Below are positions 1 through 44,553 of a stretch of 44,553 nt of DNA, piece after piece. The DNA comes from a virus. The translations under genes were made by a program, and so were the position numbers. The first letter of the stretch is position 1. Every line of letters begins with the position of its first letter. The notes beneath the pieces are model-generated. The model had not been told where the DNA came from, did no database searches, and was given only the letters and a program-made list of their open reading frames with translations. The stretch is taken from the IMG/VR virus record IMGVR_UViG_3300037474_000099. One strand, given 5' to 3'.

Positions 1-658
1 GAGACGTAGCAAAAACTAAAGCTCCAGATCCAGTTTCATCTGTAACTGCAGAAGCAAGATTAGCTGAAGTTGGAGTAGCAAGGAAAGTAGCAACTCCAGT
101 TCCAAGTCCTGTTATACCAGTACTTAATGGTAATTCTGTACAATTAGTTAAAGTACCACTAGAAGGAGTACCTAAAGCTGGAGTAGTAAGTACAGGACTA
201 GTTAAAGTTTTATTTGTAAGAGTGTCAGTTGTATTTTTACCTACAAGTGTATCTGTACTAGTAGGTAAAGTTAAAGTTCCTGTATTACTAATAGTAGAAA
301 TTACAGGACTAGTTAAAGTTTTATTAGTAAGAGTTTCTGAACCTGCAAGAGTAGCTAAAGTCCCAGTAGTAGGTAAAGTTACATTAGTAGTACCACTAGT
401 AGTAAGAGTTAAGCTATTAGCTCCAGAGGTAGTAAAAGCTGCAGCTGTAGTAAATGCTCCACCAAAAGATAAAATATTAGATTGATATCTTAAAACGCCA
501 ATTACATTAATATCGGTTGCAGATAATTGTAAAACACTATTATTTCCATCTCCATCTTGAACAGTTCTTAAAGACGTAGTTAAACCTATATTATTACTTC
601 CTATTTGAAGTAATTGTTTATATGTATTTTGCGTAGATAGGTTAGTTAATGATGACAT
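1..658 (-). CDS. Tail fibre / receptor-binding protein B, N-terminal part (gene wraps the window ends and continues 44511->43883; about 428 aa in total)
   Basis: ATG at 658-656; absent from the ORF track because the frame runs off position 1. My own translation is [26 protein letters not shown]...[37 protein letters not shown].... The N-terminus and repeats are paralogous to ORF 1223..2689. Nt 1-42 equal 44512-44553, and the frame is continuous into ORF 43883..44296. Confidence 0.8.
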
Positions 659-661
659 TTA

Positions 662-1042
662 TTAAGTTTCCCACGCTGAATTCCAATCTTCCCAAGTTAC
701 TTGATCGATAGCTTCCCAGACAACATTTAAAACTCCGTTAGGGTCATAACTCATCGGATCATATAAAGCATAGTCAAACGGATCGTGAAGATTAGGTATA
801 TTGTCTGGATTAGTAGCGTAATGATTAATAGATGCTTCTTTAATTACCGATTCTGTATTTATTTTATAAGGAACTAATCCGTAATCAATATCGTCTTTGT
901 CCCTTTTACATACTAAGAGACCTCCTCTTCCTGTATATACATCAAGTAATGTAGCATCAGCAAAAGGAGTCGGGCATCCACATATATCGCAATAGATTAC
1001 ATGGTCTTTATAATTAAATCCATCAAATTGATTTTTAGTCAT
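662..1042 (-). CDS. Cys-rich 126-aa protein following the fibre A cassette; paralogue of 43509..43883 (possible fibre-associated or assembly protein)
   Basis: ORF track. Shares YCxICxxP...LLVC..D.D.IDYG.VPY...INHY.T.P motifs with the 124-aa ORF that follows fibre B. Tightly packed in the late operon. Confidence 0.55.
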   Translation of the reverse strand: MTKNQFDGFNYKDHVIYCDICGCPTPFADATLLDVYTGRGGLLVCKRDKDDIDYGLVPYKINTESVIKEASINHYATNPDNIPNLHDPFDYALYDPMSYDPNGVLNVVWEAIDQVTWEDWNSAWET

Positions 1043-1226
1043 TTATTTCTTCTTCCGGAGGACAGGGGAATTCATTTGTTGAATTCCAAACAACTAGAAA
1101 TCCATTTATTTCATATAAACTGCTTATTCCGTCATCTGCATTTTTTCTATTTGATAATTCATGGATTGAAACTTTAGCATTAGGAACTAATGCTAATATT
1201 TTATTTAATAATTCATTTTGCGTCAT
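1035..1226 (-). CDS. hypothetical protein (63 aa) between fibre A and the Cys-rich protein
   Basis: ORF track. Overlaps both neighbours by 4-8 nt, which suggests translational coupling. Confidence 0.5.
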
Positions 1227-2689
1227 GATGAATACTCAGTTATGACTATTGAAGAAAATAATACTCCACCAAATCGTCTCGCGCTGCTTTGACCGTTTAA
1301 AGTAGTAGTTCCGGCATTATTAGCACCGGCTCTAATATTAAAAGTAATACTCGACGTACTTCCAGCTGTCATAGTATGCTGTAATATTACCTGTGTAAAC
1401 CCTGTAGCTGTTTCAACAAATTCAGAACTTGCACTAAGTGCATTAGCAGTAGAACCTTGAATTAGTGAAGCGGAAAGAAATTGATTAGCGGCACTATTTG
1501 AAAGATTTAATAAAGCTTCGATTTTAAGAATATTTGCTGTATTTTTAGGAGTAATACTCAATGATAAATATTGATCACCTTCAGTATTTTGAGGTATAGT
1601 ATCATCCATAGGAATTAAGGTTGTTCCGGTTGCTACAGCTGCTGTAGAAGTAGATACTCTTTGAACAACGAAACAAGATACGTCCGTATCAGGCAATGAA
1701 AATGTTCTATCGCCGGATAAAGCTGCTGGAGGTGTAACAACTATGCCATTACTACCGTTAGTAGTTTGTTCATAAACTACAAATCGACCTTGTTGCGTAG
1801 AAGTTCCTAAAATATTAACTTGACCAGAGCCTTTTGGTTGAAAATTTAACGATACAGTTGAATCGTTGCCAGTAGCTGCTAAAGTTGGATGAGAGCCGGT
1901 AACAGCATTTGTTATTGTAAATTCATTAACTGCTGAAGCAGTGGTGGTAAATATTAATTCTTCGTTTCCATTAGAATCATTAATTTGATTTATTCTAGGA
2001 GTAGTAAGAGTCGGACTAGTGCCGAAAACTAAAGCTCCAGATCCAGTTTCATCTGTAACTGCAGATGCAAGATTAGCTGAACTTGGAGTACCAAGAAAAG
2101 TTGCAACTCCAGTTCCAAATGAAGATATTCCAGTTCCTCCTCTATTAACTGCTAATGTTCCTGTCCAGCCGACTGTAATTGAGGCTGAATTTACTAATGC
2201 AGTAGAAGGACTACCACCTAATGTTAAAGTTACGTTAGTATCGTCAACTTTAGTTAAAGCAGAGCCAGAAATTGCACTTGGAGCTGCCCAAGTACCATCA
2301 CCTCTCCAAAAGGTTGAACTTGAAGCTGAAGTTCCGCCATTAAGATTATTTACACTTAAATTACCGGTTATACCAGTACTTAATGGTAATCCTGTACAAT
2401 TAGTTAAAGTACCACTAGAAGGAGTACCTAAAGCTGGAGTAGTAAGTACAGGACTAGTTAAAGTTTTATTTGTAAGAGTCTCTGTACCTACAAGAGTAGC
2501 AATTGTATTTGAATTAACAGTTAATGTACCAGCTACATTAACAGCGCTAGTTGACAATTGTAAAACTGAAGAATTTCCGTTTCCATCTTGTACAGATTGT
2601 AAAGAAGCCGATAAACCTGAATTGGCGGCTCCTATTTGTAATATTTGCTTATACGTGTTTTTAGGTAATAACCCAGTAAAAGCTGTCAT
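1223..2689 (-). CDS. Tail fibre / receptor-binding protein A (488 aa)
   Basis: N-terminus is TYKQILQIG...[14 protein letters not shown]. Carries repeats [47 protein letters not shown] and NRGGTG, all typical of phage fibres. The C-terminal ~130 aa are homologous to the C-terminus of fibre B. Confidence 0.85.
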
Positions 2690-2690
2690 T

Positions 2691-3086
2691 TTAATCCTTC
2701 TTTCTAAAACGAATAATTAAATTATAACTATCTCCAGCAGTATGTCCTGACGTCGTTAAGAGAATATCTCCCGTACCGCCTGCACCGCTAGTTTGAAATC
2801 CGCCTTCTCTTTCATAACATAGATTAACTTTACCTGATTGTCCAATTTGAGCAATCGTAATAGGTGAAGTTCTATCACAATATATTTTTACTTCCATACC
2901 AGAAGCATCTCCTTCGATACTATCAACAGCTAAAGAAGATGGTTCTAATCCATTTGGGCCGGTTAATGTAGATTTATCTACTTTGGTAACCGCTGATTCA
3001 CCTGTTCCATCAGATAAATTTGTAATTTGAATTACATAGCGTCTTAAAGTATTTGTTAAGACCTTTGTAGTTACTGCATCTGCCAT
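2691..3086 (-). CDS. virion-module hypothetical protein (start probably MADAVTT at 3086, not the track start at 3134)
   Basis: The track ORF 2691..3134 begins inside a terminator hairpin (3115-3134). The internal ATG at 3086 is preceded by GGTG. The protein is beta-rich, Gly/Thr-rich and has no recognised motif. Confidence 0.55.
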
Positions 3087-3099
3087 AATATATACACCT

Positions 3100-3134
3100 T
3101 TATATAAAGTTAAAGTGGAGAATACTCTCTCCAC
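3100..3134 (-). terminator. Intrinsic terminator after gene 3140..3622
   Basis: On the minus strand: GTGGAGA-gagtat-TCTCCAC (7-bp stem, + coordinates 3115-3134) followed by TTTAACTTTATAT. Confidence 0.55.
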
Positions 3135-3139
3135 TATTA

Positions 3140-3622
3140 TTAACCGTAACTACCAGCTGACAATTGTGAGCTGATTTTGACACCATTTGGTAAAACTAAT
3201 ACTAAATAGCTAGTTTGTTTACCGGTATCCGTTAAGCTTAAAGTACATGAACCGGTTGCACTTGATACCGCTCTTATACTTGTAGTTATAGCAGCGCCGT
3301 TATTTAAACTCATGCCGCCTGAAGCAACTGAAAAACCAGTTGATGCTGCTGAAGCTAAAGTTAAACCATCAGCTGCAGAAGAAGCATAGACAGTAAAAGG
3401 CGTAACCTTGGTTACATTATTTCCTGCTGCATCTTTAATTTGAACTGAAACTGTACAAACATTAGCTGCACCAGCTGCGCCTGAAATTGTTGACTGACTA
3501 GAGTCAGGATTACCTGCTACTCCGCCCGTCACATATCCTGTTATATTACCGGTAACATTACCGGTTACTGATCCAACAAAACCATTTGTTGAGTTTACTG
3601 GACCTTTAAAATGAGTTGTCAT
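3140..3622 (-). CDS. Ig-like (BIG-type) surface protein, probably capsid decoration or head fibre
   Basis: N-terminal GNVTGNITGYVTGGVAG repeats, then a VSVQIKDAAGNNVTKVTPFTVY bacterial-Ig-like pattern. Lies immediately downstream of the major capsid gene and is bracketed by terminators. Confidence 0.5.
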   Translation of the reverse strand: MTTHFKGPVNSTNGFVGSVTGNVTGNITGYVTGGVAGNPDSSQSTISGAAGAANVCTVSVQIKDAAGNNVTKVTPFTVYASSAADGLTLASAASTGFSVASGGMSLNNGAAITTSIRAVSSATGSCTLSLTDTGKQTSYLVLVLPNGVKISSQLSAGSYG

Positions 3623-3677
3623 TATTTTTACCTCTATAGTCTCACTTACCTGTGAGTCGATTTGCGTCTATTTGATT

Positions 3678-3711
3678 GAAACTTAGAAGGAAGTAGGGCT
3701 TCATGCCCCAC
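3678..3711 (-). terminator. Intrinsic terminator or attenuator after the major capsid gene
   Basis: On the minus strand: GTGGGGC-atgaa-GCCCTAC (7-bp stem including one G.U, + coordinates 3693-3711) followed by TTCCTTCTAAGTTTC. Confidence 0.5.
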
Positions 3712-3730
3712 TGTCCTAAGTTTTTAACTA

Positions 3731-4636
3731 TTAAGCTCCAGGAGAACCTACAACACATCTCCAATCAGCAAAGAACGTACGGAAACGTTCGTATGCAGAA
3801 ACGATGATATCTTTGGTTGTCGGATCTTTGAAGGAATCAGTTGTTACGCCCATTCTAGAAGCAACTAACAGACCATTCTCAGCATTTGTAGTAATAAAAA
3901 ATGCATCAGTGTCTGATAAACGTTTCCAAGGAATGATCTTTTTGATAACTGATTGATTATTAATTGCACTGATATCATTGTCAGCAGAACTAACACGATA
4001 TTTAGAATTAACGATACGATCAGCTTCAAAACGAAGTTCTTTAGGAACAACTAAATTCATGGTTTCATAATCAGACAATAAACCGTCCGGATTCATAAAA
4101 CCGTCTACTAAGATAACCATTTGTTCAATAGCATCTTCAGAAAGATCTAAAGTTACTGTATTTGAACTGGTTCCACCAGCTTGAATTGGATGATCAGATG
4201 CACAAAGCACTTTACCATCTGGACCAGTGGTAGCAAATGCAGCGTTTAAAACTGCCGCCATTTGATAATCTTTATTATGAGCTAAAGATTTAGCTTGTTC
4301 TTTACCCATTAAAGGTAAAAGATCTTCATAAAGATTGTCAGCAACTGCTTCCATTGTAATACGAGCTGATTTTTCATAGGTAAATATCGGCCAACGATAT
4401 ACCCAGTTTTGGTCCACGCTATCATAAGAAATAGCGGCACCTTCATTTTTACGGGTAGCTAACCCCATACCTGCCAACTGTACTGCTTCATAAAAGCCTT
4501 TTTCAGTTTTCACTTCTTGGAAGATTTGTGAACCTGGGCCTTTATATGTATCCTTATAATGATGAAGGATCTTATCAATACCGAGTTGTAGTAATCGGGG
4601 CAAATTACCCGTAGTTACACGAGCTGAATTAGCCAT
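3731..4636 (-). CDS. Major capsid protein (HK97-fold type expected)
   Basis: 301 aa, positioned after portal and scaffold. Good codon bias, followed by a terminator, and typical in size and composition. No explicit motif was checked. Confidence 0.7.
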   Translation of the reverse strand: MANSARVTTGNLPRLLQLGIDKILHHYKDTYKGPGSQIFQEVKTEKGFYEAVQLAGMGLATRKNEGAAISYDSVDQNWVYRWPIFTYEKSARITMEAVADNLYEDLLPLMGKEQAKSLAHNKDYQMAAVLNAAFATTGPDGKVLCASDHPIQAGGTSSNTVTLDLSEDAIEQMVILVDGFMNPDGLLSDYETMNLVVPKELRFEADRIVNSKYRVSSADNDISAINNQSVIKKIIPWKRLSDTDAFFITTNAENGLLVASRMGVTTDSFKDPTTKDIIVSAYERFRTFFADWRCVVGSPGA

Positions 4637-4653
4637 TTAAAAATTCCTCTAAA

Positions 4654-5271
4654 TTATACACCAGCTGTACCAGTACCACCGGAACGTTCTGCACTGTTAA
4701 TAGTAACAAGAATTGAAGCGTTAGCTGAAGCAGGAGTGTTATCTGCTCGATCTTCAAAACCAATCATTTTTAACTGTAACGTTGCAGTTGTAGCATGTGT
4801 ACTAGAATCTAGTTGCATAGTTGATAAGCCAGATACAGTGTCAGCGTCAGTAATTGTAGTACCGCCACCATTACCTGTGATGTTAGCATTTTCACCGATT
4901 TCCGCTAAAGCAGTAGTACCATCGGATGTAATAGCATAAACGTCCGTATTATTAGCTGGACGAACCATTACATACATAGTAGTGCTAGCAGGACGATGAG
5001 TTCTATCTAACGACATACCGGTACCTTCGATGAAGTGTTCTAAGAACCCTTCAACAACTCCATAAATTGCGTCACCAGCAGAAACTCGAGCAACTGTCCG
5101 GACAACGGGACCGCTGCCGCTTGAAGTGCTTGAACCTGCTGTTTTAACTGCATCTCCGCGACCAACAATAACTGAGTCTGAAGATGGAATTATGCACAAT
5201 TCAAGATCTTGATCGATCTTTTGCTGGAATAAACGAAGGCCGCCGTTTCTAATTACATTAGGCATTGTCAT
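4654..5271 (-). CDS. head-module protein (possible decoration or cement protein)
   Basis: 205 aa, Gly/Thr/Ser/Ala-rich, directly upstream of the capsid gene. Confidence 0.4.
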   Translation of the reverse strand: MTMPNVIRNGGLRLFQQKIDQDLELCIIPSSDSVIVGRGDAVKTAGSSTSSGSGPVVRTVARVSAGDAIYGVVEGFLEHFIEGTGMSLDRTHRPASTTMYVMVRPANNTDVYAITSDGTTALAEIGENANITGNGGGTTITDADTVSGLSTMQLDSSTHATTATLQLKMIGFEDRADNTPASANASILVTINSAERSGGTGTAGV

Positions 5272-5743
5272 TTTCCTCTGAATTGTTTCTATTTAAATTG
5301 TTTTCGTTTACTTCGTGTAAGGTTACATTTACATTTTCACCATCACGAGTAACTTTTTTAGAAGATGATCTAAAATATCTGTCTTCATATCTTTTAACTT
5401 TAGATGCTTCATCAGATTGAAATTGTTCTTTAGATTTTCTCATAAGAACAAACTGGGCTCCGCCTTTGCCAGATCTAACTGATGGAGAAGGACGTAATTT
5501 ATTATCTTCTTTAGATTTAGGAGCATTAGAACGATCGTCTTGTAAATGTTCATCAGAACTTACAATTTCCCAACCTTTTTCTAAATAGCGATCAATTCGC
5601 TCGCCATTGGGATCCATACGATCATCGTAACGAACTTCCTTATAAATATTATTTGGATCTTCTTTTGACATCTTAGCGATGCTTTTAACTCTCAATGTTG
5701 GTCGAAAACTTTTTCGTAATTCATCTTTTTGTAATTTAGTCAT
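5258..5743 (-). CDS. head-module hypothetical protein (highly charged, 161 aa)
   Basis: ORF track. Sits between the scaffold-like gene and the capsid-proximal gene. Confidence 0.5.
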   Translation of the reverse strand: MTKLQKDELRKSFRPTLRVKSIAKMSKEDPNNIYKEVRYDDRMDPNGERIDRYLEKGWEIVSSDEHLQDDRSNAPKSKEDNKLRPSPSVRSGKGGAQFVLMRKSKEQFQSDEASKVKRYEDRYFRSSSKKVTRDGENVNVTLHEVNENNLNRNNSEENDNA

Positions 5744-5745
5744 TT

Positions 5746-6654
5746 TTAAATATCCCCGTCTGATTTCAACTTTTGGACAAACTCTTTTACGGTGTACTCA
5801 ATACCAGCTTTTGCTAGTACTCGTTTATTTGCTTGAAACATTAATTTATGGTCGGATGATAATTTACTAAATGTTTTATCATCTGATTCCCCCACTGATT
5901 CTCCCATAGAGCGATTAATTGGAGATTTAGAAGGAGATATCGAAGGTCTAGTTTTAATTCCAGTATTTACTAAATCTGGATATTTTAATTTCATATGATT
6001 TTCAATTTGAAACATTAATTCATCATATGAGGGCATTGGCATATTAGCGGCTTGATATCTTCTAATAATATCTGCATCTAGCGCAATAGCTTCTTGTTTT
6101 AATTCCGGATGCTGATCATTAAACCAATGTTTATTTCTATCAACAAATTGATTAAAAGCAGTTTGTTGTTTATTTAAACCTTCTTTTAATTGTTCTTGTT
6201 GCTCGTGGAAATCCATACTTGCTTTTTGTCTTGTTAAAGCTTCAATAGCTTCAATATTTCCATATTCACGAGCTTGCTGTAATCGGGTTTCAATTTCATT
6301 TCGAGCTTTTTGTTTATGCTCATTAATAGTACTAGTTGTATAATTTAAAATAGCACTAATTTCTTTGTCCCGTTCATCTAATTTTTTCTTAAGAGAATAG
6401 ATTTGATCTATCATTTCTCCAGTACGAACAAATTCTTCTTCAGATTTATAACCTTTTAAAGAACCATGCTTAGCTTGATATTCTTCAGCACTTAAATGTC
6501 CTGTTGATTTAGCTTTGCTTCTAACATCTTCAGGTTGATCATCTGAATCTTCTAATTGTTCAACTTGATCTAATAATTGATCTCGTAAATCTTCTTGTTG
6601 CTCTATAGACATGTTTTCTATGTCTTGACTTTCTTGATTTTGATCTTCGTTCAT
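5746..6654 (-). CDS. Scaffolding protein (putative)
   Basis: 302 aa with an acidic N-terminus (EDQNQESQD..DSDDQPED) and long heptad-like charged helices. Lies between the portal and capsid genes. Confidence 0.55.
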   Translation of the reverse strand: MNEDQNQESQDIENMSIEQQEDLRDQLLDQVEQLEDSDDQPEDVRSKAKSTGHLSAEEYQAKHGSLKGYKSEEEFVRTGEMIDQIYSLKKKLDERDKEISAILNYTTSTINEHKQKARNEIETRLQQAREYGNIEAIEALTRQKASMDFHEQQEQLKEGLNKQQTAFNQFVDRNKHWFNDQHPELKQEAIALDADIIRRYQAANMPMPSYDELMFQIENHMKLKYPDLVNTGIKTRPSISPSKSPINRSMGESVGESDDKTFSKLSSDHKLMFQANKRVLAKAGIEYTVKEFVQKLKSDGDI

Positions 6655-6659
6655 TTACT

Positions 6660-7064
6660 TTACCCTTTTTTAAAAGCTACTATATCACAATCACTAATTA
6701 AATGATATTTATCGTCAACGTCTATTCTATAAGTTTGATTAGGAATAAAAAATACAATATCTCCAATGTCTGGAAATTGCATTTCATCGCCATAACGATC
6801 TTGAAAACATTTTCCAAAAGCATCAGGGGATTTTTTTACAATCTTTCCTTTAGAATACGGGACTTTACCAGTAGTTTTTTTAAATACTTCTCTACCAGTC
6901 TTATCATCAATAACTATATCACCTCTAACAATCTCGAGTTTATTCAAAAACTCATTAGAAACTCCTGTTTCTGATTGTAATTTCTTTTTTAAATACTCGT
7001 CACTATCTTCTTTGATAACTTCTATTACCATTCGACCTAAAAATGGTTCAATTACGTCTATCAT
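6660..7064 (-). CDS. GroES/Cpn10-like co-chaperonin (putative)
   Basis: Pattern IEPFLGRMVIEV...GKIVKKSP...IGDIVFF......YHLISDCDIVAF mirrors GroES (I.PL.DRV.V...G.V.AVG...VGD.V.F....y.i....DILA). It has an enlarged loop region. Confidence 0.45.
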   Translation of the reverse strand: MIDVIEPFLGRMVIEVIKEDSDEYLKKKLQSETGVSNEFLNKLEIVRGDIVIDDKTGREVFKKTTGKVPYSKGKIVKKSPDAFGKCFQDRYGDEMQFPDIGDIVFFIPNQTYRIDVDDKYHLISDCDIVAFKKG

Positions 7065-7285
7065 TGAGAACTTTCCTCATCGTTGTTTACATTTTCTATC
7101 ATATCAACTATAAAATTAAGTCCATTTATATAACCTATAGCTTGACAATACTCTCTTTCAAGCGCAGGACTGACAACTAAAGCTCCGTCAGTAATTTCGT
7201 CTTTGGATTTATTTATCTCTTCTTTAATATCTTTTAAAATTCTTTGAGTTGTTTCAAGATATTTCCATAATACTTCATCAGACAT
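7061..7285 (-). CDS. hypothetical protein (74 aa)
   Basis: ORF track. Overlaps both neighbours. Confidence 0.5.
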   Translation of the reverse strand: MSDEVLWKYLETTQRILKDIKEEINKSKDEITDGALVVSPALEREYCQAIGYINGLNFIVDMIENVNNDEESSQ

Positions 7286-9302
7286 TGTTATTTCCTGAAT
7301 TATTGTCTTTATGTACTTTTATTCTATCTGTAGTAGCTCGAAAAGCCTCAATTTGAGCTAACGATTGTTTAACACTAGAGTCAATTTGACTTGATTTAAC
7401 ATCTGAAGCTGTTTTTAATAATTTACCCTGAGATTCAGTTTCTTTTCTATCTAATTCTCTTTCTTTTAATTGTAATTTTAATTTATTAGTAATTTCTTTT
7501 TCGGCTTTTAACTGAGCATTTAATTCATCCATTTGAATTTGATGATCTAATGCTTTACTATCAAGTTGTACTTTTAACATTTTTGGATCTGGTTGTTGAG
7601 ATTGTTTGGGTATTAAGAATGACTGAGGATCCGGTAATTGTAAATCAGTCATGATACTTAAAATCAATGCTTCAATGTTTAAAGATGAAGGAGCATTTTG
7701 TAATAATTGATATTTTGCTTGAATCATTGCATATTTATGAGCTTCAGAACTTTGAGTAGGATCTGCAACCGGAACAATATCTAAACTTTCTTCATCAAAA
7801 TCTTCTTTAAAGACAGCTAAATTTGTATCTTGAAATTTAGCATAAGTTACTTCATCTGCATGAATTGCATGAATATGAAACCATAATTTAAATTCTTTTT
7901 TAAGAGAAATATATAATTTTTGAACAATAGGTTTAAAGGCTCGTGTTCCTTGTTCTACCATAGCTAACATACTGGTAGCAGGAACGTTTTGCATTTCAGC
8001 ATCTCCTACTAATACATCAGTTATAAATCCATTTTCTTTACCTGAGGCGATTAACAGATTTAATAATCCAAGCAACACTTGAGATGGTTCTTTAAACGGT
8101 AAAGGAATAATATGTTTATTAGGATCAATATTAGGATTTATATCTAATACTTGAAATTGGCCCATTTTAAATTGTAAATTTCTTTCTTTAGTTTTAAAAG
8201 CTTTAGTTACAAAACCACCTTGTTGGTTTGCCAACGTTCCAGAATCTAATAATTGTCTAACCACCGAAGTAATAGCTTTATTTTGATGTAACAGTAAATA
8301 ATTTAAACCTATAGAATAAAATTTACCTTGAGGATCGTCCATACAATGGAAATCTACAATATCAATTCTGGGTTTTATATAACGAATTTCACCATCTTCA
8401 GGATTAACGTCTATATCAGCATATTCATAAGCCGGAACAATACATGCAGTTTTTACAGAGGTTTTATGGACATATACTTTATATGGTTCAGCATATCCAT
8501 CTTCGTCTAAGTCTAAATAACATAATTGACATAAAAATTCATGAACTGGCATCAATTCTCTTGAATCGTTTTTTTGACCGTCATTAGTTCCAGATTCTAA
8601 ATTTTCTAAATTCAAATCGAGAAAATAACCTGATCGTTGATATGACACCATGTCATTTTTAGTTAAATAATGACGAATAGTTATTCTAGGAGCTTTTTCT
8701 AAACAACTTATATTATGATTTATAATAACATCTTCAGGAGCTATTAAATCTGAACAGTTCTTCTTAGTGATAGGATCATAATACACTTGTCTAAAAGCTG
8801 TTCCCCATGAAGCTACGATATGACATAGTTTATGAGTATCTTTTAACCATGTATCAGATTCAATTAATTTTTCGTAATTTAAAAATGAACTTACTCGACT
8901 AGCTTTTTCTTTCTTTTTATATAATCCAGGAATTGGTTGTCCTGTTTGTGGATCAACAATGGGTTCGTCTTTTCCTAAAATAGTACAATCGCCTACTTTA
9001 TCATTTCTTGTTATATGTTGGACTAATCTAGATGCTAATTGAATTGTAGCGGGCGCTAATAATGGATATATAACTTTTGCAGAATCGACAAACGGAAAAT
9101 CTCGTCTTTCGTTAGGATTCTCGCAATGTTTAATTATTTTCATCGCTTCTAAATTTGTATTTAGCCAATCTTCTCTAGAATCTTGATCAATATTATAACC
9201 TAAAATTACGTCATCCGCTATTTTATGAAGCTGATCATCATCTAATAACTCTGCTATATTTGGTGTATTTAAAAATTTTAATAATTTATCAATAGCTGGC
9301 AT
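7278..9302 (-). CDS. Portal protein
   Basis: 674 aa, immediately downstream of TerL, with a C-terminal coiled-coil/basic tail. The call is by size and synteny. Confidence 0.75.
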   Translation of the reverse strand: MPAIDKLLKFLNTPNIAELLDDDQLHKIADDVILGYNIDQDSREDWLNTNLEAMKIIKHCENPNERRDFPFVDSAKVIYPLLAPATIQLASRLVQHITRNDKVGDCTILGKDEPIVDPQTGQPIPGLYKKKEKASRVSSFLNYEKLIESDTWLKDTHKLCHIVASWGTAFRQVYYDPITKKNCSDLIAPEDVIINHNISCLEKAPRITIRHYLTKNDMVSYQRSGYFLDLNLENLESGTNDGQKNDSRELMPVHEFLCQLCYLDLDEDGYAEPYKVYVHKTSVKTACIVPAYEYADIDVNPEDGEIRYIKPRIDIVDFHCMDDPQGKFYSIGLNYLLLHQNKAITSVVRQLLDSGTLANQQGGFVTKAFKTKERNLQFKMGQFQVLDINPNIDPNKHIIPLPFKEPSQVLLGLLNLLIASGKENGFITDVLVGDAEMQNVPATSMLAMVEQGTRAFKPIVQKLYISLKKEFKLWFHIHAIHADEVTYAKFQDTNLAVFKEDFDEESLDIVPVADPTQSSEAHKYAMIQAKYQLLQNAPSSLNIEALILSIMTDLQLPDPQSFLIPKQSQQPDPKMLKVQLDSKALDHQIQMDELNAQLKAEKEITNKLKLQLKERELDRKETESQGKLLKTASDVKSSQIDSSVKQSLAQIEAFRATTDRIKVHKDNNSGNNNV

Positions 9303-9304
9303 TA

Positions 9305-10825
9305 TTAATATCCGGTTAAGTTATCTCTATTTGATTTTACAACACGTTCAATGCGTCTTTCTTCAGATTCAAAATCATGTTTTGATTTTGCAACCCAATC
9401 AAACAATGACGTTATGTATTTTAAAGCATCCATTAAATGATCTGCTTGATTTTTGGCTGGTTTATTTGGATCTTTAGAATCATATCTATAAATTCTAAGT
9501 TCATTTAATGTATTTTGTAAAGTAGAAAAAATTTTTAATTTACCGGTCTCAAATAAACCTAAAACACGAGCTATACCGGCTTCTATTGCATTTTCTCCTT
9601 CGGTTAAATCTAATCCTAAAGATCTATAAATATCTATTAACATTCTTCCATCGGCATTTCGACCTCCGCCTGATGGATCGCATATTCCTGGTATCCACGA
9701 ACCTTTGGCTTTTATACTTTCAGCGTGAATTAGAGGTAATTCTTCTCCTCTATAATATTCTGAATAAATATATAGTTCGTCCGTCGAAGGATCTTTAGCT
9801 CCCCAAAGTACTGCAGTCTTATGCCAACCAAAATCCATTGCGAAACATCTTGGCCAATAGTCTGGAATCATAAAAGGTTTTACAGTAATTAAATCTTCAT
9901 CAACTGGATAAATTCTTCCTGATCCTAATGTAGGAATACCTTTTCTTCTCGCATCTCGTTCATGTTTTGGAATTTGATTAATCATAGTTTCCTGATCTTC
10001 TTTTGAAAGATGAGGAACTTGACTCCATTCTACCCGACAAATATATTGATCGGGGTTTTCTATGGGACTACCCGTGGAGGGAAATTGTCCATTAGGTAAA
10101 AATTTTAAAACTACTTCACTTAACCCTTTTAAAGGAGTAAATGCTAACATAGCGATTCCAGGTTCTTTAGATTTACCTATACCCATTAATCGCATCAAAC
10201 ATTCTGTATAGATATCTTCTCTGGGTTCTTCATCAAACAGAATTACATCTACTTTTGCTGCTTGAAACTGTTCTCGTTGCATTTCGTTAGTTTTAACAAT
10301 TAGAGAAACAGTATGTCCTGACATATGTTTAATAATAGCTGAACCGATTGCTCCCGGTGTACCTGGCATTGCATAATAATCGACAATACCGCAACCATTA
10401 TTCTTTTCAGCTAATGGAAGAAGGCCTGTTCCTATTTCTTCTCCAGCTTCTCCAAATAATAAGCGTTGAGCAGAATCTCTAAATAATGCTCCAGATTCTC
10501 CAATAATCCAAACTGTAGTAGGTTTTTTAAATTTCTTTCCTTCCCACCAATCTGGATACATTCCGGTTAAATGAAAACATAGTTCAACTAAAGTTGTAAA
10601 ACTTTTACCCGAACGATTGCCGCCCATATAAACTCTGAATCTATGATCTTTTCCTTTTTTCATAAATTCCATAGCCGGTCCATATAAATCTCTTCTTAAT
10701 GGACCCTTATCCGGAAATACTAATTTTAATTTATTATACTTATTATATTCAGATAAAGCTTGAAGTGATTCAGCTATTTCTGCAAGTTCTAGATCAGTTT
10801 TATTATTCAGATTGGTCAGATTCAT
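9305..10825 (-). CDS. terL: Terminase large subunit
   Basis: Walker A YMGGNRSGKSFT, Walker B VDVILFDEEP, and a C-terminal RNaseH-like nuclease region (FAMDFGW...CDPSGGG...DAL). 506 aa. Confidence 0.9.
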   Translation of the reverse strand: MNLTNLNNKTDLELAEIAESLQALSEYNKYNKLKLVFPDKGPLRRDLYGPAMEFMKKGKDHRFRVYMGGNRSGKSFTTLVELCFHLTGMYPDWWEGKKFKKPTTVWIIGESGALFRDSAQRLLFGEAGEEIGTGLLPLAEKNNGCGIVDYYAMPGTPGAIGSAIIKHMSGHTVSLIVKTNEMQREQFQAAKVDVILFDEEPREDIYTECLMRLMGIGKSKEPGIAMLAFTPLKGLSEVVLKFLPNGQFPSTGSPIENPDQYICRVEWSQVPHLSKEDQETMINQIPKHERDARRKGIPTLGSGRIYPVDEDLITVKPFMIPDYWPRCFAMDFGWHKTAVLWGAKDPSTDELYIYSEYYRGEELPLIHAESIKAKGSWIPGICDPSGGGRNADGRMLIDIYRSLGLDLTEGENAIEAGIARVLGLFETGKLKIFSTLQNTLNELRIYRYDSKDPNKPAKNQADHLMDALKYITSLFDWVAKSKHDFESEERRIERVVKSNRDNLTGY

Positions 10826-11258
10826 CGGTAACCTGCGGCGTTACATCAATTATATCTAATTCTTGTAATTTATTTTTAATAAACTCCAATCGTTCATCTC
10901 TAGTTTGAGTATTTAAAACATTCATATTTTGTATATTAATATTCGTTTGTGAATCGGAATTTTTATTCCATCCAAACTTCCTATTCATAAACGCTATCCA
11001 ATAATTAAATGCTTTATTGTCCTGGTTGGACATTAACTCCATTCCTTTCTGTTCCCACCATACTTCACAAAGAGCTAGTCCTTTTTCATGGGCTTCTTTA
11101 AGTTCTGGTTTTTCTTTAAGCCAAGTATAAAATGTTTCTTTGCTTATATTCCATCTAGCATATATCCAACTATCTTTGGCTCCATTAGACATCATATCTA
11201 ACATTTCATTGGGCATTTCTTCACGATAAACAGTGGGACGTGCCATATTATTTTCCAT
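10803..11258 (-). CDS. terS: Terminase small subunit (GP3_package-like HTH)
   Basis: ISKETFYTWLKEKPELKEAHEKG helix-turn-helix pattern. Directly upstream of TerL and overlapping it. Confidence 0.7.
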   Translation of the reverse strand: MENNMARPTVYREEMPNEMLDMMSNGAKDSWIYARWNISKETFYTWLKEKPELKEAHEKGLALCEVWWEQKGMELMSNQDNKAFNYWIAFMNRKFGWNKNSDSQTNINIQNMNVLNTQTRDERLEFIKNKLQELDIIDVTPQVTDESDQSE

Positions 11259-11333
11259 TATTTTTGAACCGGAACTTTACCTGGAGATTCTTCTCGCCGT
11301 TGTTTTTTCGGATTCATTCCATCTTTAGCCATT

Positions 11334-11576
11334 TTATCGACCTCTTTTAAAATATAATTCAAATAATCTTTTAATACTATCTTTAATCTCTGTCATATCT
11401 TCTTTGACTGGATCTAATTTATCTGATAGCATCTGTCGTACCTGTGTTTCTGTAACGACAGAATTTAAATCCTGTTCTAATTTTTCTATGCGTGACATGA
11501 TACTCCTCACAAAAAACGCTCCTATGCCTGCTAGTATAGGTATAACTATAGAGGCTATAGTAATGAACATTTCCAT
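11334..11576 (-). CDS. N-terminally anchored membrane protein with coiled coil (lysis accessory or spanin-like?)
   Basis: The first ~25 aa are hydrophobic (FITIASIVIPILAGIGAFFV), followed by a charged helix. Adjacent to the holin-like gene. Confidence 0.45.
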   Translation of the reverse strand: MEMFITIASIVIPILAGIGAFFVRSIMSRIEKLEQDLNSVVTETQVRQMLSDKLDPVKEDMTEIKDSIKRLFELYFKRGR

Positions 11577-11577
11577 A

Positions 11578-12006
11578 TTATACCAACTTTTTAGTTATGA
11601 AAGTTTTTAGTACGGATCCTATATTTAATTGTGTCATAATCTTTTCAATAGTTCTGCATGGAATATAACCCATTACACCTACTTTTAAAAGATCTAAAAC
11701 TTCTTGCATCATGGGAGAAAGAGGTTTGTCAAAATTAGGAGGGACGTAACCAAAAAACCAAGATCCAATTATTACCATTAAAAGGACCATTAATACAGGT
11801 CTCCAGGTTCTTTCTAACCAAGAACCTTGAGTCAATATTTGAGAAATAGCATTTGCAGAAGCAGTTACACTTGCAGCATCCGCATCATTTAATTTATTAA
11901 CTGATTCTAAAGCTGATTGAATTGTTTTTGCTTGTTCGCCCTTAAATCCAAATAGGCCTGTGAAGAAAGAAGAAACACCACTGATAAGCAAAGTTAAGAA
12001 AGGCAT
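11578..12006 (-). CDS. GTA-type 3-TM holin-like protein
   Basis: N-terminal GxxGxxxG-rich helix, then the central W.ERTWRPVLMVLLMVIIGSWFF segment characteristic of the 'holin of 3 TMs for gene-transfer release' family (recognised from memory). Confidence 0.55.
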   Translation of the reverse strand: MPFLTLLISGVSSFFTGLFGFKGEQAKTIQSALESVNKLNDADAASVTASANAISQILTQGSWLERTWRPVLMVLLMVIIGSWFFGYVPPNFDKPLSPMMQEVLDLLKVGVMGYIPCRTIEKIMTQLNIGSVLKTFITKKLV

Positions 12007-12031
12007 CTGATTAATTCTTATAATTATACCG

Positions 12032-12059
12032 TTGACATTGCCAGTATATGTGTTAATAT
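12032..12059 (+). promoter_or_regulatory. Near-consensus sigma70 promoter pointing against the late operon
   Basis: TTGACA (12032-12037), 16-nt spacer, TAATAT (12054-12059). Confidence 0.55.
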
Positions 12060-12065
12060 AACTAA

Positions 12066-12222
12066 AATACTAGCTTATTAGAATAAGAGGGTTTATGACC
12101 TAGTGACCCAATACACCGTGATTAGATATTTTCCCGTCTTTATTCAGTATCGTCTCTTAATCATATTCGGGGTGCGGCTGTTGACGTTATCTCTGTATTA
12201 AGTTCTTAGTCGGCGCAGATGC
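12066..12222 (+). ncRNA. Candidate antisense RNA (~155 nt) opposite the leader of the holin-like gene
   Basis: Would start downstream of the 12032 promoter. The stretch is locally GC-richer and lacks ORFs. The hairpin GTCGGCGCAGATGCGGGAC followed by TTT at ~12199-12222 is a possible 3' end. Confidence 0.3.
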
Positions 12223-12245
12223 GGGACTTTAACTGCCGTGAATGT

Positions 12246-12374
12246 CTATTCTTTCATTGCTTCAATAGCAACTCTTACTTTCTCTATCTTATCCTTGATA
12301 ATTGGAACAACTTTAATCGCTACTCCAACTCCTGCGGCAAATCCTATTGAAAATACTCCTAACATTAATAACAT
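12246..12374 (-). CDS. 42-aa single-TM peptide (MLLMLGVFSIGFAAGVGVAIKVVPIIKDKIEKVRVAIEAMKE)
   Basis: My own translation (below the ORF-track cutoff). GGGAG RBS lies 5 nt upstream of the ATG at 12374; TAG at 12248-12246. Gly-zipper TM plus an amphipathic charged tail. Confidence 0.55.
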   Translation of the reverse strand: MLLMLGVFSIGFAAGVGVAIKVVPIIKDKIEKVRVAIEAMKE

Positions 12375-12383
12375 AATAACTCC

Positions 12384-12411
12384 CTAAAAATAAGAGCAGT
12401 CAGGCCTGCTC
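12384..12411 (-). terminator. Intrinsic terminator (second one in the late leader)
   Basis: On the minus strand: GAGCAG-gcctga-CTGCTC followed by TTATTTTTA, directly abutting the RBS of the 42-aa ORF. Confidence 0.6.
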
Positions 12412-12523
12412 AGTCCCCTACTTTCGTATTATGAATTTTTTGGTATCAGGTTGTAGGCACCTTGTTCTGCATTGCACAGAAAGACTCTGTATTATATATT
12501 CTAATAGATCAGAGTCTGTAAAG

Positions 12524-12676
12524 CTAATTTAACTGTTTACCACAGTCTAGACATAGTATTAAACCATCATCAGTTGAAAATTCAATCCATGTTCCATCAA
12601 CTACAGCATTTAAAATTTCTTCATGTTTTAGATTATTAAATAACTTAAATTGAATATCTTTATGGCTACAGTTCAT
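12524..12676 (-). CDS. 50-aa protein (MNCSHKDIQFKLFNNLKHEEILNAVVDGTWIEFSTDDGLILCLDCGKQLN)
   Basis: My own translation. ATG at 12676, TAG at 12526-12524. C-terminal CxxC. Confidence 0.45.
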   Translation of the reverse strand: MNCSHKDIQFKLFNNLKHEEILNAVVDGTWIEFSTDDGLILCLDCGKQLN

Positions 12677-12694
12677 TTAATATTACCTAGTAGT

Positions 12695-12730
12695 ATAAAT
12701 AAAAAAGGAACATCCTGTCGCCGTGTTCCT
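12695..12730 (-). terminator. Intrinsic terminator closing a ~110-nt leader RNA
   Basis: On the minus strand: AGGAACA-cggcgacagga-TGTTCCT (7-bp stem, + coordinates 12706-12730) followed by TTTTTTATTTAT. Confidence 0.6.
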
Positions 12731-12812
12731 GTAGCGTATAGCTTCTAGTCCATGACTATTTCATTCTGACAATTACTGCTATATAGTATATTTTAAATAA
12801 ATTTGTACTTAC
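12700..12812 (-). ncRNA. Candidate short terminated leader RNA (6S-RNA-like product of the late promoter)
   Basis: Defined only by the promoter at 12819-12847 and the terminator at 12695-12730. No ORF longer than 2 codons lies inside. Confidence 0.35.
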
Positions 12813-12818
12813 TTATAT

Positions 12819-12847
12819 AGTATAATAGACAAATCAATATTTGTCAA
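12819..12847 (-). promoter_or_regulatory. Near-consensus sigma70 promoter with an embedded palindrome (candidate late promoter)
   Basis: On the minus strand: TTGACA (12847-12842), 17 nt, TATACT (12824-12819). The spacer contains the inverted repeat GACAAAT-attg-ATTTGTC, which overlaps the -35. Confidence 0.6.
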
Positions 12848-12878
12848 GTATTTTATAAATATAATTTATTAGTTTTAT

Positions 12879-13064
12879 TTAACTTTCTTTTACGGTTTTA
12901 AACCAACCGGATCCTTTTAATTTAAAAGAACTTAAAGATATTATTTTTTTCAAAGAGTTAGGATCATTACAGCTAGGACATATATGATTATGTTCCTCAG
13001 TAGAATTTTCAAATAATTCAAGCAGATGGGAACATTGTGTACATTTATATTCGTATATTGGCAT
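12879..13064 (-). CDS. FmdB/CxxC_CxxC_SSSS-type zinc-ribbon protein (61 aa)
   Basis: MPIYEYKCTQCSH....CPSC signature of the FmdB putative-regulator zinc-ribbon family. Confidence 0.65.
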   Translation of the reverse strand: MPIYEYKCTQCSHLLELFENSTEEHNHICPSCNDPNSLKKIISLSSFKLKGSGWFKTVKES

Positions 13065-13074
13065 TTTAAAATCT

Positions 13075-13566
13075 CTAAAGTAATTCTAATACTATTCCTT
13101 CAAAATAATTTACGGTATTATAATTATTTGGCGAGGCTATAGAATTAGTTATATATGCTTGACCGTTTATGCAAGGAACAGCCCATACTCTATCGCCACA
13201 ATCTAATTTTATTTTCCGAGTTATTCTATTAGATTGATTGTATTTAACATTTTGATTAGAAGGTTGATAAGCTACTGAATCATCTCCAGCTATTTCTCCA
13301 CCGATTGATCCATCAGGGGGTGGTAATATATTTTTAATAATTAACAATGTGAGGCCGGAATCTTGAGCTGGCCTTTCCCATAGAATATTAGCATGAAATT
13401 CTACAATCATAGGACATGACGCTACAAAACAAGAATTTACTGTGTCAAAACAACCAGTTGTATCCCATTCAAGAAGGTCACATTTTAACGGGGTGTGACG
13501 TGAATAAGGAATGAATAATTGATGGCCAACTGAATAAGCATGAAATGATGAAAGAGGTTTTACCAT
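13075..13566 (-). CDS. Stand-alone C1q/TNF-like jelly-roll domain protein (putative)
   Basis: FHAYS..., ...GCFDTVNSCFVASCPMIVEFHANI..., LLIIKN..., GDRVWAV..., NYFEGIVLE follow the order of conserved C1q-globular-domain strands (FSA / tG.F.cp.pG.Y.F / l.kN / GD.VwV / FsGfLl). AGGAG RBS. Confidence 0.45.
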   Translation of the reverse strand: MVKPLSSFHAYSVGHQLFIPYSRHTPLKCDLLEWDTTGCFDTVNSCFVASCPMIVEFHANILWERPAQDSGLTLLIIKNILPPPDGSIGGEIAGDDSVAYQPSNQNVKYNQSNRITRKIKLDCGDRVWAVPCINGQAYITNSIASPNNYNTVNYFEGIVLELL

Positions 13567-13637
13567 TTAAAATTTTCTCCTATATTTTTCAAGTACTTGA
13601 CTATTTTAAAAGCGGGTAGTAAGTATAGTGTTAGATG

Positions 13638-13665
13638 TTATGTAACTTACATAAGGGATCCCTTA
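13638..13665. repeat. Compound palindrome upstream of gene 13566
   Basis: TTATGTA-act-TACATAA (13638-13654) overlaps the perfect 14-bp palindrome TAAGGGATCCCTTA (13652-13665). Confidence 0.8.
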
Positions 13666-13737
13666 ACAATTCTTTTCCCCTCCGGGTAGGTCTTTATTCA
13701 GTTATAGAATCCAAGTAAGAATCATTAGGCCAAAGCC

Positions 13738-13757
13738 AGACAGTAAATGTCTTTTTT
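13738..13757 (+). terminator. Weak orphan plus-strand terminator-like hairpin
   Basis: AGACA-gtaaa-TGTCT followed by TTTTT. No annotated plus-strand gene lies upstream. Confidence 0.3.
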
Positions 13758-13830
13758 ATCTAAGATAGACTTAAGATATAATTATTTATTTATATTCAAT
13801 AAGTTATCCAGTTATAATACTATCCTATAT

Positions 13831-13878
13831 ACTAACCTATTGATTATATTAACTAACCTATTGATTATATTAACTAAG
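13831..13878. repeat. 21-bp tandem direct repeat x2.3 (iteron-like)
   Basis: ACTAACCTATTGATTATATTA at 13831-13851 and 13852-13872, then a partial ACTAAG. Followed by 2 x GAGTATTAA (about 13891 and 13911). Confidence 0.85.
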
Positions 13879-13915
13879 TTATAAGTTAGCGAGTATTAAT
13901 TATAGCAAGTGAGTA

Positions 13916-14092
13916 TTAAGTAGAGGGGTTAGGTGTATCATTATCAGGTAACACAGGTAATCTAAGATCATCAGTATGATAAGCAAGAACATCTACAAGA
14001 TAATAAAGAGCATAACAAGGATGACTATCTAATAACTCTATAAACCTTCTATATTCTTCTTTACTTAGGACATCTATATCCCTATCACTCAT
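13916..14092 (-). CDS. 58-aa orphan protein (MSDRDIDVLSKEEYRRFIELLDSHPCYALYYLVDVLAYHTDDLRLPVLPDNDTPNPST)
   Basis: My own translation. GAGGA RBS. Codon usage (CTT, CCT, AGG, GAT) looks different from the rest of the genome. Confidence 0.45.
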   Translation of the reverse strand: MSDRDIDVLSKEEYRRFIELLDSHPCYALYYLVDVLAYHTDDLRLPVLPDNDTPNPST

Positions 14093-14171
14093 CTAACATA
14101 TCCTCGCTAGAAGCTCGTATCTAAGTTCTAAGGTACTTTCTTTTATAAGAGTCAGATAACTAACTACTAAC

Positions 14172-14321
14172 TTATTCATAATCATCATGACCGTTATCTA
14201 ACAACTTATAATTACAAGCTACAAAGTGTTTGATTAATAAAGAATTATCTACTAAGTGAGTAACAGCATCTATCAATACATCAGGAAGATTATCACCACA
14301 TACTGTACATTTAGTCTTCAT
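14172..14321 (-). CDS. 49-aa orphan protein (MKTKCTVCGDNLPDVLIDAVTHLVDNSLLIKHFVACNYKLLDNGHDDYE)
   Basis: My own translation. AGGTG RBS. Its own promoter lies 30 nt upstream. Confidence 0.45.
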   Translation of the reverse strand: MKTKCTVCGDNLPDVLIDAVTHLVDNSLLIKHFVACNYKLLDNGHDDYE

Positions 14322-14351
14322 AAGGCACCTATTTGTTTAATTCTTATACTA

Positions 14352-14379
14352 AGTATAGCATAGGTTATAAAATGTACAA
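14352..14379 (-). promoter_or_regulatory. sigma70-like promoter for the 49/58-aa ORF pair
   Basis: On the minus strand: TTGTAC (14379-14374), 16 nt, TATACT (14357-14352). The -10 is part of the 13-bp palindrome TATACTaAGTATA. Four TAAGATA heptamers (14384-14417) lie immediately upstream. Confidence 0.45.
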
Positions 14380-14673
14380 GTATTAAGATAAGATATAAGA
14401 TATTGATTAATAAGATAAGTTATAAATATTAGGCATAGATTGATCTAGAGCATAGTGATAGATACTTATCTTTAGTTAAAGAACTTAATTAATAACATGA
14501 ACTAATTAACTTATCCACGTTATCCTTAATTAACTTAAGAGCTTGCCTAAGCAAGCGAACCTATCATAAACATAATAAGTTCAAATAGTTATCTATCTTC
14601 CATATCAGCTATGCTGTGTATACTCTAAGTACTCAGACTTAGTTGTCCGTGACTTATACATAACAATCAAATA

Positions 14674-14943
14674 CTAACACTCAGGATCGTCATTATTACT
14701 AGACATTCTTTCACTATCATTGTCCTTCTTACGATCTATGAGTCTATGAGACATGCCCTGACTAAGCTCAATATCCCTAGTTCTATCACGAGCAATATAC
14801 TTATGAACTACCTTACTAACTTCTTCCATTAAATGGTATAACTCATTCTCACTAATGTACTTAACATGTTCATGACTACTACGTCTGTAGTAATCTTCTT
14901 TTCCTTTAAAGGTAAGTTCTATAAGTAATCCGTCATATCTCAT
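14674..14943 (-). CDS. 89-aa highly charged orphan protein
   Basis: ORF track. Isolated, with about 350 nt of non-coding DNA on each side. Confidence 0.5.
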   Translation of the reverse strand: MRYDGLLIELTFKGKEDYYRRSSHEHVKYISENELYHLMEEVSKVVHKYIARDRTRDIELSQGMSHRLIDRKKDNDSERMSSNNDDPEC

Positions 14944-15172
14944 TTTATATCTCTTTGATTATTATAATTATATAAGTGTATACCTTAATTATCAGGTGTA
15001 GATTGATATATAAACTCTAGTAGTTATAAGAACTTATATACACCGCTCTCACGAGGCGTTGATAGATAGTTAATTAGACTAGCTAATCATACTAACAAGT
15101 AATATGCTTTATTTGCTTCAGGGACACATAAGCCCTATATCTGTTTATTTCCTTATTAGTTGGCACTTACTA

Positions 15173-15201
15173 TTGACATCTTCCAATTGTTGTGACATAC
15201 T
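15173..15201 (+). promoter_or_regulatory. Early promoter P1
   Basis: tATTGACA: TTGACA (15173-15178), 17 nt, CATACT (15196-15201). The first plus-strand ORF is ~110 nt downstream. Confidence 0.55.
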
Positions 15202-15311
15202 TATCACATGACCTGTTTATTATCCTTAATGTCCTTCCTCTAGATAAACGAAGGCAAGGTATACATAATAAGTATAGCATATAATTAAAATTTGTCAAGA
15301 AGAGAGTGAAT

Positions 15312-15461
15312 ATGAATGGTATACTATTAGCGATAGTAGCATTAATATATGTTTTAGTAGCGATAAATATGCTATTATCTAATCAAATAGGATTAGGTTG
15401 TACATTTATTTGCTATGCGTTATCTAATGTATTTTTATATATAAGTTCTTTAAATATATGA
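15312..15461 (+). CDS. 49-aa two-TM peptide (MNGILLAIVALIYVLVAINMLLSNQIGLGCTFICYALSNVFLYISSLNI)
   Basis: My own translation. AGAGAG RBS-like sequence. Confidence 0.45.
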   Translation: MNGILLAIVALIYVLVAINMLLSNQIGLGCTFICYALSNVFLYISSLNI

Positions 15462-15468
15462 GGTTAAT

Positions 15469-15627
15469 ATGAATAAATTTAAAGCAATATATGACAATAT
15501 GTTAAGTTTCTTACTAGGGTTATTAATGGGATTATTGTTAGCCTTACTGTTAATTTTAAATGATACGTATAATCAAATAGATACGAATATTGATAACTAT
15601 ATGAATTATAATAATAAATATTTTTAA
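15469..15627 (+). CDS. 52-aa single-TM peptide (MNKFKAIYDNMLSFLLGLLMGLLLALLLILND...)
   Basis: My own translation. AGGT RBS. Confidence 0.45.
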   Translation: MNKFKAIYDNMLSFLLGLLMGLLLALLLILNDTYNQIDTNIDNYMNYNNKYF

Positions 15628-15634
15628 AAAAATA

Positions 15635-15662
15635 TTGACACCTTATATAAATTTGATATACT
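15635..15662 (+). promoter_or_regulatory. Early promoter P2
   Basis: tATTGACA: TTGACA (15635-15640), 16 nt, TATACT (15657-15662). Confidence 0.6.
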
Positions 15663-15696
15663 AAAATTGTAAGATAAATAGATATAAGGAGGGTTT

Positions 15697-15831
15697 ATGA
15701 ATACCGAATTATATACAGGAAGAATGGGAGCAGTAGACAAATTAAGAGATAATTTTAAAAAACAATTAGAAAAATTACAAAAAGAGTTAAAAAAACTAGG
15801 TAAAAAAATTGATAATATGAATAAAAATTAA
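15697..15831 (+). CDS. 44-aa basic coiled-coil peptide
   Basis: My own translation: MNTELYTGRMGAVDKLRDNFKKQLEKLQKELKKLGKKIDNMNKN. Strong AAGGAGGG RBS. Confidence 0.55.
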   Translation: MNTELYTGRMGAVDKLRDNFKKQLEKLQKELKKLGKKIDNMNKN

Positions 15832-15858
15832 TATTAATAAATGTACAAGGAGACTGCA

Positions 15859-15993
15859 ATGAAAACAACTATTTTAACTGTTATTGTTTATTTCGTAATA
15901 TCTTTAGTATTGCTTTCACATTCTGTATCTGTAATTGCTAATAGTACAGAATCTCTTAAAAATTGGAATGAATCTGGTAAAACATTAGATTAG
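15859..15993 (+). CDS. 44-aa N-terminally hydrophobic (signal or TM) peptide
   Basis: My own translation: MKTTILTVIVYFVISLVLLSHSVSVIANSTESLKNWNESGKTLD. AAGGAG RBS. Confidence 0.55.
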   Translation: MKTTILTVIVYFVISLVLLSHSVSVIANSTESLKNWNESGKTLD

Positions 15994-16003
15994 AGGTATA
16001 TAT

Positions 16004-16174
16004 ATGAAAACTTTTGAAAGGTTATTTGATGAATTTGACAATAAGATTAATGAATTTAAAAAATTAGTCAATTTTATAGAAAATGAAAATAAACGTTTAA
16101 AATCAGAAATTGAGCAAAAAGAAAAATTATTAAAATCTCAAGGTATTAAAATTACTTATGACTTAATAAAATAA
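16004..16174 (+). CDS. 56-aa coiled-coil peptide
   Basis: My own translation: MKTFERLFDEFDNKINEFKKLVNFIENENKRLKSEIEQKEKLLKSQGIKITYDLIK. GAGG RBS. Confidence 0.5.
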   Translation: MKTFERLFDEFDNKINEFKKLVNFIENENKRLKSEIEQKEKLLKSQGIKITYDLIK

Positions 16175-16189
16175 TAGGAGAATATATTA

Positions 16190-16735
16190 ATGAGAAAACT
16201 TAAAGATATTAGAAGTGACCTAGAGTTACATTATATGCAAGAATCCAGAACTGTGTTTTTTCATGGAGAAGTAGGACAATTTAAATTAGAAGATGCTTTG
16301 AGAAATTTAGATTATCTGGCTAATATAAGTAAGAAACCTATTATTTTAAGAATTTGCTCACCAGGAGGATCTGTAGATTATGGACTAGTGTTATATGATT
16401 ATATTAAAATGTCCAAAGTCCCTATTCATACGCTATGTTCAGGAATGGCAGCTTCAATGGCGGCTATATTATTAGGAAGTGGCAAAAAAGGAAAGCGTAT
16501 GGCTACTAAAAGTAGTCGTATTATGATACACCAACCATCATCAGGTTATATAGGTAAAGCGAGTGATATTGAAATTCATGCAAACGAGACTAAAAGGATT
16601 AGGAACCTTTTAAATACTATAATATCTAAAGATACAGGCCAGCCTTTAAAGAAGGTTGAAAAAGATACCGAATTAGATTTATGGATGACAGCTGAAAATG
16701 CTTTACAATATGGTATTATCGATAAAATTGTATAG
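16190..16735 (+). CDS. clpP: ATP-dependent Clp protease proteolytic subunit ClpP
   Basis: ICSPGGSV, catalytic Ser in GMAASMAA, His in IMIHQPS, Asp in EKDTELDLWMTAENALQYGIIDKIV. Full-length at 181 aa. AGGAG RBS. Confidence 0.9.
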   Translation: MRKLKDIRSDLELHYMQESRTVFFHGEVGQFKLEDALRNLDYLANISKKPIILRICSPGGSVDYGLVLYDYIKMSKVPIHTLCSGMAASMAAILLGSGKKGKRMATKSSRIMIHQPSSGYIGKASDIEIHANETKRIRNLLNTIISKDTGQPLKKVEKDTELDLWMTAENALQYGIIDKIV

Positions 16736-16742
16736 AGGCTAT

Positions 16743-17009
16743 ATGAATAATATATTAAATTTAAATCTATCTAAAGAAACACAAGATAAACTATTTGAAA
16801 TAGGATTAAACTTATTAAGTAAAAACAAATTATTAGGTATAGACTTATTTTATCAATATGAATCTTTTCCTAAATTATCTTTTAAAAAATTAATAATAGC
16901 TGCTACTATATTGTATATACTAAAAAAGGAATTGTCATATTTTCAATCATTTAGATATAAATGTAAGGTATTGATTAATAAAGTTAAAAATATTTTAAAA
17001 AAGTATTGA
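16743..17009 (+). CDS. hypothetical protein (88 aa from MNNILNL; the track start at 16698 lies inside clpP)
   Basis: GAGG RBS before the ATG at 16743. C-terminal hydrophobic segment. Confidence 0.5.
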   Translation: MNNILNLNLSKETQDKLFEIGLNLLSKNKLLGIDLFYQYESFPKLSFKKLIIAATILYILKKELSYFQSFRYKCKVLINKVKNILKKY

Positions 17010-17034
17010 CATATTAATATATAAGGAGGATAAT
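17006..17034 (+). promoter_or_regulatory. Early/middle promoter P3
   Basis: tATTGACA: TTGACA (17006-17011), 17 nt, GATAAT (17029-17034). Confidence 0.5.
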
Positions 17035-17057
17035 TAATATATAGAGGAGCAATTAAC

Positions 17058-17333
17058 ATGTACATAATAGATTTTTTTAGATATAAACTAGATACTAAAA
17101 CGTTTAAGGAAGATAAGGAAGGAATTGAAAGTTGTTATTTTGTAGATTATTATGAACATGTTGGATATGATGATTTAGATACAGTTTTTACGGAAATAAA
17201 AAAGTTTTTAAATAATAGTTATGGATATGTTACAGTTAATAGAGTAAAAATGAGAATAGATAATTTTAAAAAATTTAAAGAAGATATGTTAAAAAATAAA
17301 ATTATTTTATTAAATAATAAGGATAATATTTAA
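17058..17333 (+). CDS. hypothetical protein, tandem paralogue 1 (91 aa)
   Basis: Shares (I/L)(D/N)F(F/Y)RY.L(D/E)...F...(K/R).FL(N/D)N.YG(Y/F)V with the next ORF. Confidence 0.6.
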   Translation: MYIIDFFRYKLDTKTFKEDKEGIESCYFVDYYEHVGYDDLDTVFTEIKKFLNNSYGYVTVNRVKMRIDNFKKFKEDMLKNKIILLNNKDNI

Positions 17334-17353
17334 ACTGTGTTTATAGGTGACGT

Positions 17354-17650
17354 ATGATTATTTTAAATTTTTATAGATATGAATTAGAACAAAAACCATT
17401 TATCGGTAGATGTAAATCAAGTTTTAGATATATGTCTTATAAAAAAATTCTTGATCATATAATTACAGTAGAAACTTTATCTATCGCTAAAGATAAGATT
17501 AGAGATTTTTTAGATAATTATTACGGATTTGTTGACATAATTCCATTTAGAATGACAGTTAATAATAAAAAAGATTTTTTACAAAAGATGGATGATAGAG
17601 GAATTCATGCTGTTTATTTTACTAAAGTTAAGATGGGAGTTGATTTATGA
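17354..17650 (+). CDS. hypothetical protein, tandem paralogue 2 (98 aa)
   Basis: See 17058..17333. Confidence 0.6.
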   Translation: MIILNFYRYELEQKPFIGRCKSSFRYMSYKKILDHIITVETLSIAKDKIRDFLDNYYGFVDIIPFRMTVNNKKDFLQKMDDRGIHAVYFTKVKMGVDL

Positions 17651-17784
17651 GATGCAAAGCCTGTAATAATATATTGGAATCTAAAGATTTTTTAATAGAT
17701 AAATTAGGAGAATTATGTGTTAAGTGCGTAATATGGGTAGAAGACGATGTTAAATTAAAAAAAGATTGGGATGATGATAAATGA
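17647..17784 (+). CDS. 45-aa CxxC...CxxC zinc-ribbon-like peptide
   Basis: My own translation: MRCKACNNILESKDFLIDKLGELCVKCVIWVEDDVKLKKDWDDDK. ATGA overlaps at both ends. Confidence 0.5.
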   Translation: MRCKACNNILESKDFLIDKLGELCVKCVIWVEDDVKLKKDWDDDK

Positions 17785-18461
17785 GATATAAATGTGAAGA
17801 CTGCGGAGCTAACAGAGGATTAGCTAAATATTCTTCCGGAGATTGGTGTTTTTCTTGTAATAAATATTTTAAAAATAAAAAATTAATCGATTTATCATTT
17901 AATAAAAAACTAGATGAAGTTAGTTTATCAGATAATTTTCCTATTAATGCTATTAACTGGCTTGCTCAATATCAGATATTTAAAAATGATTTTAAAAACA
18001 ATAACTTAAAATGGTGCAATAATTATAAAAGAATATGTTTTTGTTTTGGTAAAGACTTGACAAATTATTATTTACGGAGTATAATACCTAATGAAAGAAA
18101 TAAATGGATTTTAAAATCCGAAAGAAAAGAATTTTATACTAAACAAGGAGTTAGTACTTCAAATTTAATTATTGTAGAGGATCCATTAAGCGCTATTAAA
18201 GTTTTTTCTTCTAAATTATGTGATGTAGTTGCTTTGGGAGGTACTAATTTTAATTCTTCTATATTAGTATCTATTTTTTTAAAATACGACAATTTGGTAC
18301 TTTGGTTAGATGGTGATTCTCCTGGTAGAATAGCTTCTAATAAATTTAGACAGAAATTTAAGCTTTTAAAACCTATTAAAATAATAAATACAAAAAAAGA
18401 CCCTAAAGACCATTCTTATGAACAAATTGAGGAAATATTAAATGAAAAAATATGTTCATAA
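17781..18461 (+). CDS. DNA primase (zinc ribbon + TOPRIM)
   Basis: CEDCGA..x14..CFSC zinc ribbon. TOPRIM residues IIVEDPLSAIKV and LWLDGDSPGR. Confidence 0.75.
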   Translation: MRYKCEDCGANRGLAKYSSGDWCFSCNKYFKNKKLIDLSFNKKLDEVSLSDNFPINAINWLAQYQIFKNDFKNNNLKWCNNYKRICFCFGKDLTNYYLRSIIPNERNKWILKSERKEFYTKQGVSTSNLIIVEDPLSAIKVFSSKLCDVVALGGTNFNSSILVSIFLKYDNLVLWLDGDSPGRIASNKFRQKFKLLKPIKIINTKKDPKDHSYEQIEEILNEKICS

Positions 18462-18497
18462 ATGTCCTTATATAAATGAAACGAATTTGGGACTAAT

Positions 18498-19694
18498 ATG
18501 ATTGAATTAACTTTACTTAAAGCTTTATCTAATAAAGAAAGTTTTAATAAATATAAAAATTTATTAAATCCTAAAACTCTATCTCAACATTCTTTAATGT
18601 TATTAAAAGACTATGAAGTATATTTTCACAAATATTCTCATGATAGGATAGATTGGTCTTTATTTCCTACTTATTTTTTTGAAATAAGGCATCCTTACAT
18701 GGATGAAAAATCTATATTAGAATATAAAGAAATTATAAGTAATATATCTACATTACATGTAAATGGAGAAATTAAAGATATTTATAAAGGATTTGAACAA
18801 CAGGAATTTTATTTAGAATTGCAAAGATTATTAGATAACAATATAGATGTCAAAGAATTAAAAATAAAATTAGAAGATTTTTCAAAAACAATTGAAGAAA
18901 AAACAGAACTAGAAGTAGAAATGGATTTAAAAGAATCTTTAAACTATACAAATCGATCAGAAGGATTAGTTTGGAGATGTGAAAAACTTCGAAATCATTT
19001 CCAGGGTGGATTAATTAAAGGTGATTTTGGAATAGTAGCGGGATATGTAGATACAGGTAAATCTAGTTTTATAGCTTCAGAAGTATCTTATATGGCTACT
19101 CAATTAAAAGATGAAGAATATATATTATGGTGTAGTAATGAAGGTGATTGGAAATCATTATTGCCCAGATTATATTGCGCGACGTTAAATTGTACAGATA
19201 AAGATTTAAGGCAATATTTAGATAAAGCTGAAGAAAAGTATTTAAATTTAATGAAAGGAAATAAAAACAGAGTAATTATTAAGGATATACAAGGATGGTC
19301 ATATGTAGAATTAGAAAATTTGATTAAATCAAATCCTCCTAAATTATTAGTCATAGATTTATTAGATAATGTATCTGGATTTAACAAAGAATCTGAATGG
19401 AGTCGGTATGGTAAACTGTATCAATGGGCACGAGAAATAGCTACACATTATTGTCCAGTATTAGGAGTATCGCAGTTAAATGGAGATGGAGAAAATAAAG
19501 AATATCCAAGTATGTCACGTTTAAGAGGTTCAAGAGTAGATAAACAAGGTGCCGCTACCTTTCAATTGCATATAGGATCTTTAGAAGGCAATAATGACAT
19601 TAGATATTTAAGTATGCCAAAAAATAAAATAAACAGTAATAAATCTTGGAGAGTTCAAGTAAAATTTGATGCTAATAGATCGAGATTTATATGA
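18498..19694 (+). CDS. Replicative DnaB/T7 gp4-type helicase
   Basis: Walker A GYVDTGKSSF, Walker B LLVIDLLDNV, and the SQLN motif. Confidence 0.8.
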   Translation: MIELTLLKALSNKESFNKYKNLLNPKTLSQHSLMLLKDYEVYFHKYSHDRIDWSLFPTYFFEIRHPYMDEKSILEYKEIISNISTLHVNGEIKDIYKGFEQQEFYLELQRLLDNNIDVKELKIKLEDFSKTIEEKTELEVEMDLKESLNYTNRSEGLVWRCEKLRNHFQGGLIKGDFGIVAGYVDTGKSSFIASEVSYMATQLKDEEYILWCSNEGDWKSLLPRLYCATLNCTDKDLRQYLDKAEEKYLNLMKGNKNRVIIKDIQGWSYVELENLIKSNPPKLLVIDLLDNVSGFNKESEWSRYGKLYQWAREIATHYCPVLGVSQLNGDGENKEYPSMSRLRGSRVDKQGAATFQLHIGSLEGNNDIRYLSMPKNKINSNKSWRVQVKFDANRSRFI

Positions 19695-19891
19695 TATATA
19701 AAGTACAAAGTAAAATGCAAAGTATATTTAACATTTATCATTTTGTTAGTCACAAAATTGAAGGAACTTATAAAAATAAAGCAGATGCTATAGGTCACCA
19801 ATACGTTTTATTTGCTGATCATTTAGCAAAATTAATATTGAAACAAGAAACTGAACTGAAGTTATTTGAAATAATAGAAGAGATTGAATAA
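19691..19891 (+). CDS. hypothetical protein (66 aa)
   Basis: ORF track. ATGA overlap with the helicase gene. Confidence 0.5.
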   Translation: MIYKVQSKMQSIFNIYHFVSHKIEGTYKNKADAIGHQYVLFADHLAKLILKQETELKLFEIIEEIE

Positions 19892-20333
19892 TGGGATCAT
19901 TATGTCTATAACACGTAAAAAAGCAGAGCAAATTGTAAATGAAAGTTTAGAATTGTGCAAACAATTGTTAAAATTAACAAAATATAAAATAACTGTTCAT
20001 ATATTGCATACTAAATCAGTATTCTTAAGAAAAAATGGTGCTAAACCTCAGGGAGAGATGGCAAGTTGTTATGGGTCAGAATATAGTAAATCAGCTGATA
20101 TTATAATACATTATGATAAACATCCTAATGATAGAGAAGTTCTTAGTTCTTTAATTCATGAATTATTACATTTAAAATTTGCTAAATTATCGGAATTAGT
20201 TACGTTGAAACAAAGAAAAGCTCATAATATAGAAGAGAATTTAGTAAGAGATTTTGAAGAATTGATAATGCAATTTTTAGACAATAGTCATAAACTTGTT
20301 AAACGGATTAAAAAATTGAGCAAAGAGAGGTAA
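19884..20333 (+). CDS. HExxH motif protein (putative zinc metallopeptidase; start may be 19902)
   Basis: The only recognisable feature is SLIHELLHLKF (HExxH). Confidence 0.35.
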   Translation: MNNGIIMSITRKKAEQIVNESLELCKQLLKLTKYKITVHILHTKSVFLRKNGAKPQGEMASCYGSEYSKSADIIIHYDKHPNDREVLSSLIHELLHLKFAKLSELVTLKQRKAHNIEENLVRDFEELIMQFLDNSHKLVKRIKKLSKER

Positions 20334-20336
20334 ATT

Positions 20337-20573
20337 ATGAAATTAAATGCAAAAGCTATATTACAAGCAGAATCGGTAAATGTAAATTTACAAACTGATG
20401 CTGTAGAACTTTTATTGGATGATGGACAAAGTTTAACATTAAGTTATAATGATTTGACAATAATGGAAGCTGTATTGCTAAAATTAAAATTTGCAGATCC
20501 AGTTATATCTCCTGGAAAGTCTACAGGAGATATATTTAAAGCTTTGAGTTTAATGGAACAGGAAACTAAATAA
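20337..20573 (+). CDS. hypothetical protein (78 aa)
   Basis: ORF track. Confidence 0.5.
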   Translation: MKLNAKAILQAESVNVNLQTDAVELLLDDGQSLTLSYNDLTIMEAVLLKLKFADPVISPGKSTGDIFKALSLMEQETK

Positions 20574-21250
20574 TGTATTTAGTAGTTGATTTAGAAACAA
20601 CTTGTAAAGAACGTTATAAAAGAAAAGGTAATCCTTTTTATAACAATATATTATGCTACGGTTTTAAGTATCAAAATAAGGAAGCTTTTGGCAAACCTTC
20701 AGACAATGTCCCTGAAGGATGGTTAAATGGAGTTACAGACCTTATAGGACATAATATAAAATATGATTTGTTATATCTATGGAGAAATAGAGAGCTTCAA
20801 GAGGCTTTTAAAAGGGGTTTAAATATATGGGATACGCAGTTAGCAGAGTATATATTATCAGGGCAACAGCATAAATATCCAGCATTGAGAGATATAGCAG
20901 TCAATAAATATGGTTGTAAAGAAAGAGTTAAGCATATTGAACAAGGTTTTAAAAATGGATTACTAGATACATCTGAAATACCAATGCCGTTGTTATTAGA
21001 AGATGTTACTAATGATGTCATTGATACCGAAGTAATAGCTTTAGAACAGTTAAGAAAATCTAAAGAGAATGGAATGTATAATTTAATTAAATCCCAAATG
21101 AATTCTTTACTAGCGACAACCGAAATGGAATATAATGGAATGTTTATTAATAAAAGTATATTAAAAAATAGAGAAACTGAAATAAAAAACCAGTTAGAAA
21201 TTTTATATAGTGAATTAAATCAAATAACAGGAAAATATTGGAATGATTGA
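20573..21250 (+). CDS. DNA polymerase A, 3'-5' exonuclease-domain ORF
   Basis: Exo I VVDLETT, Exo II LIGHNIKYDLLYL. Overlaps the polymerase ORF by 8 nt (ATGATTGA). Confidence 0.8.
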   Translation: MYLVVDLETTCKERYKRKGNPFYNNILCYGFKYQNKEAFGKPSDNVPEGWLNGVTDLIGHNIKYDLLYLWRNRELQEAFKRGLNIWDTQLAEYILSGQQHKYPALRDIAVNKYGCKERVKHIEQGFKNGLLDTSEIPMPLLLEDVTNDVIDTEVIALEQLRKSKENGMYNLIKSQMNSLLATTEMEYNGMFINKSILKNRETEIKNQLEILYSELNQITGKYWND

Positions 21251-22523
21251 TTTTAATCCTTCATCTACTAAACATTTATCTACTCTTCTTTTTGGAGGAG
21301 AAGTTAAATATGTAGAAAAAATCCCTAATGGAATATTTAAATCTGGAGAGAGAAAAGGAGAAATAAAATACAAAAATGAAGATAAAATTAAAAAATTTAA
21401 TGGGTTAGTTAAACCCTTAAAAGAATGGAAATCGGAAGCGGGTAATATAAGTACAGGAGATACAGTATTACAAATATTAGCTAAAAGACAAGATAAAGAC
21501 GCAGGAAAAATAGCTAAAATATTATTAGAAATAAGAAAATTAGAAAAAGAATTAAATACTTATTATAACGCTATTGGTGAATTGATATATGATTTTGATA
21601 GTACGGTAAAAGGCCAACTATGTCATTGTGGATACGATAAAGGATCCGAATTTGGAGGTGGTACATCTACTGGACGACTATCAAGCAGACATCCTAATCT
21701 ACAAAATTTTCCTAGAGCGGCTGATAGTCAAGTTAGAGAATTTTTTTCTAGTAGATATGGCGATAATGGAATTATTATAGAATGCGATTACAAGCAATTA
21801 GAAGTAGTAGTATTTGCTTTTTTAACCCAAGATGTTCAATTAATTGAAGATATAAATAATGGTATTGATATTCATAGAATATTAGCTAGCAGGTTATATA
21901 GAACCCCCGAAGCTTTAATTACTAATGAACAACGTCAACAGACTAAATTTAGTACATTTCATGTTATTTATGGAGGAGGATATAAATCCTTAGCTAAAAG
22001 AGAGAATATAGATGAAGAAATAGCAAAGAAATTTATTGATATTTTTTATGAAAGATATCCTCAAGCTAAATTATGGCAGGATAATTTAGTTAGACAAGTT
22101 AATAATACAAGAGATTTTGATAAAAAACTAGCTTATTTTCAATCAGTTACAGGTCGAATATATTATTTTCCTTTAATGGATCAGCCATATAAAAATGGAA
22201 ATAATGAAATATGGGTTTACCCTCCTAATATAAAAAACTATCCAGTTCAAGGACTTGCAACTGCGGATATAGTATTAATAATGCTAGGTAAATTATGGAG
22301 GCAAGCTATTGAAAACAGAGATAAATTTTTACTTATAAATACAGTTCACGATTCAGTAGTTATAGATTGTAAAAAAGAATTTTTGGATTTTACTTGCAAT
22401 TTAGTAAAAAATGAGTTAGAATTAGGATATGAGATTTTAAAAAATTTATTTAATATAGATTTTAACGTACCCTTGAAAATAGACATAAAGACAGGAAAAG
22501 ATTGGAGGAAATGCGGACTATGA
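21243..22523 (+). CDS. DNA polymerase A, polymerase-domain ORF
   Basis: Motif A CDYKQLEVVVFA, motif B RQQTKFSTFHVIYGGG, motif C NTVHDSVVID, and GRLSSRHPNLQNFPR. Confidence 0.85.
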   Translation: MIDFNPSSTKHLSTLLFGGEVKYVEKIPNGIFKSGERKGEIKYKNEDKIKKFNGLVKPLKEWKSEAGNISTGDTVLQILAKRQDKDAGKIAKILLEIRKLEKELNTYYNAIGELIYDFDSTVKGQLCHCGYDKGSEFGGGTSTGRLSSRHPNLQNFPRAADSQVREFFSSRYGDNGIIIECDYKQLEVVVFAFLTQDVQLIEDINNGIDIHRILASRLYRTPEALITNEQRQQTKFSTFHVIYGGGYKSLAKRENIDEEIAKKFIDIFYERYPQAKLWQDNLVRQVNNTRDFDKKLAYFQSVTGRIYYFPLMDQPYKNGNNEIWVYPPNIKNYPVQGLATADIVLIMLGKLWRQAIENRDKFLLINTVHDSVVIDCKKEFLDFTCNLVKNELELGYEILKNLFNIDFNVPLKIDIKTGKDWRKCGL

Positions 22524-22759
22524 AAAAAGATTTTAAAAAATCTAAAGAAGCTAAATTTATTAAAAATACTTTAAAAAAATCTAAGTTAAAAAAATCTAAC
22601 GTTAATAAATTTAAAAATGAACGTAAAAAAATATTAAATAAGTTGAAAGTAGATCTAGACAGGGTTAATCAAGGTGAAAAGTTTTTACTAAAATTAGCAG
22701 CTGTATTTTTACTATTTACTGTAGTAAGTATGTTTTTAATTTCGTTAATGCATTTTTAA
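22502..22759 (+). CDS. Lys-rich protein with a C-terminal TM anchor (85 aa)
   Basis: ORF track. The true start may be the internal MKKDFKK. Confidence 0.45.
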   Translation: MEEMRTMKKDFKKSKEAKFIKNTLKKSKLKKSNVNKFKNERKKILNKLKVDLDRVNQGEKFLLKLAAVFLLFTVVSMFLISLMHF

Positions 22760-22770
22760 TCGAGGCTTAT

Positions 22771-22905
22771 ATGAGAATCATGTTCAAAACCGAACGATAT
22801 TGCCATAAATGCCATAAAATTCGCAATGTTAACGAATTTAATAAAATTACTAAAAATTTTAGAATTTCAAGTGAATGTAAACAACATAGAGGTAAACAAA
22901 AATGA
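22771..22905 (+). CDS. 44-aa CxxC basic peptide
   Basis: My own translation: MRIMFKTERYCHKCHKIRNVNEFNKITKNFRISSECKQHRGKQK. GAGG RBS. Its stop overlaps the SSB ATG (ATGA). Confidence 0.5.
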   Translation: MRIMFKTERYCHKCHKIRNVNEFNKITKNFRISSECKQHRGKQK

Positions 22906-23477
22906 CACAATTTACAGGAGTGGTAAAAAAAGTAGTTTCTAAAGAAATTGATATTGCCAACAAGCCATTTATAAAACACGAAATCTCTATAGATTCAGAT
23001 GGCGAGACGAAAACAGTGTTAAAATTTACAAAACCAGAAACGACATTTGCTTTGGAAAAAGGGACTAAAGTTCAAGTAACAGGAGAAGAACAGGAAGATA
23101 AATATGGTAATACCACAATTAAAGTAAACAGTAAGCCTGAATCATTTGTATTGCTGGATCAAAACAACAAACCTAAAGATTCAGGAAAAACATGGACAAA
23201 TACTACTTCTACTACTGGTACCAAAGATGTGGCATTACGACCGACTTTCAATACATTTAATGGAGATGGTGCAAAACGTGGTAATGCATTAACTAATGCT
23301 GTAACTATGTTAATTCATAATAAAAACGGAAGTCAAATTACTATAAAAGATGCAGAAAAATTATTAGAATTAGCTAGAATGGTATTTAAAGTATCCACTG
23401 ATCTAGAAAATCCAGATACTACTTCTTCCACTAGTACAACAAAGGATTCTAATAATGAAGTTTCTCCATTCGATTAA
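22902..23477 (+). CDS. Single-stranded DNA-binding protein (putative)
   Basis: OB-like N-terminal half, a low-complexity T/S linker and an acidic/aromatic C-terminal tip (NNEVSPFD). Sits in the replication module. Confidence 0.5.
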   Translation: MTQFTGVVKKVVSKEIDIANKPFIKHEISIDSDGETKTVLKFTKPETTFALEKGTKVQVTGEEQEDKYGNTTIKVNSKPESFVLLDQNNKPKDSGKTWTNTTSTTGTKDVALRPTFNTFNGDGAKRGNALTNAVTMLIHNKNGSQITIKDAEKLLELARMVFKVSTDLENPDTTSSTSTTKDSNNEVSPFD

Positions 23478-24639
23478 CGGTATTTTAGGCAAGACTTTAG
23501 GTATAAATGAATTATTAGAGATTGGAGTTGTAGATCCAGTCTCTATAGTTCAAGATTTAGATAAGTATATTATTGGCCAAGACGCAGCTAAAAAATCTAT
23601 AGCGTTGATGCTTTTAAATAGATCCTTGTTAATGCTAAAAAAATTTGGAGTATTGTCCCCAGATTTAAAATTAACTAAGAATAATGTACTTATGTTAGGT
23701 CCAACAGGATCGGGTAAAACTGCTTTAATTAAAGCAGTAGCTGAGATATCTGATATACCTATTTATATATATGACATTACATCTACTACTGGAGCTGGAT
23801 ATTATGGATCTGATTTATTGGATATGTTAAATGAACATATAAATTATCAGTATGATTATTATAGTGAATTGTATCAAGCTCAAACGTTATCTGAAGAAGA
23901 TTTTTACAATTTTTCTTTTGACGTATTTTGTAAAATTGTAGAAAATAGTATTATATATATAGATGAAATAGATAAAATAAAAATTACTAGGGACAATTCT
24001 AAAAAAGATGGTTGGGGATCAATGCTCCAAGTTGAATTATTAAAAATGATAGAAGGACATAATGTAAATCTATTAAATGATAAAACTAGACAAACAGAGA
24101 AAACCTTAAATAAAGCTCAAATATCAAATCTTAATACTGAAAATATTTTCTTTATAGCTGGAGGAGCTTTTAGCGGTTTAGATGATATTATTAAACATAG
24201 ATTAAAAATAAATAATACTGTTGGATTTTTAACAGATTATGAACAAAAGCTTAAAATAGAAAAAAATGCCTTAGATTTTTTTAAAACTGAGGATTTAATT
24301 GAATATGGTTTCATGCCCGAGTTTATCGGTAGATTTCCAATAAAGACCGTACTCCAGTCTCATACTGTTGATACACTGAAAAAGATAATGACAAAAGCCC
24401 ATGGCTCCGTATATTTAGAATATATAGATTTATTTAAGGTTTTTGGCGTTAAATTAAAATTTAGTGATGAGGCGTTAACAGAAATAGCCAATGCAGCTCT
24501 TAAGGTAAATTTAGGAGCTAGAGCTTTAAAAAGTATTTTTAATGAGATTTTAGAAGATAAAGTTTTTAACATATTTCATGACACGCCGGGAACTATGATA
24601 ATTAGTAAAACTGAGGTAAAAAAACGATTAAAATTATAG
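23455..24639 (+). CDS. clpX: ClpX-like AAA+ unfoldase lacking the N-terminal zinc-binding domain
   Basis: LDKYIIGQDAAKK, Walker A GPTGSGKT, pore-1 loop GAGYYGSD, Walker B IIYIDEIDKI, IGF-loop equivalent TVGF, EDLIEYGFMPEFIGRFP, sensor-2 GARALKSI. Confidence 0.85.
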   Translation: MKFLHSINGILGKTLGINELLEIGVVDPVSIVQDLDKYIIGQDAAKKSIALMLLNRSLLMLKKFGVLSPDLKLTKNNVLMLGPTGSGKTALIKAVAEISDIPIYIYDITSTTGAGYYGSDLLDMLNEHINYQYDYYSELYQAQTLSEEDFYNFSFDVFCKIVENSIIYIDEIDKIKITRDNSKKDGWGSMLQVELLKMIEGHNVNLLNDKTRQTEKTLNKAQISNLNTENIFFIAGGAFSGLDDIIKHRLKINNTVGFLTDYEQKLKIEKNALDFFKTEDLIEYGFMPEFIGRFPIKTVLQSHTVDTLKKIMTKAHGSVYLEYIDLFKVFGVKLKFSDEALTEIANAALKVNLGARALKSIFNEILEDKVFNIFHDTPGTMIISKTEVKKRLKL

Positions 24640-24645
24640 GAGTAA

Positions 24646-25449
24646 ATGATGTTATTTGATTGGGCTATAATTGATATGGATCCGTTAGTATATAGATGTG
24701 GTTTTTCTATAGAAAAAATAGATAGACAAACTGGTATTTTGACAGTTGAGCCCGCACACCATGCTTTTTATAATATAAATAGTATGATGAAAAAAATTCT
24801 AAAGCATACTAAAAATAATCAATATAAAGGTTGGTTAACTTCAAATGATAAAAGTAACTTTAGATTTGATATATTTCCAGCGTATAAATCTAATAGAAAA
24901 GATGCTCGTAAACCTATATTTTATAATGAAATTAGAGATTTTCTTGTTAATAAATGGAAAGCTGAGGTAGTATTTGGTCAAGAAGCTGACGATCAGTGTA
25001 CAATAGATCATTGCGAATTAAATAAATTAGGATTTGACCCTGAAAATTTAAATTCAATAGTATGTTCTTTTGATAAAGATTTTAATAATGTTCCGGGATG
25101 GCATTATAACTTTGTTAAAGATGAAGTATATTATATTGATGAAATTCAAGCATATAGAAATTTTTATCTTCAGATATTAACTGGAGATACTAGTGATGGT
25201 ATACCCCGAATTAAAAAAGGATGGCTAAAGAAAAAAACCGAAGAATTATTATCAAAAGCCTTGACAATAGAAGAAATGGAAGATATAATACATAAAGAAA
25301 TAGAAAAACATTCAACAGAAGATTTGAATTCATTAACAATTTTTAAAGAGAGAGGTCAGCTTGTATGGCTACGTCGAGAAGCAGAGGAATTCTGGATCCC
25401 GAAAAAATGTCGAGAAAAGCAAAATTTAACTGGTTTAGAGATCAGTTAG
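24646..25449 (+). CDS. 5'-3' exonuclease / flap endonuclease
   Basis: PAYKSNRK, GQEADDQ, SFDKDF, ILTGDTSDGIPRIKKG (H3TH). Confidence 0.8.
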   Translation: MMLFDWAIIDMDPLVYRCGFSIEKIDRQTGILTVEPAHHAFYNINSMMKKILKHTKNNQYKGWLTSNDKSNFRFDIFPAYKSNRKDARKPIFYNEIRDFLVNKWKAEVVFGQEADDQCTIDHCELNKLGFDPENLNSIVCSFDKDFNNVPGWHYNFVKDEVYYIDEIQAYRNFYLQILTGDTSDGIPRIKKGWLKKKTEELLSKALTIEEMEDIIHKEIEKHSTEDLNSLTIFKERGQLVWLRREAEEFWIPKKCREKQNLTGLEIS

Positions 25450-25589
25450 ATAGTTTTTCTACTGAGGAATTAACTCAATTATCTGATGAAATTGAATTTG
25501 AATTGTGGGAAAGAGCTAGTTTGGAAGATTATCATAAGTTTTATGGTGAAGATCAATTTGATCTAAATGAAGATAGTGACACAGAATAA
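25407..25589 (+). CDS. 60-aa acidic protein (MSRKAKFNWFRDQL...); overlaps the FEN 3' end
   Basis: Track ORF 25365..25589. The internal ATG at 25407 sits right after an A6 run. It is in the -1 frame relative to FEN. Confidence 0.45.
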   Translation: MSRKAKFNWFRDQLDSFSTEELTQLSDEIEFELWERASLEDYHKFYGEDQFDLNEDSDTE

Positions 25590-25604
25590 AAGTTAGGATA
25601 TAAT

Positions 25605-25979
25605 ATGGTAAAAAACGATGCAATTATTTTTAAAAATGTAGATCATGGAGTTTTAGATAAAAAAGATTTAATTAAAAGTAAAGCATTGTTTAATAAATAT
25701 GGCATTACTTTAAAACAAAAACAACAAATGATCGAACAACAAGATGGACGTTGTTGGATTTGTAAACAAGTACCCAAATCAGGTATTCTATGTGTCGATC
25801 ATAGACATGTTAAAGGTTATAAAAAATTATCAGCAGAAGAGAGAGCTAAAGAAGTTAGAGCGTTACTTTGTTTTATGTGTAATACTGGATTACATGGAAT
25901 CGAGAAACGAAAAAATGCTCGTTATTTACTTGAAAGATATAATGAATATTTTAAAGTATTTAAGATAAAAGGCGACTAA
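25605..25979 (+). CDS. Endonuclease VII-family (Holliday-junction resolvase / HNH-like)
   Basis: QDGRCWIC....CVDHRH....LLCFMCNTGL, the Endonuclease_7 signature. Confidence 0.8.
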   Translation: MVKNDAIIFKNVDHGVLDKKDLIKSKALFNKYGITLKQKQQMIEQQDGRCWICKQVPKSGILCVDHRHVKGYKKLSAEERAKEVRALLCFMCNTGLHGIEKRKNARYLLERYNEYFKVFKIKGD

Positions 25980-26007
25980 GTTATTGATTTTAAATATTAT
26001 TTAATTA

Positions 26008-26035
26008 TTGAATATTGTTAAATATGTGTTATAAT
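26008..26035 (+). promoter_or_regulatory. Extended -10 promoter of the SbmA-like operon
   Basis: TTGAAT (26008-26013), 16 nt, TGtTATAAT (26027-26035). Confidence 0.55.
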
Positions 26036-26063
26036 TAAAATATATAAAGGGGAGGATTTAATT

Positions 26064-26132
26064 ATGACAATGACTTTAATTTGGATTATTATTATAGCAG
26101 TGTTACTAGGTTGGTTTTTATCATTTAAGTAA
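26064..26132 (+). CDS. 22-aa TM peptide (MTMTLIWIIIIAVLLGWFLSFK)
   Basis: My own translation. Strong GGGGAGG RBS. Confidence 0.45.
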   Translation: MTMTLIWIIIIAVLLGWFLSFK

Positions 26133-26148
26133 ATTATTAGGCCTTAAT

Positions 26149-26253
26149 ATGTTAGATTTACAAACTTTTATAGATTTTTCTTTGTTATTTGGATTTTGGA
26201 TTATGGTAGGATATATATCACTTACATTGTTTGCATGGTGGATGGATTTATGA
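26149..26253 (+). CDS. 34-aa TM peptide (MLDLQTFIDFSLLFGFWIMVGYISLTLFAWWMDL)
   Basis: My own translation. ATGA overlap with the next ORF. Confidence 0.4.
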   Translation: MLDLQTFIDFSLLFGFWIMVGYISLTLFAWWMDL

Positions 26254-26525
26254 AAACACTTATTTTTATTGTTTTAATGATATTTTCATCTATTTCTTAT
26301 TCATGGTATTATTACCCAACGACTTTTTCTCCATATTATGGAGAACCTGAACCTAGAGCACAAGTTAGATTTGATATCTATACGTGTGCATTAGGTATAA
26401 CTAGAGCTGACTTGTTTTATTTAAACTACGCGACAAATACTCTTATATTAAGTTATAAAGGTAGTTTAATAACGATTCCAGCTGATGCATGTAGATTTAC
26501 ATTAGAACAAGGTAGATATTATTAA
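26250..26525 (+). CDS. 91-aa secreted Tyr/Trp-rich protein (start at MKTLIFIVLMIF, not the track start at 26196)
   Basis: N-terminal signal-like segment. Two Cys residues. Confidence 0.5.
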   Translation: MKTLIFIVLMIFSSISYSWYYYPTTFSPYYGEPEPRAQVRFDIYTCALGITRADLFYLNYATNTLILSYKGSLITIPADACRFTLEQGRYY

Positions 26526-26770
26526 TGATGAAAATAAAAGGTGTCGAATACCCAGTCAGTATATTAAAGGTTACATTACATGATGAAACTTTAACTAAAT
26601 TGGATTGGATTAAGAATAATTTAAAATTAAAAAATGATGCTGAAAGCTTGTCTATGATTATAAATTCAGTATATTCTCAATTAAAACAAATGGTGCAGTA
26701 TTACGAAAGTAATAATGTAGAAGATATGCAGGATAAGGAAGAAAAACCTAGTGAAGATAGCAAATCCTAA
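26525..26770 (+). CDS. hypothetical protein (81 aa; possibly ribbon-helix-helix-like)
   Basis: ORF track. The VTLHDETLTKLDWIKNNL strand-helix pattern is only suggestive. Confidence 0.4.
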   Translation: MMKIKGVEYPVSILKVTLHDETLTKLDWIKNNLKLKNDAESLSMIINSVYSQLKQMVQYYESNNVEDMQDKEEKPSEDSKS

Positions 26771-27584
26771 GTTTTGTATATTAATTTTAATTATATTAAC
26801 ATTAATTGAATGTTCTTTAACTGGATATATAGGATGGTGGCGGGAAGGATTTTGGTCAGCTGTACAATCCAGAAATTTAGATAAATTTTTTATATATATT
26901 GGAATGTTTTCTATAGCAGCTTTAACGACATGTTTTGTCAGTAGTTATAGCCAATATATTATCAGTTATACAAGTCTTATATATAGACATAAATTAAGCC
27001 GAAAAGCTTTAAAAATAGTCCATAAAGTAGATGTTGAAGGTAAAGAACAGAGAGTTCAAGAAGATTGTTTTAATTTCCCTTTTTATTTAATATCACTTAT
27101 AGTTGGATTTACTAAGAATTTTATTATATTGTTGGTTTTTTTAGGAATTTTAATACATCAATTAGGTTTATTTTATTTGATTTTTCCTATAACATATGCT
27201 ATAATAGGAACATGGATCGCAGCAAAATTAGCTAAACCATTATTAAATATTAATTATTTGAATCAAATGTTAGAGGCTAAGTTTAGAAGAATGTTAACCA
27301 AAATTTCATATAGTAAAGTACATAAAAATAATCTAGTTTTGTTTAAAGCTACTAAAAAACTAGCTTATTTTCAATATTTTTATAATCAAATAACGGTTAT
27401 TATACCTTATTTGGTACTATATCCTATATATTTTTCGGCTAAGATAACTTTTGGCGTATTTATGCAATGTGCTAGTAGCATGAATCAGATAATAGAATGC
27501 TTAAGTTATTTTATTAACAGTTTCAATGACATTAATAAATTTAGATCATGTAAAAAACGTCTCAATGAATTAGGAATTATTTAA
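26751..27584 (+). CDS. SbmA/BacA-like inner-membrane transporter domain protein (N-terminally shorter than bacterial SbmA)
   Basis: VEGKEQRVQEDCFNF matches the EG..QR(V/I)QED signature of SbmA/BacA and ABC_membrane_2. The C-terminal ITFGVFMQCASSMNQIIECLSYFINSFNDINKFRSCKKRLNEL parallels the SbmA C-terminus as I recall it. Multiple TM helices and no ATPase domain. Confidence 0.7.
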   Translation: MKIANPKFCILILIILTLIECSLTGYIGWWREGFWSAVQSRNLDKFFIYIGMFSIAALTTCFVSSYSQYIISYTSLIYRHKLSRKALKIVHKVDVEGKEQRVQEDCFNFPFYLISLIVGFTKNFIILLVFLGILIHQLGLFYLIFPITYAIIGTWIAAKLAKPLLNINYLNQMLEAKFRRMLTKISYSKVHKNNLVLFKATKKLAYFQYFYNQITVIIPYLVLYPIYFSAKITFGVFMQCASSMNQIIECLSYFINSFNDINKFRSCKKRLNELGII

Positions 27585-27925
27585 TGTGTAATTGTCCATT
27601 GTGCAAACTTAGTAATTATCTCACTCGTACTAGTGTCGGTACTGCTCGGCAAGGCGGATTACGTGTCGGCTCTTTATATTCTATATCAACAACCATTAAT
27701 AATGACGATCCTGCCGCCGTAAATAATTTAAATGAGTTTAAAAATAGGGAAATAGATGAAAATATAAAAATATCTAAGCGAATTGATGAATTAGCAAAAA
27801 GAATTCAAATTTTACAAAATAAAATAGAACGCATAGATTTAAGATTTAATCTTAATGTAACCAAATGGCATAGATTAGAACACGCATTAAAACGTTCGTC
27901 AGATGGAGATTCTACTAGTGAATAG
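27584..27925 (+). CDS. hypothetical protein (113 aa; N-terminal CxCxxC, C-terminal coiled coil)
   Basis: ORF track. Confidence 0.5.
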   Translation: MCNCPLCKLSNYLTRTSVGTARQGGLRVGSLYSISTTINNDDPAAVNNLNEFKNREIDENIKISKRIDELAKRIQILQNKIERIDLRFNLNVTKWHRLEHALKRSSDGDSTSE

Positions 27926-28787
27926 AAATAAATTGCCTAAAATATTGATATATGATATAGAAACGACTCCTTTAAAGGCGTGGATTTGGAGATGCGGAGA
28001 ACAAGTAGTTAGGCATAATCAATTAGATCATGGATATAACGAATATAGGATTTCTACTATTGCTTATAAATGGTTACAAGATAAGAAAGTGCATGTATTA
28101 ACTGCTGAGGATAAAATATCCCGTTTTGATGAAGAAGTTAAAAAAGCTGATATTATCATAGGTAAAAATTCTGATAGGTTTGATGTTAAACATATTAATA
28201 CTCAAAGATTATTACAGGGATTGCCTCCTATGCCTCAATGGCTAGATTCTAATGATGATTTAGAAAAACAAATGAGGCGGTTTTTTGCTTTTCCATCTAT
28301 GAGTTTAGATTATATATCTCAAATATTTGGATTAGGTGGCAAAGTTAAAATGGAATTTCAAGATTGGATTGACATAGAGAATATGAAATTATTAAAGAAA
28401 TTATTTATAGAAAATAAAGATTTATCTTATTCCCAAAGAAAAAACATCTCATTCGCTTTATTTGGCTCTGATCATTTAAGTATATTAAAGGCAGGAGATA
28501 AAGCTTTAGATAAAATGGTTTTTTATAATAAAAAAGATGTTAAGGATACTGAAAAAGCATTGCTAAAAGTATTACCCCATATTAAACTTAAACATAATGC
28601 AGCTACAGCGAATGATGGAAAAGGATGTATAACTTGCGGTAGTCTTGCATTAGCTCCTCTTAAAGTTATTATTAAAGGTAAAACAAAATATCAGCAATTC
28701 GAATGTTTAAATCATGGAGGCTATGCAGGCAAGGCAACTTGGAAATATTCAAAAACTCGTAATAAAATTTATGGTAAAATGGGTTAA
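27903..28787 (+). CDS. DEDD (DnaQ/RNaseH-like) 3'-5' exonuclease with a C-terminal Cys cluster
   Basis: Exo I IYDIETT, Exo II IIGKNSDRFDVKH, Exo III FYNKKDVKDTE. CITCGS...C...H at the C-terminus. Confidence 0.65.
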   Translation: MEILLVNRNKLPKILIYDIETTPLKAWIWRCGEQVVRHNQLDHGYNEYRISTIAYKWLQDKKVHVLTAEDKISRFDEEVKKADIIIGKNSDRFDVKHINTQRLLQGLPPMPQWLDSNDDLEKQMRRFFAFPSMSLDYISQIFGLGGKVKMEFQDWIDIENMKLLKKLFIENKDLSYSQRKNISFALFGSDHLSILKAGDKALDKMVFYNKKDVKDTEKALLKVLPHIKLKHNAATANDGKGCITCGSLALAPLKVIIKGKTKYQQFECLNHGGYAGKATWKYSKTRNKIYGKMG

Positions 28788-28792
28788 ATATA

Positions 28793-29005
28793 ATGAAATT
28801 ATTACAAATATGTATGTTAATTACGATAATTATATCAGGATTATCTTTATATTTAAGTATGCCAAAAACTAGTTTACAAAAATGTATAATTTTTCAATAT
28901 AATTTAACATCTATAGATACGCAAGTAAATGGAAATAAAGTTCCGGCTATTTTCTCATCCGGAAGATTACTATGCGTTGATGTAAATAAAGAGGAACCTT
29001 TGTGA
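28793..29005 (+). CDS. 70-aa N-terminally anchored protein
   Basis: ORF track. The N-terminus is hydrophobic. Confidence 0.5.
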   Translation: MKLLQICMLITIIISGLSLYLSMPKTSLQKCIIFQYNLTSIDTQVNGNKVPAIFSSGRLLCVDVNKEEPL

Positions 29006-29217
29006 CTAGTATTTATAGAATATTAATGAAAAAAAGAGAATATACAATTGTAGATTGTAATAAAATAGATAATTATAAACCTATAAAAAAAGATGTTATA
29101 TTTCTAATCCAGAAAAAATATAGAAATTCTTGGAAAACCTTAAAAGAGTTATTTACGGAACGTGAAGCCAGAGATTATAAATACTTGTTAGAATTAGAGC
29201 AGGGGATTGTTATATGA
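29002..29217 (+). CDS. hypothetical protein (71 aa)
   Basis: ORF track. Overlaps at both ends. Confidence 0.5.
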   Translation: MTSIYRILMKKREYTIVDCNKIDNYKPIKKDVIFLIQKKYRNSWKTLKELFTEREARDYKYLLELEQGIVI

Positions 29218-29789
29218 CAAAATTAGATTTTACTTTAATACCATTAGAATTTGAAGATTTAGCATTAGTAGCTATGAATGGAGCTAAAAAATATGAACCT
29301 CATGGATGGGAAAAAGGATTTGATAAAGAACAGAATTTGGCATCTATTAAAAGACACTTGAATGATTATAGATCGGGGAATATGGCAGATAGTGAAAGTA
29401 AACTTCATCCATTATTACATGCCGCTTTTAGAGCTATGATGCAATATACTTTAGATAAACGAGCATCGAATACGGATGAATTATTTAAAATCGCGTCTGA
29501 ATTTGAAGCTATAACTAAAAGAATCGATAATAATTATAAAACCATAAATAGAACCAACGACCAGTCTAAAAAACCTTCCGAATTGGTTAAATCATTAAAT
29601 AATAATACTAATTTCAAATGGAAAATCCATTCGGGACAATATGATACGGATTATAAAGTAAATGAATTTAAAACGGTAAAAGGCTGCTCAGTTTATTGGC
29701 CTAAAGGATTAACTGATACTGAATCTTTGGCTGATCATGACATAGGATGTATATGCCTTTCTTGCGAAACACATTTTTGGGGTAAATGA
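29214..29789 (+). CDS. dATP/dGTP diphosphohydrolase N-terminal-domain-like protein
   Basis: LIPLEFEDLALVAMNGAKKYEPHGWEKG...IKRHLNDYRSGNMADSESKLHPLLHAAFRAMM resembles the dGTP_diPhyd_N pattern (L.P....va.v..fGa.KY....W.kg....RH......G...D.eSg..Hl.Ha). Recognised from memory. Confidence 0.5.
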   Translation: MTKLDFTLIPLEFEDLALVAMNGAKKYEPHGWEKGFDKEQNLASIKRHLNDYRSGNMADSESKLHPLLHAAFRAMMQYTLDKRASNTDELFKIASEFEAITKRIDNNYKTINRTNDQSKKPSELVKSLNNNTNFKWKIHSGQYDTDYKVNEFKTVKGCSVYWPKGLTDTESLADHDIGCICLSCETHFWGK

Positions 29790-29917
29790 TGTTTAATAAA
29801 TTAAAAAAGTATTTTGTTAAAAAAGTAAAAGAAGATATAGAAAGTAAATTTATAGTTCATTACATGTGTGCTATTGCATTGTGTTTAATAATATTAGAAT
29901 TTTTTATAAAGGTTTAA
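29786..29917 (+). CDS. 43-aa C-terminally hydrophobic peptide
   Basis: My own translation: MMFNKLKKYFVKKVKEDIESKFIVHYMCAIALCLIILEFFIKV. Confidence 0.4.
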   Translation: MMFNKLKKYFVKKVKEDIESKFIVHYMCAIALCLIILEFFIKV

Positions 29918-29918
29918 T

Positions 29919-30170
29919 ATGCCGTATATAAAATCAAATTTACGTCCTGGGTTATTTCCCACGTCCGATAACGTTCCCAGTAATCCGGGAGAATTGAATT
30001 TTATGGTTACGCGTTTAATTAATGATTATATGTTATCTCAACCTTTTAATTACCAAGTAATAAACGATATAATAGGAGCATTAGAAGGAGCAAAAATGGA
30101 ATTTTATCGAAGAGTAGTTATACCATATGAAGATAGAAAAATTATAGAAAACGGAGATGTGTATGATTGA
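29919..30170 (+). CDS. conserved phage protein of unknown function (83 aa; PGELNF...GALEGAKMEFYRR...YED.K..ENGDVY)
   Basis: ORF track. I recognise the motif as recurrent in phage and bacterial hypotheticals but cannot name the family. Confidence 0.55.
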   Translation: MPYIKSNLRPGLFPTSDNVPSNPGELNFMVTRLINDYMLSQPFNYQVINDIIGALEGAKMEFYRRVVIPYEDRKIIENGDVYD

Positions 30171-30237
30171 GTTTTCAATAATCTATTTAATAATGGTATT
30201 GATAGTTGTACTGTGTATATTAATTAGAGGTATATAA
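30163..30237 (+). CDS. 24-aa TM peptide (MIEFSIIYLIMVLIVVLCILIRGI)
   Basis: My own translation. Overlaps both neighbours. Confidence 0.35.
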   Translation: MIEFSIIYLIMVLIVVLCILIRGI

Positions 30238-30641
30238 TGTCAAAACTTTATTATTTAGCATCTCCGTATACTCACAAAAATACAAAAATAATGAAAAAAC
30301 GATTTATAGACGTTTGTAAATTATCAGCGTATTTATTAAAAAAGGGAATTCATACTTTATGTCCAATAGCTTCATCTCATCCAACTGCAAAATATGGTAA
30401 GATTAGAAGCACAATGTGGAAAGATTGGGCAAAATTAGATTTAAATTTTTTAAAAAGATGTGATGGTATTTTAATTTCGGTTTTGGATAAAGAATGGATG
30501 AAGTCAATAGGAATGAAAGCCGAATTAGAATTTGCTTTAAAAAATAATATACCTGCTAGATTAATAACTAAAGACGGGAAAATATTAAATTTTAGTGGCA
30601 AAGAAATATTAGAAATGTTTAAAATAAAAGAGGCAGTTTAA
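30237..30641 (+). CDS. DUF1937 / nucleoside 2-deoxyribosyltransferase-like protein
   Basis: YYLASPYTH......RF......A.LLKKG....CPI..SHP...W...D...L..CD...ISVLDKEWMKSIGMKAELEFA pattern. Confidence 0.55.
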   Translation: MSKLYYLASPYTHKNTKIMKKRFIDVCKLSAYLLKKGIHTLCPIASSHPTAKYGKIRSTMWKDWAKLDLNFLKRCDGILISVLDKEWMKSIGMKAELEFALKNNIPARLITKDGKILNFSGKEILEMFKIKEAV

Positions 30642-30642
30642 T

Positions 30643-31395
30643 ATGATTTTAAAAACAATAATTATATCGATACTTGCATTAGTAATAGGATTTAATCCAG
30701 CCGCAATAAAAACATCGACTTCAATTCATCCAGTCGCTATAGTTAAAGGAGAGACATCAGGAAAGAGTTTTACAAAATGGTATTCACAAGGATCAGCTTT
30801 TTTTATAACTGATGACGGATATTTAGGAACAGCTGCGCATGTTGTTAAGGATACAAAAAACACGACAATTTGGTATGACGGTAAATTTATTCCGGCTAAA
30901 GTGGTAATGGTAGATGAAGATGCTGACACAGCGATATTAAAAGCTGATTTAAAAAAGAAAAATGCTTATTTTAATATATCTAAACCTAAACATGGAGAAG
31001 TTGATACTATTTTAGGGTTTCCATCAGTAAGTAATTTTGGATTTTATTTACACGCAACAACTGGAATTTCTCAATTAGGAATTGGTTATATTTCAATATA
31101 TGCTATGTCGTGCCATGGCAATAGTGGCGGAGCTGTAGTTAATTCTAATGGCGATTTAGTAGGAATTTTGACTTTAGGATTTGCAGATGGATTTACACCA
31201 GATGGTTTATGTTCTTCGCATGCTGGAGCGGTTTATTTGGATCGATTAATTTCAATGGCTACTCAATTAAATCTAAATATAAATAAAACGTTTGACAAAA
31301 AAGAAGTCAAACTACAATCACAATCAGACATGATTAGTAATATAAATAATGAACAAAAAGTAGTATTTGTTCAAAGTGAAATATTAGATAAATAA
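30643..31395 (+). CDS. Secreted trypsin-like (S1/Trypsin_2) serine protease
   Basis: Signal-like N-terminus. His in GTAAHVV, Asp in DADTAILKA, Ser in CHGNSGGAVVNSNGDLVGI. Confidence 0.75.
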   Translation: MILKTIIISILALVIGFNPAAIKTSTSIHPVAIVKGETSGKSFTKWYSQGSAFFITDDGYLGTAAHVVKDTKNTTIWYDGKFIPAKVVMVDEDADTAILKADLKKKNAYFNISKPKHGEVDTILGFPSVSNFGFYLHATTGISQLGIGYISIYAMSCHGNSGGAVVNSNGDLVGILTLGFADGFTPDGLCSSHAGAVYLDRLISMATQLNLNINKTFDKKEVKLQSQSDMISNINNEQKVVFVQSEILDK

Positions 31396-31400
31396 AGCCT

Positions 31401-31922
31401 ATGAAATCTTATATAATCGATATTATAGCGTATTCATTATTAATTTTTATTCTATGTGTATTAAATATGACAAACTTATCCCAAAATTCACAAGATAACA
31501 TTAAAGCGGTTAAAATAGCCGCTAATAATGTATTTTCATCTGAAATATTAGCTGATTTAGCAGTAGCTCAATCTATATTAGAATCTAATTTATATGGTAA
31601 ACCAAGTGGATTAGCTTATAATAGTAATAATTTATTTGGTATTAAAGGCTCTGGAACAGCAGGAAGTGTAGTTAGAGAAACTAGAGAATATGTTAAAGGA
31701 AAATGGATAACTATTCAGGATAAATTTGCAGCTAATAATTCTTTAGAAGATTCCTTTAGACAGTATAAAAAAGTATTAGAACTGCCCAGATATAAAGCGG
31801 TACTAGAGTCTAAGACATTTGAAGAAGCCGCAAAAGCAGTATGGAAGGGAGGGTATGCAACAGATCCTAATTATCCTAGTAAATTAATAGCTATTTATAA
31901 TAAATATATTAAGGATAATTAA
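31401..31922 (+). CDS. Endolysin: mannosyl-glycoprotein endo-beta-N-acetylglucosaminidase (FlgJ/LytD-type) with an N-terminal signal-anchor
   Basis: AQSILESN..G.S.LA...NNLFGIK...F..Y.S.EDS...Y...L....YKAV......A..A...GYATDPNY..KL. TM segment at aa 5-25. Confidence 0.8.
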   Translation: MKSYIIDIIAYSLLIFILCVLNMTNLSQNSQDNIKAVKIAANNVFSSEILADLAVAQSILESNLYGKPSGLAYNSNNLFGIKGSGTAGSVVRETREYVKGKWITIQDKFAANNSLEDSFRQYKKVLELPRYKAVLESKTFEEAAKAVWKGGYATDPNYPSKLIAIYNKYIKDN

Positions 31923-32026
31923 TGAAAATTACAAAGGAAGATATTAGGACTATATGCAGTGTATTAAGTGTATTGTTGCAATTGACAATTCTTTATGTTA
32001 CTCTGCATATTTGGAAATTTATTTAG
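31922..32026 (+). CDS. 34-aa TM peptide after the endolysin (lysis accessory?)
   Basis: My own translation: MKITKEDIRTICSVLSVLLQLTILYVTLHIWKFI. TAATG overlap with the endolysin stop. Confidence 0.4.
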   Translation: MKITKEDIRTICSVLSVLLQLTILYVTLHIWKFI

Positions 32027-32034
32027 GTATAGTT

Positions 32035-32115
32035 ATGATTATATTAATAGCTTTTATATTAGGTTATATAACCGGAGCAATATTAGCTTATTTATGGTTA
32101 CGCTGTTTTTTCTAA
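32035..32115 (+). CDS. 26-aa TM peptide (MIILIAFILGYITGAILAYLWLRCFF)
   Basis: My own translation. Its 3' end overlaps the convergent fibre gene by 18 nt. Confidence 0.3.
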   Translation: MIILIAFILGYITGAILAYLWLRCFF

Positions 32116-33249
32116 TTCTACAATGAAAGTACAGGATCCAGCAGTATAATCAGCTGTTCCTCCAGAATATTGTAAATATAAATTAACCCCAGCAGCCGTA
32201 GCTGTATTAATATGAGCTGCCGAAGCAGGATAAGGAGTGGCTGTAGCGCCCCAAGTAGAGGCTGCTAAAGTTTGTAAACTAGCAGCTGGAACTACAGTAT
32301 AAATACTTGTTCCATCAGTAAGTTTCAACAATCTATCTCCACCGCCACCACTAAAGTTAGTACCTGCTCCACTTAACATAATTCTTCGAACTTTATATTG
32401 TTGAGAGCCTGATGAGGCTTGAACAACTACTTGAGCATTGGTTGCTAAAGTTGTGAAAGTTGCTGTAACTTCTTTATAGAATATTTTACCTAGGGTCACA
32501 CCGTCTGCTATAAAACTTGTAGCGGAACCTGTTAAAGAAACATTGCCTGTAGACGTCAATGTTCCAGTTAAACTAGTATTTCCTGTTACAGAGAAATTTC
32601 CCACAATCGATACAGGATTAGCGAAAGAATGAGTTTTTTGACTTATTTTAAACCACTGAGTGCCGTCATTATATAATCCTATCCATTCTCCTTGATAAGA
32701 TAAAGTAGTACTCGAATTAACTCCATCTATTTGTTCAGATCCATTAGGCGTAATAGTAACTGTATTAGCTGATGAATCTATTTTTGTTATATATAGAACA
32801 AATCCATCACCTGCAGAAGCTGAGGCTATTAAATTAATAGTTTTACTTCCGCCCGAAGAATCCATTTTTATTAATTTATCTTTATCAGTAACTAAAATTG
32901 TATAGTTACTTGATTTAGCTGAAGATGACATTGTTTGAGGAAGTAAAGAAATATTGTCTTCAGTCCAATAAGAATTAGACGGTGGATCAGTATCAGTACT
33001 AGGGGCAGCTACTATTTTATATGAAGATGTTACGTAAATGTCAACTGAAGGCTGGCCATATGCATTACATACAATAGGATTAGAATTAGCATTAGTTCCA
33101 GCGATTGCATCTGCTGAAGTAGGATAGGTATTAATTTTAGTAGTAGTACCAGGTTGATAGAAAAATAACTTGGCACCATTAGCTGGTAATCCTGTAGTAG
33201 GATTTAAAATAGTTATTTTTGGATTATATACTAATGATGGTTTTGCCAT
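32098..33249 (-). CDS. Tail fibre/spike-like protein (383 aa), last gene of the late arm
   Basis: N-terminal ...GLPANGAKLFFYQPGTTTKINTYPTSADAIAGTNANSNPIV... is typical of fibre/spike N-termini. The rest is T/S/G-rich and beta-rich. Confidence 0.55.
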   Translation of the reverse strand: MAKPSLVYNPKITILNPTTGLPANGAKLFFYQPGTTTKINTYPTSADAIAGTNANSNPIVCNAYGQPSVDIYVTSSYKIVAAPSTDTDPPSNSYWTEDNISLLPQTMSSSAKSSNYTILVTDKDKLIKMDSSGGSKTINLIASASAGDGFVLYITKIDSSANTVTITPNGSEQIDGVNSSTTLSYQGEWIGLYNDGTQWFKISQKTHSFANPVSIVGNFSVTGNTSLTGTLTSTGNVSLTGSATSFIADGVTLGKIFYKEVTATFTTLATNAQVVVQASSGSQQYKVRRIMLSGAGTNFSGGGGDRLLKLTDGTSIYTVVPAASLQTLAASTWGATATPYPASAAHINTATAAGVNLYLQYSGGTADYTAGSCTFIVELEKTA

Positions 33250-35228
33250 TACTTATCTCCTAAATCTCTTTTATTAATTTGTACATTTCCTTCATTATCT
33301 AAAATCATTGAAATACCAGCTCTATTAATATATTTGCTAGCTTTATTAATTAGATATTGACTTAAGGGTTCATTAACGCCAATTGTTTTATTAATTCCAA
33401 GTAAGAAATTCTTTATTGGTGCATGAGCTGTAATTGCTCCTATAGCTGATCCAGATGCTACTAATCCTTGGACAGCAGGATTTAAATAAGTAGCGGCACC
33501 TAATGCAGCTCCTCCTGCGGTTTCTAATATACTATTTACTTTTCCAGCTGACATACCTTGCATTGTTTTTTGTGCTAAATATGATAATCCTTGTAATGAA
33601 TTTTTTATATCGGTATTTACTAAATTCTCCGGTGAATTATTAATAGAACTTAATAATTTAGTAATATTAATACTGCCATTAGGTCGTATACTGGATTTAA
33701 ATATGTTATTTAATACTTGATCTTGAACTGCTCCCATTCCTTCTGAACCAATCATTTTAGAGTATTTATCGTAAGCTTGAGGAGCTAAAGAATTATTTTT
33801 TAATTTATTAAAGAAATTAACCATACCTGTAGCATCGTTGTTAATATCTCTCATTGCAGATGCTAATACCTTACTATTTTTTGGATCCCATAAAGTTTTA
33901 ATACCGCTAGTAACAGTATTAAATCTATTAAACGACTCTATAGCTACCGGCGATGCAGATACTGAATTTAAAATATCTCCATTAATATTATGATATAAAT
34001 CATTTAGTTTTTGAGATGCATTATAAGCTGCTGTATCTACTCGATCTCCTGCCAATCTTTCATACTCATTCCAAATTCTTTGTTTTAAACCTATTGCTTC
34101 TTTAGAGCCTAATAAAGAATTAGTAGTCATATAATCATTAATAGAATTTAAGGCATTTACAGCTTGATTACTTAAGACTTTATTATCATTTTGTAATAAA
34201 TCTTTAGCTAAAGGTACAGCAGTCTTCATATTATGACTATTCATTCCTAAATCATTTAATATATTTCTAAAATCGGAAGACACCAATCCAATAGTTTCAT
34301 CTGCACTGCTTTTAGCTTTTAATATAGCATTTTTAAATTGATTTAAACTCATAGTTTTATCAATAGAAGTGTATTTATCAGCCATAGTTTTAAGAACATT
34401 TTCTATACCGTCTAATTGAGCTTGTCTCGCTGATTGAGTACCTATCATAGGTAAGTTTCGAACTAAAGGAAGTTTGGATATAGCGCCATTAACTACTGAT
34501 TCCTTAATTGAGTTATATACTCCTTGATTTCCTGGTACATCAGTAGCAAAAATTGGACCTTTATAACCCACTTGACTTAAAGAATCTTTAAAATCGCCGT
34601 AATTACTTAAATTTTTAGCATAATTACCCATTAAGGCAGATGCTCCTGCCCCAAGTGTTCCCCCAAATGCTGCTCCTAATTTAGCTCCAGAAGTATTTAA
34701 AACATCATTATTACCTGGTTGATTAGTTATTGCTCCCATTAAACCTCCTTGTAAGGCTCCAGAAGCCGCTGATTGAGCTATCCTACCCATACTAGTAACA
34801 GCTCCAGATCCAGCTCCTACGGCCCCTAATGGAGCTGTAGCAAAGAGATTACCGCCTAATCGTCCTAATCCACTAGCAATTGGATGAGCGTTAGTATCAC
34901 TATCGGCATTATAAGAAGCTAAATTTTTATCATAGAGAGCTTGAACATCAGATGTTTTAAGCTCAGGTAGGCCTACATAAGGAGCTATCTTAGTTAACCC
35001 TTTAGCTATTGTAGACGTAATATCATCTAAACCTTGTTGAACTCCTTTTCCTGCTGCATCCACAAGTGATTGTAAATATGAGGTTTTATTATCAATTTTA
35101 TGTCCGATATTGTGATTATTATTTGACGATGGAGATGTATAAGCATCATCTGGTATTATAATACCTTGATTATTATTAGAATTTTCATTTGATAAGAAAG
35201 CATCGTCAGGAATAATTGGTTGTGTCAT
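33249..35228 (-). CDS. Internal virion / ejection protein (putative, 659 aa)
   Basis: N-terminal duplicated IIPDDA(F/Y) motif and Gly/Ala-rich hydrophobic segments (GAVGAGSGAV, GAAFGGTLGAGASALMG). Lies in the ejection-protein block. Confidence 0.4.
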   Translation of the reverse strand: MTQPIIPDDAFLSNENSNNNQGIIIPDDAYTSPSSNNNHNIGHKIDNKTSYLQSLVDAAGKGVQQGLDDITSTIAKGLTKIAPYVGLPELKTSDVQALYDKNLASYNADSDTNAHPIASGLGRLGGNLFATAPLGAVGAGSGAVTSMGRIAQSAASGALQGGLMGAITNQPGNNDVLNTSGAKLGAAFGGTLGAGASALMGNYAKNLSNYGDFKDSLSQVGYKGPIFATDVPGNQGVYNSIKESVVNGAISKLPLVRNLPMIGTQSARQAQLDGIENVLKTMADKYTSIDKTMSLNQFKNAILKAKSSADETIGLVSSDFRNILNDLGMNSHNMKTAVPLAKDLLQNDNKVLSNQAVNALNSINDYMTTNSLLGSKEAIGLKQRIWNEYERLAGDRVDTAAYNASQKLNDLYHNINGDILNSVSASPVAIESFNRFNTVTSGIKTLWDPKNSKVLASAMRDINNDATGMVNFFNKLKNNSLAPQAYDKYSKMIGSEGMGAVQDQVLNNIFKSSIRPNGSINITKLLSSINNSPENLVNTDIKNSLQGLSYLAQKTMQGMSAGKVNSILETAGGAALGAATYLNPAVQGLVASGSAIGAITAHAPIKNFLLGINKTIGVNEPLSQYLINKASKYINRAGISMILDNEGNVQINKRDLGDK

Positions 35229-35229
35229 G

Positions 35230-35826
35230 TTAATTTCCTAAATATTTTGAAGTACCTAGCCAATTTTTATCAGGATAATAAGAAAAAACTAGACTATTAT
35301 TTTTTATTAAATTAATTATATCAGATGAAACATTTAAATTCAAGGCTGGACAACCCCAACTATGGCCTACATTTGAATTTGAGACGTATCTAGCTCCATG
35401 AATGACAACAAAACGTTTATAAACATTATCATTAATACCGGGTTCTTTACCATATAATTTTAAAGATAATCCATTTTTTCCAATATAAGTAGCGCCCGTT
35501 ATCATTATACCAATACTAGTTTTTTTAGAATTAGGTGTATTTGAAAAACTATTGGCATAAATACCGCTGCCACTATTTATTCCATGAGCAACATATTCTG
35601 AATATAGAATTCTATTGTTAATTAAATCAATAACGAAAAATCTTTTTTGATTAGAAGGTTTAGAATAATCTATAATTGTTATTATAGGTTTTAAACTCGG
35701 ATTTTTCTTTTTTTCTATTATATAAGCTTTTTTAGCTAATGCCAAAACATCAGGACTTGGTCCGGGATTAAAAGAAGATAAGAAAAAAGCGGATAATGCA
35801 ACAACACTTAATAATTGTTTTATCAT
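35230..35826 (-). CDS. YkuD_2-type L,D-transpeptidase catalytic-domain protein with a signal peptide
   Basis: Signal-like MIKQLLSVVALSAFFLSS. VAHGINSGSG...FSNTPNSKKTSIG...GKNGLSLKLYGKEPGINDNVYKRFVVIHGARYV...GHSWGCPAL matches the H-G...S-x-G-C active-site region of YkuD_2. Confidence 0.7.
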   Translation of the reverse strand: MIKQLLSVVALSAFFLSSFNPGPSPDVLALAKKAYIIEKKKNPSLKPIITIIDYSKPSNQKRFFVIDLINNRILYSEYVAHGINSGSGIYANSFSNTPNSKKTSIGIMITGATYIGKNGLSLKLYGKEPGINDNVYKRFVVIHGARYVSNSNVGHSWGCPALNLNVSSDIINLIKNNSLVFSYYPDKNWLGTSKYLGN

Positions 35827-36359
35827 GGCAATTGATTATTATTATTTTGATTGTTTAATAATGATGCATATTGTAAAGCATCAAACTTATTTTGGGCCGG
35901 ACTATTTTGTGGAGAAGAGTTACTATAAGGTGACGAAGCTAATCCTGAATTATACATCATTTGAGATGCTGGATTAATAGTACCAGAAGTAGGAGGTGCT
36001 TTACCTACTGCTTGCAATATTAAATTTTGATAATTATCATATCCACCAGCTTTATGAAAATTATTAATCATTTCTTGGCCTTCATCCGTTTTCATAAACC
36101 CTAGCATTGTTTTTTGAACTTGGGTCATTTCTGGACTCATTTGAGGTGGCGGGCTCTGAGGTTGATTATTTTGTTTAGCCATTTGATCAAAAGGAACAGG
36201 AGTATTTAATTGACCATTAATTTGAGGTCGTGGCATTGGTTGACCTCCAGCTAAATTCATCGATGATCCTCCTAATTGCATAGGAGCGGGAGGTTGAAAT
36301 TGATTAAAAGATTGGGATTGACCAATACCTTGTACTTCAGAATCGCTTGGACCTAACAT
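35823..36359 (-). CDS. Pro/Gln/Asn-rich low-complexity virion protein (178 aa)
   Basis: ORF track. Compositional call only. Confidence 0.45.
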   Translation of the reverse strand: MLGPSDSEVQGIGQSQSFNQFQPPAPMQLGGSSMNLAGGQPMPRPQINGQLNTPVPFDQMAKQNNQPQSPPPQMSPEMTQVQKTMLGFMKTDEGQEMINNFHKAGGYDNYQNLILQAVGKAPPTSGTINPASQMMYNSGLASSPYSNSSPQNSPAQNKFDALQYASLLNNQNNNNQLP

Positions 36360-37813
36360 TATTGATTCTCCTGTAAATATTTAATTACTTGTTCTTTTGT
36401 CATATTAGGATTTGCCTTCATAATTTTATTAATATCTACCGCTTTCCCTTTATAAGAAAATGATTCAGGTTGAGCCGATGAAGAATTAGCTCCAGATAAA
36501 ATATCCATTAACTTAGAATCATAAGCATCTTGATCTTCTATTTTTCCATTCTTTAAATATTGTTGATCAAGTTTCATTTTATTTTCAATAGTATTACGCA
36601 ATACTTGAACTTTTTGTAAAGCATTACCTTGACTATCAGCTCCAGCACCCGAGGTTGCAGGAATTAAGGAATTTCTAAATTCTTTATTAGCTGAAGTTAG
36701 AAGTCTAGGACTCATTGTTTTAGCCATATCGGCCCATAAACCAGAAGTAATAGATTCAATTTCCGTTTTAGCGTCATCTAATTTCTGAGGATCGTATCCC
36801 ATTACAGCTGCTGAGCCTTTAATAATGGGAGATAATAATTTATTCCTATCAGCTGTTACATTTCCTTCTGCATAGGCAGAACCTAATGTAGTAAATACAT
36901 CTGGATTATCTTTAATTAATGATTGTAATCTATCTAATTGTTTTAATTGTTGACTTGAATTAATAATCTTTTCTTGTTGTTTAGTGGATTGAGCTTGCGT
37001 TAATTCCGACGTATTTCCTGAAATAGATGCTTTTAATGCTTTCATAATCATAGGATTCTTAGCAGCTTCATTAGCGTAACTTGATAACATTAAATCCATT
37101 GTAACATGATTCATTACATCTGATGGATTCATGTCTAAAGCATCTTTATATTCTTTTTCGGAAACTATTCCGGCTTTAACACCCCATTGCATTTTCTTTT
37201 GAATAAATTCAGCTAATTGTTTTGGATCTTGGATATCACTAGCTCCAGATAAAACTAATGAAGCAAAAGCTCCTCGTTTATTTCTATCAGTTTGTTCTAA
37301 TTCTGAACGAGCTTGTAAAGCCATTTGCATTCGTTGAGCTTGAATCATCTCTTGTCTATCAGCTTCTGCTCTATCCATTCTTTGTTGTTGCATGTCTAAA
37401 GCTCTGTCGCCATGAGCAAGAGTTCCTTGTTGATAGGCGGCTCGTTGAGCAAGCTCTTCTTGTTGTAAACCTGCCTGTTGTTGCATATAAAGTGCTCTCA
37501 TAGCTCGATCTTTTTGAGATTCTTGACCTTCAAATTGTTGTCTAGCTTGCATAGCTTGCATAACTTGAGCTTGTTGTTGAGCTTGCATTTGTTGTTGAGC
37601 TTGTAATTGCATTCCTAATTCAGCCATTCTTCCTTGACGATCTAAATCTCTATCATTAGCGGCTTGTAATAGACCTAATCGTTGATTAGCTAATTCTGCT
37701 GCTTTGACACGAGGAGTTAAATAATCAGCTACTGGTAGTCCTAAATTACCAATATTATTTCCAGCTAGAGCTGCTAGAGCTCCAATTTGTAATGGATTAA
37801 CGTCAATAGCCAT
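36359..37813 (-). CDS. Gln/Ala/Met-rich coiled-coil internal virion / ejection protein (484 aa)
   Basis: A long QAQQQMQAQQQAQVMQAMQARQQ... helical region. Position in the block. Confidence 0.45.
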   Translation of the reverse strand: MAIDVNPLQIGALAALAGNNIGNLGLPVADYLTPRVKAAELANQRLGLLQAANDRDLDRQGRMAELGMQLQAQQQMQAQQQAQVMQAMQARQQFEGQESQKDRAMRALYMQQQAGLQQEELAQRAAYQQGTLAHGDRALDMQQQRMDRAEADRQEMIQAQRMQMALQARSELEQTDRNKRGAFASLVLSGASDIQDPKQLAEFIQKKMQWGVKAGIVSEKEYKDALDMNPSDVMNHVTMDLMLSSYANEAAKNPMIMKALKASISGNTSELTQAQSTKQQEKIINSSQQLKQLDRLQSLIKDNPDVFTTLGSAYAEGNVTADRNKLLSPIIKGSAAVMGYDPQKLDDAKTEIESITSGLWADMAKTMSPRLLTSANKEFRNSLIPATSGAGADSQGNALQKVQVLRNTIENKMKLDQQYLKNGKIEDQDAYDSKLMDILSGANSSSAQPESFSYKGKAVDINKIMKANPNMTKEQVIKYLQENQ

Positions 37814-37814
37814 C

Positions 37815-38531
37815 TTAGAATCCTCCTGCTACGGGCTGGCCGCCAGTTGCTCTTGATGCTTGAGCACTAGCTAATAATTGGGCTGCTAGGCCCATACCTT
37901 GCATAACATTATTAGCTTGAGCCGCTCCAGTATTTAAATAAGCACTTGCACCTAAAGAGCCTTGATTAGCGAATAGACTTGAAATATTAGAACCAGTTCC
38001 AAGTGCTGCTTGTCCTAATCCCGCACCAGTCGTTATATTAGCTTGCGCTAATAAATTGGCTAATTGTTGATATGCATTATTTTGATTAGTAGCATTTTGA
38101 CTATTTGCTGCAACACCCATATTCATCATTTGTTGCATTTGATTTTGATAATTATTAAACAAAGCTCCTTGTTGTTGAGTAAAATTATTATAATTACCGT
38201 ACGAATAATCTGTTAACGCTCGAGCAAGAGCTCCTGATTGAGATAATCCTTTAGATGCATAATTATCTAACAATGGTCGCATACCTTGCTGAACAGCCAT
38301 CTGTATGCCTGGATCATTTTCAAATCTCTGAGCCGGATCCATTAAATAGTTTTGTCCATATTGTAATTGATATGCAGGAGTTTGCATAAACTGCTGTTGT
38401 AAAGCAGTTTGAGGACTTGCTTGTACCATATCAACTGAATTAGTTCCGCTATTTAAAATAGCACCTAATGATTGAACTGATAATGGATTAACTGTTGCCG
38501 GAGTAGCTGATGAAATAGTGGTGTCAGTCAT
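37815..38531 (-). CDS. Gln/Asn/Ala-rich internal virion protein (238 aa)
   Basis: ORF track. Composition only. Confidence 0.45.
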   Translation of the reverse strand: MTDTTISSATPATVNPLSVQSLGAILNSGTNSVDMVQASPQTALQQQFMQTPAYQLQYGQNYLMDPAQRFENDPGIQMAVQQGMRPLLDNYASKGLSQSGALARALTDYSYGNYNNFTQQQGALFNNYQNQMQQMMNMGVAANSQNATNQNNAYQQLANLLAQANITTGAGLGQAALGTGSNISSLFANQGSLGASAYLNTGAAQANNVMQGMGLAAQLLASAQASRATGGQPVAGGF

Positions 38532-38532
38532 T

Positions 38533-39744
38533 TTATATTATCCTCGCTTGGCCAAATATTCCTTGTTGTGCAGCTAATAATTGAGCAGCAGTATATCCAG
38601 ACATTCCTTGTAATTGATTACCTAATAAACTATAAGCTTGATTATATGCATTATAATTATTTTGAATATTTTGAAAATCAGTATTTGAAGTATTATAAGC
38701 AGCATTAGCTCTATTTACTTGATTACCGATCATTGTATTTTGAATGTCAGTTATTAATTGATTAGCAGAGTTAGCATTGTTTGCTAACCAACTTTTCATA
38801 GGACCTTTCGGATTGACATATTCATCATGACTGACAACTTGCCCAGTAGAGTCTATAAATAATCTTTTATTACGAAGTCCAGTTTGAATATTTCCAATTT
38901 CTGAATCTTTAGCTAAAACGTCTAAAGAATTTCCTAATTTTGGATCATAATATTTTGTTGTGCCGTCAAGTGCTGCATTTAAATAAGTTCTATAAGAAGG
39001 TTGAGAACCTATAAAGTTTAAATACGAATCAGTATATCCAGAATCTTTTAAAACATCTGTCAAATAATTTTTTGTATCAGTACGTGAAAATTTACTTCTA
39101 ACATCTGCATCAGTTTCTGCAGCTGTAGGGCCAGTTAATGTTTTTCCTAAATTTTCACTAGCAAAAGCATCTCCAGTTATTAAATTTCCTACATCATATT
39201 TTCCTGAAACATATTTAGTTAATTTATCAGTATATCCAGCACTAGATTTCTTAGATTCAGCTAATTGTTTAGTTGTTCCATAACTTGATTGTAAACTTTG
39301 TATATTATCTAAAAAATGAGGATTATTTTGAATAGCCTGAGCTAAAGCTCCAGTTCCCATTGCTGCTCGTGCCATACCTAAAGAATCTTTGTATTTGTCC
39401 ATAGCTTCATATCCTGCTTGTACAACAGGTGCATTTGTAGCTATACTCTGTTTTAGTCCTTCTTGTGTATTAGTAGTGGCTTGTTGAGTAGCTTTATTTA
39501 AAAAATCTTGTAAAAATCCTACAGTTTTCCCATAATAATCTTCTTGGGTGCCTACACCTTTATTGGTATAGTTTTCACTATAACCTAATGCTTGTTGTAA
39601 CGATTTTTTAAGAATATTATTAGCTTGTTCAACACCTCCTTGAACATCAATACCGGCAGCTCCACCGCCGCTACCAAATCCTAATTTTTGGCCGACCTTA
39701 CTTGCCACTCCTGACAATGCCATTGCTGTACCAGCTTCACCCAT
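38533..39744 (-). CDS. Internal virion / ejection protein (403 aa)
   Basis: ORF track. Gly-rich N-terminus and Q/N-rich C-terminus. Confidence 0.45.
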   Translation of the reverse strand: MGEAGTAMALSGVASKVGQKLGFGSGGGAAGIDVQGGVEQANNILKKSLQQALGYSENYTNKGVGTQEDYYGKTVGFLQDFLNKATQQATTNTQEGLKQSIATNAPVVQAGYEAMDKYKDSLGMARAAMGTGALAQAIQNNPHFLDNIQSLQSSYGTTKQLAESKKSSAGYTDKLTKYVSGKYDVGNLITGDAFASENLGKTLTGPTAAETDADVRSKFSRTDTKNYLTDVLKDSGYTDSYLNFIGSQPSYRTYLNAALDGTTKYYDPKLGNSLDVLAKDSEIGNIQTGLRNKRLFIDSTGQVVSHDEYVNPKGPMKSWLANNANSANQLITDIQNTMIGNQVNRANAAYNTSNTDFQNIQNNYNAYNQAYSLLGNQLQGMSGYTAAQLLAAQQGIFGQARII

Positions 39745-39745
39745 A

Positions 39746-40174
39746 CTATTCTCCTAAAATTAATATATCGCCGCCTTTAGCGCCGTTTTTTATTTCAGTT
39801 TTAATTACAAAACCTGCTTTTTCTGTTGCTTTAATAGCAGCTATATTAGATTTTAATATTGGAGCTATTAAAGAACAATTAAATTCTTCTTTAATTAATT
39901 TAACACAATCTTGTAAATAACGATGAGATTCTTTATGCCTAAATTGTTTATATACTCCGGCATGAAATATTAAACAATTATTAGTAAATTCTTGAATCAT
40001 AAATAAACCAACTACGTTATTATTATCAATTGCTTTATACAAAACTTTATTAGATAAAAAACTTAAATCAAAATCTTTTTTTAAATCCGATCCTAAAAGA
40101 CCCAAATAAAGACTATCTTTTAAAAGTAAGTATTTTATCTCAATTAAATCTTGTAATCTAACTAAAGATATCAT
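39746..40174 (-). CDS. GNAT-fold acetyltransferase-like protein (142 aa)
   Basis: The C-terminal SNIAAIKATEKAGFVIK is the typical GNAT N..A...YEK.GF motif. The acetyl-CoA motif A is degenerate (VYKQFRHKESHRY). Confidence 0.45.
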   Translation of the reverse strand: MISLVRLQDLIEIKYLLLKDSLYLGLLGSDLKKDFDLSFLSNKVLYKAIDNNNVVGLFMIQEFTNNCLIFHAGVYKQFRHKESHRYLQDCVKLIKEEFNCSLIAPILKSNIAAIKATEKAGFVIKTEIKNGAKGGDILILGE

Positions 40175-41085
40175 TATAAAATCCTATAAGTAAAATGAAT
40201 TGAAAACATTGAACTAGAACTTGAATTAGCATTAAAATCAAACCTGGCTCTATCATTAGTCGTATCAGCATAGATTAGCCCCGAGCCAGCACTTTGAGAT
40301 ATACCTATGCCGGCACATTCTCCTATATTAGCAAAATTAGATGCTAATGGTAACGATATTCCGATTGTAGTACTAGTGCCCGCAGCTGTCGTAGGGTCTA
40401 TATCTAATACTCCTGATACTGTAACTTTATCTCCAACTCGTAAATATTGAAATGATCCATATGATAAAGCTGTAGAATCAATATTTGTTGTATTATTAAT
40501 AGTAGGACTATAAGTATTATCTGCTAAAGTAACTGAATTAGTTAAAGTTATAGTTTTACCTGTATTTGCAACTCCAGTTCCACCATATTGTCCAGCTATA
40601 ACTCCAGCATTCCATGTACCTGTAGTAATAGTACCAATTGAAGCTAAACTTGATAAAGTTGTTACTGCAGTATTAACTAAAGTCCCAGTAGTAGGTAAAG
40701 TTACATTTGTAGTACCACTAGTAGTAAGAGTTAAGCTATTAGCTCCAGAGGTAGTAAAATTGCCTCCAAGAGTTATAGTTTTACCTGTATTTGCAACTCC
40801 AGTTCCACCATATTGTCCAGCTATAACTCCAGCATTCCATGTACCTGTAGTAATAGTACCAACTGTAGTTAATGCTATATTACCAGCTAAAGGAGATCCT
40901 CCTAAATTTGATAATGAAATTGGTTTATTAGCAACATCAGATAAATTATTAATAGCTAATAAAGTATCAGATGTAACTAATTTAGTAAAATCTAAAAAAT
41001 ATTGTGCCCAAATTGGACTAAGTAGTTGAGTTCTAGAATCAACTAAAGCTGTATTTAACGGTATCTGTTTAGTATTAAATGCCAT
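40174..41085 (-). CDS. Tail fibre-like protein C (303 aa) with an internal 75-codon duplication
   Basis: GTITTGTWNAGVIAGQYGGTGVANTGKTITL occurs twice. Shares the [24 protein letters not shown] block with fibre B. Confidence 0.7.
   Translation of the reverse strand: MAFNTKQIPLNTALVDSRTQLLSPIWAQYFLDFTKLVTSDTLLAINNLSDVANKPISLSNLGGSPLAGNIALTTVGTITTGTWNAGVIAGQYGGTGVANTGKTITLGGNFTTSGANSLTLTTSGTTNVTLPTTGTLVNTAVTTLSSLASIGTITTGTWNAGVIAGQYGGTGVANTGKTITLTNSVTLADNTYSPTINNTTNIDSTALSYGSFQYLRVGDKVTVSGVLDIDPTTAAGTSTTIGISLPLASNFANIGECAGIGISQSAGSGLIYADTTNDRARFDFNANSSSSSMFSIHFTYRIL
40546..40862. repeat. Perfect 92-nt direct repeat (40546-40637 and 40771-40862), in frame, 225 nt apart
   Basis: Base-by-base comparison of the two copies showed them identical. 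Confidence 0.9.
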
Positions 41086-42554
41086 TAATCTTGTCCAATA
41101 CTGCCGTGTGCTACTGCTTCTTGTACCATAAAATCTATAGGATCAGAAATCGCTATAGCGATCGTCCACTGCCTAGCAGTGCCTAATTTTCTTATTCTTG
41201 CCCTTTCTAAAAATTTTCCAGTTTGTCCTAAAACAATAAGACGCTCACTGGAAAAAGATAAACCATTATCTTTTGAATATTTAAACATTAACCGAGGAAC
41301 CGATCCTTGTCCGGATAAAACAGCTTGACCCGAATTAAAATCAAATTCAACACTAGAAACATCAATTTGGGCTTTTTCTTGCCCGAACGTTTTACTAATT
41401 CTAGATCTAATAATTACATTATTATTTTCAGTGAAAGAAGAATAATTTTCTTTAAACACATTACCAGAATATACATCAGCAAATAAATTAACTCCATTAA
41501 AATTACAGGAATGACGTCCTCTAAATTTACTATAAACAAAGTCACCATTAGAATCTTGCATTGGCTGTGTACTTTGTCTTTCATGCCAAATCTTGGTTTG
41601 AACATCATATACAAAAGTAGTATTTAAATCTGGTACAGTTAAATAATATAAAACATGACCATCTTTTGTATGTTGCATAAAAGAATAAGAATCTCTTAAA
41701 GAATTAGATTTATTTATATTCCATGTTATCGAAAAAGGAGAGACAGGAACACATGATTGTCCGTCATAATAATAAATCTGAGCTTCTCCATCTTTTTCTC
41801 TTCCTAAAAACATAAAACCATCATTCCAAGTAGATAATGTTTCTGGAGCTACTAATCCGACAAATACAGTAGAACGAGGTAAACGAATCCAAGGAGTACT
41901 TCCGTCATTATAATACGTTTCAATAGTTTCTGACGTGAAATTGAACGTTTGTTCTTTAAATGTCGTAACCGCGATTGTGGGAGCAGGTCTGGATGTAGGA
42001 CTATAAACATTTAAACTACTCCAATTATTTAACATATCATTCGACGTACAGAAATAAACTGCGTCATCGGCTGTAATAAATGTATATCCATCAGTAAACG
42101 CTACTGATGTTACATGATTAGGAAATTGTACTGACGTAATTTGCGTCAATATATTAGTAGATAAATCTAATACATAACTTGCATTATAATGAAATATACC
42201 CAATTGATTATTAGCATTCGCCACCATCCAAACTTTAGTAGATCCAGTACCTATATTAGTTAAAGATCCACGTAAAATAACTACACTTCCATTATTAGTT
42301 AATTCATACAGTTTATCATCAACTACTGTAAAACAACGATTACTTAATCCATGAACTTGAGTAACCCATATTCCTCTATTATATCTGCCAGGAATAGAAC
42401 TGTATAAATCTAGACCAGGAGTTGGAAATAATGCCACCATGGTTTTATTTTTTTCTTCGGCAGTAGAAGGAACAGGATAAAAATTAATAGTACGTTGGCT
42501 ATTGAAATTTTTATATTTGTGTTGATATGATCCGCCAATTAAATCGATAATCAT
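41085..42554 (-). CDS. Tail hub protein, P22 gp10-like (packaged-DNA stabilisation / tail tube) (putative)
   Basis: The N-terminal pattern ...YKNFNSQRTINFYPVP......LFPTPGL.....G..RG......N.CF.VVDDKLYEL resembles the P22 gp10 N-terminus as I recall it. 489 aa and beta-rich. Confidence 0.5.
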   Translation of the reverse strand: MIIDLIGGSYQHKYKNFNSQRTINFYPVPSTAEEKNKTMVALFPTPGLDLYSSIPGRYNRGIWVTQVHGLSNRCFTVVDDKLYELTNNGSVVILRGSLTNIGTGSTKVWMVANANNQLGIFHYNASYVLDLSTNILTQITSVQFPNHVTSVAFTDGYTFITADDAVYFCTSNDMLNNWSSLNVYSPTSRPAPTIAVTTFKEQTFNFTSETIETYYNDGSTPWIRLPRSTVFVGLVAPETLSTWNDGFMFLGREKDGEAQIYYYDGQSCVPVSPFSITWNINKSNSLRDSYSFMQHTKDGHVLYYLTVPDLNTTFVYDVQTKIWHERQSTQPMQDSNGDFVYSKFRGRHSCNFNGVNLFADVYSGNVFKENYSSFTENNNVIIRSRISKTFGQEKAQIDVSSVEFDFNSGQAVLSGQGSVPRLMFKYSKDNGLSFSSERLIVLGQTGKFLERARIRKLGTARQWTIAIAISDPIDFMVQEAVAHGSIGQD

Positions 42555-43507
42555 TTATTATCTATTCCTATATTTAAATCTTCAATATCTGAATCAAAAG
42601 ATTCTAATTCTGCCCTTAATTGTTCAGCAATAGGTTTAATCATTTGTAACTTTTCAGTTTTATCATAAGGAATGCATAATTCTGCTGCTAAACCCATATA
42701 TATAGCTGGTAACCATTCTTGCGGTAAATCAACTGTTTCATTAGAATTAACTATGTCTTGAATACAGTCATAATAAGAAAAATTAATAACTGTAGAACAA
42801 GTATCTGGACATGGAAATAGATATAATGTTCCAGTATATGGTAATGAATTATTAATTAATCGATCATAATAGAAATTACACGGTCTACCTACTGTAGTTT
42901 TTAACGGCATGTTAAAATATTCATCGTAGGATATATCACCAATTTGTACTTCTGAATTATTATTTTTTAAATCACAAGACGTCGCTCTAATAATTTCTAA
43001 TGGACGATTAATTTTAGATGTATAAGCTACGACAGTATTAGTACTATCAGCGTCTACAGTTAAAGTATCTGCAAAACTAATAGTAGATACACCTTTAGTA
43101 GTTATAGTACTCCATTGACGTGTTCCGTCATTTACTTCAATCCCGATATTCATACCAATTTCAAAATTAGAATTGTCATCTACACTTATTATATTATTAC
43201 CAATAATAGAAGTAGATGTTAGAGTAGTATTAACATATGACGATGTACAATGGTCGGATCCTGATACTGAACCTATATTATATGAATAACTATTAGCATC
43301 GGTAAATAATGTTGCTTGACGTCTTTTCCATAATCTAATGCCTTTAATTTCCCATGATTTAAGCATAAGATTTAATTTTTTTAAGGCATATTCATAATCT
43401 TCATTTTCAATAGTTGAACCTAAATCATATATATTAGATTCTTGAAAAGCCATTTCAATTATTTGTAATGTATTTAAATTAAATGTATAAGTTCCACTTG
43501 TTGCCAT
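42551..43507 (-). CDS. Head-to-tail adaptor, P22 gp4-like N-terminal region (putative)
   Basis: IIEMAFQESNI...EDYEYALKKLNLMLKSWEIKGIRLW resembles the gp4-family pattern (A.rkLg....e...a...LN.M..eW...Gi). Lies immediately upstream of the hub gene. Confidence 0.45.
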   Translation of the reverse strand: MATSGTYTFNLNTLQIIEMAFQESNIYDLGSTIENEDYEYALKKLNLMLKSWEIKGIRLWKRRQATLFTDANSYSYNIGSVSGSDHCTSSYVNTTLTSTSIIGNNIISVDDNSNFEIGMNIGIEVNDGTRQWSTITTKGVSTISFADTLTVDADSTNTVVAYTSKINRPLEIIRATSCDLKNNNSEVQIGDISYDEYFNMPLKTTVGRPCNFYYDRLINNSLPYTGTLYLFPCPDTCSTVINFSYYDCIQDIVNSNETVDLPQEWLPAIYMGLAAELCIPYDKTEKLQMIKPIAEQLRAELESFDSDIEDLNIGIDNK

Positions 43508-43508
43508 T

Positions 43509-43883
43509 TTATTGTCCCCAAATTATAGGAGATTGATTCCACAACGATGCAATATTCTGCCAAAGAGTTGTTCCATTACTAGTAGGATTGTAATTCATCG
43601 GATCAAATACTTCAATATTAAAAGGTAATATTACAGTAGGTACATCATTAGGTGTAGTTACATAATGATTAATTCTTGTTTGATTAACTATTTCTTTTTC
43701 TTGAACTGCATAAGGAACAGTTCCATAATCTATTTTATCGACGTCATCAGGACATACTAACAATTTCCCATGTCCGGTATATAAATCTAGTATGGTTGCT
43801 TCTGAGTATTTACATGGTCTCGCGCATATTTGACAATATATTATATAATCATCTAATTTTAATTTATTAGTTTTATTATTCAT
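43509..43883 (-). CDS. Cys-rich 124-aa protein following fibre B; paralogue of 662..1042
   Basis: See 662..1042. Confidence 0.55.
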   Translation of the reverse strand: MNNKTNKLKLDDYIIYCQICARPCKYSEATILDLYTGHGKLLVCPDDVDKIDYGTVPYAVQEKEIVNQTRINHYVTTPNDVPTVILPFNIEVFDPMNYNPTSNGTTLWQNIASLWNQSPIIWGQ

Positions 43884-44553
43884 TATGGTAAATATTCTTT
43901 AATTATAATTGAAGATGTAAATACACCTCCTAATTTAGCAGCTCCAGATTCTCCATTAATTGTTACAGTAGTTCCTCCACCAGAATTAGTACCGACTCGT
44001 ACTCTAAAAGTTGTACTTGACGTAGTACCTGCGGTCATAGTATATTGAAGTTTTGCTTGAGTAAGACTTGCTGCCATTTGTACATATGACGCTGTTAAAG
44101 CATTAGCAGTGGCATCTTGAAAAAGAGCTGAAATAGCATATGCCCCTGCTCCAGAACCGCCGACATTAATAAGAGCTGTTATTTCTAATATATTATTACT
44201 ATTAGTTGGCGTAATAGATCTGGTCATAATCTCAGTTCCTTCGGAGATTTGAGGGATTGTGTTATCAGCTGGAGTATTAGCAGTTGTAGTTGACATTGTT
44301 GTATTTAAAGTTGAAACTATTTGTACAAGTTTACCGCTAGGTATTGACCATGTACCGTCACCTCTCCAAAAGGTTGAACTTGAAGCTGAAGTACCACTAT
44401 TAAGATTATTTACACTTAAGTTTCCGGTTATACCAGTACTTAAGGGTAATCCGGTACAATTAGTTAAAGTACCACTTGAAGGAGTACCTAAAGCTGGAGT
44501 TACAAGAGTAGGAGACGTAGCAAAAACTAAAGCTCCAGATCCAGTTTCATCTG
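43883..44553 (-). CDS. Tail fibre B, C-terminal part (continuation of 658..1 across the circular join)
   Basis: The frame stays open from 44553 down into track ORF 43883..44296 (44512-44296 = 216 nt, in frame). It encodes ...[50 protein letters not shown].... The C-terminal domain is homologous to that of fibre A. Confidence 0.8.
44512..44553. repeat. 42-nt terminal overlap with nt 1-42 (circular-assembly closure)
   Basis: gagacgtagcaaaaactaaagctccagatccagtttcatctg is present at both ends. Confidence 0.95.

Follow-up and report, generated by a model that had tools for sequence, protein, structure and literature searches.

The stretch between the consensus promoter at 12847-12819 and the holin gene, on the minus strand of this uncultured phage, is the regulatory head of its only late operon, which comprises the lysis, packaging and virion genes. 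It exceeds a promoter-terminator gate and is an RNA-structured leader with three conserved modules, designated A, B and C. The late genes probably need read-through of the terminators in this leader by a mechanism not yet described. Tentatively, and with somewhat less than an even chance, this gate would be relieved through RNA elements of the leader, as at nut or put sites, rather than by a promoter-proximal device of the Q type.

Genome organization and related loci

The genome is complete, circular and 44.5 kb in size, and the window, by which the whole analysed stretch of DNA is meant, contains 44,553 nucleotides. The late arm forms a single minus-strand unit of approximately 25.2 kb, running from 12812 to 1 and then from 44511 to 32098. 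Its first large gene encodes the holin (11578-12006, minus strand; PHROG 3427, 2e-11), followed by an 80-aa protein, the small terminase, the large terminase, the portal (a match to SU10_portal) and the virion genes. An earlier sequence-only reading had placed a 42-aa membrane peptide, the holin, terminase and portal downstream of the second terminator, and this order is present as described. The leader of the operon is approximately 806 nt long and about 65% non-coding, and contains intrinsic-terminator-like hairpins (T1 and T2 in the window, at most four in the nearest relative, L001) together with modules A, B and C. Processive antitermination is commonly used by very long operons (PMC8191782, PMC10325885).

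A blastn search against 50,697 phage records gave no match, and ARAGORN detected no tRNA in the window, L001, L002 or L124-L128. Scanning of viral and metagenome contigs with the large terminase yielded one close relative only, and exact-motif scans of viral and genome collections recovered L001 plus chance hits only. A motif hit in L129 was discarded as a chance match inside a tape-measure gene, and those in L130-L135 were seed-only matches. In L001, the promoter and both terminators lie at the same places as in the window. In a second relative, L128, modules A and B are fused, no promoter occurs within 120 nt, and the U-run of T1 and the 50-aa open reading frame (ORF) are missing. Two more distant loci, L125 and L137, have unrelated leaders in which a consensus promoter is followed by terminators of about -20 kcal/mol just before the holin. 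L137 contains a consensus promoter at 4757-4785, a leader of approximately 170 nt and a U6 terminator of -19.9 kcal/mol located 35-37 nt before the holin. In L125, the promoter occupies 4420-4448 and the terminators fold with -11.9 and -20.4 kcal/mol; its late leader holds the Rfam DUF3800-VIII RNA (RF03075) followed by a U-run.

The late promoter and the pre-holin element

The sigma70-type consensus promoter (12819-12847, minus strand) consists of a -35 element TTGACA (12847-12842), a 17-nt spacer and a -10 element TATACT (12824-12819). The near-perfect TTGACA-17-TATACT promoter of the sequence-only reading was borne out, with 11 of 12 consensus positions matched. It is unique in the window, and its position is kept in L001, where the promoter at 2034-2061 retains TACTTGACAAATA...TATACT. 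Transcription is predicted to start near 12812. Genome-wide, this promoter is among five perfect TTGACA/TATA(A/C)T sites, and 14 sites match at least 11 of 12 positions, whereas Markov simulations gave 6.05 +/- 2.3. This promoter and the divergent early promoters at 15298 (minus strand) and 15635 (plus strand) have the extended motif CTTGACAAAT...TATACT in common. It has its host sigma70 class in common with the early promoters and is thus presumably active already at the onset of infection, and it is the sole strong sense promoter heading the approximately 25-kb late arm.

The operator-like palindrome GACAAAT/ATTTGTC, previously seen over the -35 element, does exist in the window but is absent from the L001 promoter. 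A -10-like TATACT at +23 to +28 in the window is likewise absent in L001, and AT-rich sequence yields such matches by chance. Among other candidates, a repeated late-promoter motif (TATAAGAATTAAT) was dropped with 18 matches versus 17.6 expected, and a weak promoter over T1 (GCGACA-18-TATACT) was rejected because its spacing differs in L001.

Directly upstream of the holin, a TATAAT hexamer with neither a -35 element nor a TG extension is located at 12023-12028 (minus strand), 16 nt before the ATG. Upstream of the holin ATG, the window, L001, L125 and L137 all have TATAAT-AAGAAT(T/A)AAT.., and L128 has AATAAT. In L001, L125 and L137 this sequence comes directly after a terminator, and it is not enriched elsewhere. 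The holin start region is conserved and has no Shine-Dalgarno sequence. The hexamer at 12028-12023 is to be read as a rival late promoter or else as a component of the holin translation-initiation region.

Putative terminators T1 and T2

T1 (12695-12730, minus strand) is composed of hairpin A2 (12730-12706), a U-run (12706-12701) and AUUUAU. Its stem AGGAACA/UGUUCCU (12730-12724 with 12712-12706) carries an 11-nt loop and is followed by U6AUUU; it folds with -8.4 kcal/mol (z -2.2) and escaped a simple terminator scan solely through a loop longer than 8 nt. T2 (12384-12411, minus strand), which was found by the scan, pairs GAGCAG with CUGCUC (12411-12394) around the loop GCCUGA, continues into UUAUUUUU, folds with -10.4 kcal/mol (z -2.3) and adjoins the start of the 42-aa ORF, with its ribosome-binding site GGGAG and its ATG at 12374. 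Both are putative intrinsic terminators at the sequence level, each with a hairpin and U-run on the sense strand in non-coding DNA. The two hairpins claimed in the sequence-only reading are therefore present, and the same positions are kept in L001.

The L001 version of T1 (AGGAACU/AGUUCCU followed by U5AUUAUUU) differs by a swap of A-U to U-A, which is a compensatory change, and its T2 has an unrelated stem, UGGCAAC/GUUGCCA, followed by UUUUAAAU (-9.6 kcal/mol). In L128, the T1 hairpin is kept with one G.U pair and its U-run is replaced by ACUUCUUCAC; at the T2 position, GGGCAG/CUGCCC has no U-run of its own and is nested in GUAGG...CCUAC followed by UUAUUUU (-22.4 kcal/mol). T1 and T2 are unexceptional by count in this AT-rich genome, and their weight comes from the position kept in L001, the compensatory change in T1 and the wholly different T2 stem. 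Three different T2 stems in three genomes, each ending in a hairpin and U-run, point to selection for termination itself.

"Terminator 1" is primarily an RNA hairpin that has been conserved, as judged by its retention in L128, which has no nearby promoter, no T1 U-run and no 50-aa ORF. At T2, the stems vary freely while the adjacent upstream module B is conserved, which makes riboswitch-type exclusive pairing unlikely in the window and L001. This apparent independence of T2 and module B is in keeping with read-through irrespective of terminator sequence. An ORF of eight codons with its start in the A2 loop was also considered and rejected, as L001 has no ATG there. With -8 to -10 kcal/mol, the T1 and T2 hairpins are no more than moderate, and their kind is common in this AT-rich genome.

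Conserved RNA modules A, B and C

Module A (12706-12783, minus strand; 78 nt) has a mean column identity of 89% among the window, L001 and L128. Helix A1 pairs UAUAGC (12783-12778) with GCUAUA (12742-12737), small inner helices are formed by GUC/GAC and UGA/UCA, and the loop of hairpin A2, CGGCGACAGGA, is invariant; a pseudoknot between UUGUC and GACAG is possible. The same fold is obtained with RNAalifold. Pairing holds in 96% of the cells of the alignment, and the single change on both sides and single G.U pair are not significant by themselves; the module is too invariant for a covariation test, and its single-sequence folding is no better than that of shuffles. In the window and L001 it occupies approximately +29 to +107, and in L128 it lies farther from the promoter.

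Module B (12412-12523, minus strand) comprises three stems, B1 to B3, with covariation. The lower stem of B1 pairs 12517-12510 with 12489-12482 and is followed by a 3-nt bulge (AUC) and an invariant upper stem (UAUUA/UAAUA). B2 pairs 12480-12476 with 12470-12466 around the invariant loop GCAAU, and B3 is formed either by AGGU/ACCU (12462-12459 with 12451-12448) or by the alternative pairing of CCUAC (12457-12453) with GUAGG (12421-12417). The module also carries the invariant sequence AAGUAGGGGAYUG. The stacked stem-loops noted in the sequence-only reading are present, as AGACUCUG/CAGAGUCU, UCUGU/GCAGA and AGGU/ACCU. In the comparison with relatives that it had proposed, of 17 pairs, 96.1% paired across the alignment, six have compensatory changes on both sides, a result reached by none of 500 shuffles, and slid controls were 27-48% paired. 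RNAalifold agrees, and the single-sequence z-score is -1.9. The so-called stacked stem-loops are thus best described as conserved, covarying RNA modules with invariant loops.

Module C (12007-12245, minus strand; 239 nt), situated between the 42-aa membrane peptide and the holin, does not appear in the sequence-only reading. It measures 380 nt in L001 and 279 nt in L128. A long-range helix pairs CGGC (12238-12235) with GCCG (12178-12175); further pairings join AGUU (12234-12231) to AACU (12204-12201), GCACC (12175-12171) to GGUGU (12117-12113) and GGGU (12109-12106) to ACCC (12092-12089), and a variable hairpin occupies 12228-12208. Its 3' end has a conserved UAUAAU..UAUAAGAAUUAAUCAG immediately before the holin AUG. 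In the 5' domain, 12 pairs are 100% paired and five are changed on both sides (0 of 500 shuffles). The core is 87% identical to that of L001, and single-sequence folding is no better than that of shuffles.

On the late-sense strand, every wobble pair in modules A and B is G.U and none is A.C. Covariance models R1 (module A) and R2 (module B) each detected three copies only, those of R1 being in the window, L001 and L128, and neither model found a copy in 26 related loci. Rfam searches at gathering and permissive thresholds gave no match in the window, modules A, B and C included. Modules A to C are known from three genomes only, so the covariation amounts to few events, and on these pairing patterns we take them to be real RNA structures. 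Their invariant loops suggest a specific partner. The persistence of A and B in L128, in fused form and despite loss of the nearby promoter, of the T1 U-run and of the 50-aa ORF, implies that the modules are the selected parts and that they function without a fixed spacing from the promoter, like putR and nut sites.

Small proteins and the search for a regulator

The 50-aa ORF that had been noted after T1 is present (12524-12676, minus strand) and has a counterpart with 44% identity in L001 and none in L128. Residues C3, H5, C42 and C45 are conserved, with Cys/His invariant against L001, and the product is probably a zinc ribbon. Its homologs amount to just two clusters among 5.8 billion proteins, and no match was found in Pfam, PHROG or PDB. 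The 42-aa single-pass membrane peptide (12246-12374, minus strand) has an L128 homolog with 52% identity; its positional counterpart in L001 is 47 aa long with 23% identity, and phmmer and profile searches detect no homology between them. Homolog searches with the 50-aa and 42-aa peptides yielded no further family members.

Upstream of the promoter, the FmdB zinc ribbon of the sequence-only reading is supported by PF09723 (1.8e-12), and the label "C1q-like" on the adjoining 163-aa protein found no backing in Pfam, PHROG or PDB. The same reading had viewed these genes as occupying the position of Q. The slot is variable: the window has the 163-aa and FmdB proteins, L001 an unrelated 80-aa ORF and L128 another ORF, which makes genes upstream of the promoter poor antiterminator candidates. 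The early leftward arm codes for other Cys/His proteins that are small and conserved (p49, 14321-14172; p89, 14943-14674), and both are kept in L001. PDB sequence searches with p163, p89 and p50 returned nothing, and AlphaFold models made without an alignment had pLDDT values of 51 for the 50-aa protein (p50) and 54 for p89, unusable for fold search. Pfam and PHROG searches over approximately 50 ORFs of the complete genome, covering part of the late-arm ORFs, identified no Q, N, sigma factor or RNA polymerase, so the earlier statement that neither Q nor N is recognizable holds within that scope.

Proposed mechanism and alternative explanations

The lambdoid late-control logic put forward in the sequence-only reading stands in part: the promoter, the terminator hairpins before the holin and, among the ORFs searched, the lack of a recognizable regulator were confirmed, and the Q-position genes and the fixed RNA of approximately 110 nt were not. 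Early in infection, most transcripts would stop in the leader, giving an RNA of approximately 112 nt or a longer one ending at T2. Late expression would result from RNA polymerase being turned terminator-resistant. The trigger would operate at the RNA level, with modules A and/or B acting on the polymerase that transcribed them, either alone (put-like) or with a small phage protein (nut/N-like or conAn-like), and no Q-like protein would be loaded at the promoter. Module C and the conserved start region lacking a Shine-Dalgarno sequence would probably add control on holin translation. A bolder proposal, which we consider doubtful, is that a phage lineage free of its own polymerase, sigma factor and known regulator times its whole late programme by a kind of processive antitermination homologous to none so far known. 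At its core would be the A/B modules with their invariant loops, including hairpins doubling as terminators; host RNA polymerase would be their target, and they would need either no partner or a very small zinc-binding protein of the phage.

As a counterpoint, conserved hairpins are also present downstream of the capsid gene and in long structured 5' UTRs of the early leftward units, and the leader hairpins could be general stability or processing elements. Such elements would suit a leader of leaky attenuators with no dedicated antiterminator, in which T1 and T2 damp the output of a constitutive promoter, replication sets the late timing by way of template copy number, and modules A-C are mRNA stabilizers, processing sites or translational operators, for instance of the membrane peptide or holin. 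The moderate strength of the terminators, the conserved holin start without a Shine-Dalgarno sequence and the failure to find a regulator agree with this explanation as well; however, mere stabilizers need no invariant loops of 5 to 20 nt, and the U-run terminators of -20 kcal/mol before the holin in L125 and L137 would starve a 25-kb operon unless relieved, and we judge it rather unlikely. A second alternative, of a kind that the sequence-only reading had itself named as contrary to its view, is a separate late promoter at the TATAAT of 12028-12023, served by an activator or modified RNA polymerase, with the promoter at 12847 confined to a small unit (RNA A and the 50-aa and 42-aa ORFs) ending before the holin. 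In support, the motif recurs upstream of the holin ATG in L001, L125 and L137 as well as in the window, it comes right after a terminator in these three relatives, and one such promoter would suffice for a single late operon. Nevertheless, the element has no -35, TG extension or conserved upstream activator site, would leave a 5' UTR of approximately 7-9 nt without a Shine-Dalgarno sequence, reads AATAAT in L128 and is equally explicable as a translation-initiation region; moreover, the consensus promoter of L137 would then yield only an RNA of approximately 170 nt with no ORF. This arrangement is distinctly unlikely.

A Q-like mechanism, as proposed in the sequence-only reading, would require an unrecognized phage protein that binds promoter DNA and loads onto sigma-paused polymerase to confer terminator resistance. 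In its favour are the short terminated leader behind a constitutive promoter, as seen in the window and L001, the -10-like TATACT at +23 to +28 in the window and the availability of p49 and p89; yet no Q family was matched among the approximately 50 ORFs searched, the genes adjoining the promoter upstream are not conserved, and both the promoter palindrome and the +23 element are absent in L001. In L128, module A lies more than 120 nt from any promoter; the terminated RNA of approximately 110 nt is accordingly not a fixed part of the device, and an element at varying promoter distance argues against a Q/qut-type mechanism, to which we give a very slim chance. Highly improbable, too, is a role of module A plus T1 as a stand-alone, trans-acting small RNA (host-directed or anti-defence), or of modules A/B as riboswitch-like sensors of a metabolite or protein. 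An abundant-looking terminated RNA of approximately 112 nt, a consensus promoter and the strong conservation of module A would be expected of a small RNA, and the A2 loop of the window reads ACAGGAUGU, which we take to resemble a CsrA site; in L128, GUAGG could pair with the upstream CCUAC, closing module B, or with the downstream CCUAC at the base of the U-run terminator, a possible switch. Against these points, no target of module A in the phage genome scored above those of shuffled RNA, L128 has no U-run to release the RNA and changes GGA to AGA, the window and L001 have unrelated T2 stems, neither of which shares anything with module B, and no Rfam family was matched.

Comparison with known systems and implications

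To our knowledge, processive antitermination, whether RNA- or protein-mediated, exists in very few known forms: N, Q, put, EAR, conAn and RfaH/LoaP. The present locus is a test case, in that a 44.5-kb genome dependent on host RNA polymerase has one 25-kb late operon, three RNA modules and no recognizable regulator. If it should prove to consist merely of leaky attenuators and stabilizing hairpins, the region would remain a well-defined late-operon leader for annotation.

Compared with the lambda PR'/qut/tR' system and Q, the locus shares a constitutive sigma70 promoter, a short intrinsically terminated leader and a very long operon containing holin, terminase and virion genes. At the level of sequence, promoter and short terminated leader are found in the window and L001, whereas the L128 hairpin has no U-run and no nearby promoter. 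The differences are the lack of a Q-family protein among the ORFs searched, the variable slot upstream of the promoter, the presence of several terminators and tiny ORFs in a leader of approximately 800 nt, and conserved elements that are RNA hairpins at no fixed promoter distance, as L128 demonstrates.

The put RNAs of phage HK022 act on RNA polymerase without additional factors, through the zinc-binding domain of the beta' subunit. Like putL and putR, which are approximately 70-80 nt long with two stem-loop structures, located 3' of a strong promoter and 5' of terminators, module A combines in 78 nt A1 with its inner helices and A2, and no protein factor is recognizable. In contrast, put serves early operons, and here the A2 stem-loop itself bears a U-run in two of the three genomes. 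The position of put sites can vary, putL lying close to its promoter and putR about 270 nt away (PMC9378689).

With lambda N/nut, the common feature is B2, a boxB-sized hairpin that precedes terminators in the leader and has an invariant pentaloop on a covarying stem of 5 bp; its loop GCAAU, however, is not GNRA-like, and no arginine-rich N-like protein was detected by Pfam and PHROG over approximately 50 ORFs. As for boxA (CGCUCUUA-like), the sole candidate string, UGCUCUUAU, sits inside T2 of the window, is absent in L001 and L128 and was rejected as not conserved. With conAn of pLS20 and EAR of the Bacillus eps operon, a large structured RNA in the leader or within the operon carries polymerase past several terminators of a very long operon, and conAn pairs an RNA element with a small protein (PMC8191782). 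These belong to conjugative plasmids or a cellular operon, and the likeness is by arrangement only, with no partner protein identified here.

The DUF3800-VIII RNA (RF03075) of the L125 late leader resembles A2 as a conserved hairpin doubling as a terminator, although neither the window nor L001 or L128 contains a match to it; it is an Rfam motif without assigned function (PMC5737381). That relatives keep the logic of the leader and swap its sequences suggests a wider class of late-operon leader RNAs, and such a class could assign a function to the DUF3800-VIII motif family.

Genome organization and the late promoter

The window is circular, its ends overlapping by 42 nt (1-42 and 44512-44553), and thus represents a complete assembly of 44,511 bp with a GC content of approximately 30%. 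Early genes run rightward from ~15,300 to 31,922, encoding ClpP, primase, DnaB helicase, DNA polymerase A, a ClpX-like ATPase, exonucleases, endonuclease VII, and endolysin. All genes outside this region lie on the minus strand, where a few small leftward ORFs (15,298 to 12,879) precede the late arm, a single unbroken run of holin, small terminase, large terminase, portal, capsid, and tail genes that extends from ~12,812 to 1 and, past the junction, from 44,511 to 32,098 (~25.2 kb in total). This junction is crossed by a 428-codon minus-strand ORF (658 to 1 and 44511 to 43883), and the endolysin gene (31401-31922) is located 20 kb away from the holin gene. The early-arm combination of ClpP (16190-16735), a ClpX-like AAA+ ATPase (23455-24639), an SbmA/BacA-like membrane protein (26751-27584), and a protein with a dATP/dGTP diphosphohydrolase N-terminal domain (29214-29789) is unusual for a 44-kb phage. 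No close cultured phage was found at the DNA level, and the large terminase shares at most 40% identity with those of known phages.

The predicted host-type promoter heading this sole late arm, TTGACA-17-TATACT (12847-12819, minus strand), matches the consensus at 11 of 12 positions and is unique in the window. When TATACT is taken as the -10 sequence used in this genome, the promoter becomes one of five perfect sites; matches of at least 11/12 number 14, versus 6.05 +/- 2.3 expected. Since the extended motif CTTGACAAAT...TATACT is common to this promoter and the divergent early promoters at 15298 (minus) and 15635 (plus), the late promoter should be read by unmodified host polymerase.

Both terminators that the sequence-only reading placed downstream were recovered on the minus strand, each with a z-score of about -2.2: T1 (stem 12730-12724 with 12712-12706, 11-nt loop, U6; -8.4 kcal/mol) and T2 (12411-12394 plus UUAUUUUU; -10.4 kcal/mol). 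The 50-aa ORF, three stem-loops, and 42-aa membrane peptide described there are likewise present, and a Pfam match bears out the FmdB zinc ribbon upstream of the promoter. The "C1q-like" label given to the neighboring 163-aa protein found no support, as this protein has no Pfam, PHROG, or PDB match. Hairpins followed by a U-run, counted alone, are common in this AT-rich genome, and judged from the window alone, T1 and T2 may be chance occurrences.

Conservation in related loci

Relatives were collected by terminase scans and a holin search in a thinly sampled lineage with two close members, L001 (holin 82% and large terminase 86% identical) and L128 (holin 93% identical, on a 2.8-kb contig); six more distant loci (L124, L125, L126, L127, L136, and L137) have holins of 56-68% identity. 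The layout of L001 is that of the window. Its promoter is kept with an identical -35 context, T1 retains its U-run with one A-U to U-A swap in the stem, the 50-aa ORF has a 48-aa homolog (44% identity, Cys/His retained), and the stem-loops between this ORF and T2 are also found. T2 has an entirely different stem and a weaker U-run, and is followed by a 47-aa membrane peptide, a 380-nt non-coding stretch, and the holin gene; two additional terminator-like hairpins occur at 2447 and 3095. Upstream of the L001 promoter, which lacks the palindrome lying over the window promoter, an unrelated 80-aa ORF replaces the 163-aa protein and FmdB.

In L128, an upstream ORF terminates within the first helix of module A, the first of three conserved RNA blocks, and the 120 nt of available sequence ahead of this module show no promoter. 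The module A hairpin A2 (the T1 stem-loop) is retained, but ACUUCUUCAC stands where the U-run would be. L128 has no 50-aa ORF, and its module A joins module B directly. Its terminator ahead of the membrane peptide survives in altered form: a GUAGG...CCUAC helix ending in UUAUUUU encloses a GC hairpin that lacks a U-run (-22.4 kcal/mol). This arrangement suggests that the RNA modules, rather than the promoter-to-T1 unit, are the constant parts, that the ~112-nt terminated RNA is dispensable, and that the modules function at variable distances from the promoter.

A predicted promoter-then-terminator logic ahead of the holin gene recurs in distant relatives. L137 has a consensus promoter (4757-4785, 11/12), a ~170-nt leader without an ORF, and a U6 terminator (-19.9 kcal/mol) about 35 nt (37 by coordinates) upstream of the holin ATG; further upstream, another such pair of promoter and terminator is accompanied by a tRNA (4549-4619; Rfam, 56.4 bits). 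No genes are called in the 1.29 kb before the L137 holin (3714-5000), a stretch in which two consensus promoters, two terminators of -20 kcal/mol, and the tRNA are located. In L125, an Rfam DUF3800-VIII RNA with a terminal U-run comes after a consensus promoter (4420-4448); then follow small ORFs, including an FmdB-like one of 66 aa, and a -20.4 kcal/mol terminator immediately before the holin gene. This RNA, a member of an orphan Rfam family, lies ~270 nt past the promoter (4694-4757; 52.5 bits, gathering score 40.2). A leader RNA of their own, showing six compensatory pairs, is common to L125 (5790-5960) and L137 (4800-4966); its conserved hairpin, which has UUAGCCAYUGGC at the apex, forms a U-run terminator in L137 and has no U-run in L125. 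It thereby resembles A2 in combining a conserved loop with a U-run present in some genomes and absent in others.

Folded RNA modules in the late leader

Three blocks of the leader are conserved as strongly as coding DNA or more, with cores at 81-89% identity versus 79.6% for coding DNA and unalignable flanks. Module A (12783-12706, minus strand) comprises a UAUAGC/GCUAUA helix, small inner helices, and A2. Its 89% identity across the window, L001, and L128 leaves few changes, and the covariation count (one both-sided change and one G.U in three genomes) is therefore not significant. The A2 loop (12718-12710, minus strand) reads ACAGGAUGU, which resembles the CsrA/RsmA binding core; a second ACAGGA sits in the A2 5' stem, and the loop GGA is AGA in L128.

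Module B (12523-12412, minus strand) consists of a bulged hairpin with an invariant ~20-nt top (B1), a 5-bp hairpin with an invariant GCAAU loop (B2), a 3' helix (AGGU/ACCU or the long-range CCUAC/GUAGG), and an invariant AAGUAGGGGAYUG tail. Its 17 pairs are 96% paired, with six changed on both sides, a result matched by 0 of 500 shuffles; slid controls are 27-48% paired. The stacked stem-loops noted by the sequence-only reading fall within module B, and its first terminator is hairpin A2 of module A; module C (12245-12007, minus strand) had been overlooked. Module C combines a fully covarying hairpin with a long-range helix (CGGC/GCCG in the window, CGCC/GGCG in L001 and L128), and the 12 pairs of its 5' domain are 100% paired, with five changed on both sides and again no match among 500 shuffles. 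All wobbles in the modules are G.U on the late-sense strand, with no A.C, which indicates that the selected structure is the RNA of that strand. No Rfam match was obtained for any module, and covariance-model searches found them only in these three genomes, whose sequence comparison provides the evidence for them.

Additional sequence elements

Several other elements of the leftward and late arms were observed. A conserved non-coding block (window 13734-13620, minus strand; L001 1569-1684; 78.6% identity) contains the direct repeat GGATTCT x2, CCTACCCGGAGGG, AAGTTACAT, and CACTATACTTA, the last with a TATACTTAnTA string that also occurs in the promoters at 15277 and 14358; it may represent a promoter under regulation, placed in front of the variable gene slot. 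The leftward early arm also has a non-coding gap of 350 nt with a perfect 21-nt tandem repeat (13831-13877, 2.2 copies, ACTAACCTATTGATTATATTA), which could represent iterons or a binding site. Leftward early units generally carry 300-350-nt structured untranslated regions, and a hairpin there, GCUUGC-UUAG-GCAAGC (~14556-14541, minus strand), is GCAACC-UUAG-GGUUGC in L001 (~949-964), with compensatory stem changes and an invariant loop. Directly 3' of the major capsid gene, a long, conserved GC-rich hairpin (window ~3722-3682, minus strand; L001 ~11374-11420) with compensatory changes and a weak U-run is probably a partial terminator or mRNA stabilizer within the late operon.

Proposed mechanism and alternative explanations

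Between the predicted promoter and the holin gene, comparison thus reveals putative terminator hairpins kept by selection, together with folded RNA modules with invariant loops, and Pfam and PHROG scans of ~50 ORFs of the complete genome found no known regulator (Q, N, sigma factor, or RNA polymerase). Late expression would then depend on relief of termination. T2 stems vary freely beside the conserved module B, which makes a competing-helix switch unlikely in the window and L001. The several terminators to be passed, the 25-kb operon, and RNA elements at differing promoter distances favor processive antitermination with an RNA-level trigger as the best fit, though tentatively. The trigger would resemble put if it acts without protein, and nut or conAn if it relies on a small protein (PMC9378689, PMC8191782). 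Just two small early proteins encoded in the leftward arm are conserved, p89 (14943-14674) and p49 (14321-14172), the latter with Cys/His residues; these are speculative candidates for a protein partner.

Leaky attenuation combined with stability or translation elements, though somewhat unlikely, would accommodate the moderate strength of T1 and T2 and the conserved hairpins elsewhere in the genome. A riboswitch or trans-acting small RNA appears improbable: L128 offers a possible GUAGG switch, but Rfam matches are absent and phage targets score no better than for shuffled RNA. Late transcription might instead start at a -35-less promoter (12028-12023) insulated by upstream terminators, a rather doubtful explanation that the sequence-only reading had itself set against its proposal. 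Next to this site, a conserved (TATAAT)AAGAAT(T/A)AATCA string (window 12022-12007, minus strand) precedes the holin start, with equivalents in L001, L125, L128, and L137; it persists in relatives with leaders that are unrelated in other respects, and the holin gene lacks a Shine-Dalgarno sequence in all five. A Q-type protein of an unrecognized family is very improbable, since the upstream slot varies between genomes and the promoter features are not conserved, and in view of the L128 arrangement.

Comparison with known systems

In outline, the region would work much as a lambdoid late gate does, but no Q-family protein was found among the ORFs scanned and the region does not qualify for the Q/qut class. 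Nor does it belong with lambda N/nut. Module A, in its predicted fold, is similar in size and shape to the HK022 put RNA. The region is best described as a putative late operon that is gated by terminators and whose leader RNAs are novel.

Follow-up and report, generated by a model that had tools for sequence, protein, structure and literature searches.

The island at positions 13567-15311 (1745 bp) is, with a probability that we put at about 55%, the leftward half of the phage's central transcription-control region, built of host-type promoters, tiny genes and two folded RNA segments. It lies between the two arms of the 44,553-nt genome IMGVR_UViG_3300037474_000099 (the whole stretch analysed, hereafter the window), where a plus-strand early and replication arm diverges from a minus-strand lysis, packaging and structural arm. 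No phage-encoded RNA polymerase, integrase, or repressor was detected in the genome; since no phage polymerase was detected, transcription must rely on the host σ70 holoenzyme. Alignments with relatives show that three lineages share an 89-aa protein (ORF89) and a CCHC protein, ORF49; that in most of the remaining island DNA pairing of the transcribed strand, rather than sequence, is conserved; and that a conserved block with palindromes covers the -35 region of the final promoter ahead of the late genes. A regulatory hub and a set of non-coding RNAs were among the candidates named in the original prediction, and it is these that are favored by promoters kept in two to three lineages, by the operator-like block, and by compensatory changes in two RNA domains.

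Plausible ORFs fill 597 of the 1745 bp (34%, versus 93% overall), close to the ca. 600 bp predicted. This is the genome's minimum: among all 1745-nt windows, those centred on the island have the lowest coding density. When a permissive ORF caller was used (at least 40 aa), the coding fraction was 0.50 in the island and 0.93 genome-wide; two of its calls, at 13747-13884 on the plus strand and at 15170-15298 on the minus strand, overlap a repeat or a promoter, are unconserved, and were rejected. The three minus-strand ORFs of 58, 49 and 89 aa were found as described, with gaps of 349, 79, 352 and 362 nt around them. The compositional distinctness claimed for the island held for some measures and failed for one. 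GC content is ordinary (0.299 versus 0.308, 45th percentile), but plus-strand G is low (13.1%, 3.5th percentile), which fits minus-strand transcription, and the strand-symmetric tri- and tetranucleotide distance to the genome is at the 99.3rd percentile; the six top-deviating sampled 1745-nt windows all overlap the island. The predicted richness in TAAG, CTAA and TTAT was confirmed: TAAG occurs 18.9 times per kb in the island versus 3.9 in the rest, CTTA 13.8 versus 2.7 (ca. five-fold in both cases), and the density of CTAA and TTAT is ca. 1.9-fold higher. The hairpin-rich content may account for some of the symmetric excess of TAAG/CTTA and ACTTA/TAAGT; the remaining contrast stems from avoidance of such words in the coding remainder of the genome.

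The island ORFs had also been said to use codons uncommon elsewhere. This is correct for CTT (0.35 versus ca. 0.10 elsewhere) and AGG (0.23 versus 0.05-0.10), but not for CCT, which is enriched yet common elsewhere (0.47). Differences were also observed for AAG (0.58 versus 0.11-0.13), GAG (0.36 versus 0.09-0.15), AGT (0.71 versus 0.23-0.27) and TAC (0.31 versus 0.09). The pooled codon log-likelihood of the island ORFs is 5 sd lower than that of size-matched samples, with ORF89 as the main contributor to the bias.

Longer ORFs concealed by a sequencing frameshift, the proposed route to refutation, were excluded. Four independent assemblies are 100% identical over whichever parts of the island each covers, the sole difference being one copy of a 21-bp tandem repeat; the island is therefore not a frameshift or sequencing artefact. 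The lengths of indels between lineages are not divisible by three, and the leader indels (10, 14 and 32 nt) leave no conserved ORF through the leader. The same island is present at the same position in two related lineages, L008 and L078, and thus is not a recent insertion. The alignment with related phages that had been proposed as an indel check revealed a core order (leader, ORF89, domain B, P2, ORF49) that is syntenic in the window, L008 and L078. Gene content at the left edge is mosaic, with ORF58 inside the island and genes for a 163-aa protein and a Zn-ribbon protein just outside it in the window; beyond this edge, L008 has an 80-aa gene, and L078 has a 47-aa gene and a Zn ribbon. In more distant relatives, unrelated sequence occupies the arm junction. 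Distant relatives L072 and L073, with a 68% identical holin and no nucleotide similarity to the window, have a late-direction consensus promoter followed by ORF-free DNA (at least 300 nt in L072 and 1.1 kb in L073).

Searches of INPHARED with the island (megablast and blastn) gave no match, and scans of IMG/VR with the 163-aa and 89-aa proteins revealed no relatives. An IMG/VR scan with one conserved leader block returned L008 as the sole match, while two conserved blocks had no match when scanned against genome contigs, and hence gave no clue to a prophage or a host. No Rfam 15 family matched the window at the gathering threshold; at E<=5, the region 11900-15800 gave a single chance miRNA model (E 3.9). 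A tRNA/tmRNA search found neither. The three island ORFs had no significant match, defence or anti-defence, in PADLOC, PHROGs or Pfam. Neither the two folded RNA segments nor the small genes match any described family. A retron was rejected, reverse transcriptase being absent, as was a miniature transposable element, the island being single-copy.

Perfect TTGACA-N16-18-TATA(A/C)T sites occur five times in the genome (0.17 expected), and three of the five are located at 12.8-15.7 kb. The original prediction that at least one of the small genes has a promoter of its own was borne out by P_L and P2, which are conserved in two to three lineages. Leftward promoter P_L (15271-15298, minus strand) is composed of TTGACA (15298-15293), a 16-nt spacer, and TGc-TATACT (-10 element at 15276-15271), and thus has 11 of 12 consensus positions plus an extended -10; its hexamers and spacing are kept in L008, and its transcription start is predicted near G15264. 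P2, the promoter of ORF49 (14352-14379, minus strand), has TTGTAC, a 16-nt spacer, and TGc-TATACT, and the corresponding sites in L008 and L078 read TTGTAT-16-TGc/TGa-TATACT. Rightward promoter P_R (15173-15201, plus strand) has TTGACA, a 17-nt spacer, and TGa-CATACT, with a predicted start near A15208; in L008, TTGACT and CATACT are found at equal spacing, and about half of the spacer positions differ. Because the P_R hexamers fall on leader nucleotides that are themselves conserved, their conservation cannot count as independent evidence. All three sites have σ70 hexamers with a 16-18 nt spacer and/or TGn, and in each, both hexamers and their spacing are kept despite divergence of the spacer. 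A further promoter toward the late arm, P5 (12847 to 12819, minus strand), is located just outside the island. No intrinsic terminator (G+C-rich hairpin plus U-tract) was found on either strand of 13567-15311.

P_R faces P_L, and the predicted transcripts overlap by ca. 57 nt (15208-15264). A face-to-face layout is predicted in L072 and is absent from L073. For the first genes of the plus arm (15306-15627), there is no candidate promoter other than P_R, and we infer that it serves them; the first rightward gene begins no more than 13 nt from the P_L -35 element in both the window and L008. The genes served would be just two, both encoding small membrane proteins, and the main early promoter is further right, at 15635-15662.

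Leader A (14977-15265, minus strand), which starts where the P_L transcript is predicted to have its 5' end, is a predicted closed, multi-hairpin RNA domain of ca. 290 nt located 5' of ORF89. It is closed by helix P1, in which 15265-15255 pairs with 14987-14977 (11 pairs; arms GTATACCTTG.. and ..AAGGTATAC). A second long-range helix joins CAGGU (15215-15211) to ACCUG (14997-14993), and conserved hairpins are CCUUC..GAAGG, UGUGA..UCACA, AGGG..CCCU, and CGC.CUC-GNRA-GAG.GCG. Relative to L008, two of the 11 P1 pairs are compensated (U-A to G-C and C-G to U-A) and none is broken, and P1 is present in the minimum free energy (MFE) structure of both lineages. Insertions in the L008 leader are self-contained hairpins, two variable hairpins (var1 and var2) hold fixed positions with differing sequences in the three lineages, and the GNRA loop is kept in L078, as GAGA in place of GUGA. 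Wobble changes (G-C to G-U and A-U to G-U) keep pairing in the minus-sense RNA only. Fold z-scores of leader A were unremarkable (-1.0 and -1.6), a whole-leader shuffle control was not significant (73 of 500), and folding of the L072 leader (z -0.7 and -0.9) lent no support for structure.

Domain B (14443-14642, minus strand), a predicted closed RNA domain of ca. 200 nt, is located 3' of ORF89, before P2, and includes two hairpins, hp1 and hp2, and a closing helix. Hairpin hp1 (14642-14625) has compensated pairs in both L008 and L078. In hp2 (14556-14541, GCUUGC-UUAG-GCAAGC), three of the six stem pairs are changed on both sides among the three lineages, with pairing preserved at 100% and the loop invariant; nine of 500 shuffles reached the observed value. 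About five of the ten nucleotides 3' of hp2 are U in each lineage. The closing helix, between AGCAUAG..GAUAG (block1, 14615-14593) and CUAUC.CUAUGCU (block2, 14461-14443), is invariant; the MFE structures of L008 and L078 include it, and in the window it appears within 3.2 kcal/mol of the MFE. The minus-sense fold of domain B has a z-score of -2.93, and none of 200 shuffles was as stable. Compensatory substitutions of the kind that mark a structured cis-acting RNA are thus seen in hp2, P1 and hp1, in a covariation sample of two to three lineages in which leader A of L078 is without its 5' part. Invariant blocks, which are uninformative on covariation, contain most of the predicted pairs. Sliding-window alifold with column shuffling was non-discriminating and was set aside: the island scored no better than a coding control, the holin gene having one window with z -4 in the alignment-shuffle test.

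ORF89 (14674-14943, minus strand) encodes a charged protein with homologues in L008 (81 aa, 56% identity) and L078 (83 aa); among 5.8 billion and 1.8 billion proteins, homologues are confined to these three lineages. Comparison with L008 (pN 0.32, pS 0.77) indicates that the gene is under purifying selection. No match was found in Pfam, PHROG, PADLOC or PDB, and an AlphaFold model of ORF89 alone was unusable (pLDDT 54). Long profile matches to P0048 (574 aa), an internally repetitive protein, and P0050 (1933 aa) were rejected as spurious, many short stretches being matched. In the L008 orthologues, the odd codon usage has survived saturation of synonymous sites, a persistence in two lineages that the control-region model leaves without explanation. 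ORF49 (14172-14321, minus strand) carries a CxxC-x22/23-H-x3-C motif and a GHDDYE tail, and is a putative zinc-binding regulator. Its reading frame is open in all three lineages, with 49% identity to a 47-aa protein of L008 and the same motif in the 53-aa homologue of L078; pN and pS are about equal (0.38 versus 0.40), so that synonymous change is not in excess and purifying selection is not indicated. ORF58 (13916-14092, minus strand), with a GAGGA ribosome-binding site, is lineage-specific: its place is taken by an 8-codon start remnant in L008 and by nothing in L078.

To the left of ORF58 is an AT-rich, lineage-specific filler (13770-13915) that does not align to L008 or L078. Its 21-bp tandem repeat (13826-13867) is present in two copies in the window and in one copy in the otherwise identical L002, and a window-only promoter-like extended -10, TGc-TATAAT, is found at 13907-13899 (minus strand). 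Block C (13620-13734, minus strand), upstream of the late arm, is operator-like, with GATTCT-N6-GATTCT, CCCGGAGGGGAAAAG, and two palindromes. One of these, TAAGGGATCCCTTA, is at 13652-13665; the other, ATGTAAGTTACAT (13640-13652), is unique in the genome and occupies the -35 position of a TATACT -10 element (13627-13622). Block C is 79% identical to L008 across 117 nt despite a different downstream gene (163 versus 80 aa), and its core GGAGGGAAAAGAATTGTTAAGGGATCCCTTA is retained in L078, in which the -10 is degenerate. A micro-ORF 3' of the block C GGAGG was rejected as unconserved in L008.

Two other candidates of the original prediction were weighed against a control region. One was a horizontally acquired moron or anti-defence cassette, in which small self-promoted genes of foreign composition are inserted between the arms and the non-coding parts are merely promoters, untranslated regions and decayed remnants. 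The island does contain the genome's most deviant k-mers and atypical codons, each gene has its own promoter, the proteins are orphans, and the junction sequence is unrelated in distant relatives; these anomalies and the mosaic left edge are what stands of this proposal. The presence/absence pattern expected of a cassette is limited, however, to the window-only ORF58 and the genes left of the island, whose neighbours differ among the three lineages, while the syntenic core shows no indel among close relatives and no defence or anti-defence family was matched in PADLOC, PHROGs or Pfam. The odd codons, kept in L008 orthologues at saturated pS, point to a maintained constraint rather than to an unameliorated recent import; conserved non-coding pairing is unexpected for decayed remnants, and the units are not bounded by canonical terminators. 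We consider a cassette unlikely. Still less probable is a replication origin, at which phage DnaB, primase and PolA would start in AT-rich, repeat-rich DNA between divergent promoters. The very AT-rich stretches, the 21-bp tandem repeat, TAAGATA repeats, and DnaA-box-like words (e.g., TTATCCACG at 14511) would suit such a site, but repeats and DnaA-like words are missing at the aligned positions of L008 and L078, and a repeat that varies between one and two copies in otherwise identical genomes is unlikely to be an essential iteron array. The island has no perfect DnaA box, the genome's one TTATNCACA match being at 5190, and no initiator protein was recognised. Strong promoters adjoin the replication arm, and the cumulative GC-skew minimum is at ca. 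15 kb; the latter coincides with the gene-strand switch and hence is not independent evidence. Transcription could also prime or activate initiation, as happens at T7's primary origin, at the R-loop origins of T4 and in the ColE1 RNA II/antisense RNA I system, with the leader and its antisense partner acting as primer-control RNAs. The structured RNA with its 5' antisense overlap formally resembles RNA II/RNA I, but the conserved feature is one-strand pairing and not repeated binding sites. The origin candidate thus gained no positive support.

The 11-bp P1 arms and short palindromes could instead act at the DNA level, as recombination, cruciform or protein-binding sites, for example, in an invertible promoter segment bearing P_R. 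The inverted repeat flanks ca. 270 bp with an outward-facing promoter, and GTATAC is clustered, with four of its seven genomic copies at 14618-15324. Compensated arms are compatible with pairing in either DNA or RNA, and template-switch mutation at the DNA level can also yield compensated short palindromes. Yet no recombinase was found, all four readable contigs spanning leader A (two from each of two lineages) have one orientation, wobble changes keep pairing solely on the minus-sense strand, and freely changing stems around an invariant loop are unlike a sequence-specific protein site. A DNA-level role is, in our view, very improbable.

The control region can be compared with several described systems. 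Lambdoid leader control includes lambda nut/N, the HK022 put RNAs, and the P_R'-6S RNA-tR' segment with Q upstream of lysis and packaging genes. Here, too, a strong constitutive host-type promoter is followed by structured untranslated RNA ahead of an operon for holin, small terminase, large terminase and portal, with small regulator genes just upstream on the same strand. In contrast to these leaders, the island has no boxA/boxB pattern (a boxA-like word, AGCUCUUAA, after hp2 is unconserved in L008 and was rejected), no put-like two-stem element, no Q homologue, no U-tract terminator and no Rfam match, and leader A (ca. 290 nt) and domain B (ca. 200 nt) far exceed nut or put in size. Face-to-face switches are found in P2-like coliphages (P2 Pe/Pc; 186 pR/pL, with starts 62 bp apart). 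The converging σ70 promoters, the ca. 57-nt transcript overlap and the location at the junction of divergent blocks are similar, and the topology is also predicted in L072, but this phage is without a repressor, a Cox/Apl pair or an integrase and looks virulent, P_R would serve two small membrane-protein genes only, and interference is putative. The T7 early region combines promoters A1-A3 with small host-takeover genes and RNase III hairpins between them. The podovirus-like genome, the consensus host promoters heading a transcription unit, the tiny, fast-evolving orphan genes and the conserved intergenic RNA hairpins are reminiscent of it; unlike the single irregular RNase III hairpins of T7, however, the island's domains are closed and multi-branched, its genes point to the late arm, each with its own promoter, and there is no phage RNA polymerase. 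Finally, the zinc-finger proteins Ogr and Delta (Pfam Ogr_Delta; CX2C-X22-C-X4-C in Ogr) activate late genes of P2 and P4. ORF49 (ca. 50 aa) is close to Ogr in size and motif spacing, and is encoded just upstream of late genes and a palindrome-bearing promoter region. It has no Pfam match at E<=1, its ligands are CCHC and not CCCC, and the island dyad is TGT-N5-ACA at ca. -30 versus TGT-N12-ACA at ca. -55; ORF49 falls outside the family as defined, and the likeness is a lead only.

If the island is the leftward half of a control region, P_L would be fired by the host polymerase at infection. Burial of the transcript's 5' end in P1, combined with the dense folding, could shield a long stretch of untranslated RNA from Rho and from 5'-end-dependent decay. 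The unit might be punctuated by domain B, whose UUAG loop is invariant, as a processing, pausing or insulating signal. P_R and P_L may interfere with each other through polymerase collision and the 57-nt antisense overlap, and such interference would couple the first rightward genes to leftward transcription. ORF49 and/or ORF89 could be small regulators acting on block C or on polymerase, and would time entry into the late arm.

Beyond this, leader A and domain B may be members of as yet undescribed classes of large, structured phage RNAs that flank ORF89 and cooperate with it, a possibility that we regard as less likely than not. They might form a protein-independent or ORF89-assisted device that, like HK022 put, renders host RNA polymerase resistant to terminators and Rho, here for transcription onward into the 26-kb late arm, or else an RNA-protein particle directed at a host target. 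Were this so, the region-wide TAAG/CTTA bias and the AAG, CTT and AGT codons, even within ORF89, would be a selectively maintained footprint of RNA function.

In virulent phages without a polymerase of their own, a long late operon has to be timed by the host enzyme alone. The island is a compact, testable candidate for late timing in uncultured low-GC podovirus-like phages, with consensus promoters, a convergent pair, a palindromic operator, two orphan mini-proteins and two large RNA domains. If the RNAs are not functional, odd k-mer and codon statistics can outlast saturating divergence without recent import. If they are functional, they would constitute new classes of structured phage RNA, and non-coding RNA would make up about two thirds of the control region in an otherwise packed genome.

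The window is a podovirus-like, metagenome-derived genome of ca. 44.5 kb, whose large terminase was at most 40% identical to those of the nearest isolates and which had no match in an INPHARED nucleotide search. Its minus-strand arm starts at 13566 and carries small genes followed by genes for a holin (11578-12006), the small terminase, the large terminase (9305-10825), and an SU10-type portal; it extends past the window start and seems to continue in a minus-strand block (44296-32098) with tail and head-completion genes, among them that of a P22 gp10-like protein. The plus-strand arm (15306-31922) contains small ORFs and encodes ClpP, a toprim primase, DnaB, a split PolA, an AAA+ protein, a 5'-3' exonuclease, endonuclease VII, and an endolysin. 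The gene-poor island (13567-15311) lies exactly where the two arms diverge. The window showed no recognisable RNA polymerase, sigma factor, integrase, or repressor. The family A DNA polymerase occupies two overlapping ORFs: 20573-21250 encodes a 225-aa N-terminal part, which likewise matches DNA-polymerase families, and 21243-22523 the 426-aa polymerase part. A polymerase exonuclease-subunit-like ORF is found at 27903-28787. The ClpP-family protease (16190-16735; Pfam E 1e-55) and the separate ClpB/ClpX-like AAA+ protein (23455-24639) are encoded in the early arm and, being far from the capsid genes, may form a proteolytic pair carried by the phage instead of serving in head maturation.

A permissive ORF caller gave a coding fraction of 50% in the island versus 93% in the genome, and windows centred on the island were the genome's lowest. 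Plausible ORFs alone covered 34%, in agreement with the original prediction of an ORF-poor stretch with three minus-strand ORFs separated by gaps: ORF89 (14674-14943, 89 aa), ORF49 (14172-14321, 49 aa), and ORF58 (13916-14092, 58 aa). The compositional distinctness also claimed was evident in tri- and tetranucleotides, whose deviation in the island was the largest in the genome, and in a G-poor plus strand (3.5th percentile), but not in GC content, which was unremarkable (45th percentile). The words TAAG and CTTA were 4.8-fold and 5-fold denser in the island than elsewhere, and ACTTA and TAAGT ca. eight-fold. In the largely coding remainder of the genome (outside 12000-15700), TAAG and CTTA reached 0.60 and 0.46 of Markov expectation, a scarcity consistent with its extreme bias towards AAA and TTA codons, while in the island both were at the expectation given its own trinucleotides. 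Part of the apparent enrichment is thus due to under-representation of these words in the rest of the genome. Relative to other genes, the three ORFs made much heavier use of AAG, GAG, CTT, AGT, TAC, and AGG, so that the atypical codon usage reported earlier (CTT and AGG among the codons named) is real; the pooled likelihood was 5 sd below size-matched samples, ORF89 being the main source. Contigs from four independent assemblies were 100% identical over the covered parts of the island, bar one copy of a 21-bp repeat. We therefore exclude sequencing frameshifts, which had been suggested as a way in which longer ORFs could be hidden. Blocks of the island sequence include GTCCCTGAAGCAA, CAACGCCTCGNGAGAGCGG, AGCATAGCTGATA, and CTATCACTATGCTCTAGAT.

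A homologous island was found in three lineages: that of the window, that of contig L008 (IMG/VR 3300031716; large terminase 86% identical), whose rightward side is supplied by L075, and that of L078, which was reached when 1.8 billion proteins were searched with a profile of the ORF89 alignment (83-aa homologue, E 6e-11). The more distantly related contigs L072 and L073 (holin 68% identical) had no nucleotide similarity to the window at the junction; there, a late-direction consensus promoter is followed by an ORF-free stretch of at least 300 nt in L072 and 1.1 kb in L073. Given the homologous islands and these ORF-free junctions, the island is not an indel among close relatives, as had been considered, and is a fast-evolving, gene-poor junction that persists across the phage group. 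In L073 (3573-4884 and 5451-6023), a 1.3-kb ORF-free junction behind a TTGACA-17-TG-TATACT consensus promoter is accompanied by Mom-like (PF25680) and Cpn10 genes, all absent from the window.

Comparison of ORF89 with its L008 orthologue (56% identity) gave a pN of 0.32 and a pS of 0.77, and because of this difference ORF89 is taken as a real gene under purifying selection. Its family was confined to the three lineages in two very large protein collections. Between ORF49 and its L008 orthologue, identity was 49% and pN was close to pS, so purifying constraint was not demonstrated; the open frame of ORF49, a CxxC-x22/23-H-x3-C motif, and an acidic tail were kept in all three lineages. ORF58 has a good ribosome-binding site and occurs in the window lineage only. 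None of the three matched Pfam, PHROG, PADLOC, or PDB entries. The L008 orthologues kept the odd codons (AAG 6 versus AAA 1; CTT 6 versus TTA 5; AGG 3 versus AGA 3); counts in L008 late genes were AAA 141 versus 26 and TTA 150 versus 18. Since synonymous sites are saturated, the bias is maintained rather than passively inherited, and the reading proposed below does not fully explain it. The two conserved mini-proteins, ORF89 and ORF49 (of the CCHC zinc-binding type), are the obvious candidate regulators.

Perfect TTGACA-N16-18-TATA[AC]T sites numbered five in the genome versus 0.17 expected; all five stand ahead of co-oriented genes, three of them at 12.8-15.7 kb. Leftward promoters were predicted at 15298->15271 (P_L, with an extended -10; conserved in L008), 14379->14352 (P2, TTGTAC-16-TGc-TATACT; conserved in L008 and L078), and, just outside the island, 12847->12819 (P5; conserved in L078, its stretch aligning with L008). 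A predicted rightward promoter, P_R (15173-15201, TTGACA-17-TGa-CATACT), kept its hexamers and spacing in L008 with about half of the spacer positions changed. In the window and L008 lineages, the first rightward gene starts within 13 nt of the P_L -35 element, and its promoter must therefore sit inside the leftward leader, where P_R is the only candidate. With predicted starts at ca. 15264 leftward and ca. 15208 rightward, P_L and P_R are convergent with an overlap of ca. 57 nt, a topology also seen in L072 and absent in L073. Farther left, block C (13734-13620) contains GATTCT as a direct repeat together with two palindromes, of which one is placed where the -35 of a TATACT -10 element would be. 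It is 79% identical to L008 despite a different downstream gene; in L078 the core is kept and the -10 is degenerate. Such a layout would be expected of a promoter under activator or repressor control where the late arm begins. The genes directly left of the island are mosaic (window 12879-13566; L008:1782-2024; L078:1565-1874): a 163-aa orphan and a 61-aa FmdB-type zinc ribbon in the window, an 80-aa protein in L008, and a 47-aa relative of the latter plus a zinc ribbon in L078, flanked in all three by conserved block C and conserved P5.

By RNAalifold and single-sequence folding, leader A, a predicted RNA domain 5' of ORF89 (15265->14977), had one closed architecture common to the window and L008. 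It is closed by P1, an 11-bp helix from the predicted 5' end, with two compensated pairs and none broken; in the L078 lineage, the 5' strand of P1 is predicted to be approximately GGCUAUACUCU, pairing with AGAGUAUAGCC. Inside are a second long-range helix (CAGGU/ACCUG) and several conserved hairpins, and the L008-specific insertions are themselves hairpins. L078 covers the 3' two thirds, with a GNRA loop GAGA instead of GUGA. Two variable hairpins, unrelated in sequence and length from one lineage to another, sat at matching positions in all three. One-sided changes gave wobble pairs on the minus-sense strand, and the fold energy was -65.6 kcal/mol in the minus sense versus -58.5 kcal/mol in the plus sense. 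In domain B, a predicted RNA domain 3' of ORF89 (14642->14443), hairpin hp2 reads GCUUGC, GCAACC, or GCAGCC depending on the lineage, each facing its exact complement across a UUAG loop that does not vary; both sides were changed in three of the six pairs, and every position was paired in all three lineages. Compensated pairs were also seen in hairpin hp1. Complementarity links the two non-coding blocks that are best conserved in this gap (AGCAUAG..GAUAG/CUAUC.CUAUGCU). The resulting helix closes domain B; it belongs to the MFE structures of L008 and L078, and in the window it comes within 3.2 kcal/mol of the MFE. The minus-sense fold had a z-score of -2.93, and none of 200 shuffles was as stable. 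These comparisons cover two or three lineages, and most predicted pairs are invariant and hence uninformative. For leader A the whole-leader shuffle control was not significant and the fold z-scores were weak, and in an alignment-shuffle scan the island did no better than the coding control. The island yielded no Rfam family match and no canonical terminator.

Four of the genome's seven GTATAC palindromes fall within 700 bp at the junction (14618, 14978, 15259, and 15319), two of them forming P1; elsewhere the hexamer is scarce (three observed, ca. 15 expected from base composition), perhaps through avoidance of restriction. A second gene-poor stretch is located just upstream of the holin gene (window 12006-12530, minus strand; L008:2385-3135; L069:195-790), with a 42-aa membrane mini-ORF at 12374->12246. 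Its non-coding blocks conserved in three lineages, e.g., CACGGTGTAyTGGGTCACTAGGTCA, AAGTAGGGGACTG, and CTAAGAACTTAATAC, are split by lineage-specific hairpin-like insertions. It could be another structured leader or the true late promoter region.

The best-supported reading, with a probability of roughly 0.55, is that the island is a transcription-control region made largely of RNA-level elements. Host polymerase would initiate at P_L and P2, and the long untranslated stretches, folded into closed domains, would be shielded from 5'-end-dependent decay and Rho. P_R would converge on P_L, possibly with interference between the two, and the conserved, operator-like block C would guard the last promoter ahead of the late genes. 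The sequence features, their conservation, the compensatory pairing, and the purifying selection on ORF89 are shown directly, whereas the transcription starts, interference between promoters, and what the RNA domains and proteins do are inferred. Less probably, the two RNA domains could be functional RNAs of new classes that act jointly with ORF89.

A replication origin, a less likely reading, would find its most origin-like features in the AT-rich filler and the 21-bp repeat of 13770-13915, a segment that also has a window-only extended -10, and in a ca. 60-nt TAAGATA-rich insertion upstream of P2, but all of these are lineage-specific, look like slippage products in unconstrained DNA, and leave an origin with no conserved support. 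The 21-bp tandem repeat (13826-13867; minus sense TTAGTTAATATAATCAATAGG) occurs twice in the window and once in L002, an otherwise 100% identical contig from a different run, and is a copy-number polymorphism within one phage population. An acquired cassette explains part of the data, namely the composition and the mosaic left edge, but neither the syntenic core nor the conserved pairing. That the pairing reflects inverted repeats acting at the DNA level is disfavoured, since a single orientation was present in the four readable contigs spanning leader A (two from each of two lineages), no recombinase was found, and the wobble changes are strand-specific.

As a transcription-control region, the island would be closest in its working to four known systems: control by lambdoid leaders ahead of the lysis and packaging genes, the face-to-face switches of P2 and 186, the early region of T7, and activation by zinc fingers of the Ogr type. 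It belongs to none of these. We regard it as a probable phage control region that is new in form.

Follow-up and report, generated by a model that had tools for sequence, protein, structure and literature searches.

The window, a stretch of 44,553 nucleotides of viral DNA, carries a gene for a ClpP-family serine protease. The genes of phage prohead proteases of the S14 family normally sit between the portal and capsid genes, but this gene does not: it lies 6.9 kb from the portal gene and on the opposite strand, and a ClpX-like ATPase is encoded further downstream. The locus raises the question of whether the protease matures the head, works with the ATPase as a Clp machine owned by the phage, or acts in some other way.

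The ClpP gene and its upstream region

The gene and the elements ahead of it are:

15173..15201, + strand: sigma-70-like promoter candidate TTGACA-17-CATACT, TG-extended, 10/12 (consensus match only)
15306..16174, + strand: five mini-ORFs (51, 52, 44, 50, and 56 aa) between the divergent control region and the ClpP gene (ORF list)
15635..15662, + strand: sigma-70-like promoter candidate TTGACA-16-TATACT, TG-extended (extended -10), 11/12 (consensus match)
16176..16180, + strand: Shine-Dalgarno sequence AGGAG, 9 nt 5' of the ClpP ATG (read from the sequence)
16190..16735, + strand: gene for a ClpP-family serine protease, 181 aa (Pfam, PDB matches, AF2 model, and tree)

The frame opens with ATG, and because an in-frame TAG is found five codons upstream (16175-16177), the N-terminus cannot extend further. 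The ORF map agreed with the first-pass annotation in placing the gene behind five mini-ORFs and on the strand opposite to the packaging and head genes; the same mini-ORF genes were called on two independent contigs (L015 and L017). Two promoters had also been proposed ahead of ClpP, and two promoter-like matches were found there. The motif TTGACA-N15-18-TAYAMT occurs six times in comparison with 0.24 expected occurrences, and the sites upstream of ClpP are, on consensus grounds, plausible as real promoters. The description of ClpP as the first sizeable early gene held for the window, where it is the first ORF longer than 60 aa past the divergent control region, but this position is shared only with the closest relative; elsewhere the gene follows the polymerase gene or stands at the end of the module. 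A nucleotide search with positions 15000-25000 against GenBank phages gave 0 matches, i.e., no close sequenced relative for that region.

No tRNAs were found in the window. A search of GTDB genomes with the terminase gave a single result, a contig of 49 kb with 40% identity that had been binned with a Curvibacter MAG and is itself probably of phage origin. A Gram-positive, low-GC host is weakly indicated by the lysins of the relatives (glucosaminidase and CHAP), by the strong Shine-Dalgarno sequences (AGGAG), and by the TG extension of the -10 promoter elements.

Catalytic identity, fold, and selection

The catalytic codons were located by alignments (E. coli residues in brackets):

16454..16456, + strand: catalytic Ser89 (Ser97)
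16529..16531, + strand: catalytic His114 (His122), inside the MIHQP motif
16676..16678, + strand: catalytic Asp163 (Asp171), preceded by the codon of Leu162

The product matched Pfam CLP_protease PF00574 with 188.8 bits over residues 14-181 of 181 (gathering score 20.2), and its best PDB sequence matches were cellular ClpPs (E 9e-40). The AF2 monomer model (pLDDT 90.6) gave TM values of 0.88-0.92 against solved ClpPs and has the handle helix as one long helix, residues 124-149. The HQP and GKKGKR motifs match cellular ClpP. The scores remained below the NCBIfam equivalog level (TIGR00493, 162.8 vs. the cut-off of 308.6) and below the cut-off of the best subfamily model (NF009205, 189.8 vs. 228). 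Related proteins form a clade of 21 sequence clusters at 55-76% identity (hereafter, the window clade), found mostly on phage-like contigs of 20-48 kb, and the Ser89/His114/Asp163 triad is invariant in all 21. The earlier observation that Ser, His, and Asp are all present was thus borne out, and these comparisons show the product, as predicted from its sequence, to be a catalytically intact ClpP of the cellular type under purifying selection.

The resemblance to cellular ClpP is high (local identity about 50%), as would also be expected of a host clpP captured recently and carried as a passenger, or in decay, without any phage-specific role. Such an origin is very hard to reconcile with a 21-cluster clade at the above identities having an intact triad, with a dN/dS of ~0.13 (window ClpP vs. 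its 76%-identical homologue), with the retention of the gene across phages with rearranged gene order, and with the conserved substitutions specific to the clade; it is considered highly improbable.

Head module and relation to prohead proteases

The genes for head proteins occupy one block:

3731..9302, - strand: head module comprising SU10-type portal, 74-aa, 134-aa, 302-aa acidic scaffold-like, 161-aa, and 205-aa proteins, and MCP (profile searches)

Between the portal gene (7278-9302) and the gene for the Mu gpT-like major capsid protein (3731-4636, 301 aa), no protease family was detected with Pfam, PHROGs, or NCBIfam, as the first-pass annotation had stated for the head module. The scaffold that it named there is a 302-aa acidic helical protein, which is scaffold-like by composition only. 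The 6660-7064 product, labelled 'GroES-like', had an E value of 0.55 in BLASTP against E. coli GroES and a single-sequence AF2 pLDDT of 39.8, and no match to it was found in Pfam, PHROGs, NCBIfam, or a PDB sequence search. For the 205-aa protein, the PDB sequence search returned chance matches only.

A head module with a separate scaffold-like protein and no detected protease leaves room for ClpP to act in trans as a prohead protease, with the 302-aa scaffold-like protein or the capsid protein as its substrate. Like the prohead S14 proteases, the window ClpP has no axial hairpin and has a polar apical face, and its best PHROG matches are labelled 'head maturation protease', although that PHROG lumps all ClpP-like proteins. 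Phylogeny speaks against such a role. A tree that included prohead S14 proteases, cellular ClpPs, and the window clade was built by a distance method with 100 bootstraps. The window clade was monophyletic (96/100) and branched with the cellular ClpPs, and the prohead set formed a separate clade that did not include it (99/100). The window ClpP is about 44-50% identical to cellular ClpPs, and in the comparison with six prohead proteases the values were 42-46% to cellular ClpPs vs. 22-27% to the prohead set, and the NCBIfam head-maturation model NF045542 scored 78.3, below its cut-off of 120.

Architecture and location point in the same direction. The prohead S14 proteases of siphophages (Staphylococcus phiSa2wa, Streptococcus P7133, Paenibacillus Harrison, and Gifsy-2) share the fold family with the window ClpP, but their genes stand between those for portal and capsid, and they carry C-terminal extensions of 40-100+ aa, have Glu at the Asp171 position, and are without the two-residue GKxGKR insertion. 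The window ClpP has Asp as the third triad residue, GKKGKR, and no C-terminal extension or targeting segment; the chain ends 0-1 residue past the core in 21/21 clade members. In 8/8 related contigs examined, the ClpP gene is in the replication/non-structural block, away from the portal and capsid genes and never beside them. The capsid protein (301 aa) lacks a delta domain, and a protease is dispensable for many phages that use a scaffold. Prohead cleavage in trans is accordingly held to be improbable, and phylogeny, identity, architecture, and location in the relatives support the earlier view that the window ClpP is, on the predicted protein, something other than a prohead-type S14 protease.

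The genome has a second protease gene, which adjoins the endolysin gene and was absent from the first-pass annotation:

30643..31395, + strand: HtrA/DegP-like protease, trypsin-fold, with an N-terminal signal or membrane anchor (Pfam Trypsin_2 6e-14; NCBIfam degP_htrA)

As a candidate for the missing prohead protease, this protein was rejected, because its N-terminal signal or anchor and its endolysin neighbourhood make action in the prohead unlikely.

The ClpX-like ATPase

The ATPase gene, its motifs, and the ORF preceding it are:

22902..23477, + strand: 191-aa ORF, SSB-like by composition (acidic tail ...EVSPFD; label inferred)
23455..24639, + strand: ClpX-like AAA+ unfoldase gene, 394 aa (PDB ClpX matches 2e-51; Pfam AAA_2 and ClpB_D2-small)
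23698..23721, + strand: Walker A, GPTGSGKT (alignment)
23797-23808, + strand: pore-1, GYYG (vs. GYVG; alignment)
23950-23976, + strand: Walker B, IIYIDEIDK (alignment)
24220..24228, + strand: VGF, residues 256-258, at the position of the ClpP-docking IGF (HMMER alignment with L. monocytogenes and E. coli ClpX)
24316-24333, + strand: Arg finger, PEFIGR (alignment)
24511-24531, + strand: sensor-2, LGARALK (alignment)

The ORF starts 6720 nt past the ClpP stop, and its best PDB matches are ClpX, so the ClpX-like ATPase reported 6.7 kb downstream was recovered. Its start is overlapped by 23 nt by the 3' end of the 191-aa ORF, for which no Pfam, PHROG, or NCBIfam family match was found. Scores with NCBIfam models NF003745 (262.8 vs. 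the cut-off of 359) and TIGR00382 (233.1 vs. 370.75) were both below the cut-offs, and the HslU model scored the protein lower (153.3). Walker A and B, the Arg finger, sensor-2, the aromatic pore-1 loop, and the IGF-type (VGF) loop are as in bacterial ClpX. The protein differs from bacterial ClpX in having no N-terminal C4 zinc-binding domain (no PF06689 match, no Cys cluster, and an alignment that starts at E. coli ClpX residue ~60), in having RQT at the position of the RKH loop, in a divergent pore-2, and in an insertion of 25-30 aa past the pore-1 loop. The [IV]GF motif is kept in the ATPases of all phage relatives, including mini-ClpX proteins of 300-358 aa. From its motor motifs and VGF, the ClpX-like protein looks functional as a motor.

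Docking face and ring residues of the window ClpP

In known ClpXP, hydrophobic clefts of ClpP receive the IGF side chains, and structures and mutants show that the hairpin, Tyr62, Leu114, Leu48, and Arg192 are needed for ClpX docking; R192K alone abolishes ClpX binding in E. coli ClpP (PMC7112951). The corresponding residues were compared between 98 cellular-type sequences and the 21 sequence clusters of the window clade. Two pocket positions map to:

16349..16351, + strand: Arg54 codon, at the cellular Tyr62 pocket position (alignment, 98 vs. 21)
16505..16507, + strand: Thr106 codon, at the cellular Leu114 pocket position (alignment, 98 vs. 21)

Fold, Ser-His-Asp triad, HQP, and handle region are those of bacterial ClpP (E. 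coli and L. monocytogenes), but the docking determinants are not. Tyr62 and Leu114 are each present in 98/98 cellular-type sequences and in none of the window clade (0/21), and Leu/Ile48 in 97/98 vs. 0/21 (Asp41 in the window ClpP). The Met92 column has Ser84, and positions 82, 90, and 112 are variable and polar across the clade; the hydrophobic IGF/LGF cleft (Tyr60, Tyr62, Phe82, Ile90, Met92, Phe112, Leu114, and Leu48) is not reproduced in the window ClpP. The axial N-terminal beta-hairpin collar (Glu8, Glu14, Arg15, Asp18, and Arg22) is missing, with Glu14 (95/98 cellular-type sequences) and Arg15 (96/98) both at 0/21 in the clade, and in the AF2 model only ~10 disordered residues are ahead of helix A. 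Arg192 is missing because the chain stops at Val181, in the Leu189 column. The ring-ring sensor Arg170, Arg in 95/98 cellular-type sequences, is Leu in 17/21 clade members, including the window (Leu162).

The clade has a conserved set of its own: Lys115, Tyr/Phe79, Thr60, and the N-terminal MKKLxK. Conservation of such clade-specific surface residues argues for remodelling over decay, and since the canonical determinants have been exchanged for this set, the interface has probably been remodelled.

The first-pass annotation had proposed a cognate phage ClpXP. The motor motifs, the VGF loop, and the co-inheritance described below speak for it, but because the ClpP clade has lost the determinants needed for ClpX docking, a canonical cognate pairing is doubtful. 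The same losses would be expected if the two proteins were not direct partners at all. ClpP could then be a gate-less solo peptidase degrading unfolded or nascent polypeptides, like N-terminally truncated or ADEP-activated ClpP, or a ring stacked on host ClpP that changes specificity, like P. aeruginosa ClpP2 or mycobacterial ClpP1. The ClpX-like protein would dock host ClpP or act alone as a remodeller in replication. The short disordered N-terminus fits proteins that are not direct partners, and there is precedent for the mixed form: some ClpP paralogues do not bind ClpX themselves and show activity only within a mixed tetradecamer, and in P. aeruginosa ClpP2 and actinobacterial ClpP1 systems the ATPase binds the partner ring only (PMC12451819). 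Like the window ClpP, these paralogues keep the triad and have altered apical clefts and a divergent N-terminus. The clefts of PaClpP2 are occluded by its C-terminal extension, however, whereas the window ClpP has no C-terminal tail, and no second ClpP gene was found in the window; any mixed ring would have to include host ClpP. The Arg170 to Leu change is not obviously favourable to stacking on a host ring, and the clade-specific surface residues with MKKLxK suggest a maintained interface.

Location and co-inheritance in related contigs

The ClpP clade and an IGF-bearing AAA_2 ATPase were found together in 5/5 informative contigs (the window, the P0002 contig, L011, L033, and L034), the co-occurring ATPase being still IGF-bearing at identities down to 26%. 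ClpX/ClpP pairs are also present on L029-L031, L001, L006, and L007. On L029-L031, ClpX is paired with a ClpP retaining the canonical pocket, so pocket loss is not required for phage ClpXP function. The ClpX-like gene has a conserved place, flanked by the DNA polymerase/SSB-like genes and by the flap endonuclease gene, but the place of ClpP varies, and on L012 no ClpX-like gene was found in the 10 kb to either side of a window-clade ClpP. A scan of viral contigs with the window ClpP brought up homologues of 43-48% identity, none of them belonging to the window clade. An SspB-like adaptor is encoded by the relative L033 (weak Pfam match) and has no homologue in the window.

The unequal conservation of the two gene positions and the L012 contig favour proteins that are not direct partners. 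Strict co-occurrence, even with a 26%-identical ATPase, weighs against this, as does the surface conservation, and the non-partner explanation is held to be less probable than a partnership.

Proposed function

The preferred reading, with a probability of roughly 0.45, is that of a phage Clp protease expressed early or in the middle of infection, with a remodelled interface and possibly insulated from the host. The protease would be made during the pre-assembly phase. A hexamer of the ClpX-like protein would pick and unfold host or phage proteins and feed them into the barrel of the phage ClpP, whose own conserved residues would replace the canonical docking determinants. With its interface probably remodelled, the phage protease would be shielded from host ClpX, ClpA, and ClpC, and the phage motor might likewise be shielded from host ClpP. 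As the ClpX-like gene is placed between the polymerase/SSB-like genes and the flap endonuclease gene, targets in replication or host takeover are suggested. Degradation of defence proteins and supply of amino acids, both named in the first-pass annotation, would be hypothetical roles.

A stricter form of this proposal is a fully orthogonal Clp system, in which a ClpP without the docking pocket, the axial gate, and the C-terminal Arg, having a conserved surface of its own, is partnered only by the co-inherited ClpX, which is zinc-domain-less and sometimes of 300 aa. Such a private machine could not be used by host ClpX, ClpA, or ClpC, would go unseen by host regulators, and would reshape the proteome of the infected cell ahead of assembly. 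Complete orthogonality is put forward tentatively and is thought less probable than the preferred reading.

Comparison with other phage Clp proteins

Clp genes outside the head module are known from jumbo and mega phages (Agrobacterium Atu_ph07, Rak2-like/GAP32, Lak, and Sinorhizobium AP-J-162), for which host-directed or replication-linked roles have been suggested without experiment (PMC6102473, PMC7824862, PMC11242549). Those genomes are 350-550 kb in size vs. 44.5 kb for the window phage, and the ClpPs of GAP32, phiKp_21, and Lak retain the canonical N-terminal segment and Tyr62, whereas the window clade is a separate lineage. The 'ClpP-like protease' of the cluster E mycobacteriophage Command613 (gp103) is encoded in the non-structural arm of a 75-kb phage, next to SSB and endonuclease VII genes. 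Its identity to the window ClpP is 31%; the protein is lengthened at the N-terminus by a long, coiled-coil-like segment, contains an insertion, and branches between the prohead and cellular groups; no ClpX-like gene was found in the 6.4-kb stretch of Command613 examined.

Significance

The ClpP and ClpX genes of jumbo and mega phages have been described at the annotation level, with speculative roles (PMC6102473, PMC7824862), and the literature search retrieved no functional study of a phage-encoded ClpP or ClpX. The ClpP/ClpX pair must pay for itself here, because the genome is compact (44.5 kb) and every gene is costly. The window clade is a coherent, phage-only clade of ClpP, with an unfoldase-docking face unlike that of all 98 cellular-type ClpPs compared. 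Without a partnership between the two proteins, the clade would represent a natural example of a gate-less ClpP, or a viral ring by which host ClpP is hijacked. If they are partners, they would have a new ClpX-ClpP interface and form an insulated viral proteolysis system, which would help to explain host takeover and could serve as an orthogonal degradation module; if fully orthogonal, the pair would amount to a minimal ClpXP found in nature, with an interface that departs from the canonical one.

Genome organization and the ClpP gene

The low-GC phage genome (30.8%) carried an identical 42-bp direct repeat at 1-42 and 44512-44553, so the window was taken as a circular or complete assembly of ~44.5 kb. 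No DNA-level similarity to GenBank phages was found. The main features were as follows.

10803-11258 (-), small terminase
9305-10825 (-), large terminase
7278-9302 (-), SU10-type portal
Between portal and capsid gene (-), ORFs of 74, 134, 302, 161, and 205 aa
3731-4636 (-), Mu gpT-like capsid protein
Wrapping round to 44296-32098, tail genes
~15.3-31.9 kb (+), in order: five mini-ORFs, ClpP, primase, DnaB-like helicase, 3'-5' exonuclease-like protein, PolA, 191-aa SSB-like ORF, ClpX-like ATPase, flap endonuclease, endonuclease VII, SbmA/BacA-like membrane protein, second exonuclease-like protein, MazZ-like dNTP diphosphohydrolase, HtrA-like protease, glucosaminidase endolysin
16190-16735 (+), ClpP, 181 aa
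22902-23477 (+), 191-aa SSB-like ORF, overlapping the region of the ClpX-like start codon by 23 nt at its end
23455-24639 (+), ClpX-like ATPase, 394 aa
30643-31395 (+), HtrA/DegP-like trypsin-fold protease, 250 aa

The ClpP start codon was preceded by AGGAG at 9 nt, and a stop in the same frame, five codons ahead of the ATG, fixes the N-terminus. The product matched Pfam CLP_protease over its whole length (188.8 bits), and its closest solved structures were cellular ClpPs (E 9e-40). An AF2 model built from 31 sequences (pLDDT 90.6) resembled solved ClpPs at TM 0.88-0.92. With Ser89, His114, and Asp163 all present, the enzyme is predicted to be catalytically intact, as the first-pass annotation had stated. 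The dN/dS against a 76%-identical homologue was ~0.13; the conservation data speak against ClpP being a passenger gene, a reading that is disfavoured.

The five upstream mini-ORFs (44-56 aa) and two early promoters previously noted were both recovered, the latter as promoter-like plus-strand sites of an enriched motif class at 15173-15201 and 15635-15662. The near-consensus motif TTGACA-N15-18-TAYAMT was found six times (0.24 expected), at 12819-12847(-), 15271-15298(-), 15635-15662(+), 18057-18085(+), 25261-25289(+), and 31292-31318(+); these six include a divergent pair on either side of the 14943-15306 control region. The description of ClpP as the first sizeable early gene holds in the window. 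It is not a conserved feature, since the place of ClpP within the replication block varies among related contigs: first behind the control region, behind PolA, behind the primase-helicase, or last.

Just downstream of ClpP, two adjoining plus-strand ORFs of 91 and 98 aa (17058-17333 and 17354-17650) open with similar sequences, MYIIDFFRYKLD... and MIILNFYRYELE..., and look like tandem paralogues. Further cargo comprised an SbmA/BacA-like transmembrane protein (26751-27584, +; PF05992 at 1.4e-20), unusual for a small phage and kept in relatives L011 and L032, and a MazZ-like dATP/dGTP diphosphohydrolase N-terminal domain (29214-29789, +; PF18909 at 1.2e-18), present in nearly all related contigs. 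Enzymes of the MazZ type go together with modified-base (Z-genome) pathways, but a PurZ-like gene was not seen.

Comparison with prohead proteases

Three profile libraries gave no protease match in the portal-to-capsid interval, in line with the earlier claim of a head module without a protease. The 134-aa ORF downstream of the portal (6660-7064, -), previously called GroES-like, had no family match and a model pLDDT of 39.8. The HtrA-like protein, a second protease of the genome that had been overlooked, carries a signal or membrane anchor at its N-terminus, lacks a PDZ domain, lies directly upstream of the endolysin (31401-31922), and has homologues in L012 and L033. The anchor or signal and the endolysin neighbour make it implausible as a prohead enzyme; it may act in the envelope or in lysis.

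In a search of 5.8 billion proteins, ~20 clusters matched window ClpP at 55-76% identity, mostly on 20-48 kb contigs, followed by cellular ClpPs at ~50% local identity. Among GenBank phages, Lak megaphages and Rak2/GAP32-like jumbo phages gave the best matches (35-46%) with their non-structural ClpPs; proteins annotated as head-maturation proteases reached only 24-33%. A trimmed alignment of 37 sequences included six bona fide prohead proteases encoded between portal and capsid genes. In it, window ClpP shared 42-46% identity with cellular ClpPs and 22-27% with the prohead set. The window clade was monophyletic in the neighbour-joining tree (96/100 bootstraps) and grouped with cellular and non-structural phage ClpPs; the prohead set formed a separate long branch (99/100). 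The phylogenetic check proposed at first pass came out on the cellular side.

Prohead proteases have long C-terminal extensions, lack the two-residue insertion of GKxGKR, and carry Glu at the Asp171 position, whereas window ClpP ends right at the end of the core and has GKKGKR, HQP, and Asp at that position. The NCBIfam ClpP-related head-maturation model scored 78.3, below its cut-off of 120, and a ClpP subfamily model 189.8. ClpP lay in the replication block, never in the head module, in every contig examined (P0002 contig, L011, L012, L029-L034, and the window's own copies), which bears out its reported position. Tree and domain architecture agree in indicating that window ClpP is not of prohead type. 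That it nevertheless serves as a trans-acting prohead protease is very improbable: its only support is that no protease was detected in the head module and that the apical face of window ClpP is polar, and phylogeny, architecture, and location all stand against it.

Relative L011 has a second, membrane-anchored ClpP/NfeD-like protein (15848-16540, 230 aa) whose Ser and His align with those of the ClpP triad; nothing equivalent is encoded in the window.

The ClpX-like ATPase and its co-inheritance with ClpP

The ClpX-like ORF starts 6.7 kb downstream of ClpP, as noted at first pass. Its product aligned with ClpX of L. monocytogenes (2e-51) and E. coli (2e-50), and HslU scored far below ClpX in the PDB sequence search and NCBIfam. 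The motor motifs were Walker A GPTGSGKT, pore-1 GYYG, Walker B IIYIDEIDK, Arg finger PEFIGR, and sensor-2 LGARALK, and a VGF fell exactly on the ClpP-docking IGF loop of ClpX in the alignment. Neither the C4 zinc-binding domain nor the RKH loop is present; the pore-2 loop is divergent, and a 25-30 aa insertion follows pore-1. About a dozen phage relatives (40-64% identity) share these traits.

The order PolA, SSB-like or AAA protein, ClpX, flap endonuclease is kept in the window, P0002 contig, and L029-L031. The 191-aa ORF had no family match, but its C-terminus is acidic (...EVSPFD) in the manner typical of SSBs; an AAA protein of 313-325 aa occupies its slot in L029-L031.

Co-inheritance of the ClpX-like protein and ClpP was strong. 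Both occurred together in L001, L006, L007, and L029-L031, and an AAA_2 ATPase accompanied window-clade ClpP in 5/5 informative contigs (window, P0002 contig, L011, L033, L034); the L032 contig is truncated. L012 had no ClpX-like gene within 10 kb either side of ClpP. Three of the ATPases were "mini-ClpX" proteins of 300-358 aa:

L011, 2995-3927
L033, 5582-6484
L034, 4140-5216

These were only ~26% identical to the ClpX-like protein (measured for L011) and kept the Walker motifs, an aromatic GWSG pore loop, and [IV]GF, with no zinc domain or insertion. In L033, the primase-helicase and window-clade ClpP are closely preceded by a 101-aa ORF (8008-8313) with a weak Pfam match to SspB, a ClpX adaptor; no homologue of this ORF was found in the window.

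The docking face of ClpP

The 21 window-clade members were set against 98 cellular-type ClpPs that the protein search had also returned.

Table. Residues compared (E. coli numbering): cellular-type; window clade
Tyr62: 98/98; 0/21 (Arg/Gln/Lys/Glu)
Leu114: 98/98; 0/21 (Thr/Ser)
Leu/Ile48: 97/98; 0/21 (Glu/Asp and other polar)
Phe/Tyr82: 96/98; 0/21 (mostly Ser)
Glu14: 95/98; 0/21
Arg15: 96/98; 0/21
Asp18: 97/98; 6/21
Arg22: 90/98; 0/21
Leu24: 97/98; 0/21
Arg192: 73/98; none (protein ends at the Leu189 column)
Arg170 (ring-ring sensor): 95/98; Leu in 17/21

The stretch ahead of helix A is only ~10 residues long, which is why the residues of the hairpin (Glu14 to Leu24) are absent; in the AF2 model it is coil and no hairpin. 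According to cryo-EM and mutagenesis, IGF side chains pack in hydrophobic clefts on ClpP, the axial collar is made up of the N-terminal hairpins, and R192K by itself abolishes ClpX binding (PMC7112951). The elements altered in the window clade are those forming this ClpX-ClpP interface (PMC7112951). The clade has conserved residues of its own at or near the face (Lys115 in 20/21; Thr60 in 16/21; Tyr/Phe79 in 20/21, against Thr in 96/98 cellular-type ClpPs) and a basic N-terminal motif, MKKLxK, and the face looks like remodelling rather than decay. The related phages L029-L031, and also L001 and L006, differ in this: their ClpPs retain Tyr62 and Leu-Pro114-115 as well as the YSRLL helix. By fold, profile, and triad, window ClpP is a ClpP-family protease; cut-offs, hairpin, cleft, and Arg192 place it outside the housekeeping equivalog, and cut-off, location, extension, and phylogeny outside the head-maturation proteases.

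Interpretation

The observation as a whole was confirmed and its first interpretation, a phage-owned ClpXP, partly supported: the VGF-bearing ClpX-like protein, co-inheritance, and non-prohead ClpP speak for it, and the canonical docking determinants missing from the ClpP clade against it. In the best reading, with a probability of roughly 45%, the phage would make a private Clp protease before assembly, fed by the ClpX-like motor across a remodelled interface that would at the same time shield the protease from Clp ATPases of the host. Somewhat unlikely is that the two are not direct partners, ClpP being a gate-less stand-alone peptidase or stacking on a ring of host ClpP in the way that ClpP2 of P. 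aeruginosa stacks on ClpP1 (PMC12451819), and the ATPase using host ClpP or remodelling in replication. Defence proteins or regulators as substrates, or amino-acid supply, are conjecture.

Jumbo and mega phages are already known to carry ClpP and ClpX genes away from the head module, and these were discussed, without experiments, as possible anti-host or replication factors (PMC6102473, PMC7824862, PMC11242549). Cluster E mycobacteriophages have an annotated ClpP-like protease that is likewise non-structural. The literature search turned up no functional work on any ClpP or ClpX encoded by a phage. That phages can encode Clp components is not in itself new; what is new is the pair in a 44.5-kb genome and a phage-only ClpP lineage whose unfoldase-docking face is systematically altered and which is inherited together with a zinc-domain-less, sometimes miniaturised ClpX. 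The biology of this pair, its function being read from sequence, is plausible and can be tested with two small proteins.

Follow-up and report, generated by a model that had tools for sequence, protein, structure and literature searches.

A minimal SbmA/YddA-superfamily membrane protein encoded by a conserved core gene of uncultured phages

A 277-aa six-TM protein, encoded on the plus strand at positions 26751–27584 with a GTG start, is a member of the SbmA/BacA–YddA/BclA (ABC_membrane_2) superfamily and its gene belongs to the conserved core of a clade of uncultured ~45-kb phages. The stretch of DNA that was analysed (the window, 44,553 nt) is nearly all of a 44.7-kb contig, and the phage genome that it represents is near-complete. 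With a family length of ~276 aa the protein is a minimal orphan six-TM TMD, because it has only two of the six positions of the SbmA glutamate ladder, is without TM0, NBD and coupling-helix inserts, and carries YddA/BclA-like residues at the ladder positions. The reading of the locus preferred here is that this minimal TMD, the product of a core gene, would act as a homodimeric, ATP-independent importer, while the small genes upstream of it would be a separate, moron-like insert. We would assign this reading as a whole a probability of roughly 0.45.

To place the protein, profile and structure comparisons were undertaken. A Pfam search returned PF05992 with E = 1.4e-20 (74.4 bits, cut-off 24; profile positions 15–309 of 315) and PF06472 with E = 6.6e-14 (52.4 bits, cut-off 24.4), the latter covering only profile positions 15–203 of 269. 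This agrees with the SbmA/BacA affinity that the first-pass annotation had read from an EG..QRVQED signature, which is present in the protein as VEGKEQRVQED. A profile of the phage family aligned to residues 93–388 of SbmA (PDB 7p34, E = 8.5e-28). The AlphaFold model of the protein (pLDDT 92.5) consists of six long helices with a broken TM6, and its top match in Foldseek was SbmA (9g3d/9g3g, TMq 0.81–0.82), followed by Rv1819c (TMq 0.75), ABCD3 and MsbA. The scores with the SbmA equivalog model NF008306 (58 bits, curated cut-off 492) and with NF009036 (PRK12369; 76.9 bits, curated cut-off 385) were below threshold. It was possible to identify 67 homologues with 39–66% identity to the window protein, all of ~276 aa, and identity to bacterial relatives was only ~22–27%. 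Across 23 homologues within the same identity range there are 34 invariant columns, including those of the QRxQxD and NQxxEAxFR motifs and W35. Judging from its sequence conservation, the gene is under purifying selection and selectively maintained.

The protein shares a number of features with SbmA/BacA, the proton-driven peptide and bleomycin importers of the SLiPT type (PDB 7p34, 9g3d–g). Both match PF05992, both have a six-TM core with a broken TM6 and the EGxxQRVQED and NQxxEAxxR motifs, and both are without an NBD and without coupling helices. The phage protein differs in lacking TM0a/TM0b, in its 2/6 ladder, in having shorter loops throughout and in being phage-encoded. By profile score, the closest long relatives are the ABC half-transporters YddA, BclA and Rv1819c (PF06472 + PF00005), which scored 128–167 bits with the family profile compared to ~100 bits for E. 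coli SbmA, and the top matches of this profile among long proteins are of ABC type. The TMD fold is shared with these half-transporters; they differ in possessing an NBD, which neither the phage protein nor its genome has, and an EAA-like/coupling-helix segment, which is deleted in the phage protein.

The residues at the ladder positions also resemble those of the YddA/BclA type. Of the SbmA residues E193, E203, E269, E276, E287 and E378, the phage family keeps only the equivalents of E193 and E276, with E203 replaced by I/L/V, E269 by N, E287 by N/S and E378 by K/R/N. Two of the six positions are acidic in 72 of 90 family members (range 1–3, mode 2). SbmA-type proteins are acidic at all six, whereas ABC-type relatives are low, like the phage family; a hydrophobic residue at 203 and Asn at 269 are also found in the YddA/BclA type, and an incomplete glutamate ladder has been noted for YddA (PMC13316013). 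The protein had been described as a truncated SbmA, and given its 2/6 ladder, its YddA/BclA-type residues and the profile scores this description does not hold. The gate residues of SbmA are partly represented: W35 aligns to Y116 and is conserved, the Y368 position stays aromatic, the gate-equivalent Y/F253 is conserved, and the Y285/D288 cytoplasmic gate falls in the deleted part of the shortened TM4–TM5 loop.

Comparison of segment lengths (medians for the phage family, SbmA and the ABC type, respectively) gave 29, 112 and 56 aa for the N-terminus before W30, 20, 22 and 32 aa for the TM2–TM3 cytoplasmic loop, 32, 46 and 54 aa for the TM4–TM5 cytoplasmic loop, and 8, 21 and 237 aa for the C-terminal tail. 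The TM4–TM5 loop is invariant at 54 aa in 67 ABC-type sequences. Relative to P0100, the phage protein is short of 11 residues in the TM2–TM3 cytoplasmic loop and of 22 in the TM4–TM5 cytoplasmic loop, the latter deletion taking out the ENAEGIAFYRGE segment (EAA-like/coupling-helix) of the ABC type. Residue 10 of the phage protein corresponds to SbmA residue 93, where the alignment starts. The absence of the SbmA N-terminus had thus been recognised correctly in the first-pass annotation, with the missing part amounting to ~85 residues and not the ~120 given there. The TM0 domain (TM0a/TM0b), through which SbmA has 8 TM per protomer and which its authors view as a stabilising scaffold (PMC12912959, PMC13316013), is missing, and the short N-terminus of the phage family leaves no room for an elbow helix. 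The lack of an ATPase was confirmed: no ABC ATPase (Walker A/LSGGQ) and no LSGGQ motif were found in the window, where Walker A occurs only in a ClpX-like ATPase, DnaB, TerL and one 303-aa ORF, and none of the genes called in the loci of the close family (L001–L003, L084–L088, L090–L091) matches PF00005 or another ABC ATPase profile.

The 277-aa gene sits, tightly packed, in a string of replication and nucleotide-metabolism genes between an EndoVII gene (25605–25979, plus strand, as are all features of this string; PF02945, 2.4e-14), which is the conserved left anchor of a variable slot, and its conserved right neighbour, a gene for an RNaseH-like/DNA-polymerase exonuclease subunit (27903–28787; phrog_403, 2e-38). 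The EndoVII gene is followed by an 84-nt gap, the sole sizeable intergenic gap in the region, with a sigma-70-type promoter-like site, TTGAAT-16-TGtTATAAT (26008–26035). Then come five ORFs, each confirmed as previously drawn: p22 (26064–26132), a single-TM ORF of 22 aa preceded by a strong Shine-Dalgarno (SD) sequence; p34 (26149–26253), a hydrophobic one-TM peptide of 34 aa with an ATGA overlap to p91; p91 (26250–26525), a small secreted-type protein; p81 (26525–26770), a soluble, acidic-tailed protein of 81 aa whose gene overlaps the start of the next by 20 nt at its 3' end; and the 277-aa gene itself. An operon ending with this gene at 27584 had been proposed, but beyond that point overlapping or abutting genes continue to 29789, and on the plus strand no terminator-like site was found before 29974, nor between the 277-aa gene and p113 (27584–27925). 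The latter ORF, present only in the window phage, is coupled to the 277-aa gene by a TAATG overlap, so that the gene string goes on beyond the putative transporter. A GC-richer patch at 27600–27700 was considered as a structured RNA and rejected (z = +1.3). The lysis genes, encoding a trypsin-like peptidase (30643–31395) and a glucosaminidase (31401–31922), lie ~4 kb from the 277-aa gene, and a separate small TM ORF comes after the glucosaminidase gene.

Similar surroundings are found in relatives. EndoVII homologues precede the transporter gene in L003, L004, L084, L086, L088 and L090, and RNaseH-like exonuclease homologues adjoin the SbmA-like gene in 10 loci. In several relatives an EndoVII or PD-(D/E)XK gene directly abuts the transporter gene, and a nuclease gene stands immediately before it in both L087 and L088. 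In the L008 lineage the gene is located beside HlyIII-like, M48-peptidase and lysozyme genes. The position among replication genes may reflect expression timing alone. Relatives were found in at least 453 IMG/VR stretches; a metagenome scan gave, among the matches listed, almost only distant marine relatives and one family member (L092). No near-identical or similar DNA to the window was found among GenBank phages, and tblastn searches, in which the window protein and a marine relative served as queries, yielded no more than 2–4 doubtful GenBank phage records. In PHROGs, none of the five genes matched an informative family.

The five genes had been considered as a possible single system, which the comparison of lineages contradicts: among the other lineages p22 occurs in none, p34 and p91 in one and p81 in five, while none lacks the transporter gene. 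p22, p34 and p91 are absent in L003, L004, L084, L086, L087, L088, L006 and L012, which have the transporter gene; the p34+p91 pair with a promoter occurs in one other lineage only (L090/L091), and L003, L084, L086 and L088, having no insert, also lack the intergenic gap. No homologue of p22 was found in any related locus. It is preceded by AAAGGGGAGG, in agreement with the strong ribosome-binding site reported for it, and it is one of only two among 129 ATG ORFs (those of 20–40 aa in six frames) in which an SD match of ≥5 nt occurs together with a 17-mer of high hydrophobicity (KDmax ≥ 2). The homologue of p34 is a 36-aa ORF in L090/L091 (alignment z = 5.8, with 0 of 2000 shuffles reaching the score), where the ATGA overlap is also present. 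For p91, the signal-peptide-like N-terminus, two Cys and Tyr-richness noted earlier were all confirmed (12 Tyr, with 1 Trp); its sole homologue among 5.8 billion proteins, P0223, shares 65% identity and both Cys and is encoded in the equivalent slot of a related phage. A 70-aa secreted protein of L084 was rejected as a p91 homologue (z = 1.6). The promoter-like motif is present as annotated, although such sites number 55 in the observed sequence against 53.7 in shuffles, so that the motif alone is not above chance. A TTGACA-17-TATAAT is found at the equivalent position in L090, and the window site is probably the promoter of the p22-p34-p91 insert.

p81 was found in 6 of ~13 lineages (the window phage and five others). 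It had no Pfam or PDB profile match, a word-based homologue search returned only itself, and its single-sequence AlphaFold model (pLDDT 64.7) was too poor for use. A role as a ribbon-helix-helix regulator, suggested by a sequence pattern only, was rejected given the absence of a Pfam or PDB match and the poor model. From gene overlap and distribution, p81 is a frequent, apparently translationally coupled but dispensable companion of the transporter gene. Small membrane or secreted proteins that are non-homologous are found in the upstream slot of ~5 of 11 lineages, those of L084, L005, L008 and L086 being unrelated small signal-peptide or TM proteins, and because such proteins recur there, the small proteins of the slot may have a loose functional link to the transporter. 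The p22-p34-p91 block itself has the look of a moron, an independent insert occupying a hypervariable slot, and not of a set of transporter partners. Like phage morons it lies between two conserved genes and is promoter-led; it differs from them in that no terminator follows, and read-through into p81 and the transporter gene is predicted.

TM0-less relatives are also found elsewhere. The proteins of NF009036 (~326 aa) are TM0-less and NBD-less members of the SbmA superfamily, as is the phage protein. Marine T4-like viral relatives score 290–409 bits on this model, far from the score of the window protein, and relatives of this type are acidic at 5–6 of the six ladder positions and 320–355 aa long, compared to 2/6 and ~276 aa in the window family. 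Some distant TM0-less SbmA-like genes on viral contigs lie amid PolA, primase and helicase genes and others amid genes for T4-like gp43, gp32, RegA, dNMP kinase and ribonucleotide reductase. The occurrence of TM0-less SbmA-like genes in replication and nucleotide-metabolism surroundings of viral contigs is an independent recurrence.

By analogy with its relatives, the 277-aa protein is most likely a homodimeric, ATP-independent carrier of a bulky hydrophilic solute that would be made during replication. As with all characterised relatives, it would homodimerise, forming an alternating-access conduit of 12 TMs across the host inner membrane. Through this conduit a bulky hydrophilic solute would be moved without ATP, either through facilitated diffusion or through coupling to protons in a manner unlike that of SbmA, with the likely direction being into the infected cell during phage replication. 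Precedents for NBD-less transport are SbmA/BacA and NBD-less LmrA, which the proton gradient powers (PMC8442886). Transport by SbmA is abolished or crippled once any one ladder glutamate is lost (PMC8442886), and for this reason a protein with a 2/6 ladder may not be an SbmA-style proton symporter. It could also be a passive pore, or no transporter at all. Candidate substrates, again from relatives, would be cobalamin-like cofactors, peptides and nucleotide-like compounds. A cobalamin or other riboswitch was rejected as a substrate clue, as neither the window nor any of 13 related loci yielded an Rfam element; the window also has no B12-dependent enzyme or substrate-binding protein. The sole match in genome collections was a 44-kb contig in a Bacteroidota MAG, for a 42% relative. 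In the window phage, 37 of 60 genes carry an upstream SD motif, against a background of 9%, and the promoters resemble the sigma-70 type, which argues against a Bacteroidota-type host.

A number of other functions have to be weighed against a self-contained importer. The phage TMD might pair with, or displace, a host protomer of the YddA/BclA/SbmA type, so that a dead heterodimer would block the uptake of peptides, toxins or the entry factor of a competitor phage and give superinfection exclusion. The YddA/BclA-type ABC TMD residues at the ladder positions fit this, as does the precise deletion of the NBD-coupling elements, since by the ABC mechanism a heterodimer with one NBD would be expected to be non-functional; a predicted early or middle expression would also suit exclusion. 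With only ~22–27% identity to bacterial relatives, however, preservation of a heterodimer interface is unlikely, and the conservation of the W35 periplasmic gate and of the cavity and gating motifs suggests a self-contained function. The literature search, moreover, found no phage dependent on inner-membrane SbmA or YddA, and we consider such interference unlikely. The TMD dimer might also be a leak or pore which dissipates the proton-motive force or leaks small molecules, serving host shut-off or lysis timing. With most ladder glutamates and the Y285/D288 gate lost, the conduit could be poorly gated, and the lysozyme-associated position of the gene in the L008 lineage, next to the HlyIII-like and M48-peptidase genes, would be in keeping with this. 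In the window and its closest relatives, though, the gene is well removed (~4 kb) from the lysis genes, the gate equivalents W35 and Y/F253 are conserved, and an early uncontrolled leak would harm replication, which makes a pore quite improbable.

It might also be supposed that p22, p34 and p91 serve the phage transporter as its cargo, as a signal or as regulators in a self-contained peptide system, for example with a secreted signal being re-imported by the phage's own importer. SbmA-family proteins do import peptides (PMC8442886), the genes share one orientation and follow closely on each other after a single promoter-like site, the p34+p91 pair has a matching arrangement in L090/L091, and the unrelated small signal-peptide or TM proteins in the slot of four further loci (L084, L005, L008, L086) point the same way. 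Against this, eight relatives keep the transporter without any of the three genes, the nuclease gene directly abuts it in L087 and L088, and p91 has but one homologue in the 5.8 billion proteins. The cassette also brings its own promoter-like site, a hallmark of an independent insert, and a folded disulfide protein of ~70 aa would be an unlikely cargo, so that we regard a peptide system of this kind as highly improbable. Exclusion, import of a peptide signal and poisoning of the host transporter, the roles raised in the first-pass annotation, are none of them favoured by the comparative data.

It has been proposed that SbmA descended from the TMD of YddA split from its NBD (PMC13316013, PMC12912959), and the 277-aa family bears on this proposal. 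The phage family might be a living intermediate, and a mobile vehicle, in the origin of SbmA: an autonomous importer without NBD, TM0 or ladder, produced when a YddA-like TMD was cut from its NBD and moved horizontally, with which phages would control metabolite or cofactor uptake during replication. Conceivably, the cargo would instead be a phage-made secreted peptide. We give this evolutionary scenario a low probability; if true, it would represent a new class of phage-encoded inner-membrane transporter.

The gene, although part of the conserved core of a whole clade of uncultured phages, was found in no cultured phage, and, as had been supposed from the sequence, no paper describing such a phage protein or system was located in the literature. 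Few integral inner-membrane transporters are, to our knowledge, encoded by bacteriophages. None of the SbmA/YddA-superfamily proteins compared here is as reduced as this one of ~276 aa, and its family provides a naturally occurring case in which to ask what functions a bare type-IV-ABC-like TMD is capable of. Were the protein to block a host importer, this would be a new exclusion mechanism; were it to import a metabolite, phage replication would be coupled to uptake by an auxiliary function so far unrecognised.

The 277-aa membrane protein encoded at 26751–27584 (+) matches PF05992 (SbmA_BacA) over almost the whole profile (E = 1.4e-20) and PF06472 (ABC_membrane_2) with an E-value of 6.6e-14. 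A profile built from 23 homologues aligns with residues 93–388 of Escherichia coli SbmA (E = 8.5e-28), with Rv1819c and the ABCD transporters next. An AlphaFold model made from 74 sequences (pLDDT 92.5) has six long helices, the sixth of which is broken, and with this model Foldseek returned SbmA as the top match (TMq 0.81–0.82), followed by Rv1819c, ABCD3 and MsbA. The SbmA/BacA homology proposed in the first-pass annotation is therefore borne out. The protein nevertheless lies far below the curated cut-offs of both NF008306 (SbmA) and NF009036 (a 326-aa family devoid of TM0, the N-terminal domain of SbmA).

SbmA comprises TM0 and a six-TM core and is driven by a glutamate ladder, and transport requires each of these glutamates (PMC8442886; PMC13316013). 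The phage protein begins at the core and has no TM0. When the ladder positions were mapped on 90 members of the phage family, E193 and E276 were found to be kept, with E203 represented by I/L/V, E269 by N, E287 by N/S and E378 by K/R/N; the Y285/D288 gate falls within a deleted loop and Y116 of the periplasmic gate is an invariant Trp. A hydrophobic residue at 203 together with Asn at 269 is also characteristic of ABC half-transporters of the YddA/BclA type, and among 1.84 billion representatives the best long matches of the family profile were of this type (128–167 bits, vs about 100 bits for SbmA). No nucleotide-binding domain (NBD) was found in the protein or in the genes of the window, and the absence of an ATPase noted earlier thus holds. 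Compared to an ABC-type homologue (P0100), the phage protein has deletions of 11 residues in the TM2–TM3 cytoplasmic loop, 15 in the TM3–TM4 periplasmic loop and 22 in the TM4–TM5 cytoplasmic loop, the last removing the EAA-like/coupling-helix segment. The TM2–TM3 cytoplasmic loop has a median length of 20 residues in the phage family, compared with 22 in SbmA and 32 in the ABC types; for the TM4–TM5 cytoplasmic loop the medians are 32, 46 and 54, respectively. With no TM0, a YddA/BclA-like ladder, no NBD and shortened loops, the protein amounts to a minimal orphan transmembrane domain (TMD), which sits within the superfamily but lacks defining features of each functional class.

Three cysteines, C61, C106 and C267, are invariant or nearly so in the phage family, and neither SbmA nor the ABC-type homologue has Cys at these positions. 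There is one in TM2, another directly after the QRVQED motif and a third in the C-terminal LSCRKRL helix; for two of the three a cytoplasmic location is predicted, which could point to a metal or redox site.

The window is essentially a complete phage genome of about 44.5 kb, AT-rich (30.8% GC), and the same 277-aa protein is encoded on a contig of 44,702 bp, of which the window makes up nearly all. Genes for the large terminase, portal, major head and head-closure proteins are on the − strand, with those for a DnaB-like helicase, family-A polymerase, 5′-3′ exonuclease, endonuclease VII (EndoVII; 25605–25979) and RNaseH-like exonuclease (27903–28787) on the + strand. Also on the + strand are ClpP (16190–16735; PF00574, 1e-55) and a ClpX/ClpB-like AAA+ ATPase (23455–24639), which would form a phage-borne protease pair. 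Of 60 genes, 37 have a Shine-Dalgarno (SD) motif upstream (background 9%), which, together with sigma-70-like promoters, points to a low-GC host that uses SD sequences. A relative with 42% identity is assigned to a Bacteroidota MAG, but this assignment is weak and unlikely to hold for the phage described here.

All five genes of the proposed peptide operon were found: p22 (26064–26132), p34 (26149–26253), p91 (26250–26525), p81 (26525–26770), each named by length in residues, and that of the 277-aa protein. The promoter-like site TTGAAT-16-TGtTATAAT (26008–26035) lies in the sole sizeable intergenic gap. Sigma-70-like matches are no commoner in this AT-rich DNA than in shuffles (55 vs 53.7), so the motif by itself proves nothing; L090, a diverged relative, has a consensus TTGACA-17-TATAAT at the equivalent position. 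Within the 5′-3′ exonuclease gene, 25261–25289 (+) is likewise a perfect sigma-70 match (TTGACA-17-TATAAT), which could be an internal promoter or due to chance at this AT content. The suggested operon end at 27584 was not supported, as the following genes overlap (by TAATG, then by 23 nt) and the string is tight up to 29789, with no terminator-like site found between 27584 and 29789. The description of a truncated SbmA ending a peptide operon is hence only partly right: the sequence features it names do exist and the homology is secure, but the protein is a minimal orphan TMD and the string runs on. Downstream in the same string are the genes for a dATP/dGTP diphosphohydrolase N-terminal domain (PF18909; 29214–29789, +) and DUF1937 (30237–30641, +), nucleotide-metabolism accessory genes conserved across the clade. 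A GC-richer patch at 27600–27700 (+; 0.41 vs about 0.25), inside the downstream ORF p113 (27584–27925, +), was considered as a structured RNA and rejected, its fold being no better than shuffles (z = +1.3).

Homologues of the 277-aa protein number 67 (39–66% identity, all about 276 aa), several on contigs of 40–48 kb. In every related locus examined the gene lies in the same + strand replication string, in the order ClpX-like ATPase, 5′-3′ exonuclease, small acidic protein, EndoVII, variable slot, SbmA-like gene, small variable ORF and RNaseH-like exonuclease. The slot differs between lineages: in L088 EndoVII directly adjoins the transporter gene, in L087 a PD-(D/E)XK gene does so, and in L003 the slot holds YopX and a p81 homologue. 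The five genes do not form a conserved unit. Among related loci p22 and p113 are confined to this phage, and p34 and p91 occur elsewhere only in L090 and L091, where the ATGA coupling, the two Cys and a consensus promoter are likewise present; p81 homologues occur in six lineages, mostly overlapping the transporter start, and are missing from the rest. No intergenic gap follows EndoVII in lineages without p34/p91. On the simplest reading, the p34/p91 block would be a moron-type insert, led by its own promoter, in a hypervariable slot that precedes a core gene. In about 5 of 11 lineages the slot holds unrelated small TM or signal-peptide proteins, a recurrence that is suggestive, not specific. 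Small signal-peptide proteins with two Cys, not homologous to p91, occupy it in L084 (3599–3811) and L005 (3532–3678). In L008 (2289–5631) the SbmA-like gene is found amid membrane/envelope genes (M48 peptidase, HlyIII-like 7-TM protein, small TM ORFs), with a lysozyme on the opposite strand.

At least 453 IMG/VR stretches encode relatives, and those examined (238–355 aa) are of two kinds. The window's own family, including sub-lineages L006, L008 and L012, is of 270–280 aa with one to three ladder acids. The other, a 316–355-aa group on viral contigs of which many are marine (L013–L083; for example L020 3956–4927 and L024 3941–4912), is TM0-less, retains five to six of the six ladder acids and is near NF009036. 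Its neighbours include T4-like gp43 PolB, gp32, gp62, RegA and gp23, as well as dNMP kinase, ribonucleotide reductase and NT5C, with one locus flanked by PolA, primase and helicase. Genes of this second kind were not found in cultured phages; GenBank phages (50,697 records) gave just two to four doubtful matches, UniProt viral structures only full-length ABC transporters from giant viruses and one metagenomic myovirus, and the literature searched no description of phage-encoded SbmA-like proteins. An uncharacterised 291-aa protein of the giant virus Catovirus CTV1 (BFVD A0A1V0SBY5) matches the model nearly full length (TMt 0.66) and could be a further ABC-like protein of the TMD-only type encoded by a virus.

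The phage thus carries a conserved six-TM membrane protein of SbmA/YddA fold with neither an ATPase nor the means of coupling to one, from which the SbmA proton relay is absent, and its gene is packed among replication genes. We infer that it would be produced during phage replication and, as a homodimer, would carry a bulky, hydrophilic solute by alternating access, independently of ATP, either as a uniporter or by non-canonical proton coupling. TMD-only transport has precedent in SbmA/BacA and in NBD-less LmrA (PMC8442886), and SbmA has recently been proposed to derive from a YddA TMD parted from its NBD (PMC13316013; PMC12912959), which makes it plausible that the orphan-TMD architecture is a working transporter. 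As to substrate, no riboswitch was found in the window or 13 related loci, and no binding protein or B12-dependent enzyme in the window.

That the protein interferes with a host homologue in a dominant-negative manner, or acts in exclusion, is an unlikely alternative to such transport. A leak or a role in lysis timing appears less probable again. The peptide/transporter system envisaged by the first-pass annotation, given the patchy occurrence of its small genes, seems the most doubtful of the three. Elsewhere in the window, a candidate holin-like lysis gene is the 34-aa hydrophobic ORF at 31922–32026 (+), which has an SD and begins at the glucosaminidase (31401–31922) stop codon; this ORF and p22 are the only two of 129 small ORFs to combine a strong SD with a hydrophobic, TM-like 17-mer. 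The point of interest is an orphan minimal TMD maintained as a phage core gene, rather than a peptide operon ending in a truncated SbmA.
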